Shown here: one piece after another, positions 1 to 54,570 of the stretch
Numbering within the stretch: the first letter of the stretch is position 1
Layout of the letters: every line of letters starts with the position of its first letter
Virus record (IMG/VR): IMGVR_UViG_3300035150_000119
Coordinates: 1 to 54,570 of that record
Direction: 5' to 3' (one strand)
Length of the DNA stretch: 54,570 nucleotides
Source of the DNA: a virus
Lineage: Duplodnaviria; Caudoviricetes
The notes under the pieces: generated by a model
What the model was told of the DNA's origin: nothing
What the model saw: only the letters and a program-made list of their open reading frames with translations
The model's database searches: none
Program-made: the position numbers and the translations under genes

Positions 1-63
1 GTAATATTCAACTGCCCTAGGGCATGCGTCTATTTTTCTAAGATAATTTACGTTTAGTTTCAT
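1..63 (-). CDS. 5' fragment of ankyrin-protein paralog (MKLNVNYLRKIDACPRAVEYY...), runs off the window
   Basis: ATG at 63 overlaps the TGA of 60..455; translation matches the N-terminus of the 60..455 and 6884..7288 proteins. Confidence 0.85.
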   Translation of the reverse strand, partial: MKLNVNYLRKIDACPRAVEYY

Positions 64-455
64 TTAGCCCCCTTGCTTCTCAGTAATTCTACAATATCAA
101 GATAGCCACAATCACTCGCATACATCAATGCCGTCCTGCCTCCATCATTACGAGCATTCACATCAGCACCCGCATCAATTAATAGTCTAACAATATCAAT
201 ATGGCCAAAGCGACTCGCCCATATCAATGCTGTATAGCCAAAATTATCCCTGATATTCACATCAGCACCATTGTTAATTAGATGTTGAATAACATCAATA
301 TCAGCATTACCCATGAACCACACTTGCCAGTTAATTTTAGCCTCTTTAAATGCCGATATTACATCGACTTCTTTGTTGCCGTATTTATTCCTGTAATATT
401 CAATAGCCTTATAACATGCGCATATTTTTATAAGATAGTTAATGTTTAGTTTCAT
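60..455 (-). CDS. Ankyrin repeat protein with short N-terminal 'KLNINYL..GAC' domain
   Basis: GADVN-x4-GxTAL-x2-A-x3-GHxDIVxLL repeats. Confidence 0.9.
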   Translation of the reverse strand: MKLNINYLIKICACYKAIEYYRNKYGNKEVDVISAFKEAKINWQVWFMGNADIDVIQHLINNGADVNIRDNFGYTALIWASRFGHIDIVRLLIDAGADVNARNDGGRTALMYASDCGYLDIVELLRSKGAK

Positions 456-844
456 TCCTTCGCCCCCTTAATTTCCGCTTGTAGAGAAAATCCACCATAA
501 TATCCATTATGTTCATTATGATTAACTATCTGAAAACTGCCTTTATCGGTGGTTATTTCAAGGAATTGACATTCATGTATCCAAATTTTATCTTCTTCTT
601 CATAATAATCACAATCTTTTAATTCTATGTTTGTTAATATACAATCATAGAAATCGGCTAAATTATCATCAGTTGTCATATATCTAGATTCACAACAAGT
701 TTGTCCATCATCCCAGAGACTCAATATTGATCCATCTTCAAAATAAATGTTTAAAGTATCGTCAATAAAATCACCATCTTGATTAATTTTAATAATCTTT
801 TTATTTAATGATGATTTTATTGCATTACTAGTTTCTTTATTCAT
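452..844 (-). CDS. Conserved-looking phage hypothetical protein
   Basis: Q-T-CCE and HNEHNGYYGG motifs typical of small phage proteins; RBS AAGGAG. Confidence 0.75.
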   Translation of the reverse strand: MNKETSNAIKSSLNKKIIKINQDGDFIDDTLNIYFEDGSILSLWDDGQTCCESRYMTTDDNLADFYDCILTNIELKDCDYYEEEDKIWIHECQFLEITTDKGSFQIVNHNEHNGYYGGFSLQAEIKGAKE

Positions 845-1207
845 AATTATTCTCCTTTTAATTTATTCATTTTTCCCCTTTCCCTCCTTCTTGCAAATAA
901 TATAAATAATTCCTCAATAAATTTCATTTCCGTCTCTCTTTTTTTCATCTCCTCTCTTATTTGTTTTTCGTAATTTTTTATCATAATTACCTCCAAATGA
1001 AAAAGATGGACAGAGATAGACCGGATCCCAGCTCTGTCCATAATAATTATTTTTTTTTCATGTTAGACCTCCTATCATATTCGTTAATTATTTTTGTCAT
1101 GTTATTGATGTATTCGTTCGCTTTTCTGAAGTGCTCCAGAAAATCACCCATATACCTTTTTGCATCATCTCTATAATCCTGTGGCGTTTTTGTTTTTTCC
1201 CAAGAAT

Positions 1208-1465
1208 TCATGTTAGACCTCCTATATTATATACTTGCTTAATTACAGAAGCAAGTAGATATTCTTGAGTTCGTAACTTTTTTTCTAATATTTTTTTACG
1301 TTGTTGAATCTCTCCTAAATTCTCACTGCCAAAATATAATCTATCGCTTATAGATTGAATTTCGTCTTTTAATTTTATTTCTTCCCGAATCAATTCTACT
1401 ATTTTGGCATTTTCATTAATTATTATTTCTCTTAATTGTTTAAGATCATATCCAATCATATTCAC
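1208..1465 (-). CDS. Hypothetical coiled-coil protein
   Basis: ORF with GGAGGTG RBS, heptad-like composition. Confidence 0.65.
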   Translation of the reverse strand: MNMIGYDLKQLREIIINENAKIVELIREEIKLKDEIQSISDRLYFGSENLGEIQQRKKILEKKLRTQEYLLASVIKQVYNIGGLT

Positions 1466-1522
1466 CTCCGTTAAAATGTTAAGGTTTTAATTATGCCCTC
1501 CGAAAAGGGCATCTTCAAAACC

Positions 1523-1651
1523 TTAGTACAGGGATTTCCCTTGTAATGCAGGATGTTCATTATAGAGATAATCCTGCAAATTATTAATCTGTTTTTGCAG
1601 ATCAATGTAAAGCTGTTTTCTATCGGCTTCAAAAATTTCTAAGTCTAGCAT
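1523..1651 (-). CDS. Small hypothetical protein (42 aa, MLDLEIFEAD...)
   Basis: TAAGGAG RBS 6 nt before ATG; below ORF-track cutoff. Confidence 0.6.
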   Translation of the reverse strand: MLDLEIFEADRKQLYIDLQKQINNLQDYLYNEHPALQGKSLY

Positions 1652-1847
1652 TTAAATCTCCTTAATATATAAAAAGCAGGCGTGTTTTTTGGATAGTTCG
1701 CATTAAGTCTGACATCACCAGACACCCGCTGATATTCATAATTAGAACGAGGGATATTTCACCCTCGTCCTCTAAGGAGATCAGACCGACAACGTCTAAT
1801 CTGATTTCCTATTTTATTTTTGCAAAATAAACTTATCAGAGCGAAAA

Positions 1848-2048
1848 TTATATAGATTTACCTTTTAATGTTAATTCAAGACAACATGTATTAGCATTAA
1901 AATATATAATATTCTTTTCTTTTAATTTTATTATTGCTTTTTCGACATTCTTTTTTCTATTATAATTATACTTATTTTTATAATATAACACATTAAACTT
2001 TTTGTACCCTCTTATAACATCAATTACTAAATTTTCTGTTTTTGTCAT
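1848..2048 (-). CDS. Small basic hypothetical protein (cassette gene; winged-helix-like ending)
   Basis: Shared start cassette AAGGAGGTCAGCG-ATGAC. Confidence 0.7.
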   Translation of the reverse strand: MTKTENLVIDVIRGYKKFNVLYYKNKYNYNRKKNVEKAIIKLKEKNIIYFNANTCCLELTLKGKSI

Positions 2049-2063
2049 CGCTGACCTCCTTAA

Positions 2064-2121
2064 TATTGTACTCTGCTTTTCTCAATCCGGACTTGTAACC
2101 GTCTATGGTAGCATTACAGTG
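2064..2121 (-). ncRNA. Twister ribozyme, type P1 (copy C, weakened P1)
   Basis: Core UAA-UGCU-AC..CGG-U-UAC-AA-GU-CCG..AGCA-GA-GUA identical to the copy at 3524-3581; P1 has mismatches. Confidence 0.75.
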
Positions 2122-2149
2122 CAGGGGTGTAATTCCCCCTGCATTAAGA

Positions 2150-2755
2150 TTATTCAGTTTTTAACGGAATAATTTTTATTCCGTTACCTCTTCCGCCACC
2201 CCGTGCGATACCAATGAGGCATTTTGTCTCGTTATTAAAATAATATCCATCTTTGACAATATAATTATCGCCTTCTCCTGTCCATTTAAACGATACTTTA
2301 TCTCGAAGTATTTTTGTTTTTTTATTTTCGGCTGAAATATAACAGCCGTTTTTTCCATATTTTTCTTCCCAATATTGAGATTTGGATATTCCATATTTTA
2401 ATACCCAGTTGGAAAAAACTTTTGTTTCTTCCCAAGAGTATTTTTTTTGAATAGGTATTGAAATATCCAAAATTTTTGGAGCCCTTTCATACTCTTTTTC
2501 AAATTCTTTTTTCGCTCCTTCAAAGAGATACCCAGTAGCTCTTTCATTTGCATTGTAAGTACTATGTGTCCATCCTGTTAATATAAGATGGATTCCTTGT
2601 ACTTTGTACAAAAGATACATAAATGCTTCTGCCCAAAATCCTTTGGAACTATATTCTTGATGGATGCTGTCCCATTGTCTAGCATCCCATGAAGAAAAAT
2701 ATAATGCGATTTCTTCTCCTTCAAAATTTAAATTTTTTTCTTGTTGTTTTGTCAT
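2150..2755 (-). CDS. Hypothetical protein (cassette gene, start revised to MTKQQEK)
   Basis: Shared RBS/start cassette at 2751-2774. Confidence 0.75.
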   Translation of the reverse strand: MTKQQEKNLNFEGEEIALYFSSWDARQWDSIHQEYSSKGFWAEAFMYLLYKVQGIHLILTGWTHSTYNANERATGYLFEGAKKEFEKEYERAPKILDISIPIQKKYSWEETKVFSNWVLKYGISKSQYWEEKYGKNGCYISAENKKTKILRDKVSFKWTGEGDNYIVKDGYYFNNETKCLIGIARGGGRGNGIKIIPLKTE

Positions 2756-2770
2756 CGCTGACCTCCTTAA

Positions 2771-2827
2771 TATTGTACTCTGCATTTCTCAACTTGGCTT
2801 GTAACAAGTTATAGCTGCATTACAATA
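2771..2827 (-). ncRNA. Twister ribozyme, type P1 (copy B)
   Basis: P1 UAUUG/CAAUA; UAA; P2 UGCA/UGCA; T2 GC/GC; P4 AACUUG/CAAGUU; T1 UAC/GUA; GA before T1'. Confidence 0.9.
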
Positions 2828-2862
2828 GCTCGATATTTCTACCGAGCTTATATCAGAGTGAA

Positions 2863-3177
2863 TTATCTGCCTAAAAATTCTTTTATTTTTTTTACAGTTT
2901 CTTTTACTATTTCAAAATTATACATTTCGAATCCCCTATCACTACCATCATTATTTTTTACAAAAACTTCAACATTGCCACTTGGGAAGGATTTCTCATC
3001 ACCGTCTTGATTTTCAACAATAATTGTATTTCTGTCTTGACTTAATATTATGCTCTCATAACAATCAATATCTTCTTCATCAATTTTAGGAAGATAATTT
3101 AACATTACATTTTTAGGAATTAATGCATCTCCGCATTCTTCCCTACTGTTTATATAATACATCTTTTCTTTAGTCAT
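2863..3177 (-). CDS. Acidic hypothetical protein (cassette gene)
   Basis: Shared RBS/start cassette. Confidence 0.75.
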   Translation of the reverse strand: MTKEKMYYINSREECGDALIPKNVMLNYLPKIDEEDIDCYESIILSQDRNTIIVENQDGDEKSFPSGNVEVFVKNNDGSDRGFEMYNFEIVKETVKKIKEFLGR

Positions 3178-3190
3178 CGCTGACCTCCTT

Positions 3191-3248
3191 AATATTTACT
3201 GACGCCCGAAGGCGTTTAGTCGTTCCCGACTCATCAGAGCGAATTATT
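3191..3248 (-). ncRNA. Type I hammerhead-ribozyme-like element with G12->U change
   Basis: UUCGCU-CUGAUGA-GUCG(GGAA)CGAC-UAAA-CGCC(UUCG)GGCG-UC-AGUAAA; all core positions present except GAAA->UAAA. Confidence 0.65.
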
Positions 3249-3507
3249 TTCCTATGGTTTCATCTAATAACATTGATTCTTCAATAAGTTCCCTTTGTAT
3301 TTCTTTTGCAAATACAAATATTTTCTGCTCCCATTTTTGATCATCTTTTGCTAATATGTCAAATTTATCATCTGCAATGCTTTCAAGTTTCTGATAATTC
3401 TCAGTCATGCAAGCATCTGCAAGGTTATTACCATTTGTGCTTAACCATCTTCTATTAAGCCATTCGTTATTTAATACTTCATTTAAAAATCTTTCTTTGT
3501 TTGTCAT
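3244..3507 (-). CDS. Hypothetical protein (cassette gene)
   Basis: RBS AAGGAGGTC, MT start. Confidence 0.75.
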   Translation of the reverse strand: MTNKERFLNEVLNNEWLNRRWLSTNGNNLADACMTENYQKLESIADDKFDILAKDDQKWEQKIFVFAKEIQRELIEESMLLDETIGK

Positions 3508-3523
3508 ATCATGACCTCCTTAA

Positions 3524-3581
3524 TATTGTACTCTGCTTTTCTCAATCCGGACTTGTAACCGTCTATGGTAGCATTACAATA
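3524..3581 (-). ncRNA. Twister ribozyme, type P1 (copy A)
   Basis: P1 UAUUG/CAAUA; UAA; P2 UGCU/AGCA; T2 AC/GU; P4 CGG/CCG; T1 UAC/GUA. Confidence 0.88.
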
Positions 3582-3615
3582 GCTCGGTATTTCTACCGAG
3601 CATCAGAGCGATTTT

Positions 3616-3798
3616 TTACAAACAACCATCCATTATTTTATCATTTGTATGTTGTAAAGCCGTATCCATATCTTCACCATAATTTTCCATATTATAAATA
3701 ACATCTTCAACAACTTCATCAAAAGACGCATCTGTGAAAGGATTTAATTCCCAATCACCGACTTCTTTTTTTATTTGTTTTTTAATTTTATTTGTCAT
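3616..3798 (-). CDS. Small acidic hypothetical protein, first gene of leftward early operon (start revised to MTNKIKK)
   Basis: Shared RBS/start cassette at 3794-3817. Confidence 0.7.
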   Translation of the reverse strand: MTNKIKKQIKKEVGDWELNPFTDASFDEVVEDVIYNMENYGEDMDTALQHTNDKIMDGCL

Positions 3799-3998
3799 CG
3801 CTGACCTCCTTAATATTAACAAACTCTAAGAGTTTGAGTAAGCCATTATTTTATAATAGCTTATTGAAAATCTTCGAGTAGCTCCGATCCCGCAGGATAA
3901 CTGGTCGTACTCCGTAGAGGCGTGCCGGCTTTTTTCGGGGTGCAACTGCGTTCAAAGTTGCTCAGGTTTCAAAAGGTTTTCCTTATCCTTATATTAAA

Positions 3999-4027
3999 AG
4001 TATATAGGATATAACAATAATTGTCAA
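3999..4027 (-). promoter_or_regulatory. Sigma70-type promoter of leftward early operon
   Basis: TTGACA-N17-TATACT. Confidence 0.8.
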
Positions 4028-4129
4028 TAATTATCTGTATTTTTTATTGCTGTTAGACTAAGCTATTGTATTTTCTATTTAACTGTTGTGCAAAAATGCT
4101 AGATTTTCGGGAAATTGTTCAAAATACCC

Positions 4130-4159
4130 TTGACATAAGACATACAAGCGTGTTACATT
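4130..4159 (+). promoter_or_regulatory. Sigma70-type promoter of rightward operon
   Basis: TTGACA-N18-TACATT with extended -10 TG. Confidence 0.6.
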
Positions 4160-4206
4160 TGTAATGAATAATTTGGGTACCTCTACTCATTATATAAGGA
4201 GTTATT

Positions 4207-4500
4207 ATGAAGAATAAGCAAATGCTTGAAAAAAAAGAATGGAGCAAATTTAGAGATACGGGACTGCTTTTATTCGTTAATTTTTTTCTTCATATTTTTG
4301 GCTGGGCAATAGCAATGGACATTGATGACGAAACAGGAAAGGTTATAGAGTGCTTTCCTGCAAGAACAAGATTTAGGGGATTCGACGAAAAATCTCAGGA
4401 TAAGGCTTATTTCCTACTGAGCGAATATATGAGAAAAAATGCTTCCGCATTATTATCAGAAGCAAGTGACGAAAATGAGTATGCGCAAAAAAAGAAATAA
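4207..4500 (+). CDS. Phage hypothetical protein
   Basis: AAGGAG RBS; W..FR..GLL..VN..LH.FGWA..PAR..FRGF pattern. Confidence 0.75.
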   Translation: MKNKQMLEKKEWSKFRDTGLLLFVNFFLHIFGWAIAMDIDDETGKVIECFPARTRFRGFDEKSQDKAYFLLSEYMRKNASALLSEASDENEYAQKKK

Positions 4501-4519
4501 AATTAAGGAGGAGAGCCCA

Positions 4520-4774
4520 ATGTTAGATTTAATTACAAAAATTAGAATACTAATTGATGTGCACAAAGACGCAATAGAAAGAGAAATGAAATATCTTGAA
4601 AATTATACGAAAAAAAAAGAATGGGTTAATGTAGGGTACACTCAATCTGTTATTGTCAAATATCAATTTCTAGTATCAACGTTAGAAAATTTTCTAATTG
4701 AAGTAGAGAATGACGTTCAAATAATGTGTGATGAGATTCAAGCAAACACAACGGAGAGAAAGCATGAGTTATGA
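4520..4774 (+). CDS. Hypothetical helical protein (start revised)
   Basis: AAGGAGG RBS before ATG 4520. Confidence 0.6.
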   Translation: MLDLITKIRILIDVHKDAIEREMKYLENYTKKKEWVNVGYTQSVIVKYQFLVSTLENFLIEVENDVQIMCDEIQANTTERKHEL

Positions 4775-5594
4775 TATTAAAAAAATAGGTGTTGATACTG
4801 AATATCAACAATATGCGTCGGTAACAACTATTACCGGGCAGATGGATAAAGATTCAAAACTATTGCAATGGGGTGTTGATCAAGCGGTTGATAATCTATT
4901 ATGCGAGGGGATGATTTTAGGTGCAAATGCAGACGGCATTAATATTTATCAAATTTTAGAATCTGATTTGGAAAAGTCACGCTATGCATGGAAAAAGACA
5001 CGTGATAAAACAGCAGATATTGGCTCTACATTACATCAATTAATCGAGACTTACATTAATATCAAATTAAGCAAAAATGACCGGCCAATGGCTTTATTTT
5101 TTGAACATGAAGTAAAAAAACATACTGAGAAACTTCAAGACATGTTTCAAAAATTTCTTGAATGGGAAAAAGAAAACGTAAAATGTTTTCTTGAATCAGA
5201 ACAAACTGTTTGCGATATTAATCTATGCATTGCAGGTACGCTCGATATTATTTTTCTTGACAAAGATGATAAAATTATCTGCGTTGACCTAAAGACATCT
5301 GATACTATCTACCGAGAACATGAGATGCAGGTAATTGCGTACAAATACATTCGCAATAGAATGCAGGGGCAATATCAAATTAAAAAAACGTCCAGTAATG
5401 TAATTCATAATTATGGGAAAATTCAAATTGATAAACCGGCAATACTACAAATCACACGACAGGCGGAATTAAAATATGTCGATAATATAAAAGATGAATC
5501 TGAAAAATTAAAATGCTTTCTTGCATTATTGACTGTTTATTATACATACGCAAAAAGACGCTTGAATAATAAGCGGGCAATAGGGCGATATTAA
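4764..5594 (+). CDS. PD-(D/E)XK family exonuclease (phage recombination nuclease)
   Basis: SVTTI, GSTLH..IE, AGTLD, DLKTS, QVIAY motifs. Confidence 0.85.
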   Translation: MSYDIKKIGVDTEYQQYASVTTITGQMDKDSKLLQWGVDQAVDNLLCEGMILGANADGINIYQILESDLEKSRYAWKKTRDKTADIGSTLHQLIETYINIKLSKNDRPMALFFEHEVKKHTEKLQDMFQKFLEWEKENVKCFLESEQTVCDINLCIAGTLDIIFLDKDDKIICVDLKTSDTIYREHEMQVIAYKYIRNRMQGQYQIKKTSSNVIHNYGKIQIDKPAILQITRQAELKYVDNIKDESEKLKCFLALLTVYYTYAKRRLNNKRAIGRY

Positions 5595-5616
5595 AAAATA
5601 AAGGAGAGAGAATAAA

Positions 5617-6027
5617 ATGAGCAATTCAAATTTCATAATAATCGGAGGACGACTGGCAAAAGATCCTGAATTAAGATATACCATTAATAAATTAGCTATT
5701 TGCAAATTTATATTAGCGCTTAATCATTCAAAAGATAAAGTGTCATTCATTGACTGTACTGCATGGAATGATATGGCGAAAATGATATCGCAAAAAAAGA
5801 AAAAAGGGGATTATCTTAAAATATCAGGAACTATTCGGCAAGAAACATGGCAAGACAAACAAACAGGTCAAAATAAATCAAAAATATCTGTAACCGCAAA
5901 CGAAATAATAGTTACATTTCCTAGTGTTAATTATGCTGTAAATAACAACCAACAATCTCAAAATCAAACAAACATTCAAAACAATTTTGATGGCGAAATT
6001 GTAGATAATGAAGATATCCCATTTTAA
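5617..6027 (+). CDS. ssb: Single-stranded DNA-binding protein
   Basis: GRLAKDPELRY, FIDCTAW, acidic C-terminus DIPF. Confidence 0.95.
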   Translation: MSNSNFIIIGGRLAKDPELRYTINKLAICKFILALNHSKDKVSFIDCTAWNDMAKMISQKKKKGDYLKISGTIRQETWQDKQTGQNKSKISVTANEIIVTFPSVNYAVNNNQQSQNQTNIQNNFDGEIVDNEDIPF

Positions 6028-6236
6028 CGAGGAGGAAAAGATAATGTTCAAATGTAGGGAAATAACAAAGAAAAATAAAAAACGATTAGCTGTACTATGT
6101 TATGAATATAATAGATACATCCCAATCTATTTATTCGACAGTTACCTTTTAGATTATATTGAAAATAATAAAGAAAATCTTTTTCATTTTATAAGAAATA
6201 AAGAGCAGGCTAACTTTTAGCATATAAGCTCCTTAC

Positions 6237-6290
6237 GAGAGAATAGGGTGATCACCTCCCATTATTTTTGCTCTATTCTCTCACTTTTAT
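6237..6290 (+). promoter_or_regulatory. 12-bp hairpin with anti-Shine-Dalgarno loop (possible terminator or translational switch)
   Basis: Stem 6237-6248/6271-6282, loop contains GATCACCTCC, followed by ACTTTTATT. Confidence 0.5.
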
Positions 6291-6303
6291 TGGAGGTAAT
6301 TAT

Positions 6304-6417
6304 ATGGCATATATAACATTATTTTTTATATTATATTTGGGGATATGTATTATTTTCGGTGCCTTCGCAACATTACTTGTGATAGGTGTCGTAATAATAT
6401 TTGGGAAAAAGAAATAA
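6304..6417 (+). CDS. 37-aa single-pass membrane peptide
   Basis: GGAGGT RBS; MAYITLFF...IIFGKKK. Confidence 0.65.
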   Translation: MAYITLFFILYLGICIIFGAFATLLVIGVVIIFGKKK

Positions 6418-6423
6418 TTATAT

Positions 6424-6556
6424 AATAGTTGCTATGTGGTGAAACAGAGACACTCTAATCTAGGCGTGGCGTATGTTTTGTAGGTTAGGATAAGTGAGAG
6501 AAATCAGCGTCTTTTCAAACTTAATGTAAGAATCGAATCTTACCATAGCAACTATT
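6424..6556 (+). ncRNA. tRNA-like structured RNA (non-canonical)
   Basis: Perfect 13-bp closing stem, D-arm-like TGGTGAAACAGAGACAC, T-arm-like GTAAG-AATCGAAT-CTTAC, two long inner arms. Confidence 0.6.
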
Positions 6557-6573
6557 TATTTAAGGATATAAAA

Positions 6574-6867
6574 ATGGAAATAAAAGATTTATTCCCCGGA
6601 AAAGAAGTCTTAGTGAGACGCAATGAAAACGAAACATGGTTTTTGCATTGGTTTAAATGTATATCAAAAAAAGGCTTTCATACTGAAGAATATGGCGAAA
6701 TACCTTTTAGATATATTGCAGATGGAAACAAATATGAGAACCGGGGTGATTTAGGGCATGTTGATGGAGAGATTGATTTTGAAGAGAAATCGACAAAAGA
6801 ACAAATAAAAGTTTTAAAAGTTTTAAAAGATGCCTTAGATTCCTTTAAAAAGAGTAATATAATATAG
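6574..6867 (+). CDS. Hypothetical protein
   Basis: AAGGA RBS; VLVR...W motif common in small phage proteins. Confidence 0.7.
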   Translation: MEIKDLFPGKEVLVRRNENETWFLHWFKCISKKGFHTEEYGEIPFRYIADGNKYENRGDLGHVDGEIDFEEKSTKEQIKVLKVLKDALDSFKKSNII

Positions 6868-6883
6868 TATAAGGGGCGAAGGA

Positions 6884-7288
6884 ATGAAACTAAACATTAA
6901 CTATCTTATAAAAATAGGCGCATGCTCTGAGTCTATTGAATATTATTATAATAAATACGGCGACAAGGAAGTCGATGTAATGGCTGCATATAATGAGGCT
7001 AAAATTAACTGGCAAGTGTGGTTCATGGGTAATGCTGATATTGATGTTATTCAACATCTAATTAACAATGGTGCTGATGTGAATATCAGGGATAATTTTG
7101 GCTATACCGCTTTGATATGGGCGAGTTTTTATGGCCATATTGATATTGTTAGACTATTAATTGATGCGGGTGCTGATGTGAATGCGAGTGCTAATGATGG
7201 ATGGACAGCATTAGCATGGGCGGAATGGAATAATAATACTGACATTGTAGAATTACTGAGGAAAAGAAGTAATAAAAGAGCAATATAA
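6884..7288 (+). CDS. Ankyrin repeat protein, inverted paralog of 60..455
   Basis: Ankyrin repeats; 113-nt identical core (6995-7107) with the 60..455 copy. Confidence 0.9.
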   Translation: MKLNINYLIKIGACSESIEYYYNKYGDKEVDVMAAYNEAKINWQVWFMGNADIDVIQHLINNGADVNIRDNFGYTALIWASFYGHIDIVRLLIDAGADVNASANDGWTALAWAEWNNNTDIVELLRKRSNKRAI

Positions 7289-7289
7289 T

Positions 7290-7688
7290 ATGGATATTAT
7301 AGCCACAATGGATGATAAATATAATTTCATTACCGATATTGATAATAAAAAATACTGTGCAATAAAATTAAAAAAGGGAAATACTTATAAAATAAAGGTA
7401 ACAAAAAGCAGAAATGTTAAACATAATGCAAAATACTGGGTATTATTAAAAGCTCTTGAATTCCATTTCGGGAATACCGATACTGCATATCATATGTATT
7501 TTAAAGAAATGTTTTTAGAACCGATTGTTTTAAAACTAAAATCAGGAGAGATAAAAAAATATCCTAACTCAACTGCATTCGATAAAATGAATCAAGTTGA
7601 ATTTGACGATTATTATAATAAGGTTGACAATTGGCTTATTGAACACGGATATGAAGCAAATGAGCTAATAAATACGATGGAAATATAA
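7290..7688 (+). CDS. NinB/DUF1367-like recombination accessory protein
   Basis: RN.KHN.KYW, H..FK..F, S.AFDKM.Q.EF..YY motifs. Confidence 0.7.
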   Translation: MDIIATMDDKYNFITDIDNKKYCAIKLKKGNTYKIKVTKSRNVKHNAKYWVLLKALEFHFGNTDTAYHMYFKEMFLEPIVLKLKSGEIKKYPNSTAFDKMNQVEFDDYYNKVDNWLIEHGYEANELINTMEI

Positions 7689-7705
7689 AAAAAGGAGAAA
7701 TAAAA

Positions 7706-7810
7706 ATGAATATATTAACTACAATTTCACCTGCAATTTCATTATTTATAGGAGTATTTTTAGGGTTTTTGATTACAATAGTTAGTATCTATTTTTGTAA
7801 TAAAAAATAA
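7706..7810 (+). CDS. 34-aa membrane peptide
   Basis: AAGGAG RBS, hydrophobic helix ending in NKK. Confidence 0.55.
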   Translation: MNILTTISPAISLFIGVFLGFLITIVSIYFCNKK

Positions 7811-7898
7811 TAGTTTTTTCATTTCAGCCATCTATTAATAATTATGATAATAATAATAATAAACATAATAGCGCATATTATATGCGCTATTTCAAACA

Positions 7899-8006
7899 TT
7901 ATTTTTTCTTAATTTTTTCTATAATTTTACCTATCCAATTGTATTTTTTTGCTAAATATCCTAAAATAAAACAAATAATAAATCCTATTATTCCAAATAT
8001 AATCAT
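7899..8006 (-). CDS. 35-aa membrane peptide (holin-like candidate)
   Basis: GAGGAG RBS; hydrophobic N-half, basic C-half; downstream of endolysin. Confidence 0.55.
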   Translation of the reverse strand: MIIFGIIGFIICFILGYLAKKYNWIGKIIEKIKKK

Positions 8007-8024
8007 TTTACAACTCCTCTTATT

Positions 8025-8225
8025 TTATCTTTTATCCGCTATCCTACATCCTATACATTTTTCTTTATAATATATAACACAATTCCCATCGCTATCGAAT
8101 ACAGGGATATTCATAATAAAAGACCCGTGCATAATACTCAAGTCATGCATATTTTTTGAATTATATGGACAATCGGGGCATGCTTTAAGCCCACCCCCCT
8201 GACAATATTTTGCCAACTCGTTCAT
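8025..8225 (-). CDS. Small Cys-rich protein
   Basis: CPDCPY and CIGC motifs; GGAGG RBS. Confidence 0.6.
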   Translation of the reverse strand: MNELAKYCQGGGLKACPDCPYNSKNMHDLSIMHGSFIMNIPVFDSDGNCVIYYKEKCIGCRIADKR

Positions 8226-8236
8226 ATTATATCCTC

Positions 8237-8674
8237 CTAATTATAGTCTGACGGATTTTTGTAAAAAAGTAAAGAGGGAATATACCCCCAAATTTTCGGA
8301 GGACTCCAATTCGGATTATCCCATATCCCATGATGCAAATGATCTGCCCGCCACTCTTTTGTTTGATATTTAATTACTTTCCCTATCATTTCTCCTTCTT
8401 TTACTTTTTCTCCTGCACTCTTATATCTCACAATATGACCATATATACCGTAAAGTGTTCTTGTTTGATATTTGTGTCGAATTACAATCACGCCACCTTC
8501 TTTCCCGTAAGAGCCAAATCCTGAAACATAACCGGAAAAAACAACTTCTCCATCCCATCGAGATACAATATCTGTACCAACAGGCACATTGTAATCATGT
8601 CCCGTATGGAATAACCCGTTTTTTGTCTTCCAGCCAAACGACCGGTATCCACCTTTATCTTCACATGGATCCAT
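8237..8674 (-). CDS. M23 family peptidase (putative endolysin)
   Basis: HTGHD, YGH, HLH zinc motifs. Confidence 0.9.
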   Translation of the reverse strand: MDPCEDKGGYRSFGWKTKNGLFHTGHDYNVPVGTDIVSRWDGEVVFSGYVSGFGSYGKEGGVIVIRHKYQTRTLYGIYGHIVRYKSAGEKVKEGEMIGKVIKYQTKEWRADHLHHGIWDNPNWSPPKIWGYIPSLLFYKNPSDYN

Positions 8675-9306
8675 TATTTACCTCCAAAATGCCTGTAATA
8701 AATATCACTTTCTATTTTTAAATTTTCTAATAATTTGTTTGTGTTTTTGGTCATTACGTCTACAATTCCAACTCTACTCCTTTTTAGCCATTCGTTTAAT
8801 GGCATTATTACTTTGGAGTTATCATAATAATTATACAAAATGTCTGTACCTGTTTTCATGTACAGTGAAATTACATTTGATTTAAAAACTTCCCAATCAT
8901 TTTTATTTTGATATCTATATAAGTCATTATTATGTATATATCTGTTAATTGTTATATCTTCGCAAACATCATTCATGACAATTAATAATAATTTATAATA
9001 ACGAACGTCTTTTTCAATTCTTTCGTTTGTTACATTAATATTTTTTTCTTTAACATATTCTCTTAGAACTTTATCATACAATGCACCATTGTCAGCTATA
9101 ACATCTTTTTTCATATCATTACTGTAATTAGTCTGGGTCTTTATCTTTGTTATTTTACCATTTAATTTATCATCGGTATTTTTAAAAATTGACCCCCATT
9201 GTGTATTAATTGTATACCCGCTTGCAATTATTATAATAATAAGAAAACTAATTAATATTATTATTTTCCATACATCTATTTTTTTTATAAATTCTTTTAT
9301 TTTCAT
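8674..9306 (-). CDS. N-terminally membrane-anchored protein (possible holin/lysis regulator)
   Basis: One TM segment, coupled to the M23 gene. Confidence 0.6.
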   Translation of the reverse strand: MKIKEFIKKIDVWKIIILISFLIIIIIASGYTINTQWGSIFKNTDDKLNGKITKIKTQTNYSNDMKKDVIADNGALYDKVLREYVKEKNINVTNERIEKDVRYYKLLLIVMNDVCEDITINRYIHNNDLYRYQNKNDWEVFKSNVISLYMKTGTDILYNYYDNSKVIMPLNEWLKRSRVGIVDVMTKNTNKLLENLKIESDIYYRHFGGK

Positions 9307-9377
9307 TTTTTTTTATTCTCCTCTTTTTTTTAAATTTTTTAATTCTTTTTTATATTATCATAAAACATAATTACACC

Positions 9378-11453
9378 TTATTTAAACAAATTATCAATAT
9401 ATTCTTCATTATTATATAATGTACTTAATTCAGCGACAAACCATACTTTCGAAGCATCACCAAGATTTTTGTATATTGTCATAAATGGAGAATTGAAATG
9501 AGCAATAGCTAAATAAACTCCATCCGTACTAAATGAACAACCATCTCCGCTACCCGCAGGCAATGTTGCAGGGTCAGAAAGTTTTGTAAATGTATCGCCG
9601 CTTCTTTTATAAATAGTAATAAGTGGAGATGTATCATGACTCACGGCTAAATAAGCTCCATCCGTACTAAATGAACAAGATTTTGATTGGTTGGTAGGCA
9701 ATGTTGCAGGGTCAGAAAGTTTTGTAAATGTATCGCCGCTTCTTTTATAAATTGTGATGTATGGAGATACATAATGAGCAACAGCTAAATAAACTCCATC
9801 CGTACTAAATGAACAACCCAATGAGATTCCCGCAGGCAATGCTACTGGATCACTTAATTTTGTAAACGTATCGCCACTTCTTTTATAAATAGTAATAAAT
9901 GGAGATACTTCATGAGCAACAGCTAAATAAACTCCATCCGTACTAAATGAAAAATCATGTCCGATTCCCGTAGGCAATGCTGCTGGATCACTTAATTTTG
10001 TAAACGTATCGCCACTTCTTTTATAAATAGTAATAAATGGAGATACATCATGTCCCACAGCTAAATAAACTCCATCCAGACCAAATGAACAACCAAATCC
10101 TATTCCCGTAGGCAATGCTGCAGGGTCAGAAAGTTTTGTAAATGTATCGCCGCTTCTTTTATAAATTGTGATGTATGGAGATACTAAATGAGCAACAGCT
10201 AAATAAACTCCATCCGTACTAAATGAACAATCTCTTCCTGTACCCGCAGGCAATGCTGCTGGATCACTTAATTTTGTAAACGTATCGCCACTTCTTTTAT
10301 AAATAGTAATAAATGGAGTAAGTGCATGAGCAATAGCCAAATAAACTCCATCCGTACTAAAGGAACAACCATAACCAGTACTAGCAGGTAAATCACCGGG
10401 ATTACTTAATTTAACTCCCGGTTCAATTCTATATCCTTTATCACCACCATATATTAATTTAGTATGAGATTTGCTAGGCAATTGTAGATATCCAGTTACG
10501 CCTTTTGTTGTGAAATATTTATTTAAATATTCAATGACATTTTCAGCGTCCCCCTGTAATATACTAACTTGATTTTCTGCAAAAACATCTATTGCATCGC
10601 CAATATTAGCAGTATCAGGCAATGTCATATTTTTACCACTTCCAGTCATTGTATATCTTTGATTAGAATCAAGACTAATATCATCGGTTTCTTCATGATA
10701 TCGATAAAAATCTATAACATTAATACATTGATAAAATCGTCTTATTGACCCACCTGTTTCTGTAATATTATCAATTACCGGCGCAACAATATTTTGTTCA
10801 GAATCTTGAGTTGAACTATAAAATGAGACATAATCGGTATTTGTATATCTGTCCACTACCTTTGGCATTAATAATCTTACTCCGGTTGTTGCTATATAAT
10901 AAGAATATTGAACCGCAGCATCAGTAACGCCGGTTCCTTTTATAGATGGAAAAATTAAACCACATCCAACGCCTGTAATTCTAAGATAAAACGGTGTATC
11001 CCCAGCAAAAAGATAAGCACCATTTTCAAATTGTATAAGTTTACAATTGTTAGTATCAAGATACCCCCACGTATCTCCGTCGGAAAGAAAGCTATTGCTC
11101 CCAAAACAAGCATACCCACCTGTAACATATCTCAAGTATAATGACGTATAAGAATCTTTTATCTTATATTGATTTGCAGCAACTCTTTCTATACAATTGT
11201 TGAAAGCTAGTTGGGATGCTATAACTGTTGAAAAAACGCCAGCAAAATTAATAATAGCATCTCTTAATTGTGTATGCACAGAATCAGTATTTGCATCCTT
11301 AATTTCAAGGCCACCATGAGTAATAACATTACAAATTTCTTCCTGTATGGCATTCAACCATCTATCTTCAATAGTTGTCGCCGGCGGACCGTTTGTGAAA
11401 ACATTATTACCATTGTTATCTTTTGTGAAATTTAATCCTTCGGTTCTATGCAT
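9378..11453 (-). CDS. Tail fibre/receptor-binding protein with C-terminal 7-bladed beta-propeller
   Basis: Mu-like fibre N-terminus (WLNAIQEEI..VI, QL..AI); seven 46-aa repeats. Confidence 0.85.
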   Translation of the reverse strand: MHRTEGLNFTKDNNGNNVFTNGPPATTIEDRWLNAIQEEICNVITHGGLEIKDANTDSVHTQLRDAIINFAGVFSTVIASQLAFNNCIERVAANQYKIKDSYTSLYLRYVTGGYACFGSNSFLSDGDTWGYLDTNNCKLIQFENGAYLFAGDTPFYLRITGVGCGLIFPSIKGTGVTDAAVQYSYYIATTGVRLLMPKVVDRYTNTDYVSFYSSTQDSEQNIVAPVIDNITETGGSIRRFYQCINVIDFYRYHEETDDISLDSNQRYTMTGSGKNMTLPDTANIGDAIDVFAENQVSILQGDAENVIEYLNKYFTTKGVTGYLQLPSKSHTKLIYGGDKGYRIEPGVKLSNPGDLPASTGYGCSFSTDGVYLAIAHALTPFITIYKRSGDTFTKLSDPAALPAGTGRDCSFSTDGVYLAVAHLVSPYITIYKRSGDTFTKLSDPAALPTGIGFGCSFGLDGVYLAVGHDVSPFITIYKRSGDTFTKLSDPAALPTGIGHDFSFSTDGVYLAVAHEVSPFITIYKRSGDTFTKLSDPVALPAGISLGCSFSTDGVYLAVAHYVSPYITIYKRSGDTFTKLSDPATLPTNQSKSCSFSTDGAYLAVSHDTSPLITIYKRSGDTFTKLSDPATLPAGSGDGCSFSTDGVYLAIAHFNSPFMTIYKNLGDASKVWFVAELSTLYNNEEYIDNLFK
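9470..10420 (-). repeat. Seven coding tandem repeats, 138-nt unit
   Basis: CSFSTDGVYLAVAHxxSPxITIYKRSGDTFTKLSDPAxLPxxxxxx. Confidence 0.95.
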
Positions 11454-11469
11454 AATTATTCTCCATATT

Positions 11470-11731
11470 AAAATATATAAAAAGTCCTAGACTTTTAAGA
11501 ATATTTAGTAAAATATTATACATTTTTTATAGATATTATAGTATATATATCCAATATATCTATAATATATATAATATTTATACTAAATATTAGAAATAAT
11601 ATATCGTAAAATATCAATATGCTGTCAAATGCTCATATATTGTCATCATTGAACAATATGCCTATATAGTATAATTAATAAATTTAATAAACATTGTCAA
11701 TATAGGCGATATATGAGCAAATATTGACAAT
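11470..11731. repeat. AT-rich non-coding region with nested inverted repeats
   Basis: AATATTTAGTA/TACTAAATATT, AAATATTATA/TATAATATTT, TGCTCATATAT/ATATATGAGCA, GCCTATA/TATAGGC, TGTCAA/TTGACA. Confidence 0.75.
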
Positions 11732-11732
11732 A

Positions 11733-12314
11733 TTACTCTCCTTTCACTGCCCATTCGGGCTTAAAATACCATTTCCCGATAGCACTAGCACCCATGTCAT
11801 CACTCCAGCATATTGCACCAAGTATCATTACTGAATTTGTTGTAATTGTTGTTGTAATACTTCCGGGTACTCCACTTGCAAGATATACAGGTCTACCAAG
11901 TAACTGGCTAAAAAGTGTAGAAAAAGATGAATCATACACGATTCCTTCTTTCAATACAATACCTGTACTAATCCCAGCAGCGTAACTATCCATAGCCAAT
12001 GCTAACATACCGGTTTCAGCGCTTGCGCTTACATTCGCTAATCCCCATCCACCGCCGGAAACATTGTAATATAAAACATTCATAAAACTACATGCTGATA
12101 GAATTAATTGTGAATATTCTTTCCATCCCTTTGCCGTCTTATCTGTTGTAATATATTTTGCCTGCGGTTTTGACCAGAAATCGCCGGCATTAGCAAATTC
12201 ACTTTCCATTACAGTAATAACAAAATCTCTTAAATCTTGCGGTGAAATTTGTCCTGTAACATTATCAGCAAATAGTGCTAATATCTGTGCTTTAGACCTT
12301 TGCGTATCTGCCAT
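11733..12314 (-). CDS. Putative virion decoration/accessory fibre protein
   Basis: Position between baseplate and fibre; DNVTGQISPQDLRD N-terminus; beta-rich C-domain with G.PVYL. Confidence 0.65.
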   Translation of the reverse strand: MADTQRSKAQILALFADNVTGQISPQDLRDFVITVMESEFANAGDFWSKPQAKYITTDKTAKGWKEYSQLILSACSFMNVLYYNVSGGGWGLANVSASAETGMLALAMDSYAAGISTGIVLKEGIVYDSSFSTLFSQLLGRPVYLASGVPGSITTTITTNSVMILGAICWSDDMGASAIGKWYFKPEWAVKGE

Positions 12315-12338
12315 AATAATTCCTCCTATAATTTATTT

Positions 12339-13277
12339 CTAAGCAGGACAACTGAATCCTGCGCCAGATTCTCTATCAAATCCCAGAGAAAATCCAAAAC
12401 TGAATCCTCCAATGATTTTTATTTCGCTTTTTTGAAAACCATCAGGTGAAAATCCACCACCTGAATTTCTATCAAAATCTATTGAAAAGCCATAATTGAA
12501 CCCTCCTATATAATTTACACCATGATAACTAGAATTATTTTCAAACCCATCTGAAAAACTTACATCAAACCCCAATCCAACCCAGTAATTATCATAATGA
12601 TAAAATCTCCTAAATCCTCTTCCAAACCCCCGATCAAATCCTGCATTCCACCAGTCGAATAATACATGAGTATGACCTGGTTTTAATTTGTTCATTTTTG
12701 CTATTATTTTAGTTAAATTTACTAAAATTGTTTCATTCGCTGTATAAAACATCGCATTATTTAAAAAACCATTATCAAATCCAATATCATATCCAGCAAT
12801 AACTAAATCTTTAATTCCATCAACATCAATATTTATTTTCCAAAAAAATAAATTAAGTTGACCCCCGCATGGATCCCCAGCGCAAGCGATACCACACCAT
12901 GCTGGACGGAACTCTTCAATCCAAACATTATTATAACCAAACGCATTGCAAATGTCTTCTAAATATCCTTTATCTTGCTGCCCAACCTCCAATAATTTTG
13001 ATTTTAATTCATTTCTTCTTAATTCTATTGTTTGTTGTAACTCCTGCCCTTCTTCCGGCAAACCATAATCTTCTTCATGTTCTGTTATCAATTCATTGGT
13101 TGTTGCTAATATTTTTTCGTTTATTAGATTACTGGCTCTTCCATCTATTCTTGATAATTCCTCGGCCATTCCCCATAATACTTTTGTTAATATACTATCT
13201 TCATTTCTATTCCATAATCGACCTTTTGGTAAGAGACTTTGTAATTGTTTTCTATACTGTAGACTACTTCTAGCCAT
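12339..13277 (-). CDS. Baseplate protein, Mu gp48/DUF2313-like, with Gly-Phe-rich extension
   Basis: LQSLLP.G..W, E.DYGLP, KP.HT motifs. Confidence 0.85.
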   Translation of the reverse strand: MARSSLQYRKQLQSLLPKGRLWNRNEDSILTKVLWGMAEELSRIDGRASNLINEKILATTNELITEHEEDYGLPEEGQELQQTIELRRNELKSKLLEVGQQDKGYLEDICNAFGYNNVWIEEFRPAWCGIACAGDPCGGQLNLFFWKINIDVDGIKDLVIAGYDIGFDNGFLNNAMFYTANETILVNLTKIIAKMNKLKPGHTHVLFDWWNAGFDRGFGRGFRRFYHYDNYWVGLGFDVSFSDGFENNSSYHGVNYIGGFNYGFSIDFDRNSGGGFSPDGFQKSEIKIIGGFSFGFSLGFDRESGAGFSCPA

Positions 13278-13289
13278 TATATATCCTTT

Positions 13290-14396
13290 TTAATAAGTAT
13301 AATCCAAAAAATTAAAACTTCCCGGTCTATGAAGTTGTTCAGCGCTTACAGCAACATCACCAGTAGGATAAATGATTCTACATTTTTCTTCTCCAACCGC
13401 AGATGTGATGGCTTCATAAAATTGGCTTAATGCAATAGTACCGGCAGGTGCAGATTCTTGATTAATTAATTCTGTTAGTCTTGCTATTACATTTGTTCTT
13501 ACCGTACTATTGTTTGGATATAATTGTATTGTAAAATCAATAGTATAAGGCTCTAATTTTATTAGAAAAAATCCGGGTTCAGCTGTTACAGGAATACCAA
13601 CATTTTTGCCAAATGCACTATCTAAATGCTCAATTATATAATTCCTAACAGCTTCTCTTTCTGCTTCTGTCGGGAAAATGCTTACAGTATCATTATCTTT
13701 TACAAACGCTAATCCTATTGTACCAATACCTTGATATTCAGGGATAGCCCACGCCCTTGTAATATTTCCACTGTATTCAAGACACCATGCGACATAATCT
13801 TTTTGTATTCCTCCATGTGGGGGGAATCTTTTTCTATTTAATATTTTCTCTTGATATTGAATATCGGTATCAGCATTAACACCACCTTCTATCCCATCAT
13901 CAATTACCGTTACAGTAGCATTTACACCTGGGATAGGACTCAAGAAAGTAAGTATAACCCCAGCCAGTTCATTATAACTCGTTCCAAATTCAGATGCCAC
14001 GATATCTATATTAGCCTGATTGGATGATATTGTTGCTTCTGCTGTTGTTTTATATTTATTCCCAGATGCAGATTGTAATTCTGTATCAACTGGGATTGTT
14101 ATTCCGTCTGTACCGGTTGCAAGTACTGTGCCGGTAGCTTTTTCTCCAATTAATCTACTAATACCATATTCGCCTCCATGTTTTTCTAAGAATTCTCCAT
14201 CTGCGGAACTTATGAACAATTGGTCTTTCACATATTCTATAAAATCATAGAGTAAATGATTACTGCCACCTAAAACTCTTGCAAAAATTTTAAATACTGA
14301 TTTTTGTAGAAAAGTTTGTGAATCTTCTACTCTTATAACAAAATCATTTTCAATTCTATTTATTATTTCTACTAAACTCGGCCTGTCATATGGCAT
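13290..14396 (-). CDS. Baseplate J/gp47-like wedge protein (start revised to MPYDRPSL)
   Basis: PPHGG...DY..W, GG..AD.D motifs. Confidence 0.9.
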   Translation of the reverse strand: MPYDRPSLVEIINRIENDFVIRVEDSQTFLQKSVFKIFARVLGGSNHLLYDFIEYVKDQLFISSADGEFLEKHGGEYGISRLIGEKATGTVLATGTDGITIPVDTELQSASGNKYKTTAEATISSNQANIDIVASEFGTSYNELAGVILTFLSPIPGVNATVTVIDDGIEGGVNADTDIQYQEKILNRKRFPPHGGIQKDYVAWCLEYSGNITRAWAIPEYQGIGTIGLAFVKDNDTVSIFPTEAEREAVRNYIIEHLDSAFGKNVGIPVTAEPGFFLIKLEPYTIDFTIQLYPNNSTVRTNVIARLTELINQESAPAGTIALSQFYEAITSAVGEEKCRIIYPTGDVAVSAEQLHRPGSFNFLDYTY

Positions 14397-14844
14397 TGCT
14401 TTGTACCTCCATTCTCCACAAATCGTCAAACTTATAGGCTGTTTTATTCCCATCAGATTGATATAATAATATTTTAAAATAAAGCCTATTGTTATTTCTT
14501 TCAACTGTTACATCTATTTTTTCAACAACTTCATCATCAATCATCCATTGTAAACAATTTTCAATAGCTTCTTTAAATTTTACTATAACTGTTTGTGTAG
14601 TTTTTGCTCTTTCAAATTGCCATAGTTTACTTCCAATTGGAGTTTCACTTACTAGATCACCCCACCACCCTCTCGTATCATTTGGATCGTCAATTTCATC
14701 GTCTTCATCAGCTCTTGCATCAGAAAAAAGAGAAATAAGAACCGCTGTTGTTAAACCTTCCTCACGCAACAGATCACCGTCATTAAGAGCAAAATCCCCT
14801 TCTAAGAAATTTTCATTCCATATCATTTTAATGTCTCTTGCCAT
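14386..14844 (-). CDS. Baseplate protein Mu gp46-like
   Basis: L.TAVLISLFSDARA, RGWWGD, GSKLW. Confidence 0.92.
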   Translation of the reverse strand: MARDIKMIWNENFLEGDFALNDGDLLREEGLTTAVLISLFSDARADEDDEIDDPNDTRGWWGDLVSETPIGSKLWQFERAKTTQTVIVKFKEAIENCLQWMIDDEVVEKIDVTVERNNNRLYFKILLYQSDGNKTAYKFDDLWRMEVQSNAI

Positions 14845-14845
14845 C

Positions 14846-15223
14846 TTATTCCCCCTTCACCTTATTTTGTCCGGGATCATCAATTTCAACAACTGTTGTA
14901 TATGTCATTGTAGGTGGCGGTGGACTCATATTATCACCGGTCATTGTTATCACAGTACTCTGATCTCCTTTTCTCAAAACAAATTGCCCATCGACTTTAT
15001 TCTTAATAGCTGTTGCAATTAGTACACCGGTACCAGTTGCATTTATAGTTGTACTCCCATCAGAACCATTACTAATAGAGATAGCTAGAAGTGTTTTATA
15101 TACAAATTGTCCTCCAGCTTTTACTTTCGTAGATGCTGCACCTGTAACTGTTACAGTACCTGAATGAGCAGGGTTTACGAATTTAAATGTCATGCCTACA
15201 ACTGCAAATTCTTTTAACGCCAT
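14846..15223 (-). CDS. Small baseplate protein (possible spike tip)
   Basis: KVK..G..V, KV.GQ.VLR.GD, GQ.KV motifs; follows spike gene. Confidence 0.6.
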   Translation of the reverse strand: MALKEFAVVGMTFKFVNPAHSGTVTVTGAASTKVKAGGQFVYKTLLAISISNGSDGSTTINATGTGVLIATAIKNKVDGQFVLRKGDQSTVITMTGDNMSPPPPTMTYTTVVEIDDPGQNKVKGE

Positions 15224-15900
15224 TATTGTAACACCTCTAAATTCCCGTTTATTTTTACGCTTGTAACTCCCATTTCTATCGTATTGCCGTTCATATCCTC
15301 TATTGTTAATCCTGCACTATCTAATGTTATAATATTTCCAGAATTAACACTATCTTCAACAATGATACCGGTACCATCTAATGTAACCTTATGGCTATTA
15401 ACTCCATCTTCAACGAGAATACCATTATTATCAAATGTAACCTTATGTGCATTAACCCCATCCTCTATTATAATACCATCATCATTAATCAAAATATTAT
15501 GACCATCATAAGTTACAATATTTATTTCATTCTTTTCAGGTTTCATCCATATTCTATTTGCATTAGTATTATTACTGTCAATTGTATAGATACATACATC
15601 TCCGCTGGCTAGATCGGTAGGTCTTAATTTTCTATTATTAATTTTAATATTAATGCCTTTATTCGCATTTCTATTACCATATATAAACAACGTAATAGCC
15701 TCAGCATTAGGAATTACAGGAAAATTTTCAAACCCATATTCTTGATATCTTTCTATATCCGATATTACTTCATCAGCTAGATTGCTTATTTGAATTTTTT
15801 GCATTTCTTCATAATCATTATCAATTGCCAAGACTTTACCTCTCGAAATTAGAAGAAATATTTTTCTTATAATACTGCCGATGATCCCTCTAAATTCCAT
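15223..15900 (-). CDS. Baseplate spike, Mu gp45-like
   Basis: ERYQEYGF, L..GDV.IY, C-terminal beta-helix repeats. Confidence 0.85.
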   Translation of the reverse strand: MEFRGIIGSIIRKIFLLISRGKVLAIDNDYEEMQKIQISNLADEVISDIERYQEYGFENFPVIPNAEAITLFIYGNRNANKGINIKINNRKLRPTDLASGDVCIYTIDSNNTNANRIWMKPEKNEINIVTYDGHNILINDDGIIIEDGVNAHKVTFDNNGILVEDGVNSHKVTLDGTGIIVEDSVNSGNIITLDSAGLTIEDMNGNTIEMGVTSVKINGNLEVLQ

Positions 15901-17031
15901 CTAAAATCCTTTTTTTACAAGTTGAATTGCTTGTTCATTAGTACTGTAACATTCTTTTCTTACTAATTCTAATGTTGACATATATCCGGAATCAGAATCA
16001 AAATCTAAATTAACAGCATTAATTAACATCAATTCATCAATCTCAAATTTACTATCTTTTACTTTTACTAATCGATTTGGTTTCCATATCTTTCCTGAAT
16101 TAACTTCAGTCCAACCTTCAAGCGTATAGTTAATCAATAATCCTTTTGCACGTCTTATATTCGCTTCATACAAACTTCGTTTGATACAATCTTCAATTGT
16201 TTGTGCTGTATCAGAGAGCATAATATAAGGCCTGAATCTATTACGCAACTCAGCATCTTCAACCTTTTTTTTATTTCTATAACTCCCAGCTTTTTCTTTT
16301 TCGATCCATTCTTGCTCTTGATCTACTTCATATAGCTTATCCGGTTTTATTTCTGCTTTCGTTATATAATTACTATACCTATCAGTCAAAGAACTGCCCA
16401 TTTGAGCGCTTAATATATTTGTGTCTGTTAATATATCAGAACTAATATCACTCAAAGTTGGTTGCGTTAGAAATAGTTTTCCATCTGAATTAGTAATTAC
16501 AAGAATACCTAATTTTACACATTCATCAACTATAAGATCAGCAACAGACCTACCTTGATCAACAGTATAATTTTCTAGTTTTGTATTAACTAAACTTTGA
16601 ACTGTTGGATCAACTTCTATTTCGATAGAAAACGGATCACACAATTTTTTAAATATATCTATAAGTTTTTGATCTTTAAATTCATTTTCAGTCTCAGAAA
16701 AATAACAACAATCTACAATATCACTTGTTTTATCACGCAAATAAAATTCTATATCACTACTGTTTGCATCATAATTTATACCAACTCGATCTATATACCC
16801 AGTACTAATTTTTTCATTATCAATCATGGCAATATATTGGTTTCCTTTTTTTAGTTTCCATTCTCCATTTTTTGAAGATTTATAAAGCCCTAATTCTTTT
16901 TCAAAAAAATTTAATGTACTTAATGATATTTCACTGCAAATATTTTCCATACTCATTCTTATATTCATTCTTTCCCAACAATCTTGATATTTGAATCCAT
17001 TAGAAATAATTGAAATAACATTATTATTCAT
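15901..17031 (-). CDS. Baseplate hub, Mu gpP/gp44-like
   Basis: GYID.V, RDKT.DIVDC, R.RP, W.PN..V.V.D. Confidence 0.88.
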   Translation of the reverse strand: MNNNVISIISNGFKYQDCWERMNIRMSMENICSEISLSTLNFFEKELGLYKSSKNGEWKLKKGNQYIAMIDNEKISTGYIDRVGINYDANSSDIEFYLRDKTSDIVDCCYFSETENEFKDQKLIDIFKKLCDPFSIEIEVDPTVQSLVNTKLENYTVDQGRSVADLIVDECVKLGILVITNSDGKLFLTQPTLSDISSDILTDTNILSAQMGSSLTDRYSNYITKAEIKPDKLYEVDQEQEWIEKEKAGSYRNKKKVEDAELRNRFRPYIMLSDTAQTIEDCIKRSLYEANIRRAKGLLINYTLEGWTEVNSGKIWKPNRLVKVKDSKFEIDELMLINAVNLDFDSDSGYMSTLELVRKECYSTNEQAIQLVKKGF

Positions 17032-18487
17032 CTAATATCCTTATTATTTCATTGTTCGGCATAAATCCGGGATGCTGAATTATAGGTTTATTTTTTTGAA
17101 AAATTTCAAAACTTCTCTCTAAATCATTATATTTATTATATGCTAATTCTAATGTTGTCTCTATATCAATAGGTATTCTATAATTGATCGCTTTTGTTAT
17201 AGAACTAGATTTCAACATCATATTGTCAGTGAATGTCTTTTTTATATCCTGTATACAAAGAAAAATATCTTTATTATCAATAGGTTCAGTACCGGATCCA
17301 ACACCAATAGCGCTAGAACCATACGCAGCCTCAGCACCTAGATCATCAAGAACATTATCAATCATAGTATTTATTTCTTCTAGATATTCTAATAAATCTT
17401 CTTGCCCAAAAAAATTAATCCTTATCGCTATTCTACATATAGTTGCTATTATTTGAAATTTAAATGTATCCAATAATAAAATTATATTTTTTTCTTGAAA
17501 ACTCGGTGTTAATGCGAGTTGCGTCATATCATAATTATTAACAATATTAATCATATTCCTTATGACTGATTTTCCAAGAATTACATCAATATTATTAGGA
17601 TCAAGTTCAACAACATTCCCCCTTACAACTCCGGAATAATTACCGGTTTCTCCGCCTGTAATATTAGTACTCAGAGTAATTTTATCGGCAAAATTATCTT
17701 TAGCCCTATCTTCAACAGCTAATCCATTATCGCTCGCATAACCTTTCTCAATTTGTTCAGCTAGTAAAATACTACTCATACCACACACACTAGCCATACT
17801 ATAACATGAATTTTTCAACGCATTAAAAACATCATTAGGAGTATTTATAATATCGCTAATAGAGTTTCTAATCAATGATACATTACCGGCAGATTCATTA
17901 ATTATTTTTGTTGCTATTCCATTTGTAAAACTTAATCCTGATTGTATTGTCCCTATTGTTCTACCAATTGCATTAGATAATGTATCTTGAAATAATGAAA
18001 CTGTACTATATGCATTATAAAAAGCATCGCCAACCATATCCATAGCCTCATTAATGGCTTTATCAACAGCACTAAAAAAATCAGTTAAGCTTTTAGGTAA
18101 TGCTCTTTTCCCTTTTTCCGTGAATGTAATTGTGAATTTAGCAATACCGCCTTCATCGAAAGTTTCTTTTAATGAAAATTGCCCGTCAACTCCTACTTTT
18201 TTTATCCCCAAAAACGGATGAATAAGAGTGCCGGCACTTCCCTGTCTTAATACCCTTATCAAATTATCTCTTTCAGTGAAATAATCAAATTCATTTTCAA
18301 TATTTTGAATAATATAGGCTTCAATTGTAAAAGATTCAGCTTCTTTCCCAAAATCCTGGAGGTATGGCGTCTCTCTATTCGCAAATTGTTTTAGTTGTGT
18401 TCTTCTTCCAGACGAATAATCATGTGATGACATTTTGAATGGAATATTCTTATAACTTGCATCAACTAATCTGTCTCTCCAACTCAT
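17024..18487 (-). CDS. Mu gpN-like 'DNA circularization' tail protein
   Basis: WRDRL..ASY..IPF, GTLIHP..G, C-terminal HPGF.P. Confidence 0.9.
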   Translation of the reverse strand: MSWRDRLVDASYKNIPFKMSSHDYSSGRRTQLKQFANRETPYLQDFGKEAESFTIEAYIIQNIENEFDYFTERDNLIRVLRQGSAGTLIHPFLGIKKVGVDGQFSLKETFDEGGIAKFTITFTEKGKRALPKSLTDFFSAVDKAINEAMDMVGDAFYNAYSTVSLFQDTLSNAIGRTIGTIQSGLSFTNGIATKIINESAGNVSLIRNSISDIINTPNDVFNALKNSCYSMASVCGMSSILLAEQIEKGYASDNGLAVEDRAKDNFADKITLSTNITGGETGNYSGVVRGNVVELDPNNIDVILGKSVIRNMINIVNNYDMTQLALTPSFQEKNIILLLDTFKFQIIATICRIAIRINFFGQEDLLEYLEEINTMIDNVLDDLGAEAAYGSSAIGVGSGTEPIDNKDIFLCIQDIKKTFTDNMMLKSSSITKAINYRIPIDIETTLELAYNKYNDLERSFEIFQKNKPIIQHPGFMPNNEIIRILDE

Positions 18488-20196
18488 TAATGACTCCATC
18501 CTCTAAGATTACTATCAGATTGTATCTTTTTTTTCATTTTACCGGTACTTTTTACTCTATCAATTGTAGCAACTGAACCGTCTTCGGCTGAGACCTTAAC
18601 ATTTACATATACAATATTTTTTTCAGCCATTCCGCCTTTAAATTTTTTAAACATCTCATCCATGTTTAATAATGTTTTTTTCTCTTTCTTTTTTTCTTCT
18701 TCTTTTTTCTTTTTTTCTTCTTTTTCAGCTTCTTTTTTCTTTTGATTTTCAAGCTTACCCGGTTTTGTTTCAAACAACCATTTTAATACAGGATTATTTT
18801 TAGCCCAATCTGTGAAGGCTATCCAAAGTTCTTTTATTTTACCTATTGCTATTTTAAATGCTCCAACAATTCCAGCCCAAAGTTCTTTCAAAAATTTAGT
18901 TATACCCCATTCTTCTAATTTCCCCAATAACCAACTCATAAAAGTATTCCATACTTCACTAATTTTATTTATTACTGCGAAAAAAATATTTACAATACTT
19001 CTCCATAAAAAAGTAAAGAATTTTTTTAATCTTTCCCAATTCCTTATAATTAGAATTGGCAATAATAAAAATGGTGCAAACGCTGCAATAAGTATAAAAA
19101 TTATACGTGGCATCCTTTTAATATAATCAACAAATTTTTTCCATTTATCTGTTGTCCATGATGTAATTTTACCCCAATTTTTTATCACTACAATTATTAA
19201 TATTATAGCAGCAACAACAGCTAATATTATTCCAGTTATCAATAATCCTTGTGGTGTTACAAGAAACTTAACAACTTTCATAAGTGTTCCTATTGAACTT
19301 ATAAGTTTTCCTATAATAAATGTCAGCGGCCCAATTGCTGCGGTAATAGCCAATATAATCAAAATTATTTTTTTAGCTCTTGGACTTAAAGCATTAAACC
19401 TTTGTATCCATTCATTCATTTTTGTAATAACTTTTGTAAAAATTGGCAACAATATTTGGCCGAAGCTATTTGCCAATTCTTTTAGAGACTCTTGCATAAT
19501 TCTCATCTGATTAGCAGCACCGCCGCCAGTTCTCAAAAAATCTCCATGAGCATTAGCAGATTTTGACATAACATAATTGTATCGAAGCATTACCTTTTCT
19601 GTTTGTGTCATATCTTTAATCTTTTTTGTAATACCTTTTGAATAAGCGAACTCTTGCAGATTAACCTCAGTCATTACAATACCAAGCTTTTTCAAACTTT
19701 CAGTTTCTCCAGTATAAATTGAAGCCAATGCAGTTTGAGCTTGTTCAATTCGTATATTTTTGAAACTCGCTAAATCTCCTGCTAATCCAACCAATGACGT
19801 AGACATTTCTTCCGCTACATCTGTTGTAAGCCCCATAGAAGTGGACATATCACCAAAAAGTGCAGCCATATCCAATGCGCTACCTTGTGCAATACCAAAA
19901 TTTTTTAATGTAGTTTTACTCCATTCTTTTACACCTTCGGCATTATCGCCAAATGCGACTTCAACTTTGTTCATAGATTCGGTAAAATCAGATGCAAATT
20001 TTATACTCGCAGTTCCAGCAGCAATAATCGGCAACGTAATAAAAGTAGTCATCTTTTGACCAATATTTGATAATTTATCACCAACTTTTTTAGTTTTTTC
20101 ACCAAATTTTTCTAACTTACCCGCCATTTTTTGCATCGGGACTGACATTTTGTCGATTGCTCTGAATATTACTGATAGATCAAATGTTGACGCCAT
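18487..20196 (-). CDS. Tape measure protein
   Basis: Position, helical Ala/Gly-rich repeats, TM segments, W/F-spaced repeats. Confidence 0.9.
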   Translation of the reverse strand: MASTFDLSVIFRAIDKMSVPMQKMAGKLEKFGEKTKKVGDKLSNIGQKMTTFITLPIIAAGTASIKFASDFTESMNKVEVAFGDNAEGVKEWSKTTLKNFGIAQGSALDMAALFGDMSTSMGLTTDVAEEMSTSLVGLAGDLASFKNIRIEQAQTALASIYTGETESLKKLGIVMTEVNLQEFAYSKGITKKIKDMTQTEKVMLRYNYVMSKSANAHGDFLRTGGGAANQMRIMQESLKELANSFGQILLPIFTKVITKMNEWIQRFNALSPRAKKIILIILAITAAIGPLTFIIGKLISSIGTLMKVVKFLVTPQGLLITGIILAVVAAIILIIVVIKNWGKITSWTTDKWKKFVDYIKRMPRIIFILIAAFAPFLLLPILIIRNWERLKKFFTFLWRSIVNIFFAVINKISEVWNTFMSWLLGKLEEWGITKFLKELWAGIVGAFKIAIGKIKELWIAFTDWAKNNPVLKWLFETKPGKLENQKKKEAEKEEKKKKEEEKKKEKKTLLNMDEMFKKFKGGMAEKNIVYVNVKVSAEDGSVATIDRVKSTGKMKKKIQSDSNLRGWSH

Positions 20197-20664
20197 TATT
20201 ATTAATACTCCTGTTTATTTCATCCGCCTCTTCTACCCATTCTAAAAATTCATCAAGATATAAATTATTTATCTCTGATGGTTGAAAATGAAACGTGCCA
20301 GCTAATATCGTTTTCCCTTTTCTCCAATTCTTCGGGATGCTTAATTTTTTTTTTCAGTGTCTTTTGGAAAAACTTCTTCTAAAACTTCTATAACAGATTC
20401 AATATCCTCAAAATCAACATCTCGCATAGTTTCTTCCGGCACATTAAATATCCCGGCAAGAAACGGAATTAAATCTTTGAATACCGGCAACATTTCGCTT
20501 GCAGAAAATTCTAATTTTCCTTTTTCATTAGCTTTCGCCAATAGGCTTTCAGGAAGAAGTTCAAAATGTTTAACTTTTAATCTACTCGGTGTTAAATATT
20601 TTATCTCTTCCTCTTTCCCATTTCTTATAATTTTCACAGGATATTTTAATTCAACTGAATTCAT
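20180..20664 (-). CDS. Tail assembly chaperone (20341..20664) plus -1 frameshift extension (GpE'-like) to 20180
   Basis: A10 run at 20345-20354 just before TAA; -1 frame reads ...IPKNWRKGKTILAGTFHFQPSEINNL...EW. Confidence 0.85.
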
Positions 20665-20675
20665 AATCTCTCCTA

Positions 20676-21065
20676 TTATTGAACGCTTTCAGTCCAATAA
20701 GCACCTACAAATTTAATAGGCGTTTCGCCTTCGCCACCGGTAATATTGAAATTTCTTGTACACGTTGCGCCTTCCATTGTGTAGGATTTACCTCCGCCAG
20801 CTGCTCTGAATATTACAGTTCCGTTACCTCTTATTTTAGCCAAATCACTTAATTTAACGTCGTCCCTGTCTGTTATTGTTACTTCCAGCATTGCATTGAT
20901 AGGTTCTTCAACAAACCCATGCAAGCCTGTATCACCATTAACGGGCTTTAATTCAAAATTAGGTTCTCCGCTTAATCCTAACCCAGACGCAACAGCACCG
21001 GCCTTATTCAAAAGCGGTACACTATTTACCAGCACTTCTATTCTTCCGGTTATTCTTCTGCTCAT
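20676..21065 (-). CDS. Tail tube protein (Mu gpM-like)
   Basis: G..G.HG..E.P motif; between sheath and chaperone. Confidence 0.85.
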   Translation of the reverse strand: MSRRITGRIEVLVNSVPLLNKAGAVASGLGLSGEPNFELKPVNGDTGLHGFVEEPINAMLEVTITDRDDVKLSDLAKIRGNGTVIFRAAGGGKSYTMEGATCTRNFNITGGEGETPIKFVGAYWTESVQ

Positions 21066-21077
21066 AGTTATACCTCC

Positions 21078-22589
21078 TTATAAAATATATTGTATTAGTC
21101 CCGCTAAAATTCTGAACTGATTAATCAAATCAGGTGGCAATAATACATCTACTCTATTAACATCAGTTTTATTTCTTTCAACAATAAGATTGTCAATAAA
21201 ATCATTAAGATTTTCAATCAGCCCCTGATCTCTCAAATTGGTAAATAGACTAATACTCTCAGCCTTGACATCCTTCGGTCTTACTATATTCATGCCTGTT
21301 TGTACGGGATAAGAATCATCAGCTAATTTTTGTCTTGTCTGAATAAATCTAGTAATCATTCTGGCTTTATACTGATACCTTATTTCAGCTAACGTAAACA
21401 ATGTTTGAATATCCAAATAACTTGGGTCTGGAATTCCAAGAGCGTTAGTTTGATACGTTGTAATAACCCGTTCAAGTAATACATTACCCGTGCTATCGAC
21501 TGTAAAAGTACTAATACCATCATATAACAGAATATCTCTTTCCTCTCGTGTAAATCTATTTTCTGTTGGAGGAGGTAGGACTCCTTTCAATTTCAATGTA
21601 TGTAATGGCCTAGCTGGATCATTGTTAAGATTATAACTTGCTTGTGCGCCTAATGCTGCGGCCCATTCGGCCGGATCAGTTGGCGAATCATAAGCGCCTA
21701 TTATAGTAGTGAAAGGGGAATTTCTTGCATTACCCGCAGTTGTACAATCCGCTTGTGTTGCTCTTATTGCCGTATATCCATGCCCCTGTTTATCTTCAAG
21801 TGGTTTGAATCTATCAGCTAATTCGGATTCTAATGCATCAAGATTAGTATCATCTTCCCATGGAGTTATTATATGCTGAAATTGTTCACTCTCGATTACT
21901 GTCCAAGCATCTGTTATATCAGGAGCGCCAACACCTCCAGCAAATCCTGTCGCAGTTATACTATTGCCGTTAAAACATGTAGGGAAACTCTGACCTTCAA
22001 GATAATTAAATCTAAGATTAAAATTATTACCAACGCTTCCGACATCAACACATTGTAGTATTACAAAGCTTTCTCCAACTGCATTACTTGCTATTGCTCC
22101 AACATTACTATTAGCATTAATTAACGCTACTAATGCAGATGCAATTTGACAATTACTCCAGCCTGATGTTAATGGCAAATCAAAAGCACTGCCATTAATC
22201 ATAACATGTAATTGTTCATTATTAGTGCTAACTACTCCAGTTGCATGCGATAATGAATTTGAAAAATAAATTACACCTGATGCATTAACAGTTAATGCAT
22301 CCCCGCTAAGAGCCATTGCATATACTTCTGTAATATTATTATTACCCTTGAAAATATTACACATTCTTGCTAAATTAGACCCAACTCCAAAATATCCATC
22401 AGCTAAATTATCTCGGCTAATTGCATAAAGAGTATTCAACACTGCATTGCCTTCTGTAATATGTTTCTGCCCAAGAATAAGCACTTTGTGCGGATTACTA
22501 ATCAGTCCTTTTATCGCTCTGCTATTATCAATCTCAATATAAGCACCCGGCGTTCTTGTCGTATTAGGAATATTATTGAAACTAATCAT
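21078..22589 (-). CDS. Contractile tail sheath (Mu gpL-like)
   Basis: ISFN.IP...R.PG.Y.E.DNS, DPARPL.TL, PPDLINQFR. Confidence 0.95.
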   Translation of the reverse strand: MISFNNIPNTTRTPGAYIEIDNSRAIKGLISNPHKVLILGQKHITEGNAVLNTLYAISRDNLADGYFGVGSNLARMCNIFKGNNNITEVYAMALSGDALTVNASGVIYFSNSLSHATGVVSTNNEQLHVMINGSAFDLPLTSGWSNCQIASALVALINANSNVGAIASNAVGESFVILQCVDVGSVGNNFNLRFNYLEGQSFPTCFNGNSITATGFAGGVGAPDITDAWTVIESEQFQHIITPWEDDTNLDALESELADRFKPLEDKQGHGYTAIRATQADCTTAGNARNSPFTTIIGAYDSPTDPAEWAAALGAQASYNLNNDPARPLHTLKLKGVLPPPTENRFTREERDILLYDGISTFTVDSTGNVLLERVITTYQTNALGIPDPSYLDIQTLFTLAEIRYQYKARMITRFIQTRQKLADDSYPVQTGMNIVRPKDVKAESISLFTNLRDQGLIENLNDFIDNLIVERNKTDVNRVDVLLPPDLINQFRILAGLIQYIL

Positions 22590-22819
22590 TATCTTCCTCC
22601 TCTTCTATTTCTATTATTAGATTCATTATTATTAGATTCAGGTGTTTCAGGTTGTTCTGTTATTATGCAACTCCCGTCTTTAACTCTCCTTCTCCAATAT
22701 ATACCTTCTCTTCCAATCCATGGTTTTAATTCGCCATTTTCATTCAAAGGTATTTTACTAATTGGGTCTCTAATAATAATTTTTTGATTTTTTGGTTTAA
22801 TAAATTTATATCCTTCCAT
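22589..22819 (-). CDS. DUF2635/Mu gp38-like protein
   Basis: IRDP...L...G, YWRRR..DG. Confidence 0.85.
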   Translation of the reverse strand: MEGYKFIKPKNQKIIIRDPISKIPLNENGELKPWIGREGIYWRRRVKDGSCIITEQPETPESNNNESNNRNRRGGR

Positions 22820-22829
22820 AATTCCTCCT

Positions 22830-23549
22830 TTATGTAAAATCTAAATCAAATCCTGTTGCAAAAGCTCTTGAAAAAGCACCTGCATCCGGATTTTTTGTTA
22901 AATCTATCCAATTTGCCATATTTGGCAATGTAACATCTGGAAAATCGTCAGGGAATGGCATATCACCATCCTCGCCAAACTTATTTTTATACGGTATTCT
23001 TGAATCTGGCGTATTAATCAATTGCATATATATCGTGTTAAAAGGCACAGGCTCTTCAGTATCATCAAAATAACTATCTTGTATGATTGCATCTCCAGTA
23101 ACGTGACCTTGTGAAGTTACCTCATCTACAATTCTGGAATCATATTCAAACTCAAATTGATACCAGAGATATGCATTATTAACATCAATAAGCTTCCCCC
23201 CTCGATAACATACCGGACATTCCGCACCGATTGGCATCCATCCTACTAATGCACGAATTAAATCATTTCTTATTTCATGCAATTTATCGTAAGATAAAAA
23301 TCCTAACTTATCGGTTTGACTCGAATCATTAGCTAATGCTACAACAACGCCAAATCTTTCTATTATTCTTTGATTGATAGATGTATCATACTGATTTTTA
23401 CCGGCATCATCAACCAATGGGATTACAAATGCCATGTCTTTTTTTAAAGTATTGCTTATAGCTAAATCTAATTCCGCAGTTCCGCCAACATAATTATCAA
23501 AATAAGTTTTTTTACTTCTTATTCTTAATACAATTTGTCCTAATCTCAC
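22830..23549 (-). CDS. Tail terminator/completion protein
   Basis: AFVIPL, ALVGW.P, GG.L....LWYQFEF. Confidence 0.8.
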   Translation of the reverse strand: MRLGQIVLRIRSKKTYFDNYVGGTAELDLAISNTLKKDMAFVIPLVDDAGKNQYDTSINQRIIERFGVVVALANDSSQTDKLGFLSYDKLHEIRNDLIRALVGWMPIGAECPVCYRGGKLIDVNNAYLWYQFEFEYDSRIVDEVTSQGHVTGDAIIQDSYFDDTEEPVPFNTIYMQLINTPDSRIPYKNKFGEDGDMPFPDDFPDVTLPNMANWIDLTKNPDAGAFSRAFATGFDLDFT

Positions 23550-24010
23550 CCTTTCAACCTCCTACCCGCAAATCTCTCAGCTGTTATTCTATTTATAATT
23601 CGACGTTTCCATTTACTTCTTTCAATCGCAGGTCCAAAAAATGGTCTTTCTTCCATTTTTTTAGTTCCATCCTTTTTTTTAGTTCCTTTCTCCAACCATT
23701 TTGCATATTTAACATTATTTGTATACACTTCACTATAATCATAACCTTTATCCACATATATTCTATTCCATAAGTTACCTGTATCTACTTTAGGTGGAAA
23801 TCCCGGCAAACTTGCAGCATGAACTTTACCTTTACTTTTATATACTCGTCCACCACCGGGGCTACTTCTCATAGATTTTAGTATATCATTTTTGACATCA
23901 ACAGCAATTTTATGCAATTCATTAACAATTGCTTTTCTTCCTTCGCTTCCAAAGGCTTTAATGAATTTTAATATTTCTTCTTCATTTCTAACATCAATAT
24001 CAATTTTCAT
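23546..24010 (-). CDS. HK97 gp10-like tail component
   Basis: H.AS.PG.PP..DTG.L, YA..LE.GT, M..RPF..PA. Confidence 0.85.
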   Translation of the reverse strand: MKIDIDVRNEEEILKFIKAFGSEGRKAIVNELHKIAVDVKNDILKSMRSSPGGGRVYKSKGKVHAASLPGFPPKVDTGNLWNRIYVDKGYDYSEVYTNNVKYAKWLEKGTKKKDGTKKMEERPFFGPAIERSKWKRRIINRITAERFAGRRLKG

Positions 24011-24534
24011 TCGCTAGCTCCTAGCCCTCGCTCTTCATCCTCACTGCATTGGAAGATTACAAATTCTTTCAAATTATCATCCCTCACAATTCTATTAATT
24101 CGATATAATCTGCCTCTATAAGCATCACTATTGCCGGATTGTAAAAAAACAAAATAATCAGATTTAATTGGATACATATCTGTAAGACTATCAAAACCAT
24201 TATCATATCCAATACTAAACTTTCTGCCCATACCTCCATTTTCAAGACTGTCGACTCCAGATTCATATCCGCTATCAAAAGTTCTTTGAAATTTTGATAT
24301 AACACTGGAGAATCTTACTCCAAATTCATCCGTACTCATAGGAGAATTGTAATTGTATTGCTCAATATTACCGCCTCTTATAAGCATAAGATAACTTCCA
24401 ATAGATTTTTTCCATGCATGTAACGAAACTAATTTTTTATACTGTCTGGAAAAACCACCAAATTCATTAGGTGTATCAATTGCACGCATAATATGAATTC
24501 TATGTTTTAATTTTCCCGCAATATAACTTCTCAT
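24007..24534 (-). CDS. Head closure (head-tail adaptor) with internal insertion
   Basis: GKL.HRI.I...DEFGG-like N-terminus. Confidence 0.75.
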   Translation of the reverse strand: MRSYIAGKLKHRIHIMRAIDTPNEFGGFSRQYKKLVSLHAWKKSIGSYLMLIRGGNIEQYNYNSPMSTDEFGVRFSSVISKFQRTFDSGYESGVDSLENGGMGRKFSIGYDNGFDSLTDMYPIKSDYFVFLQSGNSDAYRGRLYRINRIVRDDNLKEFVIFQCSEDEERGLGASE

Positions 24535-25151
24535 ATCCTTGCTATCCTATAAGTTTTAAGTATTTTTTTTACCTCTGGTGGAGGCTCGTTTTTTAATGTT
24601 TCACTGTCAGTCATACTTCTATTCTCATAGATCATAGTAACCCATTGCATTATTGCAATTCGTATTTGTTTAGGAACGCTTGATGCATCATTTCCATATC
24701 CAGCCGTGAAGATTATTTCATACCCCCCGCTTTCTCTTTCACTATTCAAAGGCTTTTGAGAGTTTTTCTTAATTATTATTTTACCCGGAATACTTTCGGT
24801 TACAACATAATAATTATCAGAATCATATACAGTCTCATTACCATCCTCATCAATTGTTTTAATTGATTGTACTGAAATTAATGGAGGCATGGGTAATTCA
24901 ATTTCTTTATCATTCCATGCATCCATTATCATTTTATATTGTCTAGTAATAAGAGCTTTTTTTAGATACGCCTCAGTATCATTTACAACTCCGATTAGAA
25001 AAGATTCCAATATCGAATCCTCGTCATTCCCATCAATACGAGCGAATTCTTTAATTTCTTCAACTGTTACGGGATATGATTCAGGTTCAGTTATAATAAT
25101 CCAGTTTTTATTATCATTTTTGGAATCATTTTCTGTTATCATTAATATCAT
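24531..25151 (-). CDS. Head-tail connector protein
   Basis: PVT.EE.K...RID, ALIT, LP.PPL.SV, AGYG...VP. Confidence 0.88.
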   Translation of the reverse strand: MILMITENDSKNDNKNWIIITEPESYPVTVEEIKEFARIDGNDEDSILESFLIGVVNDTEAYLKKALITRQYKMIMDAWNDKEIELPMPPLISVQSIKTIDEDGNETVYDSDNYYVVTESIPGKIIIKKNSQKPLNSERESGGYEIIFTAGYGNDASSVPKQIRIAIMQWVTMIYENRSMTDSETLKNEPPPEVKKILKTYRIARI

Positions 25152-25437
25152 CCTTAGACTTATTATTAGTCGATTTATCTAACGCTTTATTCATAGGCGA
25201 ATTCAAAATATTTTTTTCTTCTTTTTTAGGCTTTATCTTTCGCTTATCAATTTCAACAAAATCTTTAATAACATTTAATTTTTTAAATGCTTGATATAAT
25301 TTATCAGGGATATTGTATACTTCATCCTTATAATAAGTTTCTATTGTATACCCGTTCGGACTTCCCTGTATAGTTTTAAGCATTTTAACCTTCATAAATT
25401 TCCTCCTATGATTCTGCATATCCTTCTCTTGTCTCAA
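25126..25437 (-). CDS. Small head-associated hypothetical protein (start probably the internal MKVKML)
   Basis: GGAGG RBS before MKVKMLKT; position. Confidence 0.6.
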   Translation of the reverse strand: MRQEKDMQNHRRKFMKVKMLKTIQGSPNGYTIETYYKDEVYNIPDKLYQAFKKLNVIKDFVEIDKRKIKPKKEEKNILNSPMNKALDKSTNNKSKDDINDNRK

Positions 25438-25912
25438 TTACACACCATTCATCATCCTCAAAACAGCGTAATCTTACCATAGCTTGACTATTACTGGAAT
25501 TTCTCATGTAAAAACCAGAAATATTCGCACCATGCGGACTCATTATTGAACAACCAGATCCAGATATCCATATTTTACCACTTTGTCCCGTCGCACTCCC
25601 GGGTCGCATTATAAGAAATACTTCCATTCCTGCAACACATGAAGTAACCCAGAATGATATATTTGTCCAATTAGACGTTGTCGAAAAAATTACAACGCCT
25701 ATACCTGACGTTAAATTTTTTTCCGTCAAAGATTGAGTATTAGCCATAGAAGGACGTAATAGTTGCATTGTTGTATACAAGGCGTTCCTTAATTGATTAC
25801 CGGTAACATCAGCTCCATCAACATTGAAATAACCGTCATCATCAATGAATATTCTTTCCGCACCTTGTTCAATTCCGACTTTTGTCATATATTTTCCATC
25901 TCTACCAGCCAT
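25406..25912 (-). CDS. Putative head decoration/fibre protein
   Basis: Position after capsid; TKV..EQG motif; Ser/Thr-rich. Confidence 0.6.
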   Translation of the reverse strand: MAGRDGKYMTKVGIEQGAERIFIDDDGYFNVDGADVTGNQLRNALYTTMQLLRPSMANTQSLTEKNLTSGIGVVIFSTTSNWTNISFWVTSCVAGMEVFLIMRPGSATGQSGKIWISGSGCSIMSPHGANISGFYMRNSSNSQAMVRLRCFEDDEWCVIETREGYAES

Positions 25913-25972
25913 TTTTTTCCTCCTTTTATATTTCGGACAGTAGAAATATATCTACGGTCCGATTTAAAATTA

Positions 25973-26482
25973 TTATGTATTAACCGGTTCATTTACAGGC
26001 CAATTAGCTGGTTCACCTAATACTGCTATTGCAGCCAACCACATTGCAGAAGCCGCACCAACGTTACTGATATTTAGTCTCAAATATCTATGTTTATTAT
26101 CTTTCTTGTATCCTACAATGTAAGTAGCACTATTACCACTTGCAGCAATATCACTAGCACTTGCTATACTCAAAAATTCTCCAGTACTGGCAGCTGAATC
26201 ATATCCACCAACAACACTATGAATTATCTGTGATAATGGCACGAGACTCCATGCTGATACACCCGCAGCGCTTGCTAATCCATGCATCAACTGAAATACT
26301 ACATAATCACCAGCGCCATTACCTAGCGATGCGTAAGATTTTATCATTATTGCTAATGTTACTGTATCGTATCCACGCATATCAATAGTTTGACCGCCGG
26401 CACTGCCAGCTGCATCAGTTGTTACATCTGGCGCCCATGCATGATAATACGCAAAATTTGAATAATTTTCTCTGTTTCCCAT
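25973..26482 (-). CDS. Putative capsid decoration protein
   Basis: G..ID..GYD, VGY....RYLRL, LG.P...PV; follows MCP. Confidence 0.7.
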   Translation of the reverse strand: MGNRENYSNFAYYHAWAPDVTTDAAGSAGGQTIDMRGYDTVTLAIMIKSYASLGNGAGDYVVFQLMHGLASAAGVSAWSLVPLSQIIHSVVGGYDSAASTGEFLSIASASDIAASGNSATYIVGYKKDNKHRYLRLNISNVGAASAMWLAAIAVLGEPANWPVNEPVNT

Positions 26483-26493
26483 TTTTTACCTCC

Positions 26494-27873
26494 TTATGCA
26501 CTTATAGTCATTAATTTGATAGCGTCATAATCAATTACATCACCACCAACTCTTTTTCTTGTATAGAATTCTACGAATGGTTTGACTGTATATGGGTCTC
26601 TCTGGATAGTAATACCTAACCTATCGACTATCATATAAGCTCGTTTGAAATCTGCCAAAGCTACTGCTAATGCAGAAGCTGCAACAGTAGGCATCGATGT
26701 ACTCATCCTTACAGGTAACCCTAGAATCAAACTTGATGGATCACTAGCAATCATACTTGGTTTCCATATATAATCACCCATACCATTCTTAAGAAGCATT
26801 GCATCTCTTAATGTTAATCTGTTCATTATCCATGTGCCTGAATTTAAGAATTCTTCTCTCAATGAATATTTTAGATTGACAAATCCATCAGCAGTTAATG
26901 CAGCAGCTGCACCTGATGCTATTTGTTCAATTTGTCCCCAGCTGGTACCATTATCATAAGTCAAAAACCCACGAGGTTTATTAATCCCATCTCCTGAAAC
27001 AAATGCAGCACCTTCAAATCTGCCCATTCGTTCAGCAACCTTGTTGGCAAGCCAACTTTCAATATTAATCGCTGAATCTTCGAGTAATTGCTGTGTTGCA
27101 TGAGGTTTTGCATACATGGTGTTAACAGGGATCCTTTTTCTTCCGAAATCAGGTGTACCCGTCTGCGCACCGGTTTCAGTTTCACCTTCCCAGCCCACAG
27201 TCGCTTGGTCTCTATCGACAAGCCATTCGACAGCGTCAGTACTAATAGACATTGTCTGAGCTAGTTGACGTATAGGATCACTCTCATACATTCTAGTTAA
27301 TATTTGAGTTGCCATGAATGGAGTTACCGTATATCCCCCATGTGGATCAACACCAACGCTTAGTGTTTTGTATTCTTCCGGAGTTACCAGTTTTTCGTCC
27401 ATTCTTAAGAAGTTTTCATAAGCTTTTTTATAAGATTTAAATTCTTCTATGTTCGGTTTAAAATCTTTAATTTCTTTGTAATTGATTCCTCCATCGCCCT
27501 TGACTGCCTTACAGCTAATATGATGTTCTAATGCTTCCTTGAATTCTTTCTCATTAGCTTCTGTTACAATTCCTCCCGGTCTTTTCATTGCCAATTCAAT
27601 GTTTTCAATTCTTTTTATATTTTTTTCTTGATTTTCCTTGAATTTCTTCTCTATCTCTTCTTGTAATGCTGTAACAACTGTTTTTAGCTTTTCAATTTTT
27701 GTTTTATCTTGTTTTTCAACTTCAAAACTATCAGTAAGATTCTTATAGTTTTTTTTCATTTCATCAATTTGATTCTTAATGCCAGTAATGTCATTGCCAA
27801 ATTGTTTTAGTTCTTTTATTGCCTCTTCTGCAACCTGACTTTCAGGCATTACATTCTCAATAGTATCACTCAT
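26494..27873 (-). CDS. HK97-family major capsid protein
   Basis: Coiled-coil delta domain, GGY.V, AFVSGDG.NKP.GF, RVGGDV. Confidence 0.97.
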   Translation of the reverse strand: MSDTIENVMPESQVAEEAIKELKQFGNDITGIKNQIDEMKKNYKNLTDSFEVEKQDKTKIEKLKTVVTALQEEIEKKFKENQEKNIKRIENIELAMKRPGGIVTEANEKEFKEALEHHISCKAVKGDGGINYKEIKDFKPNIEEFKSYKKAYENFLRMDEKLVTPEEYKTLSVGVDPHGGYTVTPFMATQILTRMYESDPIRQLAQTMSISTDAVEWLVDRDQATVGWEGETETGAQTGTPDFGRKRIPVNTMYAKPHATQQLLEDSAINIESWLANKVAERMGRFEGAAFVSGDGINKPRGFLTYDNGTSWGQIEQIASGAAAALTADGFVNLKYSLREEFLNSGTWIMNRLTLRDAMLLKNGMGDYIWKPSMIASDPSSLILGLPVRMSTSMPTVAASALAVALADFKRAYMIVDRLGITIQRDPYTVKPFVEFYTRKRVGGDVIDYDAIKLMTISA

Positions 27874-27877
27874 TTTT

Positions 27878-28570
27878 TTATCCTCCTATTTTTTTCCTTA
27901 TATCTCTCACAAGATGTAACATCTCATAAGTATATTTATTCCAATTCTTCTCCAATGTAGGCTTACATATACTTGCTATATATTTCGCAGCATTATGACT
28001 CAAATTCCCTTCATCTCGAAGAGCATTCTCAAAATCTCGAATATTCTTAGCATTCTTAATCGCATCCTTCACGGATACTATTGTAGCTCGCCTATTTGCC
28101 GGAAAAGTAGCTGGACTAATTTCCCATAATTCCAATCTTTTTAAATATCTTTTACTTTTTTCTTCTGTTTTAACAATCTCATAACTATCTTCATATATAT
28201 TATTATTTTCATCTCTTAGAAAATCCCATCCTATACTCAACCCATTTAATGCGCCCATTTTCATCAAAATATAAGCTTCTTTCCCTTGCTGAACTTCTAA
28301 CGCTAATTGTCCAACAATCCTAAGCCCTTTTCTATTTTCCTCGATTTCTTCATATACTCCAATGGGCTTGTCGCTTCTATGCTGCCATAACATGCAGACA
28401 CCATTACCATTACGGCCACCTTTTTTTAATGTCTCTTTGAATGCTCCGCTGACTACTATATCACCATAATCATCGGGATCACCACCAAAAGTGCTGCCGT
28501 ATCCCTGAAAAATTCCTTTTTCTGAAATATCCTCTTTAATAAATGCACAATCAAAATATTTTTTTTCCAT
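27878..28570 (-). CDS. HK97-family prohead protease
   Basis: F.GYGSTF, MLWQH, GLSIG, WEIS..TFPAN. Confidence 0.95.
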   Translation of the reverse strand: MEKKYFDCAFIKEDISEKGIFQGYGSTFGGDPDDYGDIVVSGAFKETLKKGGRNGNGVCMLWQHRSDKPIGVYEEIEENRKGLRIVGQLALEVQQGKEAYILMKMGALNGLSIGWDFLRDENNNIYEDSYEIVKTEEKSKRYLKRLELWEISPATFPANRRATIVSVKDAIKNAKNIRDFENALRDEGNLSHNAAKYIASICKPTLEKNWNKYTYEMLHLVRDIRKKIGG

Positions 28571-28584
28571 TTTTCCTCCTCAAT

Positions 28585-29391
28585 CTATTCAATCTCAGTT
28601 ACTTCGGTATTATATAATACCTGACATCGACATCTAATAATATTTGCTGCGGCAGATCCTTCACTACTAATATCGCCGGGATACATAAGAGCGCCACCTG
28701 TTTGAGTAAATTTTTCATGCATAGGTACTGTCTCTCCATTAGCAGCAACATGATTGAAAGGCGATCGTCTTACACGTTCATCCCCTACATTTATCCATTC
28801 CTTAGATTCCATCTTTACATTATTGCTTTCAATACTCTCAAAAGTACTCTTGTTGAAAGCCGTATGCACCTCAGTTGTAGCTATCATCATAGCTCTATTT
28901 TTATTAAGTTCTGTTTTTTTAACAATATCTTTTGCAATTTCATTATAACTCTTTGCATCTCTTATTCCTTTATCAATTATACCCCTTAATATTTTTTTAG
29001 TACTGCCATCAATTATCCTGCTCTTTGACAAAGCCTGTCCATTTATCCAAAGATTGTAATAATACCAAAAATTATGCTCACTATCCTTTTTATAATAATC
29101 ACTAATTTTTTTAGGCTTTATTTCCTGCAATCGCCTATTAACATTTTCAAAATTGTATGTACCTATTCTTTTATATTCAATTTTGAAAATATCAAGCATT
29201 TTTTGAGAATGCTTATTAACAATTACGGGTACGATATTTAGTGGATCACCATGTTCAATCATTATTGAAACCTCTTTAAATATTTTGTTCAATTCAGCTC
29301 TTATCTTTCTATACATTTTCAGCTCGTAATATTTCATTGCTATTAGCATTTGCTGAACAAACAATTTTTTATTTCTAGTTATATTTATCAT
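28585..29391 (-). CDS. Mu gpF/SPP1 gp7-like minor head protein
   Basis: RA..IA.TE, K.W...D.RVR..H, L.YPGD, I.CRC. Confidence 0.9.
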   Translation of the reverse strand: MINITRNKKLFVQQMLIAMKYYELKMYRKIRAELNKIFKEVSIMIEHGDPLNIVPVIVNKHSQKMLDIFKIEYKRIGTYNFENVNRRLQEIKPKKISDYYKKDSEHNFWYYYNLWINGQALSKSRIIDGSTKKILRGIIDKGIRDAKSYNEIAKDIVKKTELNKNRAMMIATTEVHTAFNKSTFESIESNNVKMESKEWINVGDERVRRSPFNHVAANGETVPMHEKFTQTGGALMYPGDISSEGSAAANIIRCRCQVLYNTEVTEIE

Positions 29392-29693
29392 TCAAAAAGT
29401 ATATGCTCCTTTGTATTACAATATTTTTTAGCTGCATCTTTTGACCAATCTTTTTTCGGCATCCTTATAGCCTGTATCTCAACCTTATTTCCCTTAATCC
29501 CCCAAATAAAATCTAATCTTTTCCCATTGTGCGTCCCCGCATTATTCTCACGTCGAAATCTATCATACTTAGAGGGATCACGAAGCCTGCAACTATATTC
29601 ATTCGCAAACGGTTTACTTTCAGGATATGTCATTTCGATAATCTCGCATCCTTTCTTATTACAATAGAATTCATTCATATCTCTCTCCAACAA
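29388..29693 (-). CDS. Hypothetical protein between portal and gpF
   Basis: Overlaps both neighbours; P..NE.SCRLRDP..Y.RFRR. Confidence 0.65.
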   Translation of the reverse strand: MLERDMNEFYCNKKGCEIIEMTYPESKPFANEYSCRLRDPSKYDRFRRENNAGTHNGKRLDFIWGIKGNKVEIQAIRMPKKDWSKDAAKKYCNTKEHILFE

Positions 29694-32199
29694 TTATTCT
29701 TGCCATATCATCAGAATAACCCTCATCAACTAATTTTTGTATTTCTTTATCTTCCTCATCTTGTTGCTCTTCGCCATCAAGCATTGAGTCTAATTCTTCA
29801 TTATCAGCTAGTAATTGATCTAATGTAGTTGATCCCATGTTAACTAATATTACATTTCCCATACCGTTAGGTAATTTCTCTTTTCCAACCATTTCCCTTT
29901 TTTCATCAATTGTCAGAAAATCTGCATTTTCAACTCTTTTCCACATCAATTCTTTTTTGTATTCTAGCGCAGGTATTTTACTCAAATCATAATCAATGAA
30001 TATCTCGTCGGTTTCAAAAATCCAATTGTTTATTTCACCTTTAAATAGATTTAAATAATATATTATCGTTTCTTCCCAAAAACCTGCACGGGCTTCTTTC
30101 ATGTTAGAATTATGAACAATAATTCCTTCTGCTATAAAATTATGATTATTTTCAACTTCAATATCATATACATCTGTTTCATCTAATTCTTCGATGCAGT
30201 TTATTGTTGAAAATTCCATATATTCAATATCTATTAAGTTTTTTATTTTATCAATTGAATTTTTTCCGCCTGTACTCAATAAATATTCTTTTTTTTGTTT
30301 TTTTAAATTTTTATTAATTTTTTCTATATAAGAAAAAGTATGACTTTTTATTTCATTAACATCTTTTGCGCTAGTAACTAAAAAAGTATAAGATGTTGCA
30401 TTTATTTTTTTGCCATTCGGCAATAATGAAATATATTCTTGTTTCCTTATATTGTTAACTTGTAATCCTAATTGTAAGCATAAATATCTTATATCTTTTA
30501 TCAATTCTAAATTACATAATACAAATTGACATCGTCCTTGATGATTAATGCTCCCATCAGAATCAATAATACCTCTTAAAAATGCTAATTTTTTATTTTT
30601 TGGCAATTTAAAAATCCAATCCGGAATTCTTTTTTCATGTGCTGTCCCATATAACCCTAATTCATTTATTCTTTTACAATAATTAGTAGAACCATAACTA
30701 ATTGCTCTATTTCGCCTTATCCCAGTAATTCCGATTATTTCATCTGCAATATTTTTATAATATTCTTCATATTCACAACCTTCTTGTATTGCTAAATAAA
30801 TTACTCCGCCTCTTTTATATCCTTTGTTATCTGATATATATACCGGATCACTTTTATATCCATCGCCTAAATAATAACCTAATAATTCCATTTCTTTCTC
30901 AGTTATATCTTTATCTTCTATATCATAAGGAATTTTTTTACACTGAGTTACAATATCACCAATTTTTAAATCTTTTACTTGTATATATTCTAAATAATAT
31001 TCTTTTTCTTTTGACATTCTATTATTAAACATTGGAGCATTGACAAGTCTTTCTTTTCTTATCAAAATTGGATGATTCTCAGTTGCTTCAATTGTTTTAT
31101 TTCTAGTTTTTATTTTATATATTTTTTTAGTTCCAACTTTCCCTTGCCATTTAATTTTATTCTTTATTAACTTGCCCTTTTTATTTAACGAATAAACATT
31201 ATCACCTTTGTTTAAATCACCAATATATTTATATCCATCAGGTGTTGAAATCCTAGTTTTATATGGCAAACAATACGTGTTATCTCCAGGAATTCCCAAT
31301 AACATTGGAGGCACGCCGTACCCATTACATATTTTTCTACTTAACTCTCTATTTGATTCAATCCAGTCCATTTCTTTCGGAGTCCAACTATATGGCTTCA
31401 TGTCGCCGGTTGATTCTCCCTCAATTACAATAGTTTTACCTGCATTTTTACTGCCTCGATATTTATCATTCAATTGCTTCTCGAGTCTATCCCATTGTGC
31501 ATCTGTTAGAAATCCATGCACAAATACAGCCATACCGGGTCTGCCTTCATTTTCAAACACTTTCTTTTGCCATTCTGTCGCTTCATTGCTACTATCAATC
31601 TCCCGGGAAATCGGTTCTGTAATACTCAACCCATAAAAATCATCTAACGGATGAAATGATTTTATTTGCAAGATATCTGATTTTTTGGTTATTGGGTCGA
31701 CAGGAAAATTTAATTTTTGATCATACACATATTCAGCGATTACACCGGTATCTTTATTTGTTTTAATCGTAATCTTATCAGGTCTTAGCGCATATAATTC
31801 TCGAATCTCGCCATTAGCAACTGTAACACGTTCAATATAGGCATTGCCGGTTATCAGAAAAAAACTAATCAATCGCTGCATTAAAAAGGTAAAGCTTGTA
31901 TCCGGATTTGCTCTTTTTAGGATATTCACAATTGGATGGTCGGTAATTTGTATTCGTTCAGTATCAGATTTCTTATAAAGGCCCCAATCAACGCTTGCCA
32001 AACTCGAAGCTATATAAAAAATACATCTAAAAGAGATAACATTCTTCATGTAGCTTTCTTTTGAAAAATTCATATAATCACGGTCAGGCCAGTGTGCTGT
32101 GCCATATTTTGAATCTATTACAAGAGTTTTACTCACCTTAGTTTGATGATTTTTTTTGGTTTCTTTTTTATTTTTACTAAACAATCCTAAAAATTTCAT
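29671..32199 (-). CDS. HK97-family portal protein interrupted by an intein
   Basis: Portal motifs GNAY, LYALRPD, FHPLDD.YGLS, YGVPP.LLG, T.DEKRE. Confidence 0.93.
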   Translation of the reverse strand: MKFLGLFSKNKKETKKNHQTKVSKTLVIDSKYGTAHWPDRDYMNFSKESYMKNVISFRCIFYIASSLASVDWGLYKKSDTERIQITDHPIVNILKRANPDTSFTFLMQRLISFFLITGNAYIERVTVANGEIRELYALRPDKITIKTNKDTGVIAEYVYDQKLNFPVDPITKKSDILQIKSFHPLDDFYGLSITEPISREIDSSNEATEWQKKVFENEGRPGMAVFVHGFLTDAQWDRLEKQLNDKYRGSKNAGKTIVIEGESTGDMKPYSWTPKEMDWIESNRELSRKICNGYGVPPMLLGIPGDNTYCLPYKTRISTPDGYKYIGDLNKGDNVYSLNKKGKLIKNKIKWQGKVGTKKIYKIKTRNKTIEATENHPILIRKERLVNAPMFNNRMSKEKEYYLEYIQVKDLKIGDIVTQCKKIPYDIEDKDITEKEMELLGYYLGDGYKSDPVYISDNKGYKRGGVIYLAIQEGCEYEEYYKNIADEIIGITGIRRNRAISYGSTNYCKRINELGLYGTAHEKRIPDWIFKLPKNKKLAFLRGIIDSDGSINHQGRCQFVLCNLELIKDIRYLCLQLGLQVNNIRKQEYISLLPNGKKINATSYTFLVTSAKDVNEIKSHTFSYIEKINKNLKKQKKEYLLSTGGKNSIDKIKNLIDIEYMEFSTINCIEELDETDVYDIEVENNHNFIAEGIIVHNSNMKEARAGFWEETIIYYLNLFKGEINNWIFETDEIFIDYDLSKIPALEYKKELMWKRVENADFLTIDEKREMVGKEKLPNGMGNVILVNMGSTTLDQLLADNEELDSMLDGEEQQDEEDKEIQKLVDEGYSDDMARIIVGERYE
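30109..31272 (-). mobile_element. Intein (388 aa) with LAGLIDADG homing endonuclease
   Basis: NTY|CLPYKT N-junction, T.NH block B, LLGYYLGDG and FLRGIIDSDG, VYDIEV..HNF, IVHN|S C-junction. Confidence 0.95.
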
Positions 32200-32202
32200 T
32201 TT

Positions 32203-32622
32203 CTATCCTCTTACTGCCCAACCAATCGCTTCAATTCCAACAATATTAGTAACACTTATTGTGCTTGTTGTAATTACTAATGTATCACCACTAAAAAATA
32301 CTAATGGATTATCGTATTGAATAATAACATCTTGTGCATTGCTAATTTGCTGGCTAAGTAATCTTTGATTTATGCTGCTATCCTGAATAGAACTAATTGC
32401 AGCAATTAATGTGCAATCTGAAATAAGAGCAGTACTAAGATGTAATCTTAATTCGGCCAATTTCCATAAAACTGAAAAATATAATTCAGTATTGATTCCT
32501 GAAATACTATTCAATGCGATACTTAATTCATAAAAATGAAATTGATCCCATCTCTTATATTGATAATAATCTCCGTTATTTATTGCCATACACAACCCCC
32601 ATGCTGTAACAAAAAAATCCAA
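32203..32622 (-). CDS. Hypothetical protein (start probably MAINNG)
   Basis: ORF in late operon, beta-rich. Confidence 0.6.
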   Translation of the reverse strand: MDFFVTAWGLCMAINNGDYYQYKRWDQFHFYELSIALNSISGINTELYFSVLWKLAELRLHLSTALISDCTLIAAISSIQDSSINQRLLSQQISNAQDVIIQYDNPLVFFSGDTLVITTSTISVTNIVGIEAIGWAVRG

Positions 32623-32959
32623 CTACAAATAATAATATAAATTCAGTTATACTAACTGCGGACATCGTTCCAAGTCCGAATTTAATTGCATTATAATTTT
32701 TTAAATGTTTCATTGTGATATCATATTTTTTTTGCAAAAATACATAATCGTTAAGCAAAAATAATAATTGCTTGTACCCCGTGAACGGGATAAAAAAGCC
32801 TTCGACACCGTCATGAGTTATTTTTTGCATTTGAAATGATAAAATATAATTATTCAATATATCATCATGCTCTATCTCATTTGAGTGTGCCATCATTATT
32901 GATATTGTCATAATCAATATTATCAATAGCTTCTTCATTTTTTTTCCTCCTTTTTTCAA
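32576..32959 (-). CDS. Membrane protein with signal peptide and C-terminal TM
   Basis: MKKLLIIL signal; hydrophobic C-terminus; possible lysis accessory. Confidence 0.6.
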   Translation of the reverse strand: MKKGGKKMKKLLIILIMTISIMMAHSNEIEHDDILNNYILSFQMQKITHDGVEGFFIPFTGYKQLLFLLNDYVFLQKKYDITMKHLKNYNAIKFGLGTMSAVSITEFILLFVVGFFCYSMGVVYGNK

Positions 32960-33089
32960 GGTTTTCTATTTTTTTATTAAAATTGTTATCCGATAATACA
33001 AGAAATGCCAGAATAGATATTACTATCCCAAATATAATATTTACTATTACACTAATTTTAATCAATATAGATTTTATTTTATCTTTCAT
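32877..33089 (-). CDS. Single-TM protein with coiled coil (spanin-like candidate)
   Basis: TM followed by charged helix; overlaps next gene. Confidence 0.5.
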   Translation of the reverse strand: MKDKIKSILIKISVIVNIIFGIVISILAFLVLSDNNFNKKIENLEKRRKKNEEAIDNIDYDNINNDGTLK

Positions 33090-33408
33090 TATTATCCCTT
33101 ACTTTATTTCTAAAAAATAAATTTTTAACAGCATCATGAAATATCCAAGCACATATCCAACTTATCACGCCTTGTTTTATCCATTCTGCTAGATTAAATT
33201 CATTTAAAAATCCTAAAATAGACAACCCGAATGATAAAATAAAAGCTATCCAGATTCTAATTAGCCATTTCAACCAATTATCTTTAATATAATCTTTTAA
33301 TAATTTATCAAGAAATATTTTTCTAATTCTTGTCATTATTCCTACTACTAGAATAATAGTAAGAATATTAACAACTCCATATTGTTGTAATAATGTTAAT
33401 ATGTTCAT
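33079..33408 (-). CDS. Putative holin
   Basis: 109 aa, three hydrophobic segments, charged C-terminus. Confidence 0.6.
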   Translation of the reverse strand: MNILTLLQQYGVVNILTIILVVGIMTRIRKIFLDKLLKDYIKDNWLKWLIRIWIAFILSFGLSILGFLNEFNLAEWIKQGVISWICAWIFHDAVKNLFFRNKVRDNNER

Positions 33409-33581
33409 TTTTTATTCCCCCAATCTTCTCTAAATTTCTTTGCAAAATTATCTATCCAGTATAAAACACAACTTAACCCTAAATCTCGCCCTGCTTTTTG
33501 ACTTTCTATCCATTTGTATTTTTGAATTGCCTCCTCTTGCGCTTTCATGAATTCATGGAATTCTTTTTCTTCATCTGTCAT
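33405..33581 (-). CDS. 58-aa hypothetical protein
   Basis: KW.ES.KAG.DLG....W...F...FR motif; stop overlaps next start. Confidence 0.6.
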   Translation of the reverse strand: MTDEEKEFHEFMKAQEEAIQKYKWIESQKAGRDLGLSCVLYWIDNFAKKFREDWGNKK

Positions 33582-33725
33582 GTTTTATTCCCAATAAGGC
33601 TTCTCATTATTTCTTATTCCAACTAATTATAAGTATCAATGCTATAATTGAAATTATTATAGACAAAACTAAAATAAAATTTAGCATATCAAATCCTTTT
33701 TTTTTAGATATAAAGCTAATCATAT

Positions 33726-33968
33726 TTATCTCTCTTTTATATTTTTTTTACTTGCAATAATGCTATTGTTGTTTCTTACCATCTCAAAATTATAATTGTT
33801 AATACTTGTTAACACATATTCGTTGTAGTTTTGCATTACAATAGACAAATCATCAAGATTGTTATTTTTTAACGCCTCATTGATTGCTAACAAAAAATTA
33901 GATTCAATTTGTTTTTTTATAGAGTCTACTTCTAGTTTATATCTATCTTCTATCATTTCTTTTATCAT
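33726..33968 (-). CDS. Hypothetical protein
   Basis: ATGA-coupled to terminase. Confidence 0.55.
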   Translation of the reverse strand: MIKEMIEDRYKLEVDSIKKQIESNFLLAINEALKNNNLDDLSIVMQNYNEYVLTSINNYNFEMVRNNNSIIASKKNIKER

Positions 33969-35293
33969 AATACTCTTATCCTTGGGCTTTTAGGCGTCCA
34001 CAAGACATTGAAAGCCCCGCTACAACTATCAATTTGATCAAAAAATTTTCCATCAGGGAATAATTCTAATTCATTGAAGAAGTCTTCATTCCAATGTCCT
34101 TTTACAACTTTTACATTGCCTGCTTCTGCTTGACTTGAAAATGGTGTTGCTCTTTGAAACTTACTACCGGAAACCTTATCGGGATAAAATGCAAACTCAG
34201 GTAGTATATTTCTACGATAATGATCAATATTGTTTTTACCTGAGGATCCGGGTTCCTGCTCCATATAGATTATTACATTTCTGCCATCCATATCAGCTGT
34301 TTGTCTAATTATTTGTTCGGTATATCTAGGCTCTTTTCGGAATCTAATTATTGATTCTATATATATAATATTATTCTTGTCTACTACCAGCTTAGTACCG
34401 GATGTATAAGCCGGTTCTTTATTAGATTTGGTTGGCTCTGTTGCTGCTAAATCCCAGTATCTTACCCGTTTTGCTTCAATCGGAGCTTCATTTACAAGTT
34501 CAAACCATTCTCGCTTAAATATATTACCTAATTGCTTAATTTCCCAGTCGCCCTCTTCCAGTTGCTTTCTTGTAATAATATCTAACTGCTGCAAACTTAA
34601 TTTATATTCATTAATATTAAGATGCTGATTGTCTTCCATTTTTGCAGGAATAAAAATTACACCTTTTTGTCTTGTTTCAGGATCAACATATCTTTTTTTT
34701 ACCCATTGTCCACGTGCTATTTGTTCACCGGCTGGTGGATTGCTCGCACATCTGAATCGTATAGGGATTGTGCTATCTTTTAACTTCCTTAATCTCGAAA
34801 ACATATATTTTGCCTGATTCTCTCTAATGTTAACAGCTTCATCAATACCAACATACTGAAATTGAGAACTTTGAAAATTAAAATGCGAACGAGGATCGTC
34901 TAAATATCCAAATGAAAGTGTCGCGCCCGATGGAAAATTCCATCGATTCTTATCGCCAGACCAATGCGCATCTGTACCGCTAAGCCATTGATGTGAAACA
35001 TCCATAATACTGTCGGGCATTGATAGATTCTTCATAGTATCCCTTATTAAAATAGCATTGTATTTTTGTTCATGCACATATAATAATGATGCTGTCAATA
35101 ATGCAATGCTCTTACCACCACCGGCACTCCCGCCGTAAAAAGCATCTAAACAATCAAGCATTAAGAAAATCAACTGCTTATCGGTTGGATTAATCGGTAT
35201 ATATTTCCGATTGATCCTCAATAAGTTTCTCAGAATCAATAATCGTTTCGTTGTGTTTTGCAAGATTGATGATTTTTGCAATTCTGTTATCAT
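33965..35293 (-). CDS. terL: Terminase large subunit
   Basis: Walker A GGSAGGGKS, Walker B IDEA, SNP, YWDLA, DQID. Confidence 0.95.
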   Translation of the reverse strand: MITELQKSSILQNTTKRLLILRNLLRINRKYIPINPTDKQLIFLMLDCLDAFYGGSAGGGKSIALLTASLLYVHEQKYNAILIRDTMKNLSMPDSIMDVSHQWLSGTDAHWSGDKNRWNFPSGATLSFGYLDDPRSHFNFQSSQFQYVGIDEAVNIRENQAKYMFSRLRKLKDSTIPIRFRCASNPPAGEQIARGQWVKKRYVDPETRQKGVIFIPAKMEDNQHLNINEYKLSLQQLDIITRKQLEEGDWEIKQLGNIFKREWFELVNEAPIEAKRVRYWDLAATEPTKSNKEPAYTSGTKLVVDKNNIIYIESIIRFRKEPRYTEQIIRQTADMDGRNVIIYMEQEPGSSGKNNIDHYRRNILPEFAFYPDKVSGSKFQRATPFSSQAEAGNVKVVKGHWNEDFFNELELFPDGKFFDQIDSCSGAFNVLWTPKSPRIRVL

Positions 35294-35780
35294 TTAATTT
35301 TACTTCCAAAATCTTTTTATTAACCTTCTTAAATTTTTTCTCCTCTTTGTTGCGGGAAGTAAACCATTTGTATTTATTCGTCATATTCATCATCCACAAT
35401 ATGTGATTGATTTTACCTGACCCTAAATTAATCCTACCTATTTCTTCCCAGTATCTTAATCCTAATTGCTCGCCTATTCGTACAGCCAAATCAAATTCAT
35501 CATAATATTTCCGCCATTTGCAAAATTGCTGCAAGCTTATACCTAACTCTGTCGCAACAGTTACCTTACTTTTCCCCTCAGCAAAAAGATCAAGAACTTT
35601 ATAACAAAAAGCTTTTCTATATTTTAACGGCTCGCCTCTGGTTTTAATCTCATCCCTTTTAATATTTTTTATTTTTTCTCTAATTACAGACTTAAATCTA
35701 TTAATAATATTATCAGGTAACTTTTCAGGATAAGAAGTATTAGATTTTGTTATAGATTTACTTCTTTTATTTTCAATCAT
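35190..35780 (-). CDS. terS: Terminase small subunit
   Basis: HTH (G.S...VA.ELGIS....W...Y.EF), M.N...W; upstream of terL. Confidence 0.75.
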   Translation of the reverse strand: MIENKRSKSITKSNTSYPEKLPDNIINRFKSVIREKIKNIKRDEIKTRGEPLKYRKAFCYKVLDLFAEGKSKVTVATELGISLQQFCKWRKYYDEFDLAVRIGEQLGLRYWEEIGRINLGSGKINHILWMMNMTNKYKWFTSRNKEEKKFKKVNKKILEVKLNDNRIAKIINLAKHNETIIDSEKLIEDQSEIYTD

Positions 35781-35893
35781 GTAGCAATTATAATAGATTT
35801 GACGACCAAAATAAAGAATTTTTGCCTTTTTTTTAGTACAAATCCTTTATTTTTTCTTTTAATTATAATATAATCAAAAGAAGGTGCATAATT

Positions 35894-36457
35894 ATGTTTT
35901 GTGGTAATAGTATTATTTTAATAAATGGTCAATGTCCAAGCGATGATAATCAATTTGTTAATGATTTTATAAAAGAACAAGTTGTTATTGGAAAAAGAGG
36001 TATTGGTTATACAACGTCTGCAACTGCACCTGATAGCTTAAAAGCTCAAAAATTTAAGGCTTTTTTAAGTTGTCAAATAACTCGATTAGGTTTTACTTTT
36101 TACGATGGAGCGAATGGAGATAAATTATTACTAGGAATTTATAATGATAATGGTTCGGGATATCCTGGAGATTTATTAGGTGTAACTGAAGAATTTACTA
36201 TTTCTAACGATATCGCAATAGATAAAGGATTAGATGTAATTTTAAATTTAAATTCACCAGTAAATATTACAAAAGATATTATTTACTGGTTAGTATATAT
36301 TTCAGAGTCCAATAGCGAAGCTTTGTATGGGACTAATACAATTGCTTCAGTAGCCCATTGTATAAGTAAAGGATATACCTATGACGGATCATTGCCAGAC
36401 CCATTCCCAAGTGGAGGTGGAGGATGGTATCCCAAGAATCTATTTGGATTAATATAA
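35894..36457 (+). CDS. Lone opposite-strand beta-sandwich protein
   Basis: AAGGTG RBS; LGIY.D...G.PG.LLG and PV.I....YWLV pattern. Confidence 0.7.
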   Translation: MFCGNSIILINGQCPSDDNQFVNDFIKEQVVIGKRGIGYTTSATAPDSLKAQKFKAFLSCQITRLGFTFYDGANGDKLLLGIYNDNGSGYPGDLLGVTEEFTISNDIAIDKGLDVILNLNSPVNITKDIIYWLVYISESNSEALYGTNTIASVAHCISKGYTYDGSLPDPFPSGGGGWYPKNLFGLI

Positions 36458-36462
36458 TTCTT

Positions 36463-39057
36463 TCATAGGTGAAATAAGCTATTTATATTTTTATTAATAA
36501 TTCCTAATATCTTTTTAGCTTCTAAACTATGTGGATAAATTTCAAGATACCTATCAATATGTTTTTTAGCATTTTTAAAATCTTTTATCCCAATTTCTAA
36601 TTCGGCTAACCTTATGCAAAAACTATCAAAATCATGAGTTTTATCAACAATTCTATTTAATATTTTAAGACCTCTATGTAAATCTTTTAATAACCAAACT
36701 TGACCTCGCTCAAATCTAAATCTTAAATTCTCAACATCAAGTCTACATAATTTATCATATGCAGTTATAGATTTTTTAATATTACCAAGATATTGGTATG
36801 TTGTTGCTAATCCCCATAAAGCAACAATTTTATCCGGTATTATTTTATTTGCTTTTTTAATATACTTTAAAGCTAATTTAAAATTCTTTTCTTTCCCATA
36901 TTTTTTGCTCAATTCTATATATTTATTAAACTCTATTTCATTAGTTTTATCTTCTCTTGATTGAGCAATTAAAATACATTTATGTCTCATATTTAAACAT
37001 TTTTCATAAATTTTTAGCACATAGGATTCATTATTTAAATTATTAGATATTAAATATTCAGATTCTAATAATGGTCTTGCCCAATTGCCATTATCAATAA
37101 GTGTTTCCCATACTTTAATATCAATTTTAGGATTAGAATTTTCGATTACAGAATTTTCAATATTATCTAATTTTTTTAAAACATCATTATAAATTTCTAA
37201 TAATTTTTTTGAACTTTTTTTAGCTTCTTCTAATATCAGTTTACTTCTTTCTACTCTTATTGCTAAATCTTTTTTGTCTTTTAATAAATGATTAGTTTTT
37301 CCATTAACTTTTAATTCTCGACTTTGTATTTTTCTACTTATTTTATAGATATGCAATGATAATAATATACTTTGTTTTGCGGTATTTTGTGCCTCAATTG
37401 CATATTTTTCATTTTCAGTTAATAATTTTTTTAATTCTGTTTTTTTATTTTTATTTAACATAGAAGTTATTGGCTTTAATGCTTTATTACAGAGATCAAT
37501 TTCTTTTTTAAATAAATCAATTTCCCAGTTTAATCTTTTTTTTGTCTCTTTAATATCTTTTTTATAATCAGGTTTTAAAGTAAGATATTTTTTTAATTTA
37601 TTTTTATTTATTTTTCTTTTACAATATTTTTTTAATGCTAGTTTTAAACTCATTTGTTCACAGTGTTTTTTCTTTGCACCACCTTCGCAGGAATTAATAA
37701 ATTTAATATCAGGATGACTTTTAAAAATATTTTCCATAGAAGTAACAAAACTAGCCAATCCCATATTAGTAGGTACTGGTTTCTCAAAATATCCGGGGAT
37801 CCAAATAGCATTACCTAATTTTTGTTGATTTTTTAAACTTGAAAGAGGATCGGTAATATTCCAATCCATACTACCATCTTTATTTATTTCTATTTTTCCA
37901 ATAGCATCGCCTAGTTTATTATGGCTTAACTTTTTGTCTGGGTCATAAGCGCAATCAAATCCAATATGAATTACAGGATTGCAGCCTAAATGAACAGCTA
38001 ATCCAATAGCCATATGACCGACACTCCCCCCTTGGTCTAATTGTCCTTTTTCATTTAGCATTTCAACTACCGTATTAGTATTTGCTGGATTAAATCCAGT
38101 TACTATAAATTTAGGCCCTTGCCATTTTTCTAAAATCGGGGCATAAGTTCGATTCAATGCAACAAAAGGTATATCTTTAATATGCCAAAGATTATCGAAA
38201 TGCTCATAATTTACCTTACCATAATCTACACTGCAAATAAAATCAGGTTTTATTCCAAATGCTAATAATGGTCTTAACATTTGTGCAATTGCTATTATAA
38301 TTATTCTTTCTCTTATTTTTTTATCTAATAATTGTGGTAATAATTCGGTTACTGTCGGTGCGCTGAGAATTACAATAGCCGGTTTACCTTTGAATAAATT
38401 TTTAATATCTTTTATACCTCTATGTTTAATTACATAAGGTAAATTTTTAATATCATTTTCAGCAATTATCTCACCTGCACCCATTATTGTACCAACATTA
38501 CAAATAATCTGATTAACTAAATCCATTGTTAATTTTGTAATTTCTGAATAAATATCTTGCAATATGACTGTATAATTATCTACAACAGTATGCCATAATT
38601 GGATAACTTTTGTTGCATCTATAAATGCTAAAATTGTATTTAATTCTTCTTTCCTTGAACATATTAATAATCTGCCATCTTTTATATATTTACTAAAATT
38701 ATAATTTTCAAAAGCATAATTTATTAATTGCTGTATAGGTTCTATTAATAATAGAACATGTTTTTTTTCTGATTTTTGTAGTAATTTATTCAATAAATAT
38801 CCATTTCCTATCCCAATTAAAATAGTACATTCATCATTATACAAATTAATATTCTGAAATGTTTCATTTGCTTGTTTATGTTCATTATTTTTAGGATATG
38901 CAAGAATTTCTTTAGAACCTAATTTAATTAAGAAATTTTTTCTATTTATTATTTTTATATTTTCGTGTTCTTTCTCTTTTTCATTTAATAATTTTTCTTC
39001 AAATAATTTATTAAATTCATGTATTGTTTTAATATTTGCCTCATAACAATTATTCAT
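36463..39057 (-). CDS. Maf-family (DUF115/MAF_flag10) nonulosonate glycosyltransferase with C-terminal TPRs
   Basis: G.GNGY, IEP, N.IKNLP, L..FKGKPAI, GIKPDF..S.D, GGSV.H.A..LA..LGC.P...IG.D.AY, IN..EGGA. Confidence 0.85.
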   Translation of the reverse strand: MNNCYEANIKTIHEFNKLFEEKLLNEKEKEHENIKIINRKNFLIKLGSKEILAYPKNNEHKQANETFQNINLYNDECTILIGIGNGYLLNKLLQKSEKKHVLLLIEPIQQLINYAFENYNFSKYIKDGRLLICSRKEELNTILAFIDATKVIQLWHTVVDNYTVILQDIYSEITKLTMDLVNQIICNVGTIMGAGEIIAENDIKNLPYVIKHRGIKDIKNLFKGKPAIVILSAPTVTELLPQLLDKKIRERIIIIAIAQMLRPLLAFGIKPDFICSVDYGKVNYEHFDNLWHIKDIPFVALNRTYAPILEKWQGPKFIVTGFNPANTNTVVEMLNEKGQLDQGGSVGHMAIGLAVHLGCNPVIHIGFDCAYDPDKKLSHNKLGDAIGKIEINKDGSMDWNITDPLSSLKNQQKLGNAIWIPGYFEKPVPTNMGLASFVTSMENIFKSHPDIKFINSCEGGAKKKHCEQMSLKLALKKYCKRKINKNKLKKYLTLKPDYKKDIKETKKRLNWEIDLFKKEIDLCNKALKPITSMLNKNKKTELKKLLTENEKYAIEAQNTAKQSILLSLHIYKISRKIQSRELKVNGKTNHLLKDKKDLAIRVERSKLILEEAKKSSKKLLEIYNDVLKKLDNIENSVIENSNPKIDIKVWETLIDNGNWARPLLESEYLISNNLNNESYVLKIYEKCLNMRHKCILIAQSREDKTNEIEFNKYIELSKKYGKEKNFKLALKYIKKANKIIPDKIVALWGLATTYQYLGNIKKSITAYDKLCRLDVENLRFRFERGQVWLLKDLHRGLKILNRIVDKTHDFDSFCIRLAELEIGIKDFKNAKKHIDRYLEIYPHSLEAKKILGIINKNINSLFHL

Positions 39058-39218
39058 TACATAGCTCCTTGCTTAATTCATTAATTTTTTTATCGTTATT
39101 AGTAATTTGTTTAAATATTTTTTTAGCTTCTTTTGGATTTTCTTTAAAAGCTAATTTTAATAAATTCATCCAGCAGATATTATTCTTTTTTCTTATTTCA
39201 AATATCTTATCTATATTT

Positions 39219-39806
39219 TTATTTGTCATTTTGTAATTTTCTAATATATTTATTTTTTAAAATAGCATAAGCAACCACATCTTCAAATTTACCATTTAAA
39301 AATTGTCCTTGTTTAAATGTACCTTCATGTTTCATGTTTAATTTATTAAATACTCTTATCATACCTTTATTCAAAATTGAAGTTCCTGACCAGATACGAT
39401 TTAATCCTAATCTCATAAAGCCATGATAAAATAATACTTGACATGCTTCTGTTGTAAACCCTTGTCCCCAGCAATCAGTCTCTCCAATTACAACCGCAAA
39501 CTCTGCAGACCGATTTATCCAATCAATTCGTTGTAAACTAATCATACCTATATGTTTAGCGCTTTTTTTTTCAATGATCATAAATGATAATAAAGATTTA
39601 TCATTATCGCATCGCTGGAAAAAATTATTTAATTCACTTTGAGATTGAGGAAATAGACCATGACTATTATATTGATTAACTTTTAGATCGCCAAACCATG
39701 ACAAATAAGCAGATTTATTAAAATCAATCAAACCTTGTAATTTTTCTTTTGATGTAGATACTAAATATAACCGGTTGGTTTCTAACCTTAAAGATAATAT
39801 ATCCAT
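39219..39806 (-). CDS. GNAT (RimJ-type) acetyltransferase, PseH-like
   Basis: HIG.I.L..IDW.NR.AE, WG.G, F..L.L.RI, N. Confidence 0.85.
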   Translation of the reverse strand: MDILSLRLETNRLYLVSTSKEKLQGLIDFNKSAYLSWFGDLKVNQYNSHGLFPQSQSELNNFFQRCDNDKSLLSFMIIEKKSAKHIGMISLQRIDWINRSAEFAVVIGETDCWGQGFTTEACQVLFYHGFMRLGLNRIWSGTSILNKGMIRVFNKLNMKHEGTFKQGQFLNGKFEDVVAYAILKNKYIRKLQNDK

Positions 39807-39807
39807 T

Positions 39808-40650
39808 TTACCCCCTTAATCCGGATTTAGGATCAGCTAATTGTTTTAATTGTTTTTCAGATATTATAAATTTACTATTTATAATATTTGATATTTTAAA
39901 TAATTTATTTCTTAAATTTGAAATTTCAGATGAAGTCCAACAATGTTTATATTTACTCTCACTACCTAATTTATCGTTAAGATCGAAATGCAATTCAATA
40001 ATTTGAGCATAAGAATTTACGGCTTCTAATATAACATCTATATCTCTTGTGTGATCTGAATAGCCCACAAAAATATTTTTATTTGATTTATCTTTTTTTA
40101 ATTGTGTTTTCTGGAAAATTAATGAATAAATAATAGCAAGTCTATTAATTGCAGCTTCTTCAATTAATGTCGGATATTTACTGACACAATGTAATAAATA
40201 ATATTTACATTCTTTTAACCCTTCATCTAAAATTAAATCAATTAAATTAAGAATATTATCATTCGATGCTAATCCACAACTGATATATATATCCTTTTTA
40301 GTTTGCATACTTTTTTTTATAAGATTTTTTCTTAAAATATCAAAACTGCTTATTTTAATAAAATCTACATAATTTTTTATTTCTTCAATTGCTTCTAAAT
40401 AAAATGGCGTGATCCCAAAAAACAACCCTAATCTTTTACATAATTTGGCTATTTCTGGAATCCAATCAATATTAAGTTCTTGCTTTTTATATTTATTTTG
40501 GCTATTTTTATTTCTAGTTATTTTTTCAGCTTTGAATAACTGAAATTTTACTGCTGAAAACCCCATTTCTTTGGCACTTGTAATTAAATCGCAGCATCTT
40601 TTCCAATCTTGATTATGATTCGAGCCTATTTCTGCAATTATTTGTAGCAT
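39808..40650 (-). CDS. neuB: NeuB/PseI-family nonulosonate synthase (no C-terminal SAF domain)
   Basis: IAEIGSNHN, AVKFQ, KISS.D, LHCVS.YP, GYSDHT, IE.HF. Confidence 0.9.
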   Translation of the reverse strand: MLQIIAEIGSNHNQDWKRCCDLITSAKEMGFSAVKFQLFKAEKITRNKNSQNKYKKQELNIDWIPEIAKLCKRLGLFFGITPFYLEAIEEIKNYVDFIKISSFDILRKNLIKKSMQTKKDIYISCGLASNDNILNLIDLILDEGLKECKYYLLHCVSKYPTLIEEAAINRLAIIYSLIFQKTQLKKDKSNKNIFVGYSDHTRDIDVILEAVNSYAQIIELHFDLNDKLGSESKYKHCWTSSEISNLRNKLFKISNIINSKFIISEKQLKQLADPKSGLRG

Positions 40651-40820
40651 TATTTACCTCTTTTTATCAATTAATTTGTATAATTTTACTATTTCTGATA
40701 TTAAAAAATTCATTCCTAGTATAAAATATTCATGTTCGCTACAAGTTTGCATATTTTTCTCTATATATTCTATCATTTCATTTTTAATTTTCTTAATCAA
40801 CAATCCATCTTTATCCTCTA

Positions 40821-42101
40821 TCATTTTAATTCCTTACGGTTATCATAAACTTTATAAAAAGCATCTGCAATATCTTTAATGTCTAAATCAGATAATGGTA
40901 AAGCATGATAACTCATCATACAAAATTTATTATTTTGCAAATCTTCAACTACTGAAAAATTTAAATCCATATTAAATATAGGCATTTTATAGATAGGTTT
41001 TATATATCCATGCCAAATTAATGCATCAATTTTTGATGTTATTCCCATTTCAGTCCGACTTATAGTTAACTCAGACTTTACAGCATCAATAAATATATTT
41101 CTGCTAATACCAATTTTTTTTTCATCATATAAAAATGGTAACACATAATAACTATGTTCTGAGTTTGGTCGGCTATCACAAAATTTTATACCGTCGATTT
41201 TAATTGAATCTTTAATTTTTTTTACATTATTTTTTCTTAATTCTAATTCTTTATTTAAACATTTCAATTGCTCTATTAAAACAATAGCTTGCATTTCGGT
41301 CATTCTCATATTAAATCCATATTGATTTTCCATAAAATAATATTTAAGCTTACTAGGCATGCTATCAATAACGGCTTCCGCATGATTTCTAATCAATGCG
41401 CATTTCATATATAAATTATAATCTTTTGTTATAATAAATCCACCTTCACCGCAGGTACAATGTTTACCTTGCGTAAAACTAAAACATCCAATATCGCCAA
41501 AAGTCCCAGCTTGATTTCCGTTATATTTTGCGCCGAGTGCCTGAGCCGAATCTTCTATTACAAATAAATTATGTTTTTTTGCTATTTTGTTTATTTTTTC
41601 TACCTCGTATGGTTGGCCGAATAAATCTACAACAATTATGGCTTTTGTTTTTTTTGTGATTTTTTTCTCGATGCTTTTTGGATCAAGGCAAAAATAATTT
41701 TTTTCAACATCTGCGAATACCGGCGATGCAGAGTAAACCATCGGAGCTGTTGCAGAACATGTCATACTCCATGGGGTTACTATAACTTCATCATGAGAAT
41801 GTAATCCAATAGCACCGCATGAAATTTGCAAAGCTGAGGTACAACTATTTACAGCTAACACATAATATTTCTCTTTATTCTGAGAATTTTCATAAATCCA
41901 GTTTTCAAAATATTCTTCTAATTCTCTTATATATTTCCCTCCCCAAAAATGCTGGCCAGAACTACCTCTATATCCACTCAAAGTATTAGAAGAAACTAAA
42001 TTACATAATTTTTCTTTAATTATATCTTTATTATAAAGTTGTCTTTGAGGAAAAGGTGTTAACCGTATACTTTTACCACTATTAATTGATAATTTACTCA
42101 T
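40821..42101 (-). CDS. DegT/DnrJ/EryC1/StrS sugar aminotransferase
   Basis: NSCTSAL, IEDSAQA, FSF..GKH...GEGG, GFNMRM. Confidence 0.95.
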   Translation of the reverse strand: MSKLSINSGKSIRLTPFPQRQLYNKDIIKEKLCNLVSSNTLSGYRGSSGQHFWGGKYIRELEEYFENWIYENSQNKEKYYVLAVNSCTSALQISCGAIGLHSHDEVIVTPWSMTCSATAPMVYSASPVFADVEKNYFCLDPKSIEKKITKKTKAIIVVDLFGQPYEVEKINKIAKKHNLFVIEDSAQALGAKYNGNQAGTFGDIGCFSFTQGKHCTCGEGGFIITKDYNLYMKCALIRNHAEAVIDSMPSKLKYYFMENQYGFNMRMTEMQAIVLIEQLKCLNKELELRKNNVKKIKDSIKIDGIKFCDSRPNSEHSYYVLPFLYDEKKIGISRNIFIDAVKSELTISRTEMGITSKIDALIWHGYIKPIYKMPIFNMDLNFSVVEDLQNNKFCMMSYHALPLSDLDIKDIADAFYKVYDNRKELK

Positions 42102-42774
42102 ATAAAATTCCTTTTATATATTCAATTTCTTTTTCAAGCTGTTTAATATTATCGCAAATACTTTCTAATATAATTGGGGTTTTTTGTGTTTTCATTATAT
42201 ATGCAATATATAATAATTCATCAATTTTATTTTTTTGTGTATTACAAAAAAATTTATGACAATTATTATCAATAGTATTACTAAGATGAATTTGTTTTAT
42301 ATAATTTTTATTTTTTTCATAAAATGTAAATAGTTCATTTTGAGCCATTGCGTGGCTTACATCAAAACAAATATTATCAATATTCTCAAAACTATATTTT
42401 TTATAATCTACATTTTCATATAATATTGGAATATCTGCATTTTGAAATATTTTTGGAATATTATTAATTAAATCTATATGTGCAATAAATGAATCTATAT
42501 TTAATTTATTCCTTTTCAAAAATGATAAAGTTAGAAAATAAGAATTATATTGATTAGGAAGATGTAAGCTTTTATATTTTAAACTATTTATCCATTTTAC
42601 ATTTTCTTTTGACAAGGTAAAAGTTTTTAATTCTTCTTTTGCCAAAAGAATTTCAATAGCATTTATTTTATTCCCAAATTTTTCTTTATATAAACTTATA
42701 ATATTATTTCTATCTTCAATAAATTTATATGCACAACCTAAACTTAACCCAAAAATATAATTATTATTTATCAT
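42094..42774 (-). CDS. TIM-barrel sugar-phosphate isomerase/epimerase-like protein
   Basis: SLHLP, EN, CFDVSHA, IHLS, H, ILE. Confidence 0.7.
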   Translation of the reverse strand: MINNNYIFGLSLGCAYKFIEDRNNIISLYKEKFGNKINAIEILLAKEELKTFTLSKENVKWINSLKYKSLHLPNQYNSYFLTLSFLKRNKLNIDSFIAHIDLINNIPKIFQNADIPILYENVDYKKYSFENIDNICFDVSHAMAQNELFTFYEKNKNYIKQIHLSNTIDNNCHKFFCNTQKNKIDELLYIAYIMKTQKTPIILESICDNIKQLEKEIEYIKGILYE

Positions 42775-43557
42775 TTAATATTCCAACAATAATTTTGTAG
42801 ATTTTAAATTCTTATTAATTTCTAACAATTCTGGATTTCCTATAAGATAATTAATTATTTGCCAATATTTAATATATTTAAATTTATCAGAACCAAAATA
42901 GTCAATTATTTTTTTTATCAATTCTAAATCTTCCGGATAATCGATGCATAATCGCCATTCAGGATGAAAATGTTTTTTATCTGCTTCAAAATTAATTATT
43001 TTTAATTCTTCTCGATTAAATTTTTCTCTATAATGCCAAATATTCCAACCTGTCCAGTTAGGATTATAATCAATTCCTAAAATTTTCTCATATATTTCTC
43101 TTGTATATACTTGGATATCATAACCATCAGGAAAAGTTCGAGTAATACAATTTGCTGAATAACCTGCACCATAATCTATTAATCTATCAATTAACAAATC
43201 TGCTAATGAAGGATCAAAAAATGTACAACAATGACTTATATCTACAATAATATCAATATTAAATTGTTTTGCCGCATTTAAACATCTTAAAAAAATATCA
43301 TCATTATCACCAAATGAAACATTTATTTTAATTTCATTTTGTTTATAATTTTTTAAAAATTCAATTATGCTTTCAAATTCACCTTTTTTATTTGATATTG
43401 CTAATATTATTTCGTCAATATACAAAGAGGTTGAAGCTCTTTCTATTATCCATTCAAGCTGACATTTATCATGAATTTTCGATAATACTTTATTTGGGAA
43501 TCGATTACTGCTTAATCTTGTCGGAATGATTAACCCTACTTTATTATCTTTATACAT
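42775..43557 (-). CDS. spsF: SpsF-like cytidylyltransferase, paralog 2
   Basis: R..S.RFP.KV, FP.G.D, RL.IDYPED. Confidence 0.8.
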   Translation of the reverse strand: MYKDNKVGLIIPTRLSSNRFPNKVLSKIHDKCQLEWIIERASTSLYIDEIILAISNKKGEFESIIEFLKNYKQNEIKINVSFGDNDDIFLRCLNAAKQFNIDIIVDISHCCTFFDPSLADLLIDRLIDYGAGYSANCITRTFPDGYDIQVYTREIYEKILGIDYNPNWTGWNIWHYREKFNREELKIINFEADKKHFHPEWRLCIDYPEDLELIKKIIDYFGSDKFKYIKYWQIINYLIGNPELLEINKNLKSTKLLLEY

Positions 43558-44348
43558 TATTTTGCTCCTGCTATTTTTTGTTTACAATTTTTATTAATTT
43601 CTAATAATTTCGGATTCATTATTAAATAATTAATAATTTTATCATAAGAAATATTTTGAATATTATTTTTTCCAAAATGATCAATTATTTTTTCAATAAG
43701 TTCTAAATCTTCCGGGTAATCAATACATAATCGCCATTCAGGATGAAAATATATACTAGATGCAAGTATGTTGCCAAATTTACATTTTTTCTCCATCCCA
43801 AAAATACTTTGTATATCTGCAGAATATGCCCATATATTCCAACCTGAATGCTGTCTATGATTAGGATTAATAACTATTTCATTTGCTAAATCCAATAATT
43901 TAGAATTATATATTTGAATATCAAATCCTCGTGGATAACTTCTTACCATACAATTTGATAAATAATCATATTTTTCGTATATAAATCTTTCGAGCATTTC
44001 ATCAATCATAAACGGATCAATTAATGGACAATCAGCTGTAATATCTATAATAGAAATACTTTTTTTAGTTAGCCTAGTTATTTCTTTTGATACATTATAT
44101 ACTGTATCTATGGATTCATTTGGATTACCAATATTAAAACAAATAATATTATTTGTTATACAAAAGTCTAAAATTTCTACATCTGCTTCATCTGTTGTAC
44201 AGCCAACAACAATTTTATCTATTTTTTCACTAAGTTTTAATCTTTTAATCAAAAGGTCTAATAAATTTAAATCATCATAAATATTTTTCAAAACTTTACC
44301 CGGCAATCTAGTACTATTCATTCTTGCCTGAACTATCGCAACGTTCAT
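43557..44348 (-). CDS. spsF: SpsF-like cytidylyltransferase, paralog 1
   Basis: QARMNSTRLPGKVL, TADCP.IDP, RL.IDYPED. Confidence 0.9.
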   Translation of the reverse strand: MNVAIVQARMNSTRLPGKVLKNIYDDLNLLDLLIKRLKLSEKIDKIVVGCTTDEADVEILDFCITNNIICFNIGNPNESIDTVYNVSKEITRLTKKSISIIDITADCPLIDPFMIDEMLERFIYEKYDYLSNCMVRSYPRGFDIQIYNSKLLDLANEIVINPNHRQHSGWNIWAYSADIQSIFGMEKKCKFGNILASSIYFHPEWRLCIDYPEDLELIEKIIDHFGKNNIQNISYDKIINYLIMNPKLLEINKNCKQKIAGAK

Positions 44349-44356
44349 ATTTAATC

Positions 44357-45358
44357 CTAATTTAATATTTTTTGATATACTTTTTGGACATCAAGAGCAT
44401 TTGTATCAGTACAAATTAAATTATATTGGTTTTTATTTTTAGACTTGAAATATTCAAGGGTATTTCTGTACATAGAAATAAGAGACAATTCAATTTCATT
44501 ATTAATAATTTTTGTTGCCTTGTAATTCATACTCGAAAAATCACCATAAACTTTTTCAGATTTTTTAAAATAAATTTTAGTTTTTTTACCATGATCTATT
44601 AAATTTATTCTTGCATTTTCAGTCAAAATATCCATTTCAAAAATACTATAATCTAAACCATTCGCAGGTGTCAAAAATATATTTTTGCATTTATCGTATT
44701 CCATCCAGACCGGGACCGTAAAATCTTTTTCATCAAAATCATTATATATATTATTTCGATTTCCTAAAATTTTACCTTGTTTAAATTCTCCAAAAAAATA
44801 ATTACATAAATCAATAGCATGGCATGCGTCTCGCTGAAATCCACGAACATAAATAATATTGCATGCTCTAATTTTACCATACTTTTGGGTTTCAAGTTTT
44901 GATTTTATTTCTAAAATTGATGGACAAAACCTTCTTGTATAATTAATGACAATAGGGATATTCGCTTTTTGATATTGTTTGCTAATTTTTACAGCTTCAT
45001 CATAATTATTACAAAAAGGCTTTTCTGCAATAATTAGTTTTGGATTTAATTTTAAAACTTCTAACATTATATTTGAATGATAATTAGTGTTTACTGCAAT
45101 TGTAAAAATATCTATATCAATATGATTGTTTTTTAATCCTTTTAAATTAAAAAAACCTTTACATTCCCATTTTTTACATGCTTTTACCAATTTTTCTATA
45201 TTATTATCAATAATATAAAATTCATTTATTAGTTTTTTCTTTCTTAAAAAATATAAAGAATGTGCATGGGTTAGAATATTTTTAGAATGGGGACTATCAT
45301 ATTTATCTGGTTTTAATGCTCCGATACTACCTGCACCAATTATACAGACATTTAACAT
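44357..45358 (-). CDS. Gfo/Idh/MocA oxidoreductase
   Basis: IIGAGSIG, EKP, NY.RRF, H.ID. Confidence 0.9.
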   Translation of the reverse strand: MLNVCIIGAGSIGALKPDKYDSPHSKNILTHAHSLYFLRKKKLINEFYIIDNNIEKLVKACKKWECKGFFNLKGLKNNHIDIDIFTIAVNTNYHSNIMLEVLKLNPKLIIAEKPFCNNYDEAVKISKQYQKANIPIVINYTRRFCPSILEIKSKLETQKYGKIRACNIIYVRGFQRDACHAIDLCNYFFGEFKQGKILGNRNNIYNDFDEKDFTVPVWMEYDKCKNIFLTPANGLDYSIFEMDILTENARINLIDHGKKTKIYFKKSEKVYGDFSSMNYKATKIINNEIELSLISMYRNTLEYFKSKNKNQYNLICTDTNALDVQKVYQKILN

Positions 45359-45371
45359 AATTATCCTTTAA

Positions 45372-45530
45372 TTATTTAGATTTTATTTCTTTTATTATTT
45401 TTTGTATGTCTTCATGATTTTTTAAAATATCAATTATAAATTGGCGTATAGTTTTACGTTCGTATGCGGCTTGAATTTTAATCGCCGATTTTAAATCGTC
45501 ATCTAAATTTTCAATAATTATTGTATTCAT
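45372..45530 (-). CDS. Ribbon-helix-helix-like regulator (52 aa)
   Basis: MNTIIIENLDDDLKSAIKIQAAYERKTIRQFIIDIL matches Arc/FitA-type pattern; heads the sugar operon. Confidence 0.7.
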   Translation of the reverse strand: MNTIIIENLDDDLKSAIKIQAAYERKTIRQFIIDILKNHEDIQKIIKEIKSK

Positions 45531-45562
45531 AGTTATTGCCTTTTATATGTTATATATTAAAT

Positions 45563-45590
45563 ATATTATCACATATATACATATTGTCAA
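45563..45590 (-). promoter_or_regulatory. Candidate promoter of sugar operon
   Basis: TTGACA-N16-TAATAT. Confidence 0.45.
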
Positions 45591-45757
45591 TAATATTTTT
45601 TAAGTTTTTATGATTTGTTATTTCTCTCGTTTGTTATTCCTAAATATTCAAATAACGTTATTTCACCTATTACCAATTTATTAAATAATAGTTTATCTTC
45701 ATGTTCTGAATTATAACTCATTTTTCTCTCTTTTATAAATAAGTCTTTTTTCATTTT

Positions 45758-46180
45758 TTAATTTTTTAAGTATTTTGCTATTTGCATAGTCTGATTATAA
45801 CTATAAGTTGCAATAATATTATCATAATTATCTTTCTTTTTGCCTGATGTACAATCATAATATTTGCCTTCATGTCGTACAACAGCATGGAATCGGCCTG
45901 AATCTGTTTTTACACCTATCAATTCAGTTTCTTTGCCTGTCTGATATTTCCATATAGCCATTAATAATATGGCCATATCTTCGCAATCGCCTTCTCCATC
46001 ATCTAACGTCTCGTCCGGCATTTTCCAATCATCTCCATCTTCTTTTTTATATTCAATATTATTATATATCCATTTGCATGCTTCTTTCATTGATGAAAAT
46101 TCAGGATTATTAAATGCAAAATCACCTCCCAATTCCCATGAACATGAGATTAATAAAAAAACCAATATAGCATTTTTCAT
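45758..46180 (-). CDS. Transglutaminase-like cysteine protease lipoprotein
   Basis: Lipobox LLISC; W..P.ETL..G.GDCED, HA, D. Confidence 0.8.
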   Translation of the reverse strand: MKNAILVFLLISCSWELGGDFAFNNPEFSSMKEACKWIYNNIEYKKEDGDDWKMPDETLDDGEGDCEDMAILLMAIWKYQTGKETELIGVKTDSGRFHAVVRHEGKYYDCTSGKKKDNYDNIIATYSYNQTMQIAKYLKN

Positions 46181-46253
46181 TTTTACCTCTATAAATTTAA
46201 TCTAATTTTAGGGAATAATTTTTTACATATTTTGCTATTTTGCTGGGTAAGGG

Positions 46254-46298
46254 CTATTTGCCCCTACCCCCTTTTCCTGTTCCAGATTCACAATTCAT
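46254..46298 (-). CDS. 14-aa peptide MNCESGTGKGGRGK
   Basis: AGGAGG 5 nt before ATG; ATGA overlap with the cysH stop. Confidence 0.55.
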   Translation of the reverse strand: MNCESGTGKGGRGK

Positions 46299-47071
46299 AA
46301 CAACCTCCTAATTTCTGGAAATTCATTCAAAATTTTATTATACTCATTAGGATATAACAATTTATTTACATGAATTCTACCATATTGATAACAATTTATG
46401 TCTGCTAAATTATTAACCCTAACTTTCTTGAAATCTAATTCATATTTTCTTGATCGAGCATAAACGGGATGAATAGGAATATTTTCTGAATATGCATACG
46501 AAAAAATGTCAATAACAGTCCATTTTGCAATAGGCTGTAAAATATCAGACAGCTCTCTTTTATTATAATAGCTCTCACCTCTAATGTAAAAATTTATTCT
46601 TCTCATTTTACTTTCTTCTTTTCTCAAACCCAATATAGTACCATTTATTTCATATTTATCCATTATTTTCCATCGTGGCTTTTCTAAAACATTGTATGCA
46701 AAATTAACTCCTGTATGTTTCTTTTGGATATTTTCTTTTAAATCTTTTTTAAAAAATTCTTTATAATTATCAACAAATGTTTCTTCATAATTGTTGATAA
46801 TATATTTTTCTAATACATAATTACGCAATCTTAATGTTTCTTCAGCTTCAAAGCCTGCATTATTCCACATAACTAATTTTAATTTATTTAATAAATCATA
46901 TTTTGATAAAATATGTAATATCGTCATAGAGTCTTTCCCAAAAGATAACGCTAACAGAGTATTATGATTTTTGATAAAATTATTACATAGTTCTACAGTT
47001 TTATTTTCTAACCATTTTTTATGAAATCGTAGCTTTAATGGATAATTATGAAATTCCTTCATAAACAACAC
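46295..47071 (-). CDS. cysH: CysH/PAPS-reductase-like protein of type IV-B locus
   Basis: PP-loop SFGKDS, GLR.EES..R, P...W...D. Confidence 0.88.
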   Translation of the reverse strand: MLFMKEFHNYPLKLRFHKKWLENKTVELCNNFIKNHNTLLALSFGKDSMTILHILSKYDLLNKLKLVMWNNAGFEAEETLRLRNYVLEKYIINNYEETFVDNYKEFFKKDLKENIQKKHTGVNFAYNVLEKPRWKIMDKYEINGTILGLRKEESKMRRINFYIRGESYYNKRELSDILQPIAKWTVIDIFSYAYSENIPIHPVYARSRKYELDFKKVRVNNLADINCYQYGRIHVNKLLYPNEYNKILNEFPEIRRLL

Positions 47072-47796
47072 TCATATTCTTTACAATTTTTTCCAAAATA
47101 AGGCGATCTTATCGGGTTATATATAATATCATCATTTTTTATAGGTAATTTCTTTTGTCTTAAGTATACTAATGGCATCGGTCTTATATAATGTTTAGTT
47201 ACATTATCATATAATTCCAACTTATTTATTTCTTTAATTTTCATTTCACATTTTCCAAATCCTTGAGCCGTCCTTTTGCCTATATTTACACCCATATTCA
47301 ACAACATCTCTAAGATTTCAATATCACCAATACCTTTTATTATATATTTTTTTTTGGTTGAATACAAGACCGGTTTTTTATAATTTTTAAAAACTCCTCC
47401 ATTTAAACGAACTCTTTTATCTTTTACAATAGGAATTATCGGCTCCTCAGTTTTTTTTATCATAAAACAAATTTTATCAGGAATATCAAAAAACCCTCCA
47501 CAAAGATAAAAATATTCACGATACCCATTTTCAAAATGAAAATATTTTTTTTGGATAGGGACCTCAATATATAATCTTTCATCAAAATCTAATGACAAAT
47601 TAAAATACTGATCTTTTAAAACATGCCAAAAACAATAATGAGACATCACCGCATCAAAGAATAAAAAAGAATTTCCCACACGACCAATTTTAAAATTGAC
47701 CTCTATCTCAAATGGTTTATAATATTCTAATCTTTGCTTAAGATTATAATTCCAATTGTTAGCAAGTTCTTTTATTTTTTCTGATAATTTTCTCAT
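47059..47796 (-). CDS. csf3: Csf3 (type IV Cas5-like RAMP)
   Basis: FDA, G..K.Y..P, GD, G-loop IGKR..QGFG, RP.P, ..PY. Confidence 0.8.
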   Translation of the reverse strand: MRKLSEKIKELANNWNYNLKQRLEYYKPFEIEVNFKIGRVGNSFLFFDAVMSHYCFWHVLKDQYFNLSLDFDERLYIEVPIQKKYFHFENGYREYFYLCGGFFDIPDKICFMIKKTEEPIIPIVKDKRVRLNGGVFKNYKKPVLYSTKKKYIIKGIGDIEILEMLLNMGVNIGKRTAQGFGKCEMKIKEINKLELYDNVTKHYIRPMPLVYLRQKKLPIKNDDIIYNPIRSPYFGKNCKEYECCL

Positions 47797-47797
47797 A

Positions 47798-48982
47798 TTA
47801 CATACTCATAACATAATTTTTAATTTTTTCTTTATTTTCTTCAAGATATTTTTCAGCCAATTCAGGATTAATTTCATAATTATTTAACAATCTATATTCA
47901 ACTCTCCCAAATCCAGCTCGTCCCATCCCCCCTATCTTACCGTCTTTTTGAAGTTGAACTAATGCAAGATCAAAAAAAGATTTTTCTAATTCAGAAAGAT
48001 AAAAAGTATTTATCGACCATGCAAAACTGGATCCGGTTTCAACGCAAATAGCTGAATATTTCATTTGAATTGCAGATGATTTCTTTTTTTCGGTTTCTTC
48101 ACTAACAATACCTTCAAAATCATCACGACGAGTCATGAAATATTCCTTCAAAAAACTCATGCCATCTCGTTTGATTTCTGGATTTGTTTCCATACAATCT
48201 AATAATGCGAAATTCCAATTCATCTTACCCGGTAAATCTTCTTTGCCTAACATTGCACCAAAAATTGATAAGAAAGGCAGTTGCTCTCTTAATTTAATTT
48301 TTTCTTCAATATTCAAAAATCCGTCGGCAGTAGTTAACATCCCACCATTGAAAAAAGTATAATAAATTTCAGCTCTCAATTCTCTTTGATAATCATTACC
48401 AAAAATTTTTGAAAAAACATAATTCATTAAACATCTTCTTGTATGCCCTCTTAATGAATTACCCGGTATTACCGGGATTGTTATATCAATCTCAACCTCA
48501 CAAAGATCATCGTTAATCTCAAATTCATTTTTGAATAATGAAGAATCTTCACAATAGACCGCAGATGTAACAAAAATATCTATATTTTCTCTTGCCCATT
48601 GGATCAAACTCATATTTTCTTCTCTATTCAAAGTTAATGCAAATTTTGTAACATATTGATAACAATCAGATGATGACAATTCAACCTTATCTTTTAGATT
48701 CGTAAAAAAACTCGATATAGTATTTGTCATCAAAGAAACAAAAACACGATCACGAAAAATATCGGCATAACTACGATAACCGTAACTTTCATGTCGAGTA
48801 TTTCTGTATACACTTCCAACAATTTTAATAAATTCTTTTAATTTTTCTTTATCTACTTTAACAACTTTTTTTTCTTCCTGTGGTAAATGTAAAAGATAAG
48901 GCATACTAATTGTAGATACAGAATCGCTACCAACATGGATAGGACTCAAAGCATTAATTTTAAATTCAATCGTTTGGATCAT
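47798..48982 (-). CDS. csf2: Csf2 (type IV Cas7) with large helical insertion
   Basis: A.SPIH.G, P.IPGNSLRG..R, F.GG.L, P..SIFG, TR.DD, QM.Y, IGG....GFG. Confidence 0.88.
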   Translation of the reverse strand: MIQTIEFKINALSPIHVGSDSVSTISMPYLLHLPQEEKKVVKVDKEKLKEFIKIVGSVYRNTRHESYGYRSYADIFRDRVFVSLMTNTISSFFTNLKDKVELSSSDCYQYVTKFALTLNREENMSLIQWARENIDIFVTSAVYCEDSSLFKNEFEINDDLCEVEIDITIPVIPGNSLRGHTRRCLMNYVFSKIFGNDYQRELRAEIYYTFFNGGMLTTADGFLNIEEKIKLREQLPFLSIFGAMLGKEDLPGKMNWNFALLDCMETNPEIKRDGMSFLKEYFMTRRDDFEGIVSEETEKKKSSAIQMKYSAICVETGSSFAWSINTFYLSELEKSFFDLALVQLQKDGKIGGMGRAGFGRVEYRLLNNYEINPELAEKYLEENKEKIKNYVMSM

Positions 48983-49643
48983 CTTTTTTCTCCTTCATTA
49001 AACAATCAATAATCAATTCATAACATTGATTGTTTTTATATTTTTTTATTTTAACAATATCATTAAAACTTAATTGATATTTGCTAATCTTTTTTGGATT
49101 TATTACACAAGATTTTAATTCATCTTTGGATATACCTAATTGAAATAGATTATTAACTATTTTATATATGTCTTTATATTTGTTTCTTTCAAATAAAATA
49201 TTATTTTCTTCTGTGCATACCCAAAATTTATTTTCATAATGAGATAATCTTGCTTTATAAAAAATATGTTTTTGTCCAGTTTTAGAAAAACATAATAAAA
49301 AAGGTGTTTGATATTCATAATTAAATAGATAATCTATTTTTTCTTTCATATCTATCGTTTTAAATTTTTTATTTTCAATAATAAAACTATACAATCTTAA
49401 TCCACATCGTTTCCCTTTCGGAGAATCTAAATAATTATCATTTAATAACTTTTGACAATAATCACAAATCAAATTAGAATTACGATATTTCATGTCAACA
49501 TAACCATTGAATGATTTAGATAATATTTTTTCTCGGGTTTCAAAATTATTAGCTTTTTCAATACCGCACATGCAACATTGTCCCTCAATATTATCTTTAT
49601 AATTTTTTTGTTCAATTGCTTCAACAATAATTTTTGAAATCAT
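48966..49643 (-). CDS. csf1: Csf1 (type IV Cas8-like large subunit)
   Basis: C.MCG and C.YC zinc pairs, PF......GQKH motif; heads csf2-csf3-cysH. Confidence 0.8.
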   Translation of the reverse strand: MISKIIVEAIEQKNYKDNIEGQCCMCGIEKANNFETREKILSKSFNGYVDMKYRNSNLICDYCQKLLNDNYLDSPKGKRCGLRLYSFIIENKKFKTIDMKEKIDYLFNYEYQTPFLLCFSKTGQKHIFYKARLSHYENKFWVCTEENNILFERNKYKDIYKIVNNLFQLGISKDELKSCVINPKKISKYQLSFNDIVKIKKYKNNQCYELIIDCLMKEKKDDPND

Positions 49644-49646
49644 TTT

Positions 49647-50378
49647 TTATTCCACCTTTAAATTGTTAAATTCATTATATATTTTCATTATTTTGTCCGG
49701 ATAATATTCCTTTTCTTTTCGAATATATACTGCCTGTTTGATCGATTTAATGTCATCCCTATCAATCACGTGTTTTATTATCATTTCAGAATTACAATTA
49801 TAAGCCAGTAATAATCTTTCGTTTAGATTTTTATGGGTTTGTTTTTCAAGCTTTCTTTTATTCTGCTGCATCATCCGAAACCACATTCGAGTTACAAGTA
49901 ATAAATCATCGCATCCTTCATGATTATCATAACCGGTCAAACCCTTCCATGTCTGTCTCATGAATTGCAAGAATGATTTTTCTCCATGCCCCCCTATTGC
50001 TTCATTATTGAATTCACTCTCGCCGAATCCCATCGCAAGAAAAAGTATAGGACTCATTCCTGTTTCCTCAGATAATTCAAATGCTAACGAACTAATCTTA
50101 ATTTGATCTTCCTCTTCGAACTTCGCTTCTTTTATCTTGAAAATATATAATGCTTTTTTTATATAATTTTCTTTTCGTTCCTGATAAGACAAAACAAGAT
50201 CGGATTTCCGGTATTGGTCAAAATTATAATATGACTTCATAAATGATTCATTTTGCTCAATATTTAATCTTAATAAAAATATTATAAAAACAATTAATAT
50301 GGCAATAATTAAAGTCATTACAATCATTATGCAAAGATAGACTATCTTATGATGCCCTTGAGGATATTGTTTTTTCAT
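49647..50378 (-). CDS. Membrane-anchored lytic transglycosylase (SLT-like)
   Basis: ES.F...A, GE....Q....TW, AYN; N-terminal TM. Confidence 0.8.
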   Translation of the reverse strand: MKKQYPQGHHKIVYLCIMIVMTLIIAILIVFIIFLLRLNIEQNESFMKSYYNFDQYRKSDLVLSYQERKENYIKKALYIFKIKEAKFEEEDQIKISSLAFELSEETGMSPILFLAMGFGESEFNNEAIGGHGEKSFLQFMRQTWKGLTGYDNHEGCDDLLLVTRMWFRMMQQNKRKLEKQTHKNLNERLLLAYNCNSEMIIKHVIDRDDIKSIKQAVYIRKEKEYYPDKIMKIYNEFNNLKVE

Positions 50379-50629
50379 AATTTGCCTCCTTCTAATATAT
50401 TTTCAAACAATTCTATTGCCTCACATAATAACTCAGAAATAAAATCATTTGTATGTATCTTTGATGCCTGCTTACACCAAGCATTTATTCTTTTTCTTAA
50501 CATACTGTCTTTTATTTTTGATATAGAATTTTTCATACACCAATCAGACAACTCTTCAATTTTGATATCTTTTTCTTTTATGATTTGTTCAAAATCTTTC
50601 TTTAATTTATTCATTTTCTTATATTTCAT
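50375..50629 (-). CDS. Hypothetical protein
   Basis: ATGA-coupled ORF. Confidence 0.6.
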   Translation of the reverse strand: MKYKKMNKLKKDFEQIIKEKDIKIEELSDWCMKNSISKIKDSMLRKRINAWCKQASKIHTNDFISELLCEAIELFENILEGGKL

Positions 50630-50955
50630 TTAATTATTTTATATTCAATTTCAGGATATAAAGCTTTAAACAATTTATATTTAATTTTAAAATCTTTTGT
50701 CTCATATCCTTTTACATCGTGAACCTCTTTAATTCCATTTTTATTTATTACTTCAAAATCTATTCGATGGCTACAAATTAAAATATTGTTAACCTTTAGT
50801 TTATAAGTTACTTGCGTTTTATAACTTTGGATTTCTCCTGCTAATCTTAAATATCTTAATTGGTTACAATAATTTGCCTCAGCAATACTTTGATGATTAT
50901 GCCCTGAAATACATCTAGTCCATTTATTTTTATATTTATTTTTAGCCCTTATCAT
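50626..50955 (-). CDS. DUF1064-like endonuclease
   Basis: KY.N, S..EA, Q..Y, DF, DVKG..T..FKIK.KLF. Confidence 0.85.
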   Translation of the reverse strand: MIRAKNKYKNKWTRCISGHNHQSIAEANYCNQLRYLRLAGEIQSYKTQVTYKLKVNNILICSHRIDFEVINKNGIKEVHDVKGYETKDFKIKYKLFKALYPEIEYKIIK

Positions 50956-51244
50956 TCTTCATCAACCTCCCGTTACAATACAAACAACATGCTGATTTTA
51001 GGTTATCATCTGAATGTATATAATCTTTACCATATTTTTTTATATTGCTCTTAGTTGCTGGCAAAACGTGTGCTAACTGCGGAGTCCCATATTGATATAT
51101 ATAGCCAAAACAATTTTGACAAATGTAATCATCTCTTATGAAGACTCTCAGTTTTGTTTCTGCTATTTTATATTTTTCTTTTTGCGTCATAATAAAATGG
51201 CGGCCAGCTAACCCGCTAACCCGCCAACCTAAACAATACATCAT
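50942..51244 (-). CDS. HNH/NinG-like nuclease (start probably MTQKEK)
   Basis: RD.YICQ.C, AH, NL...C...CN. Confidence 0.75.
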   Translation of the reverse strand: MMYCLGWRVSGLAGRHFIMTQKEKYKIAETKLRVFIRDDYICQNCFGYIYQYGTPQLAHVLPATKSNIKKYGKDYIHSDDNLKSACCLYCNGRLMKNDKG

Positions 51245-51278
51245 TCAAAATATATTTTATTACCCTTCTACAAAGGGC

Positions 51279-51533
51279 TTAATTCCAATTATATAATATA
51301 TTTGTTAATATTTCAGCTAAATAATTGATACCATCACGCATGTATGAATCATCATTATTTAACTCGTCTTTTATTTTTTCAATATTTTTCTGTCCTCGAA
51401 TTTCAGCCCGATTCCTATTTAATCTTGCGTTTTTTATTTCACATCGTTTGCAAATATATGAATATCTTTTATGTACTGAATGATAGAAAAATCTATCGAT
51501 TGTTTTATCAAATCCACATTGTTTACAAATCAT
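51279..51533 (-). CDS. Zinc-finger protein
   Basis: CKQCG..K....F...CKRC. Confidence 0.65.
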   Translation of the reverse strand: MICKQCGFDKTIDRFFYHSVHKRYSYICKRCEIKNARLNRNRAEIRGQKNIEKIKDELNNDDSYMRDGINYLAEILTNILYNWN

Positions 51534-51901
51534 CGACTATTTTTCTCCAATATTTCAAACGCTTTATATATTGCTTGTTCTTTTGCTTCTTGACGAAAGT
51601 TTTCATTTCCGGAAATAGTATCTAATTTTGATGATAATGAATATATAATATAATCATAACGTAAATACAATAAATTGTGTGCTATATTTATTATTATCCC
51701 AATATCATCAAAAAACTTTTCTATATCACAATAGCAAAGATAAATTGGATCACTTCCTTCTACCTGAAAATATATTTCTTTTTCCTTAATAAATATAACT
51801 TGATAAAAATTATCTCCACCATATTTTTTATTTAAATATTCTATACATTTATCAAAACTTTTAGGATACTCTTTTTTTATTTTATTCCAGTCTATATTCA
51901 T
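51530..51901 (-). CDS. Phage hypothetical protein
   Basis: GGAGG RBS; FFD..GI.I and R.EA...A..KAFE.LE. Confidence 0.7.
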   Translation of the reverse strand: MNIDWNKIKKEYPKSFDKCIEYLNKKYGGDNFYQVIFIKEKEIYFQVEGSDPIYLCYCDIEKFFDDIGIIINIAHNLLYLRYDYIIYSLSSKLDTISGNENFRQEAKEQAIYKAFEILEKNSR

Positions 51902-52088
51902 TTATTCCTCCTGTAACAATATTCATTTAATACTTTTATTATTTTTTGTTTTAATATTTCTGTTTCTTGATAATATCCGATTGCTTTTAATTCTAATTTA
52001 TATTTATTTGGGTTACAATCAGTTGTTTGTTTTGGCATTATTTCAATGGTAAATTTTATATCCATCTTCTTCCTTTTAATTTATTCAT

Positions 52089-52289
52089 TTAATACTTTGA
52101 TTTTTGTCCACTAATTAATTCCCAACTAGGATCTAAATTAAATTGTTCTCTTGCTTTTTTTATCATTTCTTCTAAACTACTACCATATACATATATTTCA
52201 ATACCTCTTATTTCAGGAAATTCAACCTCTCTTTTTGTAGAGAGGTTTTTTCTAAATTCTAATTTACTTTCTTGATAAATACTTGCCAT
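52089..52289 (-). CDS. Hypothetical protein
   Basis: GGGAG RBS. Confidence 0.6.
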   Translation of the reverse strand: MASIYQESKLEFRKNLSTKREVEFPEIRGIEIYVYGSSLEEMIKKAREQFNLDPSWELISGQKSKY

Positions 52290-52457
52290 ATTATTCTCCC
52301 TTTAATTTTCCAACAACTTTTATATTTTCATCATAGATTTTATTATTAAAAATAAATAGACCATGATATAAATTGTTTCTACGCTCTTCGTCTTTTTTTA
52401 TTAAACTAAATAAATCAGCTTTAAAATCTATTGGTATAACATCTTCTTTCACTATAT

Positions 52458-53183
52458 TCAGCATAAATTTAATATCCTCCTAAAAAGTATACACGCTATC
52501 TGAGGTACAATTGAATTCCCGAGTCCTGCAAGTCGCTCCACCCTATTGGGTAACCCATCATCCATTCCCTGAAAATCACGGAATGCGCCAAGTCCTCTCG
52601 CCCAATCAGGTACAAAAAATGATTCAGCCTCATCTGTTTTAACGTTTTTTCTGCCGGAAGATTGCATTTGTACGCTTTGTAATCCGTTGCAACCGGGGTA
52701 GGCAACAACCCAGATTCTCTCTCTTTTATGCGGCGCACCCATTTCGGCTGCCGAAATATTCTGCCATTCCGCATCATACCCGACTTCGGCAAGTGTTCCA
52801 AGTATTCTATCGAGTCCTGAAAAAGAGAGAGCTGACACGTTTTCAATAATTGCAAACGCTGGTCGTAAATCCCTAATAATTCGCCATGCTTCAAACCAAA
52901 GACCGGACCGACTTCCTTCGATCCCATCTCCTTTGCCGGCAATTGAAATGTCCTGACATGGAAATCCTGCTGTAATAGCCCATTCTTTTCCATATTTCTT
53001 TAACTCCATTGTATCAATCTCTCTTATATCCCCAAGCTGTATAGATTCAGGGAACCGCTTCTTATACAGCCGTATGCAATATGGGTCAATGTCCGAACTA
53101 AAATGTTTTTCTACTTTCATGCCTGCCCAGTATGCCCCGAGTGCGAAACCTCCTATCCCAGAAAATAGGTCAATATAATTCAT
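52458..53183 (-). CDS. C5-cytosine DNA methyltransferase, alpha chain (motifs I-VIII and X)
   Basis: DLFSGIGG, GFPCQD.S, ENV, GAPH.RER, LGNS.VP. Confidence 0.93.
   Translation of the reverse strand: MNYIDLFSGIGGFALGAYWAGMKVEKHFSSDIDPYCIRLYKKRFPESIQLGDIREIDTMELKKYGKEWAITAGFPCQDISIAGKGDGIEGSRSGLWFEAWRIIRDLRPAFAIIENVSALSFSGLDRILGTLAEVGYDAEWQNISAAEMGAPHKRERIWVVAYPGCNGLQSVQMQSSGRKNVKTDEAESFFVPDWARGLGAFRDFQGMDDGLPNRVERLAGLGNSIVPQIACILFRRILNLC
52496..52993 (-). CDS. Overlapping-frame methyltransferase beta chain (TRD plus motif IX)
   Basis: LLPTP.A.DYK and EWMMGYPIGWS in an alternative frame. Confidence 0.7.
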   Translation of the reverse strand: MEKNGLLQQDFHVRTFQLPAKEMGSKEVGPVFGLKHGELLGIYDQRLQLLKTCQLSLFQDSIEYLEHLPKSGMMRNGRIFRQPKWVRRIKERESGLLPTPVATDYKAYKCNLPAEKTLKQMRLNHFLYLIGREDLAHSVIFREWMMGYPIGWSDLQDSGIQLYLR

Positions 53184-53853
53184 TTTTATCTCTTAATATT
53201 TCATAGTTTTTTAAATAATTATTAGGATAATGCTCCTGTATTGATTTAACAAGCCAACCAATTATACCACCAAAAAACCCCTTATATCCTATTTGTATTT
53301 TATTTTTTGTATGTTTATACCCAAAAAAACACGGAGGTAGATGTGTAATAAGATCACCACCATTGACTATTCTATAATGATTTTTTATATGTTTATTAAA
53401 ATATTTAGAAGCTTTCCTGTTAAAAACTCTTGGACTCCCCGCAGTTATAATTTCAATACTTTTAGCCCATCCAAAAATATCTAATGCAAATAATTGACCT
53501 AGCGTTGCACCTAGACTATGTCCTATAATTATTATTTTATATCCAAAAATATCTTCAATTTTTTTCGCAAAACATTCATATATAACAAACGATAATTCCC
53601 AAAATCCTTTATGAACTTTTCCATATTTTGTTTTAATTTTAGAATATTTCATATTATATTTCCAGTCCTCAAAATCATCACTCCCTCGAATCACAACTAT
53701 AATCTCTTTTTCTTTATTGTCAATCAAATAATAAAATACAATGTTATCTTTCTCGACTTTTTTATAGCCATCAAGTGATTTATTCTTGCCATATTTACCG
53801 CCATAAGACATAACCATTTGCTGTAATGCCTTATAGATTTGTTTTTCTTTCAT
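53170..53853 (-). CDS. Class 3 lipase
   Basis: RGS, VH.GF, GHSLG, GSPRV, D...LPP, H. Confidence 0.9.
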   Translation of the reverse strand: MKEKQIYKALQQMVMSYGGKYGKNKSLDGYKKVEKDNIVFYYLIDNKEKEIIVVIRGSDDFEDWKYNMKYSKIKTKYGKVHKGFWELSFVIYECFAKKIEDIFGYKIIIIGHSLGATLGQLFALDIFGWAKSIEIITAGSPRVFNRKASKYFNKHIKNHYRIVNGGDLITHLPPCFFGYKHTKNKIQIGYKGFFGGIIGWLVKSIQEHYPNNYLKNYEILRDKNELY

Positions 53854-54181
53854 TTGTTTTACTCCTAATTAATAAATATATTTCTCTTGGTGCACATTCA
53901 AAAAACTTAAATAATGCAGGGCATAACCATCCTCGCATATTATTTTCAAAAATATACCAATTCCCCCCATACTCCTCTTTTTCCCATATTAATTTGAAAT
54001 TATAGTCAGGAAATTGAGAATTTGAAAAATAGCAATCGAACACTGTTGCATCACCAACTATCTTATTGATAATTTCAGGAATACCTGACACAAAAGGCTC
54101 TTTTACTAATCCTCTTTCTTTGTCGTCAAATACCCATGCCGCCCCAAATTTATATATTTGAATATAAAATATATTATTCAT
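53831..54181 (-). CDS. Conserved hypothetical protein
   Basis: WVFDD...L..EPFV.G, GGNWY, GWLCPAL..FF...P..IY. Confidence 0.8.
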   Translation of the reverse strand: MNNIFYIQIYKFGAAWVFDDKERGLVKEPFVSGIPEIINKIVGDATVFDCYFSNSQFPDYNFKLIWEKEEYGGNWYIFENNMRGWLCPALFKFFECAPREIYLLIRSKTNERKTNL

Positions 54182-54570
54182 CCTTCGCCCCCTTGCTTCT
54201 CAGTAATTCTATAATGTCATTATAGCCACAAAAATTCGCCCATATCAATGTTGTACTGCCATAATTATTTTTCGCATTCACATCAGCTCCATTGTCAATC
54301 AATAGTCTAACAATATCAATATGACCAAAGCGACTCGCAAACATCAATGCTGTATACTCATATTTATCTCTGACATTAACATCAGCTCCATTGTCAATCA
54401 ATAGTCTAACAATATCAATATGACCATTACGACTAGCCAATAACAATGCAGTATAGCCATTGCCACCCTTAGCATTCACATCAGCTCCATGATCAATTAA
54501 GTGTTCGATAACATTAATATCAGCATTCCATAGAACCCATACCTGCCAGTCAATTTCAGCCTCATTATAT
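54174..54570 (-). CDS. Ankyrin repeat protein, 5'-truncated by the window edge
   Basis: Frame open to the window end (YNEAEIDWQVWVLWNAD...), three full repeats. Confidence 0.9.
   Translation of the reverse strand, partial: YNEAEIDWQVWVLWNADINVIEHLIDHGADVNAKGGNGYTALLLASRNGHIDIVRLLIDNGADVNVRDKYEYTALMFASRFGHIDIVRLLIDNGADVNAKNNYGSTTLIWANFCGYNDIIELLRSKGAKDE

Follow-up and report, generated by a model that had tools for sequence, protein, structure and literature searches.

The 54,570-nt window, that is, the whole stretch of DNA that was analyzed, is the contig of a tailed phage, with genes for sheath, baseplate, capsid and portal proteins. It contains three twisters and one hammerhead relic among five co-oriented open reading frames (ORFs) downstream of a single promoter. 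From their sequence, the three elements are P3-less twister ribozymes of type P1; they look active, and their cleavage is predicted. The explanation that we favor, with a probability of about 0.68, is that the twisters of this operon cut the leftward early transcript by themselves into separate units protected by hairpins and twisters. Folds, covariation, hairpins, spacing and recurrence of the module were computed; cleavage, co-transcription, end protection and a benefit to the phage are what we infer.

The original prediction included a strong σ70 promoter, and the best site in positions 1–5000 is indeed a near-consensus σ70-type sequence on the minus strand (TTGACA-17-TATACT, 3999–4027; 11 of 12 consensus positions). 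It is separated by a leader of ≈190 nt from gene 1 (3616–3798; 60 aa), which is followed on the same strand by gene 2 (3244–3507; 87 aa), gene 3 (2863–3177; 104 aa), gene 4 (2150–2755; 201 aa) and gene 5 (1848–2048; 66 aa). The five proteins are orphans: none matched a Pfam family, and the sole PHROGs match was a weak one between gene 1 and a family of unknown function (E = 0.0026), leaving the proposed role of these genes in host takeover or anti-defense without support. The 201-aa product of gene 4 had no relative in viral contigs, none by tblastn in isolated phages and no usable match in an Atlas search. The operon gave no blastn match to isolated phages, and the tail sheath protein no relative in bacterial genomes. 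Exact-match searches found neither the 24-nt block containing the ribosome-binding site (RBS) in viral contigs nor an 18-nt piece of the element at 1852–1645. Low-stringency family scans of the leader (3795–4045) and of the spacer at 1640–1860 returned nothing credible (best E-values 0.29 and 0.88), and the leader (3992–3795) folded no better than its shuffles (z = −0.87). A divergent unit on the plus strand, starting at 4207, encodes exonuclease, SSB and NinB-like proteins.

Three type-P1 twister folds had been proposed on the coding strand, together with a search with the Rfam twister-P1 model (RF03160; gathering threshold 67.2 bits) as a check. That search gave exactly three matches, all in the expected places on the minus strand and all below the threshold: 2772–2826 (copy B, 38.7 bits), 3525–3580 (copy A, 33.4 bits) and 2065–2120 (copy C, 29.7 bits). 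The E-values for copies B, A and C were 8 × 10−6, 2.7 × 10−4 and 3.2 × 10−3 in an 8-kb search, and 5.4 × 10−5, 1.9 × 10−3 and 0.022 over the whole 54.6-kb window, in which these were the only matches to the model at E ≤ 0.05. At Rfam gathering scores, the window contained no match. The low scores are explained by the missing P3 stem, an optional part of the model that was wholly deleted in all three alignments.

The complete elements span 3524–3581 (copy A), 2771–2827 (copy B) and 2064–2121 (copy C), with predicted cuts at U3576/A3575, U2822/A2821 and U2116/A2115, respectively. In the alignments to RF03160, the conserved loop nucleotides are present, including UAA at the predicted cut site, CAAG, AAA and GAG, and the departures from the consensus comprise compensated positions in the T1 and T2 pseudoknots and a small number of positions at junctions close to the absent P3. 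T1 has UA/UA, which still pairs, in place of the CC/GG pairs of the family. The minimum-energy folds of the whole spacers A and B include P1, P2 and P4. Copy A also scored 68 bits against our in-house twister model R1, copy A being among the R1 training sequences. Copy C is 100% identical to copy A across 67 nt (repeat family D2); the identity starts 2 nt before the predicted cut site, and the flanks upstream of it differ. There are therefore only two independent twister sequences in the window. The P1 stem of copy C is nearly absent in the R1 alignment, with a C–A mismatch.

The differences between copies A and B are compensatory in P2 (UGCU/AGCA versus UGCA/UGCA), in T2 (AC/GU in copies A and C versus GC/GC in B) and in P4 (CGG/CCG versus AACUUG/CAAGUU), exactly as the original prediction described them. 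The fold has thus been kept by compensatory changes, which points to selection for the structure of the RNA and not for identity of the DNA. Among 23 phage sequences of this twister subtype, 95.4% of the cells were paired, with double changes at 10 of 17 pairs; the covariation score was reached by none of 500 shuffles, and pairing dropped to 18–43% in all slid registers. By helix, pairing amounted to 87.8% in P1, 96.7% in P4 and 100% in P2, the last imposed by the search filter. T2 was GC in 16 of the relatives, AU in six and unpaired in one. T1 covaried between UA/UA, CA/UG and UG/CA, the latter two in six matches in which T1 was free of the search pattern.

We considered the possibility that the twisters are inactive relics or mere structured spacers that do not cut. 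Scores below the cut-off, the poor P1 of copy C and the clear decay of a neighboring hammerhead (described below) would all fit this. However, 12 other phage twisters, 11 of which lack P3, likewise reach only 31–54 bits against RF03160, and the copies in the window retain the conserved loop nucleotides and have compensated pairings. About 20% of twisters have no P3, and P1 is dispensable for cleavage (PMC5408937). Loss of activity is thus a very improbable explanation. Since P3-less phage twisters fall well below the Rfam cut-off, routine annotation misses them.

The spacers that hold the twisters share further elements, beginning with the strong hairpin that had been noted before each twister. 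Hairpin A (3582–3601, minus strand) has 8 bp and a GAAA loop (−13.9 kcal/mol, z = −4.86), hairpin B (2827–2848, minus) has 9 bp and a GAAA loop (−12.7 kcal/mol, z = −3.59), and hairpin C (2120–2143, minus) has 8 bp and is G+C-rich (−16.7 kcal/mol, z = −4.90). For each of them, none of 200 shuffles folded as well. The predicted cuts would leave tails of 6, 5 and 4 nt, respectively, behind these hairpins. On the other side, the gap between the twister 3′ end and AAGGAGG is 2 nt in all three cases, in agreement with the original prediction; the AAGGAGG of gene 2 lies at 3521–3515. The 24-nt block of RBS and start is identical in four copies, with a fifth as a variant, and extends into codon 3. 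A twister in front of every RBS had also been proposed, and this holds for three of the five genes with the conserved block: gene 2 lies behind twister A, gene 4 behind twister B, and gene 5 is the last twister-led gene. It does not hold for gene 1, which is preceded by the leader alone, or for gene 3, which is preceded by a hammerhead-like relic. Ribozymes occur in only three of at least ten spacers of the leftward gene row, so that the "punctuation" spans only ≈2 kb.

The hammerhead-like relic occupies the spacer of genes 2 and 3 (3194–3246, minus strand). Its CUGAUGA core (3237–3231), stem II, UUCG-capped stem III and GUC (3203–3201) are intact. Compared with the invariant hammerhead core (C3 U4 G5 A6 N7 G8 A9 G12 A13 A14 A15 U16 H17; PMC3088659), the defect is a U (U3218) at the position of G12, while all remaining core positions fit. 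All 34 phage hammerheads compared that share its stem II have a G at the equivalent position. The relic scored 19.1 bits against RAGATH-1-hammerhead (cut-off 56.3) and 14.8 bits against Hammerhead_3 (cut-off 48.5). Of its three stems, II and III are predicted in the centroid structure and I is weak; the z-score of the entire fold is −1.43. This hammerhead is decayed and looks dead. Because of the change from G12 to U in the intervening hammerhead, genes 2 and 3 probably share one fragment, and "monocistronic", the term originally applied to the products, is too strong.

Directly past the stop codon and ahead of hairpin A is the box UCGCUCUGAU (3602–3611, minus strand), with further copies at 3233–3242, 2852–2861 (one mismatch) and 1835–1844 (repeat families D4 and D10). 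In the hammerhead at 3246–3194, the same letters make up the 5′ strand of stem I and the initial bases of the core. Box and hairpin do not, however, make up a complete hammerhead, since the hairpin in spacers A and B is not followed by a GAAA and a stem III. A pairing between the box and AGCG that had been read by eye was also rejected, as there is no AGCG partner in spacer A.

The box, or P1, might mask the RBS before the cut and free it afterwards, so that cleavage would act as a translation switch. In the phage contig L062, the Shine–Dalgarno (SD) sequence shares nucleotides with the P1 3′ strand, and for spacer A there is a minimum-energy fold in which the SD is base-paired to CUCU from the box. 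In this window, P1 stops 2 nt short of the SD, and the box–SD pairing is missing from the centroid structure. Modeled with pseudoknots outside the model, the probability that AAGGAGG is unpaired was 0.78, 0.66 and 0.74 in the precursors versus 0.55, 0.81 and 0.68 in the cut products, with no consistent opening. We consequently discarded the pairing of the box with the SD and start region as a switch, and regard masking of the RBS in general as highly unlikely.

The self-cutting operon that we favor would work as follows. The promoter at 4027–3999 would drive transcription of the three twisters within the leftward early operon, and each twister would fold during transcription and cut itself at the U/A on its 5′ edge (3576/3575, 2822/2821 and 2116/2115). 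The upstream piece would then end in a stable hairpin and a 4–6-nt tail with a 2′,3′-cyclic phosphate, and the downstream piece would start with a 5′-hydroxyl buried in the twister body, still folded with its two pseudoknots; after a gap of 2 nt would come the identical strong RBS and start region. Three cuts would yield four units of decay and translation, consisting of the leader with gene 1, genes 2 and 3, gene 4, and gene 5 onward. No processing protein would be needed for the ends of each unit to be protected and its translation start to be standardized.

The same cuts could instead act mainly as a timer that shortens the life of the message, either by exposing downstream RNAs with a 5′-hydroxyl to a host 5′-exonuclease or by uncoupling the distal genes, and so grades or shuts off the early genes. 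In Bacillus subtilis, RNase J1 degrades the glmS ribozyme product that carries a 5′-hydroxyl, and a 5′-hydroxyl is thus not protective in itself. The confinement of the ribozymes to the 2 kb nearest the promoter, in an operon that looks early, would also suit a timer, and according to a review, ribozyme processing could give transcripts that differ in stability or translation efficiency (PMC6765202). However, a stable hairpin stands right before each cut and is enriched at this place in other phages, which looks like end protection. So does the folded twister body kept at the new 5′ end: twister pseudoknots stay in the 3′ fragment, the 5′ end of which is thought to be buried (PMC8782182). Furthermore, the units of pRAP, an engineered system of stem-loop, twister and RBS, are well expressed (PMC9872166). 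We therefore consider a timer unlikely.

Protection of the ends by hairpin and twister, as in the favored reading, is also consistent with the recurrence of the module of stop codon, hairpin, twister and RBS in unrelated phage contigs (L029, L062, L066, L116 and L017). Same-strand arrays of twisters were found at 5 of 33 loci with matches of at least 40 bits. There are three twisters in L029, three by R1 and one more by Rfam in L062, and two each in L066, L017 and L116. When read directly, L029 and L062 show a promoter, small ORFs and spacers with hairpin, twister and RBS; L029 also contains an ArdC-N match (30.4 bits, cut-off 22.6). The counts of hairpin and SD contexts are descriptive, the contexts being mutually related and retrieved by a pattern from this window: among 34 distinct twister contexts, 22 had a hairpin at least as stable as −7 kcal/mol that left no more than 9 nt of tail at the predicted cut, versus 74 of 324 random windows from the same loci (Fisher p = 1.2 × 10−6); the count was 19 of 31 contexts when the three twisters of our window were left out (p = 1.6 × 10−5). 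In 20 of 41 contexts, the twister was followed within 30 nt of its 3′ end by an SD and the start of an ORF of at least 40 codons. Eight of the 12 contexts without a hairpin belong to one near-identical family. The sole locus retrieved through a 97-aa neighbor gene (L122; 48% identity) had no ribozyme in 10 kb by either R1 or Rfam, indicating that the arrangement is not conserved together with its neighborhood.

The repeats in the operon could also be read as cassette junctions, in which repeated blocks (the 5′ box, the 67-nt twister and the 24-nt RBS/start block) let the phage swap, duplicate or delete accessory genes, with the ribozyme merely riding along. The repetition of the 24-nt block, the identity of copies A and C despite their differing upstream flanks, with homology ending 2 nt before the cut, and the orphan nature of the operon genes all agree with this, as does the persistence of the hammerhead 5′ box ahead of two twisters, which implies past replacements. 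On the other hand, the compensatory changes that keep the fold of A and B argue for selection on RNA structure, and unrelated phages have the same architecture without shared sequence. Junctions with a passive ribozyme are quite unlikely as the whole explanation, and less likely than the timer; such a function can nevertheless be compatible with self-cutting of the operon. In a related and more speculative proposal, which we hold to be possible, if rather doubtful, the spacers are a natural, standardized expression cassette of hairpin, ribozyme and identical 24-nt RBS/start block that provides each accessory gene with the same insulated translation start and with protected ends, and at the same time a portable junction through which genes and even classes of ribozyme are exchanged. 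The idea of exchange arose because the stem I/core box of a hammerhead survives ahead of two twisters, and because the G12U hammerhead occupies the same slot, as if caught in the middle of a turnover from hammerhead to twister. If it is true, phages have evolved the pRAP design, and the slot, not the class of ribozyme, is the conserved unit.

The locus shows neither a new class of element nor a new principle. The role of bacterial and phage twisters has been called largely elusive (PMC6765202, PMC5408937), and this 2.2-kb locus is a compact test piece for it, with one promoter, two covarying twister variants, matched hairpins and identical RBSs; the hammerhead in the same slot, which looks dead, is a natural control.

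The elements resemble RF03160 in the order of P1, P2 and P4, the T1 and T2 pseudoknots, the conserved loop nucleotides and the U/A cut site at P1. They differ from its consensus, which has two C–G pairs in T1, in that the phage T1 consists of U–A and A–U, and in their scores below the cut-off. The printed probe sequence of the pRAP twister (PMC9872166) has the same T1 loop variant, which is therefore not new.

From the sequence, it is plausible that a polycistronic early transcript is cut without any protein; the idea itself is not new (PMC3088659, PMC6765202). In the prophages described by Perreault et al. in 2011 (PMC3088659), clustered hammerheads flank single genes, an anti-restriction gene among them, and cut native transcripts of ≈2 kb in vitro, and processing to mRNAs of single-gene or operon length was proposed there for phage hammerheads. 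Our operon is similar in that its small phage genes are separated by several predicted self-cleaving elements on their coding strand. It differs in that the twister body would remain on the downstream mRNA, with a separate hairpin capping the upstream piece, and in that the one hammerhead in the phage row is mutated. Closely similar layouts may be found in the gene-context figures of that paper. A location between genes is likewise shared with the bacterial twisters of a study that a 2019 review credits (its reference 148) with the proposal that such twisters process polycistronic mRNAs (PMC6765202). The ribozyme-punctuated layout of a phage operon has been described since 2011, and the locus is a clean but ordinary example of it. 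The closest engineered counterpart is pRAP, in which stem-loop, twister, RBS and ORF are likewise repeated, with the same 5′ UTR for each cistron, and in which the stem-loop is needed for all cistrons but the last (PMC9872166). pRAP is engineered, driven by T7 and run in E. coli, whereas the arrangement in the phage is natural, combines two variants of the twister with a hammerhead that looks dead, and covers only a part of the operon.

The window comprises a whole IMG/VR record, linear and 54,570 bp long, with an estimated completeness of 64%. It is from a contractile-tailed phage, as shown by its genes for tail sheath, baseplate, tape measure, major head and portal proteins. No relative emerged when the tail sheath protein was compared with bacterial genomes. 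Near the left end of the window, a near-consensus promoter (TTGACA-17-TATACT; 4027–3999, minus strand) lies opposite a divergent unit on the plus strand with genes for an exonuclease, an SSB and a NinB-like protein, an arrangement resembling an early control region. To the left of this promoter, a leader of ≈190 nt is followed by a row of co-oriented small ORFs, here called genes 1–5 (3616–3798, 3244–3507, 2863–3177, 2150–2755 and 1848–2048), and, further left, by genes for an ankyrin-repeat protein and a DUF7448 protein. Two small ankyrin-repeat proteins, encoded at 60–455 and 6884–7288, flank the control region on either side; to our knowledge, ankyrin repeats are uncommon in phages.

An Rfam scan of the window at curated cut-offs gave no matches. 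When the type-P1 twister model (RF03160) was run with E-value reporting, the entire window contained three matches at E ≤ 0.05, all full length and on the minus strand: 2772–2826 (38.7 bits, E = 5.4e-5), 3525–3580 (33.4 bits, 1.9e-3) and 2065–2120 (29.7 bits, 0.022). The original prediction of three type-P1 twister folds on the coding strand (copies A, B and C at 3524–3581, 2771–2827 and 2064–2121) was thus borne out by the Rfam model, below its curated cut-off. The scores are low because the P3 stem of the model is deleted in the alignments of all three copies; according to PMC5408937, P3 is optional and absent from about 20% of twisters, and cleavage can dispense with P1. A C-A mismatch is present in P1 of copy C in its alignment to R1, a covariance model built in this analysis. 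The conserved loop letters are kept, namely UAA at the predicted cut, CAAG in L4, AAA, and GAG in L1. The T1 pseudoknot, which consists of two C-G pairs in the consensus for the family, pairs as U-A and A-U in the window copies. Comparison of copies A and B also confirmed the covariation predicted between them in P2 (UGCU/AGCA versus UGCA/UGCA), T2 (AC/GU versus GC/GC) and P4 (CGG/CCG versus AACUUG/CAAGUU). Copy C is identical to copy A over 67 nt, and is therefore not independent evidence.

A degenerate pattern derived from the window copies matched at least 118 stretches in IMG/VR, most of which are expected to be explained by chance. Among the matches listed, 33 passed a twister filter, corresponding to 26 distinct sequences, and 20 of these were aligned with the three window copies. 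In this 23-row alignment, 95.4% of the pairing cells were paired, 10 of 17 pairs had changes on both sides, none of 500 shuffles reached the covariation score, and sliding the partners lowered pairing to 18–43%. Because the search pattern fixed T1 as well as part of P2 and of L4, and the filter imposed P2, only P1, P4 and a single T2 pair provide unconstrained evidence for covariation. R1, which was trained on this alignment, found only copies A, B and C in the window, and further twisters beyond those selected by the pattern in the viral contig loci fetched for comparison. Six of these outside the pattern selection read CA/UG or UG/CA in T1, which therefore also covaries. The Rfam model recovered the arrays in the fetched loci as well, at 31–54 bits, below its cut-off. 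Low-scoring R1 matches in L102, L120, L033, L080, L041, L094 and L068 were circularly permuted twisters, in which the UAAUGC segment is preceded by the L1 strand together with a closed P1 hairpin; all but one of the seven have a ribosome-binding site (RBS) directly afterwards.

Each window copy is preceded by a strong hairpin, as predicted: A at 3601–3582 (−13.9 kcal/mol, z = −4.86), B at 2848–2827 (−12.7 kcal/mol, z = −3.59) and C at 2143–2120 (−16.7 kcal/mol, z = −4.90), all on the minus strand, with 0 of 200 shuffles folding as well in each case. After the predicted U^A cut, the upstream RNA would end in this hairpin plus a tail of 6 (A), 5 (B) or 4 nt (C). Likewise in agreement with the prediction, AAGGAGG begins 2 nt beyond the 3′ end of every copy. 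An RBS/start block is conserved at all five junctions, with the 24-nt block AATATTAAGGAGGTCAGCGATGAC identical at four and a variant before the gene after copy A; the five cistrons therefore start near-identically, into codon 3.

The hairpin–twister–RBS module also occurs in other phages. An upstream hairpin (−7 kcal/mol or better, tail ≤ 9 nt) was present in 22 of 34 distinct R1-match contexts, compared to 74 of 324 random windows from the same loci (p = 1.2e-6; 19/31 and p = 1.6e-5 without the window's own three), and a Shine–Dalgarno sequence with the start codon of a ≥40-codon ORF lay within 30 nt of the twister end in 20 of 41 contexts, counts that are descriptive rather than proof, as the contexts are interrelated and were reached via a window-derived pattern. 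Eight of the 12 hairpin-less contexts belong to a single near-identical family. Same-strand arrays occurred in 5 of 33 loci with matches ≥40 bits (L029, L062, L066, L017 and L116), each locus being only part of a contig. Direct reading of L029 and L062 showed, behind a promoter in each, a series of small ORFs whose spacers consist of a stop, a G+C-rich hairpin, a twister and an RBS; in L062 the P1 3′ strand overlaps the RBS, and one gene in L029 has an ArdC N-terminal match (30.4 bits, cut-off 22.6). Two elements 1.7 kb apart on the minus strand of L105 (3021–3083 and 4804–4873) are a type II hammerhead scoring 34.9 bits (cut-off 37) and a twister that carries an extra hairpin and whose upstream hairpin is similar to hairpin C.

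The spacer of genes 2 and 3 contains a hammerhead-like element (3246–3194, minus strand) in which the core reads CUGAUGA, stem II pairs GUCG with CGAC, stem III is capped by a UUCG loop, GUC precedes the expected 3201/3200 cut and stem I is weak. It is a hammerhead but for one letter, U3218 in place of the invariant G12, and scores 19.1 bits with RAGATH-1-hammerhead and 14.8 bits with type III. With U at G12, the element departs from the core definition in PMC3088659. Scanning for hammerheads that share its stem II, with any base allowed at G12, gave 34 sites from 24 viral loci; every one has G at this position, and the L145 hammerhead is a close look-alike. From its sequence, we read the element as a decayed hammerhead, likely a ribozyme that lost its activity recently, or else an assembly error, and genes 2 and 3 therefore probably remain on a single fragment. 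Several loci have four hammerheads in a row before ribosome-binding sites. In L126, L131 and L140, four near-identical copies lie on one strand within ≈1.8 kb, with an RBS ≈15–25 nt past the predicted cut in the flanks read; these are hammerhead counterparts of the punctuated operon.

The box UCGCUCUGAU occurs directly after four stop codons (3602–3611, 3233–3242, 2852–2861 and 1835–1844, minus strand) and equals the stem I strand and first core bases of this hammerhead. Because this box precedes twisters A and B, it suggests that recombination swapped hammerheads for twister modules, leaving the box as a scar.

The genes had been proposed to serve host takeover or anti-defence, a guess from position that found no support: none of the five proteins matched a Pfam family, and the sole PHROGs match was a weak one of gene 1, at E = 0.0026, with a family whose function is unknown. 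Neither viral contigs nor isolated phages yielded a relative of the 201-aa protein of gene 4, and Atlas gave no usable match. The 190-nt spacer after gene 5 (1645–1852, minus strand) folds better than shuffles (z = −3.12), with a 9-bp long-range helix of AUCUCCUUA and UAAGGAGAU that, in the model, would mask the RBS of a 42-aa ORF (1651–1523). The region enclosed by this helix has one strong hairpin, GGACGAGGG...CCCUCGUUC, as well as a stem that resembles a terminator and runs into UUUUU. A promoter-like TTAACA-16-TATAAT lies at 1874–1847 (minus strand). The spacer gave no match in Rfam, and no exact copy of an 18-nt piece of it was found elsewhere.

Constitutive co-transcriptional self-cleavage is the most likely mechanism. 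It would leave a hairpin at the 3′ end of every upstream piece and a folded twister at the 5′ end of every downstream one. This reading is favored because the twister 3′ fragment retains its pseudoknots, with its 5′ end thought to be buried (PMC8782182); the engineered ribozyme-assisted polycistronic expression system pRAP has the same unit order as the window and needed a stem-loop to express all cistrons except the last (PMC9872166); and ≈2-kb native transcripts of clustered prophage hammerheads were cut in vitro (PMC3088659). We also considered the possibility that cleavage opens the RBS. The modeled unpaired probability of AAGGAGG, with pseudoknots left out, was 0.78, 0.66 and 0.74 before and 0.55, 0.81 and 0.68 after the cut, showing no consistent gain.

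In the mostly open-access literature covered, nothing was found that settles the function of such ribozymes. According to Perreault et al. (2011), single prophage genes are flanked by multiple hammerheads, whose processing was proposed to yield single-gene mRNAs (PMC3088659), and a 2019 review notes that like processing has been suggested for twisters, its purpose still undefined (PMC6765202). The present locus is a real, tidy and testable case of this already known arrangement, to which it makes the minor additions of an apparently dead hammerhead occupying the same slot, together with signs of ribozyme replacement.

Follow-up and report, generated by a model that had tools for sequence, protein, structure and literature searches.

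A type IV-B-like CRISPR-Cas effector cassette with a Cas11-like domain inside Csf2 on a contractile-tailed phage contig

What would a CRISPR-Cas effector operon that comes without an array do in the genome of a tailed phage, and is it complete? The question is part of a wider one, since type IV-B is described as a class 1 subtype without a demonstrated function, and its link to a CysH-like gene as a recognized open question (PMC7937560, PMC8175902, PMC7038947). The locus considered here lies in a window of 54570 nt, which covers the whole of a linear viral record. A search for matching sequencing runs listed seven, all of them DNA and none recorded as RNA; two contain at least half of the sampled words, and one of the two may be the source. 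PHROGs matches to a tail sheath, tube, baseplate, tape measure protein, major head protein, portal and large terminase identify the contig as that of a myovirus. Four genes on the minus strand make up the cassette: csf1 (48966–49643), for a type IV large-subunit-like protein of 225 aa; csf2 (47798–48982), for a type IV Cas7 backbone protein of 394 aa with an inserted domain; csf3 (47059–47796), for a type IV Cas5-like protein of 245 aa; and a cysH-like gene (46295–47071), for a PP-loop protein of 258 aa in the PAPS-reductase family. The earlier note on this DNA had described a tightly coupled four-gene operon at 46295–49643, and the ORFs lie exactly at those coordinates. The neighboring gene upstream stops 3 nt ahead of csf1, csf1 and csf2 overlap by 17 nt, a 1-nt spacer separates csf2 from csf3, and csf3 and the cysH-like gene overlap by 13 nt when the latter is counted from its GTG start.

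Across all four genes and the insertion, dN/dS is 0.08–0.37, values that are rough because dS exceeds 1. From the lack of a known function for IV-B and the low scores against curated family models, one might suppose that the phage had acquired a plasmid system and that the cassette is its degrading, nonfunctional leftover, but this reading is largely refuted and hardly credible: the ORFs are intact and translationally coupled, dN/dS is low at high dS, and the four-part set is retained among relatives down to 23% Csf2 identity. The cassette is genuine, selectively maintained and type IV-B-like, and it is carried on a contractile-tailed phage contig.

Profile searches with PADLOC identified Csf1 (Csf1_0_IV, 2e-26), Csf2 (Csf2_0_IV, 4.2e-39, residues 168–390) and Csf3 (Csf3_0_IV, 2.4e-14). 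The corresponding NCBIfam models matched well below their cut-offs: TIGR03114 scored 43 bits against 140 for Csf1 (3.8e-11), TIGR03115 scored 44 bits against 130 for Csf2, and TIGR03116 scored 32 bits against 140 for Csf3 (8.2e-8). Judged by sequence, the three proteins are divergent members of their families, with scores far under the curated cut-offs. The signature of type IV, a csf2-type Cas7, is present; four typeIV_Cas7 models outscored every Csm3 model in PADLOC, and Pfam RAMPs matched residues 8–362 at 2.9e-6, above its gathering score. The AF2 model of Csf2 (pLDDT 83) had type IV-A and IV-B Csf2 as its top Foldseek matches (1.5e-8 to 8.8e-7, from 8rc3 of type IV-A to 7jhy_a of IV-B), which confirms a RAMP fold for this protein. 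In comparisons with PDB sequences, Csf2 matched a chain named "Cas7c" by its depositors at 2.9e-7, then IV-B 7jhy at 1e-4 and IV-A chains at 2e-3, and Csf1 had no match at E<=1. Csf1 has two cysteine pairs (CxxC ... CxxC) close to its N-terminus, with C23 and C63 invariant among six relatives. Csf3 is 40% identical to the product of 7794–8516 in related locus L003 and 34% identical to that of 7380–8132 in L009. As in IV-B, csf1 and csf3 adjoin csf2 in one overlapping operon. The Csf2 trees comprised the relatives found with this query only, without labelled IV-A, IV-C, IV-D or IV-E references. Together with the Pfam and PHROGs matches, these family assignments bear out the earlier proposal: the tailed-phage contig carries a type IV-B-like effector operon that has a CysH-like gene and no array.

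In canonical type IV-B systems, the small subunit is encoded by a separate gene, cas11. That gene is missing here, a point that the earlier note did not notice: there is no cas11-sized ORF between csf1 and csf2, and none of the other 74 ORFs matched Cas11. Csf2, at residues ~43–160 (48503–48856, minus strand), contains a helical domain of ~118 residues between the two strands of its N-terminal beta-hairpin. The cas11 gene has not been lost but turned into a domain inside Csf2, and the placement within the hairpin differs from the outcome expected had neighboring cas11 and csf2 genes simply fused.

Evidence for the origin of this domain came from sequence profiles and from structure. Scanned alone with PADLOC, the insertion segment matched typeIV_Cas11 models only (3.4e-5 and 2.6e-4). 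typeIV_Cas11 was likewise the sole family matched by all six insertion segments from diverged relatives, with most of the model covered and E-values from 8.1e-9 (in L077) to 2.7e-4. A profile of 20 insertion sequences, compared by HHalign with 24 standalone Cas11 ORFs, returned a probability of 92% (E 6.5e-7, 91 columns), while the reversed control gave 0.1% and five column shuffles gave 0.0–0.3%. Three unrelated-looking ORFs (from L036, L039 and L063) had been dropped from the Cas11 alignment, with the probability at 85% before their removal and 92% after it; all 17 of the standalone ORFs scanned from that alignment were Cas11 by PADLOC. The two profiles have three collinear sequence motifs in common, at an identity of only ~15% between the insertion and standalone Cas11. 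The insertion itself has a dN/dS of 0.08–0.20, again rough at dS > 1.

The AF2 model of the insertion domain alone (pLDDT 82) has six helices. VIA-align against 48161 chains placed 7jhy_h first (Z 8.9, rmsd 2.8, 103 of 118 residues aligned), with the runner-up at Z 5.0, on a scale where helical bundles may reach Z ~13 from common arrangement alone. 7jhy_h, 143 residues long, belongs to the IV-B complex 7JHY, and we infer from chain length and entry content that this chain is Cas11, since the modelled entry is reported to have only Csf2 (six chains) and Cas11 (PMC7937560). Foldseek returned no match to the insertion domain at E<=0.001; the Cas11 chain 7jhy_g ranked 30th (E 6.7), yet it had the highest listed TM-score (0.56). 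Against PDB sequences, the insertion profile had no match at E<=10, and standalone Cas11 gave nothing useful. Sequence-profile homology and a predicted type IV Cas11 fold thus both indicate that the Csf2 insertion derives from Cas11, the fold through VIA-align, as the Foldseek result alone is not significant.

The missing Foldseek and PDB matches and the ~15% identity might also be expected if the insertion were a lineage-specific helical elaboration of the Cas7 "fingers" that resembles Cas11, with the true cas11 in missing sequence or dispensable; type IV-A does function without Cas11. We consider this very unlikely given the three shared motifs, the clean HHalign controls and the exclusive Cas11 matches of the relatives. 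Moreover, the lone top structural match is a type IV Cas11, whose fold has been reported as new for a small subunit (PMC7937560), and Cas11 models matched 22 of 27 further insertion-type representatives. Gene content agrees with a Cas11 origin: loci with a Csf2 of ~270–330 aa have an ORF of ~111–145 aa between csf1 and csf2, whereas no fused locus (Csf2 of 394–429 aa) has a cas11-sized ORF there.

The fused form is not confined to this contig. The 22 full-length homologues of Csf2 measure 391–411 aa and are 46–99% identical. Fused csf2 occurred together with csf1, csf3 and a PAPS-reductase-family gene in six of six loci, all of them in phage-gene surroundings; the enzyme gene adjoins the csf genes in five, and in L006 a longer phage-type enzyme is encoded one ORF away. 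Of the 150 best Csf2 cluster representatives, 28 have the insertion layout, which rules out a tiny clade; none of 29 loci of species-representative genomes has it. Ten of 15 representatives with an "N-terminal extension" had no Cas11 match and may reflect gene calls that start too far upstream. The fused form was also considered for long ORFs in four high-G+C genomes, and rejected: all six that were checked consist of a whole Csf2 model with a spurious upstream extension and no Cas11 match. With Csf2 as the tblastn query, none of 50,697 deposited phage records matched at E<=1e-3. In the search for related loci, a single-protein query found no viral relative and an alignment query found three.

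The fourth gene encodes a member of the PAPS-reductase family (Pfam PAPS_reduct, 3.4e-16, above gathering score; PHROG phrog_2302, 1.7e-19), with CysD 1zun as its best PDB match (5e-7) and a weak PADLOC match to BrxP (4.9e-6). It is not a bona fide CysH, as it has no conserved C-terminal catalytic cysteine and scores under the curated thresholds, with 30–41 bits in the NCBIfam cysH, PAPS-reductase and CysD models against cut-offs of 154–413. Invariant residues among seven relatives are S43, G45, K46, D47, S48, G148, R150, E153 and R157; the SxGKDS nucleotide-binding motif is therefore invariant, and none of the conserved positions is a cysteine. Among relatives with this PP-loop fold, those that modify tRNA or DNA adenylate their substrates. 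Since the ATP-pyrophosphatase motif is kept and no redox cysteine is conserved, adenylation of a substrate is the likeliest activity, rather than sulfate reduction. A cysH-like gene whose product has a PP-loop motif but not the catalytic cysteine is a trait of IV-B, and here the gene overlaps csf3. Published work reads the CysH-like proteins of IV-B in the same way (PMC8175902).

Other CRISPR parts are absent from the sequence in hand. PADLOC found no cas1, cas2, cas6, dinG or recD among the other 74 ORFs of at least 48 aa in the window, the only related match being a Cas4-like PD-(D/E)xK match (3.2e-6) on a recombination exonuclease (4728–5594). Searches for spaced repeats of the CRISPR kind were negative both across the 54.6-kb window and in five related loci, in the latter up to 10 kb from the cassette. 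As is typical of IV-B, the locus comes without an array, Cas6, an adaptation module, a DinG/RecD helicase or a nuclease, as far as the record (64% complete by CheckV) shows. The earlier note had placed the absence of cas6, cas1/2, dinG and an array anywhere in what may be the whole genome. This holds within the window, but genome-wide it is limited to the sequence in hand, because CheckV completeness is only 64% and about a third of the genome may be missing; the suggestion of a whole genome is weaker than had been stated. Two sister proteins are encoded on contigs 53188 and 53117 nt long, and sister contigs of 53–54.6 kb hint that the true genome is perhaps about this size.

The incomplete record leaves some room for guided silencing of the type IV-A kind, in which crRNAs, either the host's own or those of an array in genome sequence missing from the record, would direct the complex to block transcription or replication of competitor or host genes. 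Type IV-A requires the DinG helicase, which is missing here along with Cas6. The lack of repeats in the window and around the five related loci also speaks against this reading, as do the three sister contigs, whose lengths suggest that little is missing. Purifying selection on Csf3 (Cas5) and Csf1 would fit it, a virus-borne IV-B locus with a mini-array has been published (PMC10848311), and type IV-A interference is described as nuclease-free (PMC12669027). Overall, we regard guided silencing as unlikely for this cassette.

The only published IV-B complex is reported to have bound heterogeneous RNA with no preference for crRNA, and guided action is therefore unproven for the whole subtype (PMC7937560). 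The same result bears on the proposal that the complex is an anti-CRISPR, a sponge that sequesters mature crRNAs of the host, or assembles idly on them, and so disarms type I or III systems. This idea has been published for IV-B (PMC7038947, PMC7937560), and a phage-borne cassette without an array, Cas6 or nuclease suits it. In the published study, the IV-B complex bound mostly non-CRISPR RNA despite a co-expressed type I-E array and Cas6 (PMC7937560), and an anti-CRISPR of such complexity is considered unlikely by the authors of another (PMC7038947). A sponge also leaves the PP-loop enzyme, conserved in all six loci, unaccounted for. We consider this explanation improbable.

On balance, the probable explanation of the locus as a whole is a genuine phage IV-B-like cassette in which a Csf2 with internal Cas11 would form an RNA-bound filament that acts with an adenylating enzyme. 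In 7JHY, six Csf2 subunits wrap the RNA and five Cas11 subunits sit on Csf2-Csf2 interfaces (PMC7937560). By analogy, the phage Csf2 copies would polymerize on RNA of ~55–60 nt. With the Cas11 domain inside Csf2, each backbone subunit carries its own small subunit, so that the built-in Cas11 domains may form the minor filament at a fixed 1:1 stoichiometry, while Csf3 and Csf1 would cap the ends of the complex. The cassette may be expressed together with replication and recombination genes. As it has no nuclease or helicase, the complex would bind complementary or bound nucleic acid rather than cut it, and the CysH-like enzyme would adenylate a substrate. A possible role, which we advance tentatively as something short of an even chance, is that of an RNA-scaffolded binding and modification machine which the phage would direct against host defenses or rival mobile elements. 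A more specific form of this proposal is that Csf2 with its internal Cas11 is a single-gene double filament that would coat RNA in a guide-independent or self-templated way and bring the adenylating PP-loop enzyme to nucleic acid, and thus be the functional core of all IV-B systems and, in phages, a new counter-defense class that marks or masks RNA or DNA; we think it doubtful in this full form.

Several known systems share part of this architecture. The IV-B module on the megaplasmid of Mycobacterium sp. JS623, the source of 7JHY, likewise has Csf1, Csf2, Csf3, Cas11 and a CysH-like gene (PMC7937560). As here, there is no array, Cas6, adaptation gene, nuclease or helicase. Its Cas11 is a separate gene and its carrier a plasmid, whereas the phage form has Cas11 inside Csf2, and the phage proteins are very divergent from it (7jhy Csf2 at 1e-4 by sequence). 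Type IV systems on phages and prophages, and IV-B on an archaeal virus, have already been published (PMC10848311, PMC7038947, PMC11656645). A virus-borne parallel is the proposed family "Fuxiviridae" of Bathyarchaeia viruses, which carry a IV-B effector module with an adjoining CysH-like gene, proposed to serve in counter-defense (PMC10848311). According to the same source, the "Fuxiviridae" locus has a mini-array of two repeats and one spacer, a Cas11 protein aligned among its Cas proteins and an archaeal host; the phage cassette has no repeat pair, and its Cas11 is within Csf2.

Other comparisons concern single components. Cas7-11 of III-E and Cas7-11i of III-I are single large polypeptides with several different Cas7 domains, do not polymerize, and have Cas11 between Cas7 domains. 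The phage Csf2 belongs to another CRISPR type, has one Cas7 unit with Cas11 in a loop and would be expected to polymerize; in contrast to Cas7-11, nothing found in it points to an RNase. A covalent tie between Cas11 and Cas7, which provides the small subunit in cis, is what it has in common with Cas7-11 (gRAMP, III-E) and with Cas7-11i (III-I) (PMC12669027). Type IV-A complexes (8RC3, 7XG0) are the best structural matches to the Csf2 core and are nuclease-free too, but the remaining traits of type IV-A do not fit the phage cassette: it encodes DinG and Cas6/Csf5, comes with an array, and is without Cas11 and CysH. DndC, SspD, BrxP and phage PAPS reductases (phrog_2302) share the fold family and nucleotide-binding motif of the CysH-like protein, which is much shorter than BrxP or DndC, has no conserved cysteine, and is tied to csf genes where the DndC, SspD and BrxP relatives are tied to dnd, ssp and brx.

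Full-text searches of the main text of openly accessible papers found no description of a Cas11 domain inside Csf2. The phage form compresses the system into four small genes with the Cas7:Cas11 ratio fixed at 1:1. Because the small subunit was retained although its gene vanished, the minor filament is arguably essential to IV-B activity. Given the share of the 150 best representatives with the insertion layout, pipelines that look for a cas11 gene will wrongly rate a considerable fraction of IV-B loci as incomplete. The compact cassette also offers a handy construct for heterologous expression, RNA pull-down and structural work.

The RNA elements that the earlier note had listed as candidate guides fared unevenly. 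Rfam had no gathering-level match in the window. The proposed tRNA-like RNA was not borne out, with no genes called by ARAGORN and none in Rfam, and the ribozyme candidates amount to only three twister-P1 matches, all sub-threshold (30–39 bits against a gathering score of 67). The hairpin downstream of the cysH-like gene is real by RNA folding and occurs as a single copy in the window. It is G+C-rich, has a 10-bp stem and a 5-nt loop (46245–46269, minus strand), lies 26 nt past the cysH stop and is followed by no U-run; the fold of 46181–46300 has an energy of -30 kcal/mol (z -3.5). A terminator scan did not call it. L003 and L006 have no such hairpin, and L004 has one at the same place with a different sequence. 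The element is probably the 3' end or a stabilizer of the operon transcript.

Elsewhere on the contig, the best phage matches were Methanobacterium phage psiM2 for the terminase (43.5%), Azospirillum phage Cd for the major head protein (41%) and Bordetella phages for the sheath (40%). A 140-aa transglutaminase-like protein had one archaeal virus as its sole match, a weak one. The contig also encodes an M23 peptidase and a protein with a weak SLT match (under the Pfam cut-off), and Shine-Dalgarno sites are present; these three features lean toward a bacterial host, and no more than that.

The tailed-phage DNA had been proposed in an earlier note to carry a type IV-B csf1-csf2-csf3-cysH operon at 46295-49643, and database searches bear this out. 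The cassette consists of four minus-strand open reading frames (ORFs), csf1 (48966-49643), csf2 (47798-48982), csf3 (47059-47796) and a cysH-like gene (46295-47071), that abut or overlap (17-nt overlap, 1-nt gap and 13-nt overlap). The upstream gene, encoding a membrane-anchored, weakly SLT-like protein, stops 3 nt before csf1, so the cassette continues a longer operon. PADLOC profiles identified Csf1_0_IV (2e-26), Csf2_0_IV (4.2e-39) and Csf3_0_IV (2.4e-14), and the Pfam RAMPs and PAPS_reduct matches exceeded gathering scores. The NCBIfam Csf1, Csf2 and Csf3 equivalogs ranked first with scores far under their cut-offs; the three proteins are therefore remote family members. Structure prediction agreed for Csf2, since the best structural matches of its AF2 model (pLDDT 83) are type IV-A and IV-B Csf2 chains (1.5e-8 to 8.8e-7). 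Csf1 keeps two cysteine pairs, with C23 and C63 invariant across six relatives. In the CysH-like protein, the SxGKDS PP-loop motif is retained along with several arginine/glutamate positions, and aligned relatives share no conserved cysteine, a combination also described for IV-B CysH-like proteins in the available text of PMC8175902.

Canonical IV-B systems encode cas11 as a separate gene, according to the available portions of PMC7038947, PMC8175902 and PMC7937560. In the canonical loci compared here, a 111-145-aa cas11 ORF lies between csf1 and csf2, whereas in long-Csf2 loci csf1 leads directly into csf2. At 394 aa, Csf2 of the window exceeds its canonical counterparts (~270-330 aa); the Csf2 profile covers residues 168-390 only, and the RAMP profile covers 8-362 with a gap. 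The predicted structure has short strands at 30-33 and 39-42, seven helices across 45-153, and then strands at 162-172, so that the insertion (residues 43-160, encoded by 48503-48856) is modelled as a helical domain within a beta-hairpin. The insertion is shared by every one of the 22 full-length homologues (391-411 aa, 46-99% identity); the homologue alignment comprised 19 of these, the window protein and three short forms, and omitted P0001, P0009, P0013 and the fragment P0023.

Evidence for a Cas11 origin of the insertion came from sequence and structure comparisons. Scanned alone, the insertion segment matched typeIV_Cas11 models only, in six of six cases (the window, L003, L004, L006, L009 and L077; PADLOC, E 8.1e-9 to 2.7e-4), with matches spanning mostly 80-100 of 114-122 model positions; the relatives used, which came from the locus search, reach down to 23% Csf2 identity. 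A standalone Cas11 set was built by taking the ORF that immediately precedes canonical csf2 in 27 of 42 inspected loci (out of 85 loci in total), and dropping three unrelated-looking ORFs left 24 for comparison, of which all 17 scanned are Cas11 by PADLOC. HHalign aligned the insertion profile with this set at 92% probability (E 6.5e-7, 91 columns, three collinear motifs), or 85% with the three odd rows included; the reversed control gave 0.1% and five column shuffles 0.0-0.3%. Folded alone from a six-sequence alignment, the domain reached pLDDT 82, and VIA-align against 48161 representative chains returned only 7jhy_h at Z >=8 (Z 8.9, rmsd 2.8 A, 103 aligned residues; next match Z 5.0), in a comparison where helical bundles easily reach middling Z. 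This 143-residue chain of the IV-B complex is taken as Cas11 because the entry models only Csf2 and Cas11, going by the accessible text of PMC7937560. Foldseek gave no significant match for the domain, ranking 7jhy_g, another chain of that complex, 30th, yet with the highest TM-score listed (0.56), and the insertion profile matched no PDB sequence. Taken together, these data make it very probable that the Csf2 insertion derives from Cas11. The cassette is under purifying selection: measured against L006 and L003, dN/dS lies at 0.08-0.20 in the insertion, 0.13-0.21 in the core of Csf2 and 0.15-0.37 in csf1, csf3 and cysH, figures that are rough (synonymous sites are saturated) though clearly below 1.

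The fused form is widespread among Csf2 cluster representatives. A Csf2 search of 1.84 billion cluster representatives gave 387 proteins at E<=0.001; from the best 150 of these, 43 long forms were scanned. Of the 43, 27 show the insertion layout (a Csf2 model match that begins at model position 33-45 once residue 165-225 of the protein is passed), and the inserted part matches Cas11 in 22 of those 27; counting P0022, the L004 protein, the layout totals 28 of the best 150 representatives. In another 15 long forms, a complete Csf2 is preceded by an N-terminal extension. Five of these extensions match Cas11, the Cas11-like region being fused end-to-end ahead of whole Csf2 (P0067, P0069, P0073, P0148 and P0162); the other ten may be over-called starts. 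P0104, with a Csf1 region ahead of the Csf2 core, is the sole Csf1-Csf2 fusion among the 43. These proteins add to the fusion forms seen among type IV subunits. In a FastTree phylogeny built from 141 cores, the 29 rows that carry the insertion clustered and needed at least 5 changes, a figure to be read as an upper bound since the "canonical" rows include truncated gene calls. IQ-TREE analysis of 36 locus-derived cores grouped five fused rows as a long-branched clade with 100/100 support, and L077 beside it in an unresolved placement. The fused rows were monophyletic in 22% of bootstrap trees, and on this tree the fused form may have had one origin. Among 29 loci from species-representative genomes, a scan with peptide patterns taken from our alignment, which can miss divergent forms, found no insertion; the core motif lies at residue <=73 in 22 of the 29 and at residue 92 in one. 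Six long ORFs from these genomes were rejected as fused forms, each being a whole Csf2 after a spurious upstream extension.

Three related loci were found in the viral collection, and a metagenome scan yielded 154 relatives, 80 of them kept, with matches into or across the insertion in five (L006, L007, L008, L009 and L077). The five fused loci available with flanking sequence (L003, L004, L006, L009 and L077) each have csf1, fused csf2 and csf3, and all lie amid phage replication, recombination and methylase genes; neighbours include helicase, primase, RecT, RecE, Sak4, SSB and an exonuclease with a Cas4 domain, and L077 also has a tape measure gene. The fused form is phage-borne in every locus inspected. 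On L005, also a viral contig, the IV-B set is canonical and cas11 is a gene of its own; the gene order of L003 is permuted to csf3-cysH-csf1-csf2. A PAPS-reductase-family gene adjoins the csf genes in the window, L003, L004, L009 and L077. In L006, the nearest retrieved relative (80% Csf2 identity), csf3 is followed at 11919-13890 by a 286-aa ORF that matches no known family and then a 376-aa phage-type PAPS reductase (phrog_2302, 2e-80), which replaces the short CysH-like gene.

The available text of PMC10848311, PMC7038947 and PMC11656645 already reports phages and prophages that carry type IV systems and an archaeal virus with a IV-B locus; a phage-borne IV-B effector operon is therefore not new. 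Type IV variants described in the accessible literature are those without csf1, with a csf1-csf3 fusion or with recD replacing dinG, and a target-cleaving IV-A2 variant. What is new is the Cas11-like domain within Csf2 that replaces the cas11 gene and is widespread among representatives; a full-text search of the accessible literature found no description of it.

Nuclease, helicase, Cas6 and array are absent from the sequence in hand. The other 74 ORFs of the window gave no match to cas1, cas2, cas6, cas11, dinG or recD, and array-like spaced repeats were found neither in the window nor in the five related fused loci. The earlier note had extended this absence to what may be the whole genome; it holds for the entire linear 54570-nt IMG/VR record, but CheckV puts completeness at 64%, and up to one third of the phage genome may be missing. 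The tRNA-like RNA once put forward as a candidate guide is not supported, since ARAGORN found no tRNA and Rfam gave no match at gathering thresholds. The G+C-rich hairpin 3' of cysH, another candidate, does exist; it is single-copy in the window, with a counterpart of different sequence at the same position in L004 only, and reads as a transcript end or stabiliser rather than a guide.

By homology to 7JHY, the solved type IV-B complex of Csf2 and Cas11 on RNA, Csf2 would polymerise on RNA, with the minor filament supplied in cis by its built-in Cas11 domains and the complex capped by Csf3 and Csf1. Judging from its fold family, the CysH-like enzyme would adenylate a substrate rather than reduce PAPS. 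As for biological role, the best guess is a part in conflict with host defence or rival elements, a tentative reading that falls short of an even chance.

Carriage by a tailed phage is confirmed by a full contractile-tail structural module at ~8-35 kb of the same record, which has ~30% G+C and nearly all genes on the minus strand. PHROGs matches there include tail sheath (8e-146), major head protein (2e-69), tail tube, baseplate hub, baseplate wedge, tape measure, protease, portal and large terminase (33965-35293, 6e-100). Among 50,697 deposited phages, the nearest terminase is that of Methanobacterium phage psiM2 (43.5% identity, 96% of length); for the head and sheath proteins, the matches lead to phages whose bacterial hosts are unrelated. 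In the 842-aa portal protein (29671-32199, minus strand), the portal profile covers residues 1-307 only, and homing-endonuclease models match 409-697, which may be an intein or inserted endonuclease. Three ankyrin-repeat proteins are encoded at 60-455, 6884-7288 and 54174-54479, two of them near opposite contig ends; 64-310 and 54184-54430 agree at 79% in DNA sequence and represent paralogues, not terminal repeats. Within the gene for a 691-aa tail-fibre-like protein, a 138-nt unit occurs as six copies in tandem (9498-10372).

Directly downstream of the cassette, a minus-strand nonulosonic-acid-type sugar pathway (36463-45358) encodes a NeuB-family synthase, a DegT-family aminotransferase, a GNAT acetyltransferase, two CTP_transf_3 cytidylyltransferases, a GFO/IDH/MocA oxidoreductase and an 864-aa MptE-like (Maf-type) protein with TPR repeats. 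Between the two lie genes for a 52-aa FitA-like ribbon-helix-helix protein (45372-45530; its 24.6 bits fall short of the Pfam cut-off, 27) and a 140-aa transglutaminase-like cysteine-peptidase-fold protein (45758-46180). Three minus-strand matches to the twister type-P1 ribozyme (2065-2120, 2772-2826 and 3525-3580) score 29.7-38.7 bits where the gathering score is 67.2, with whole-window E values from 5e-5 to 0.02, and each spans the full model length with one optional stem absent. Each lies directly upstream of a repeated module of ribosome-binding site and start, present in four copies before consecutive small ORFs, and the matches may mark a polycistronic phage transcript that is processed by ribozymes.
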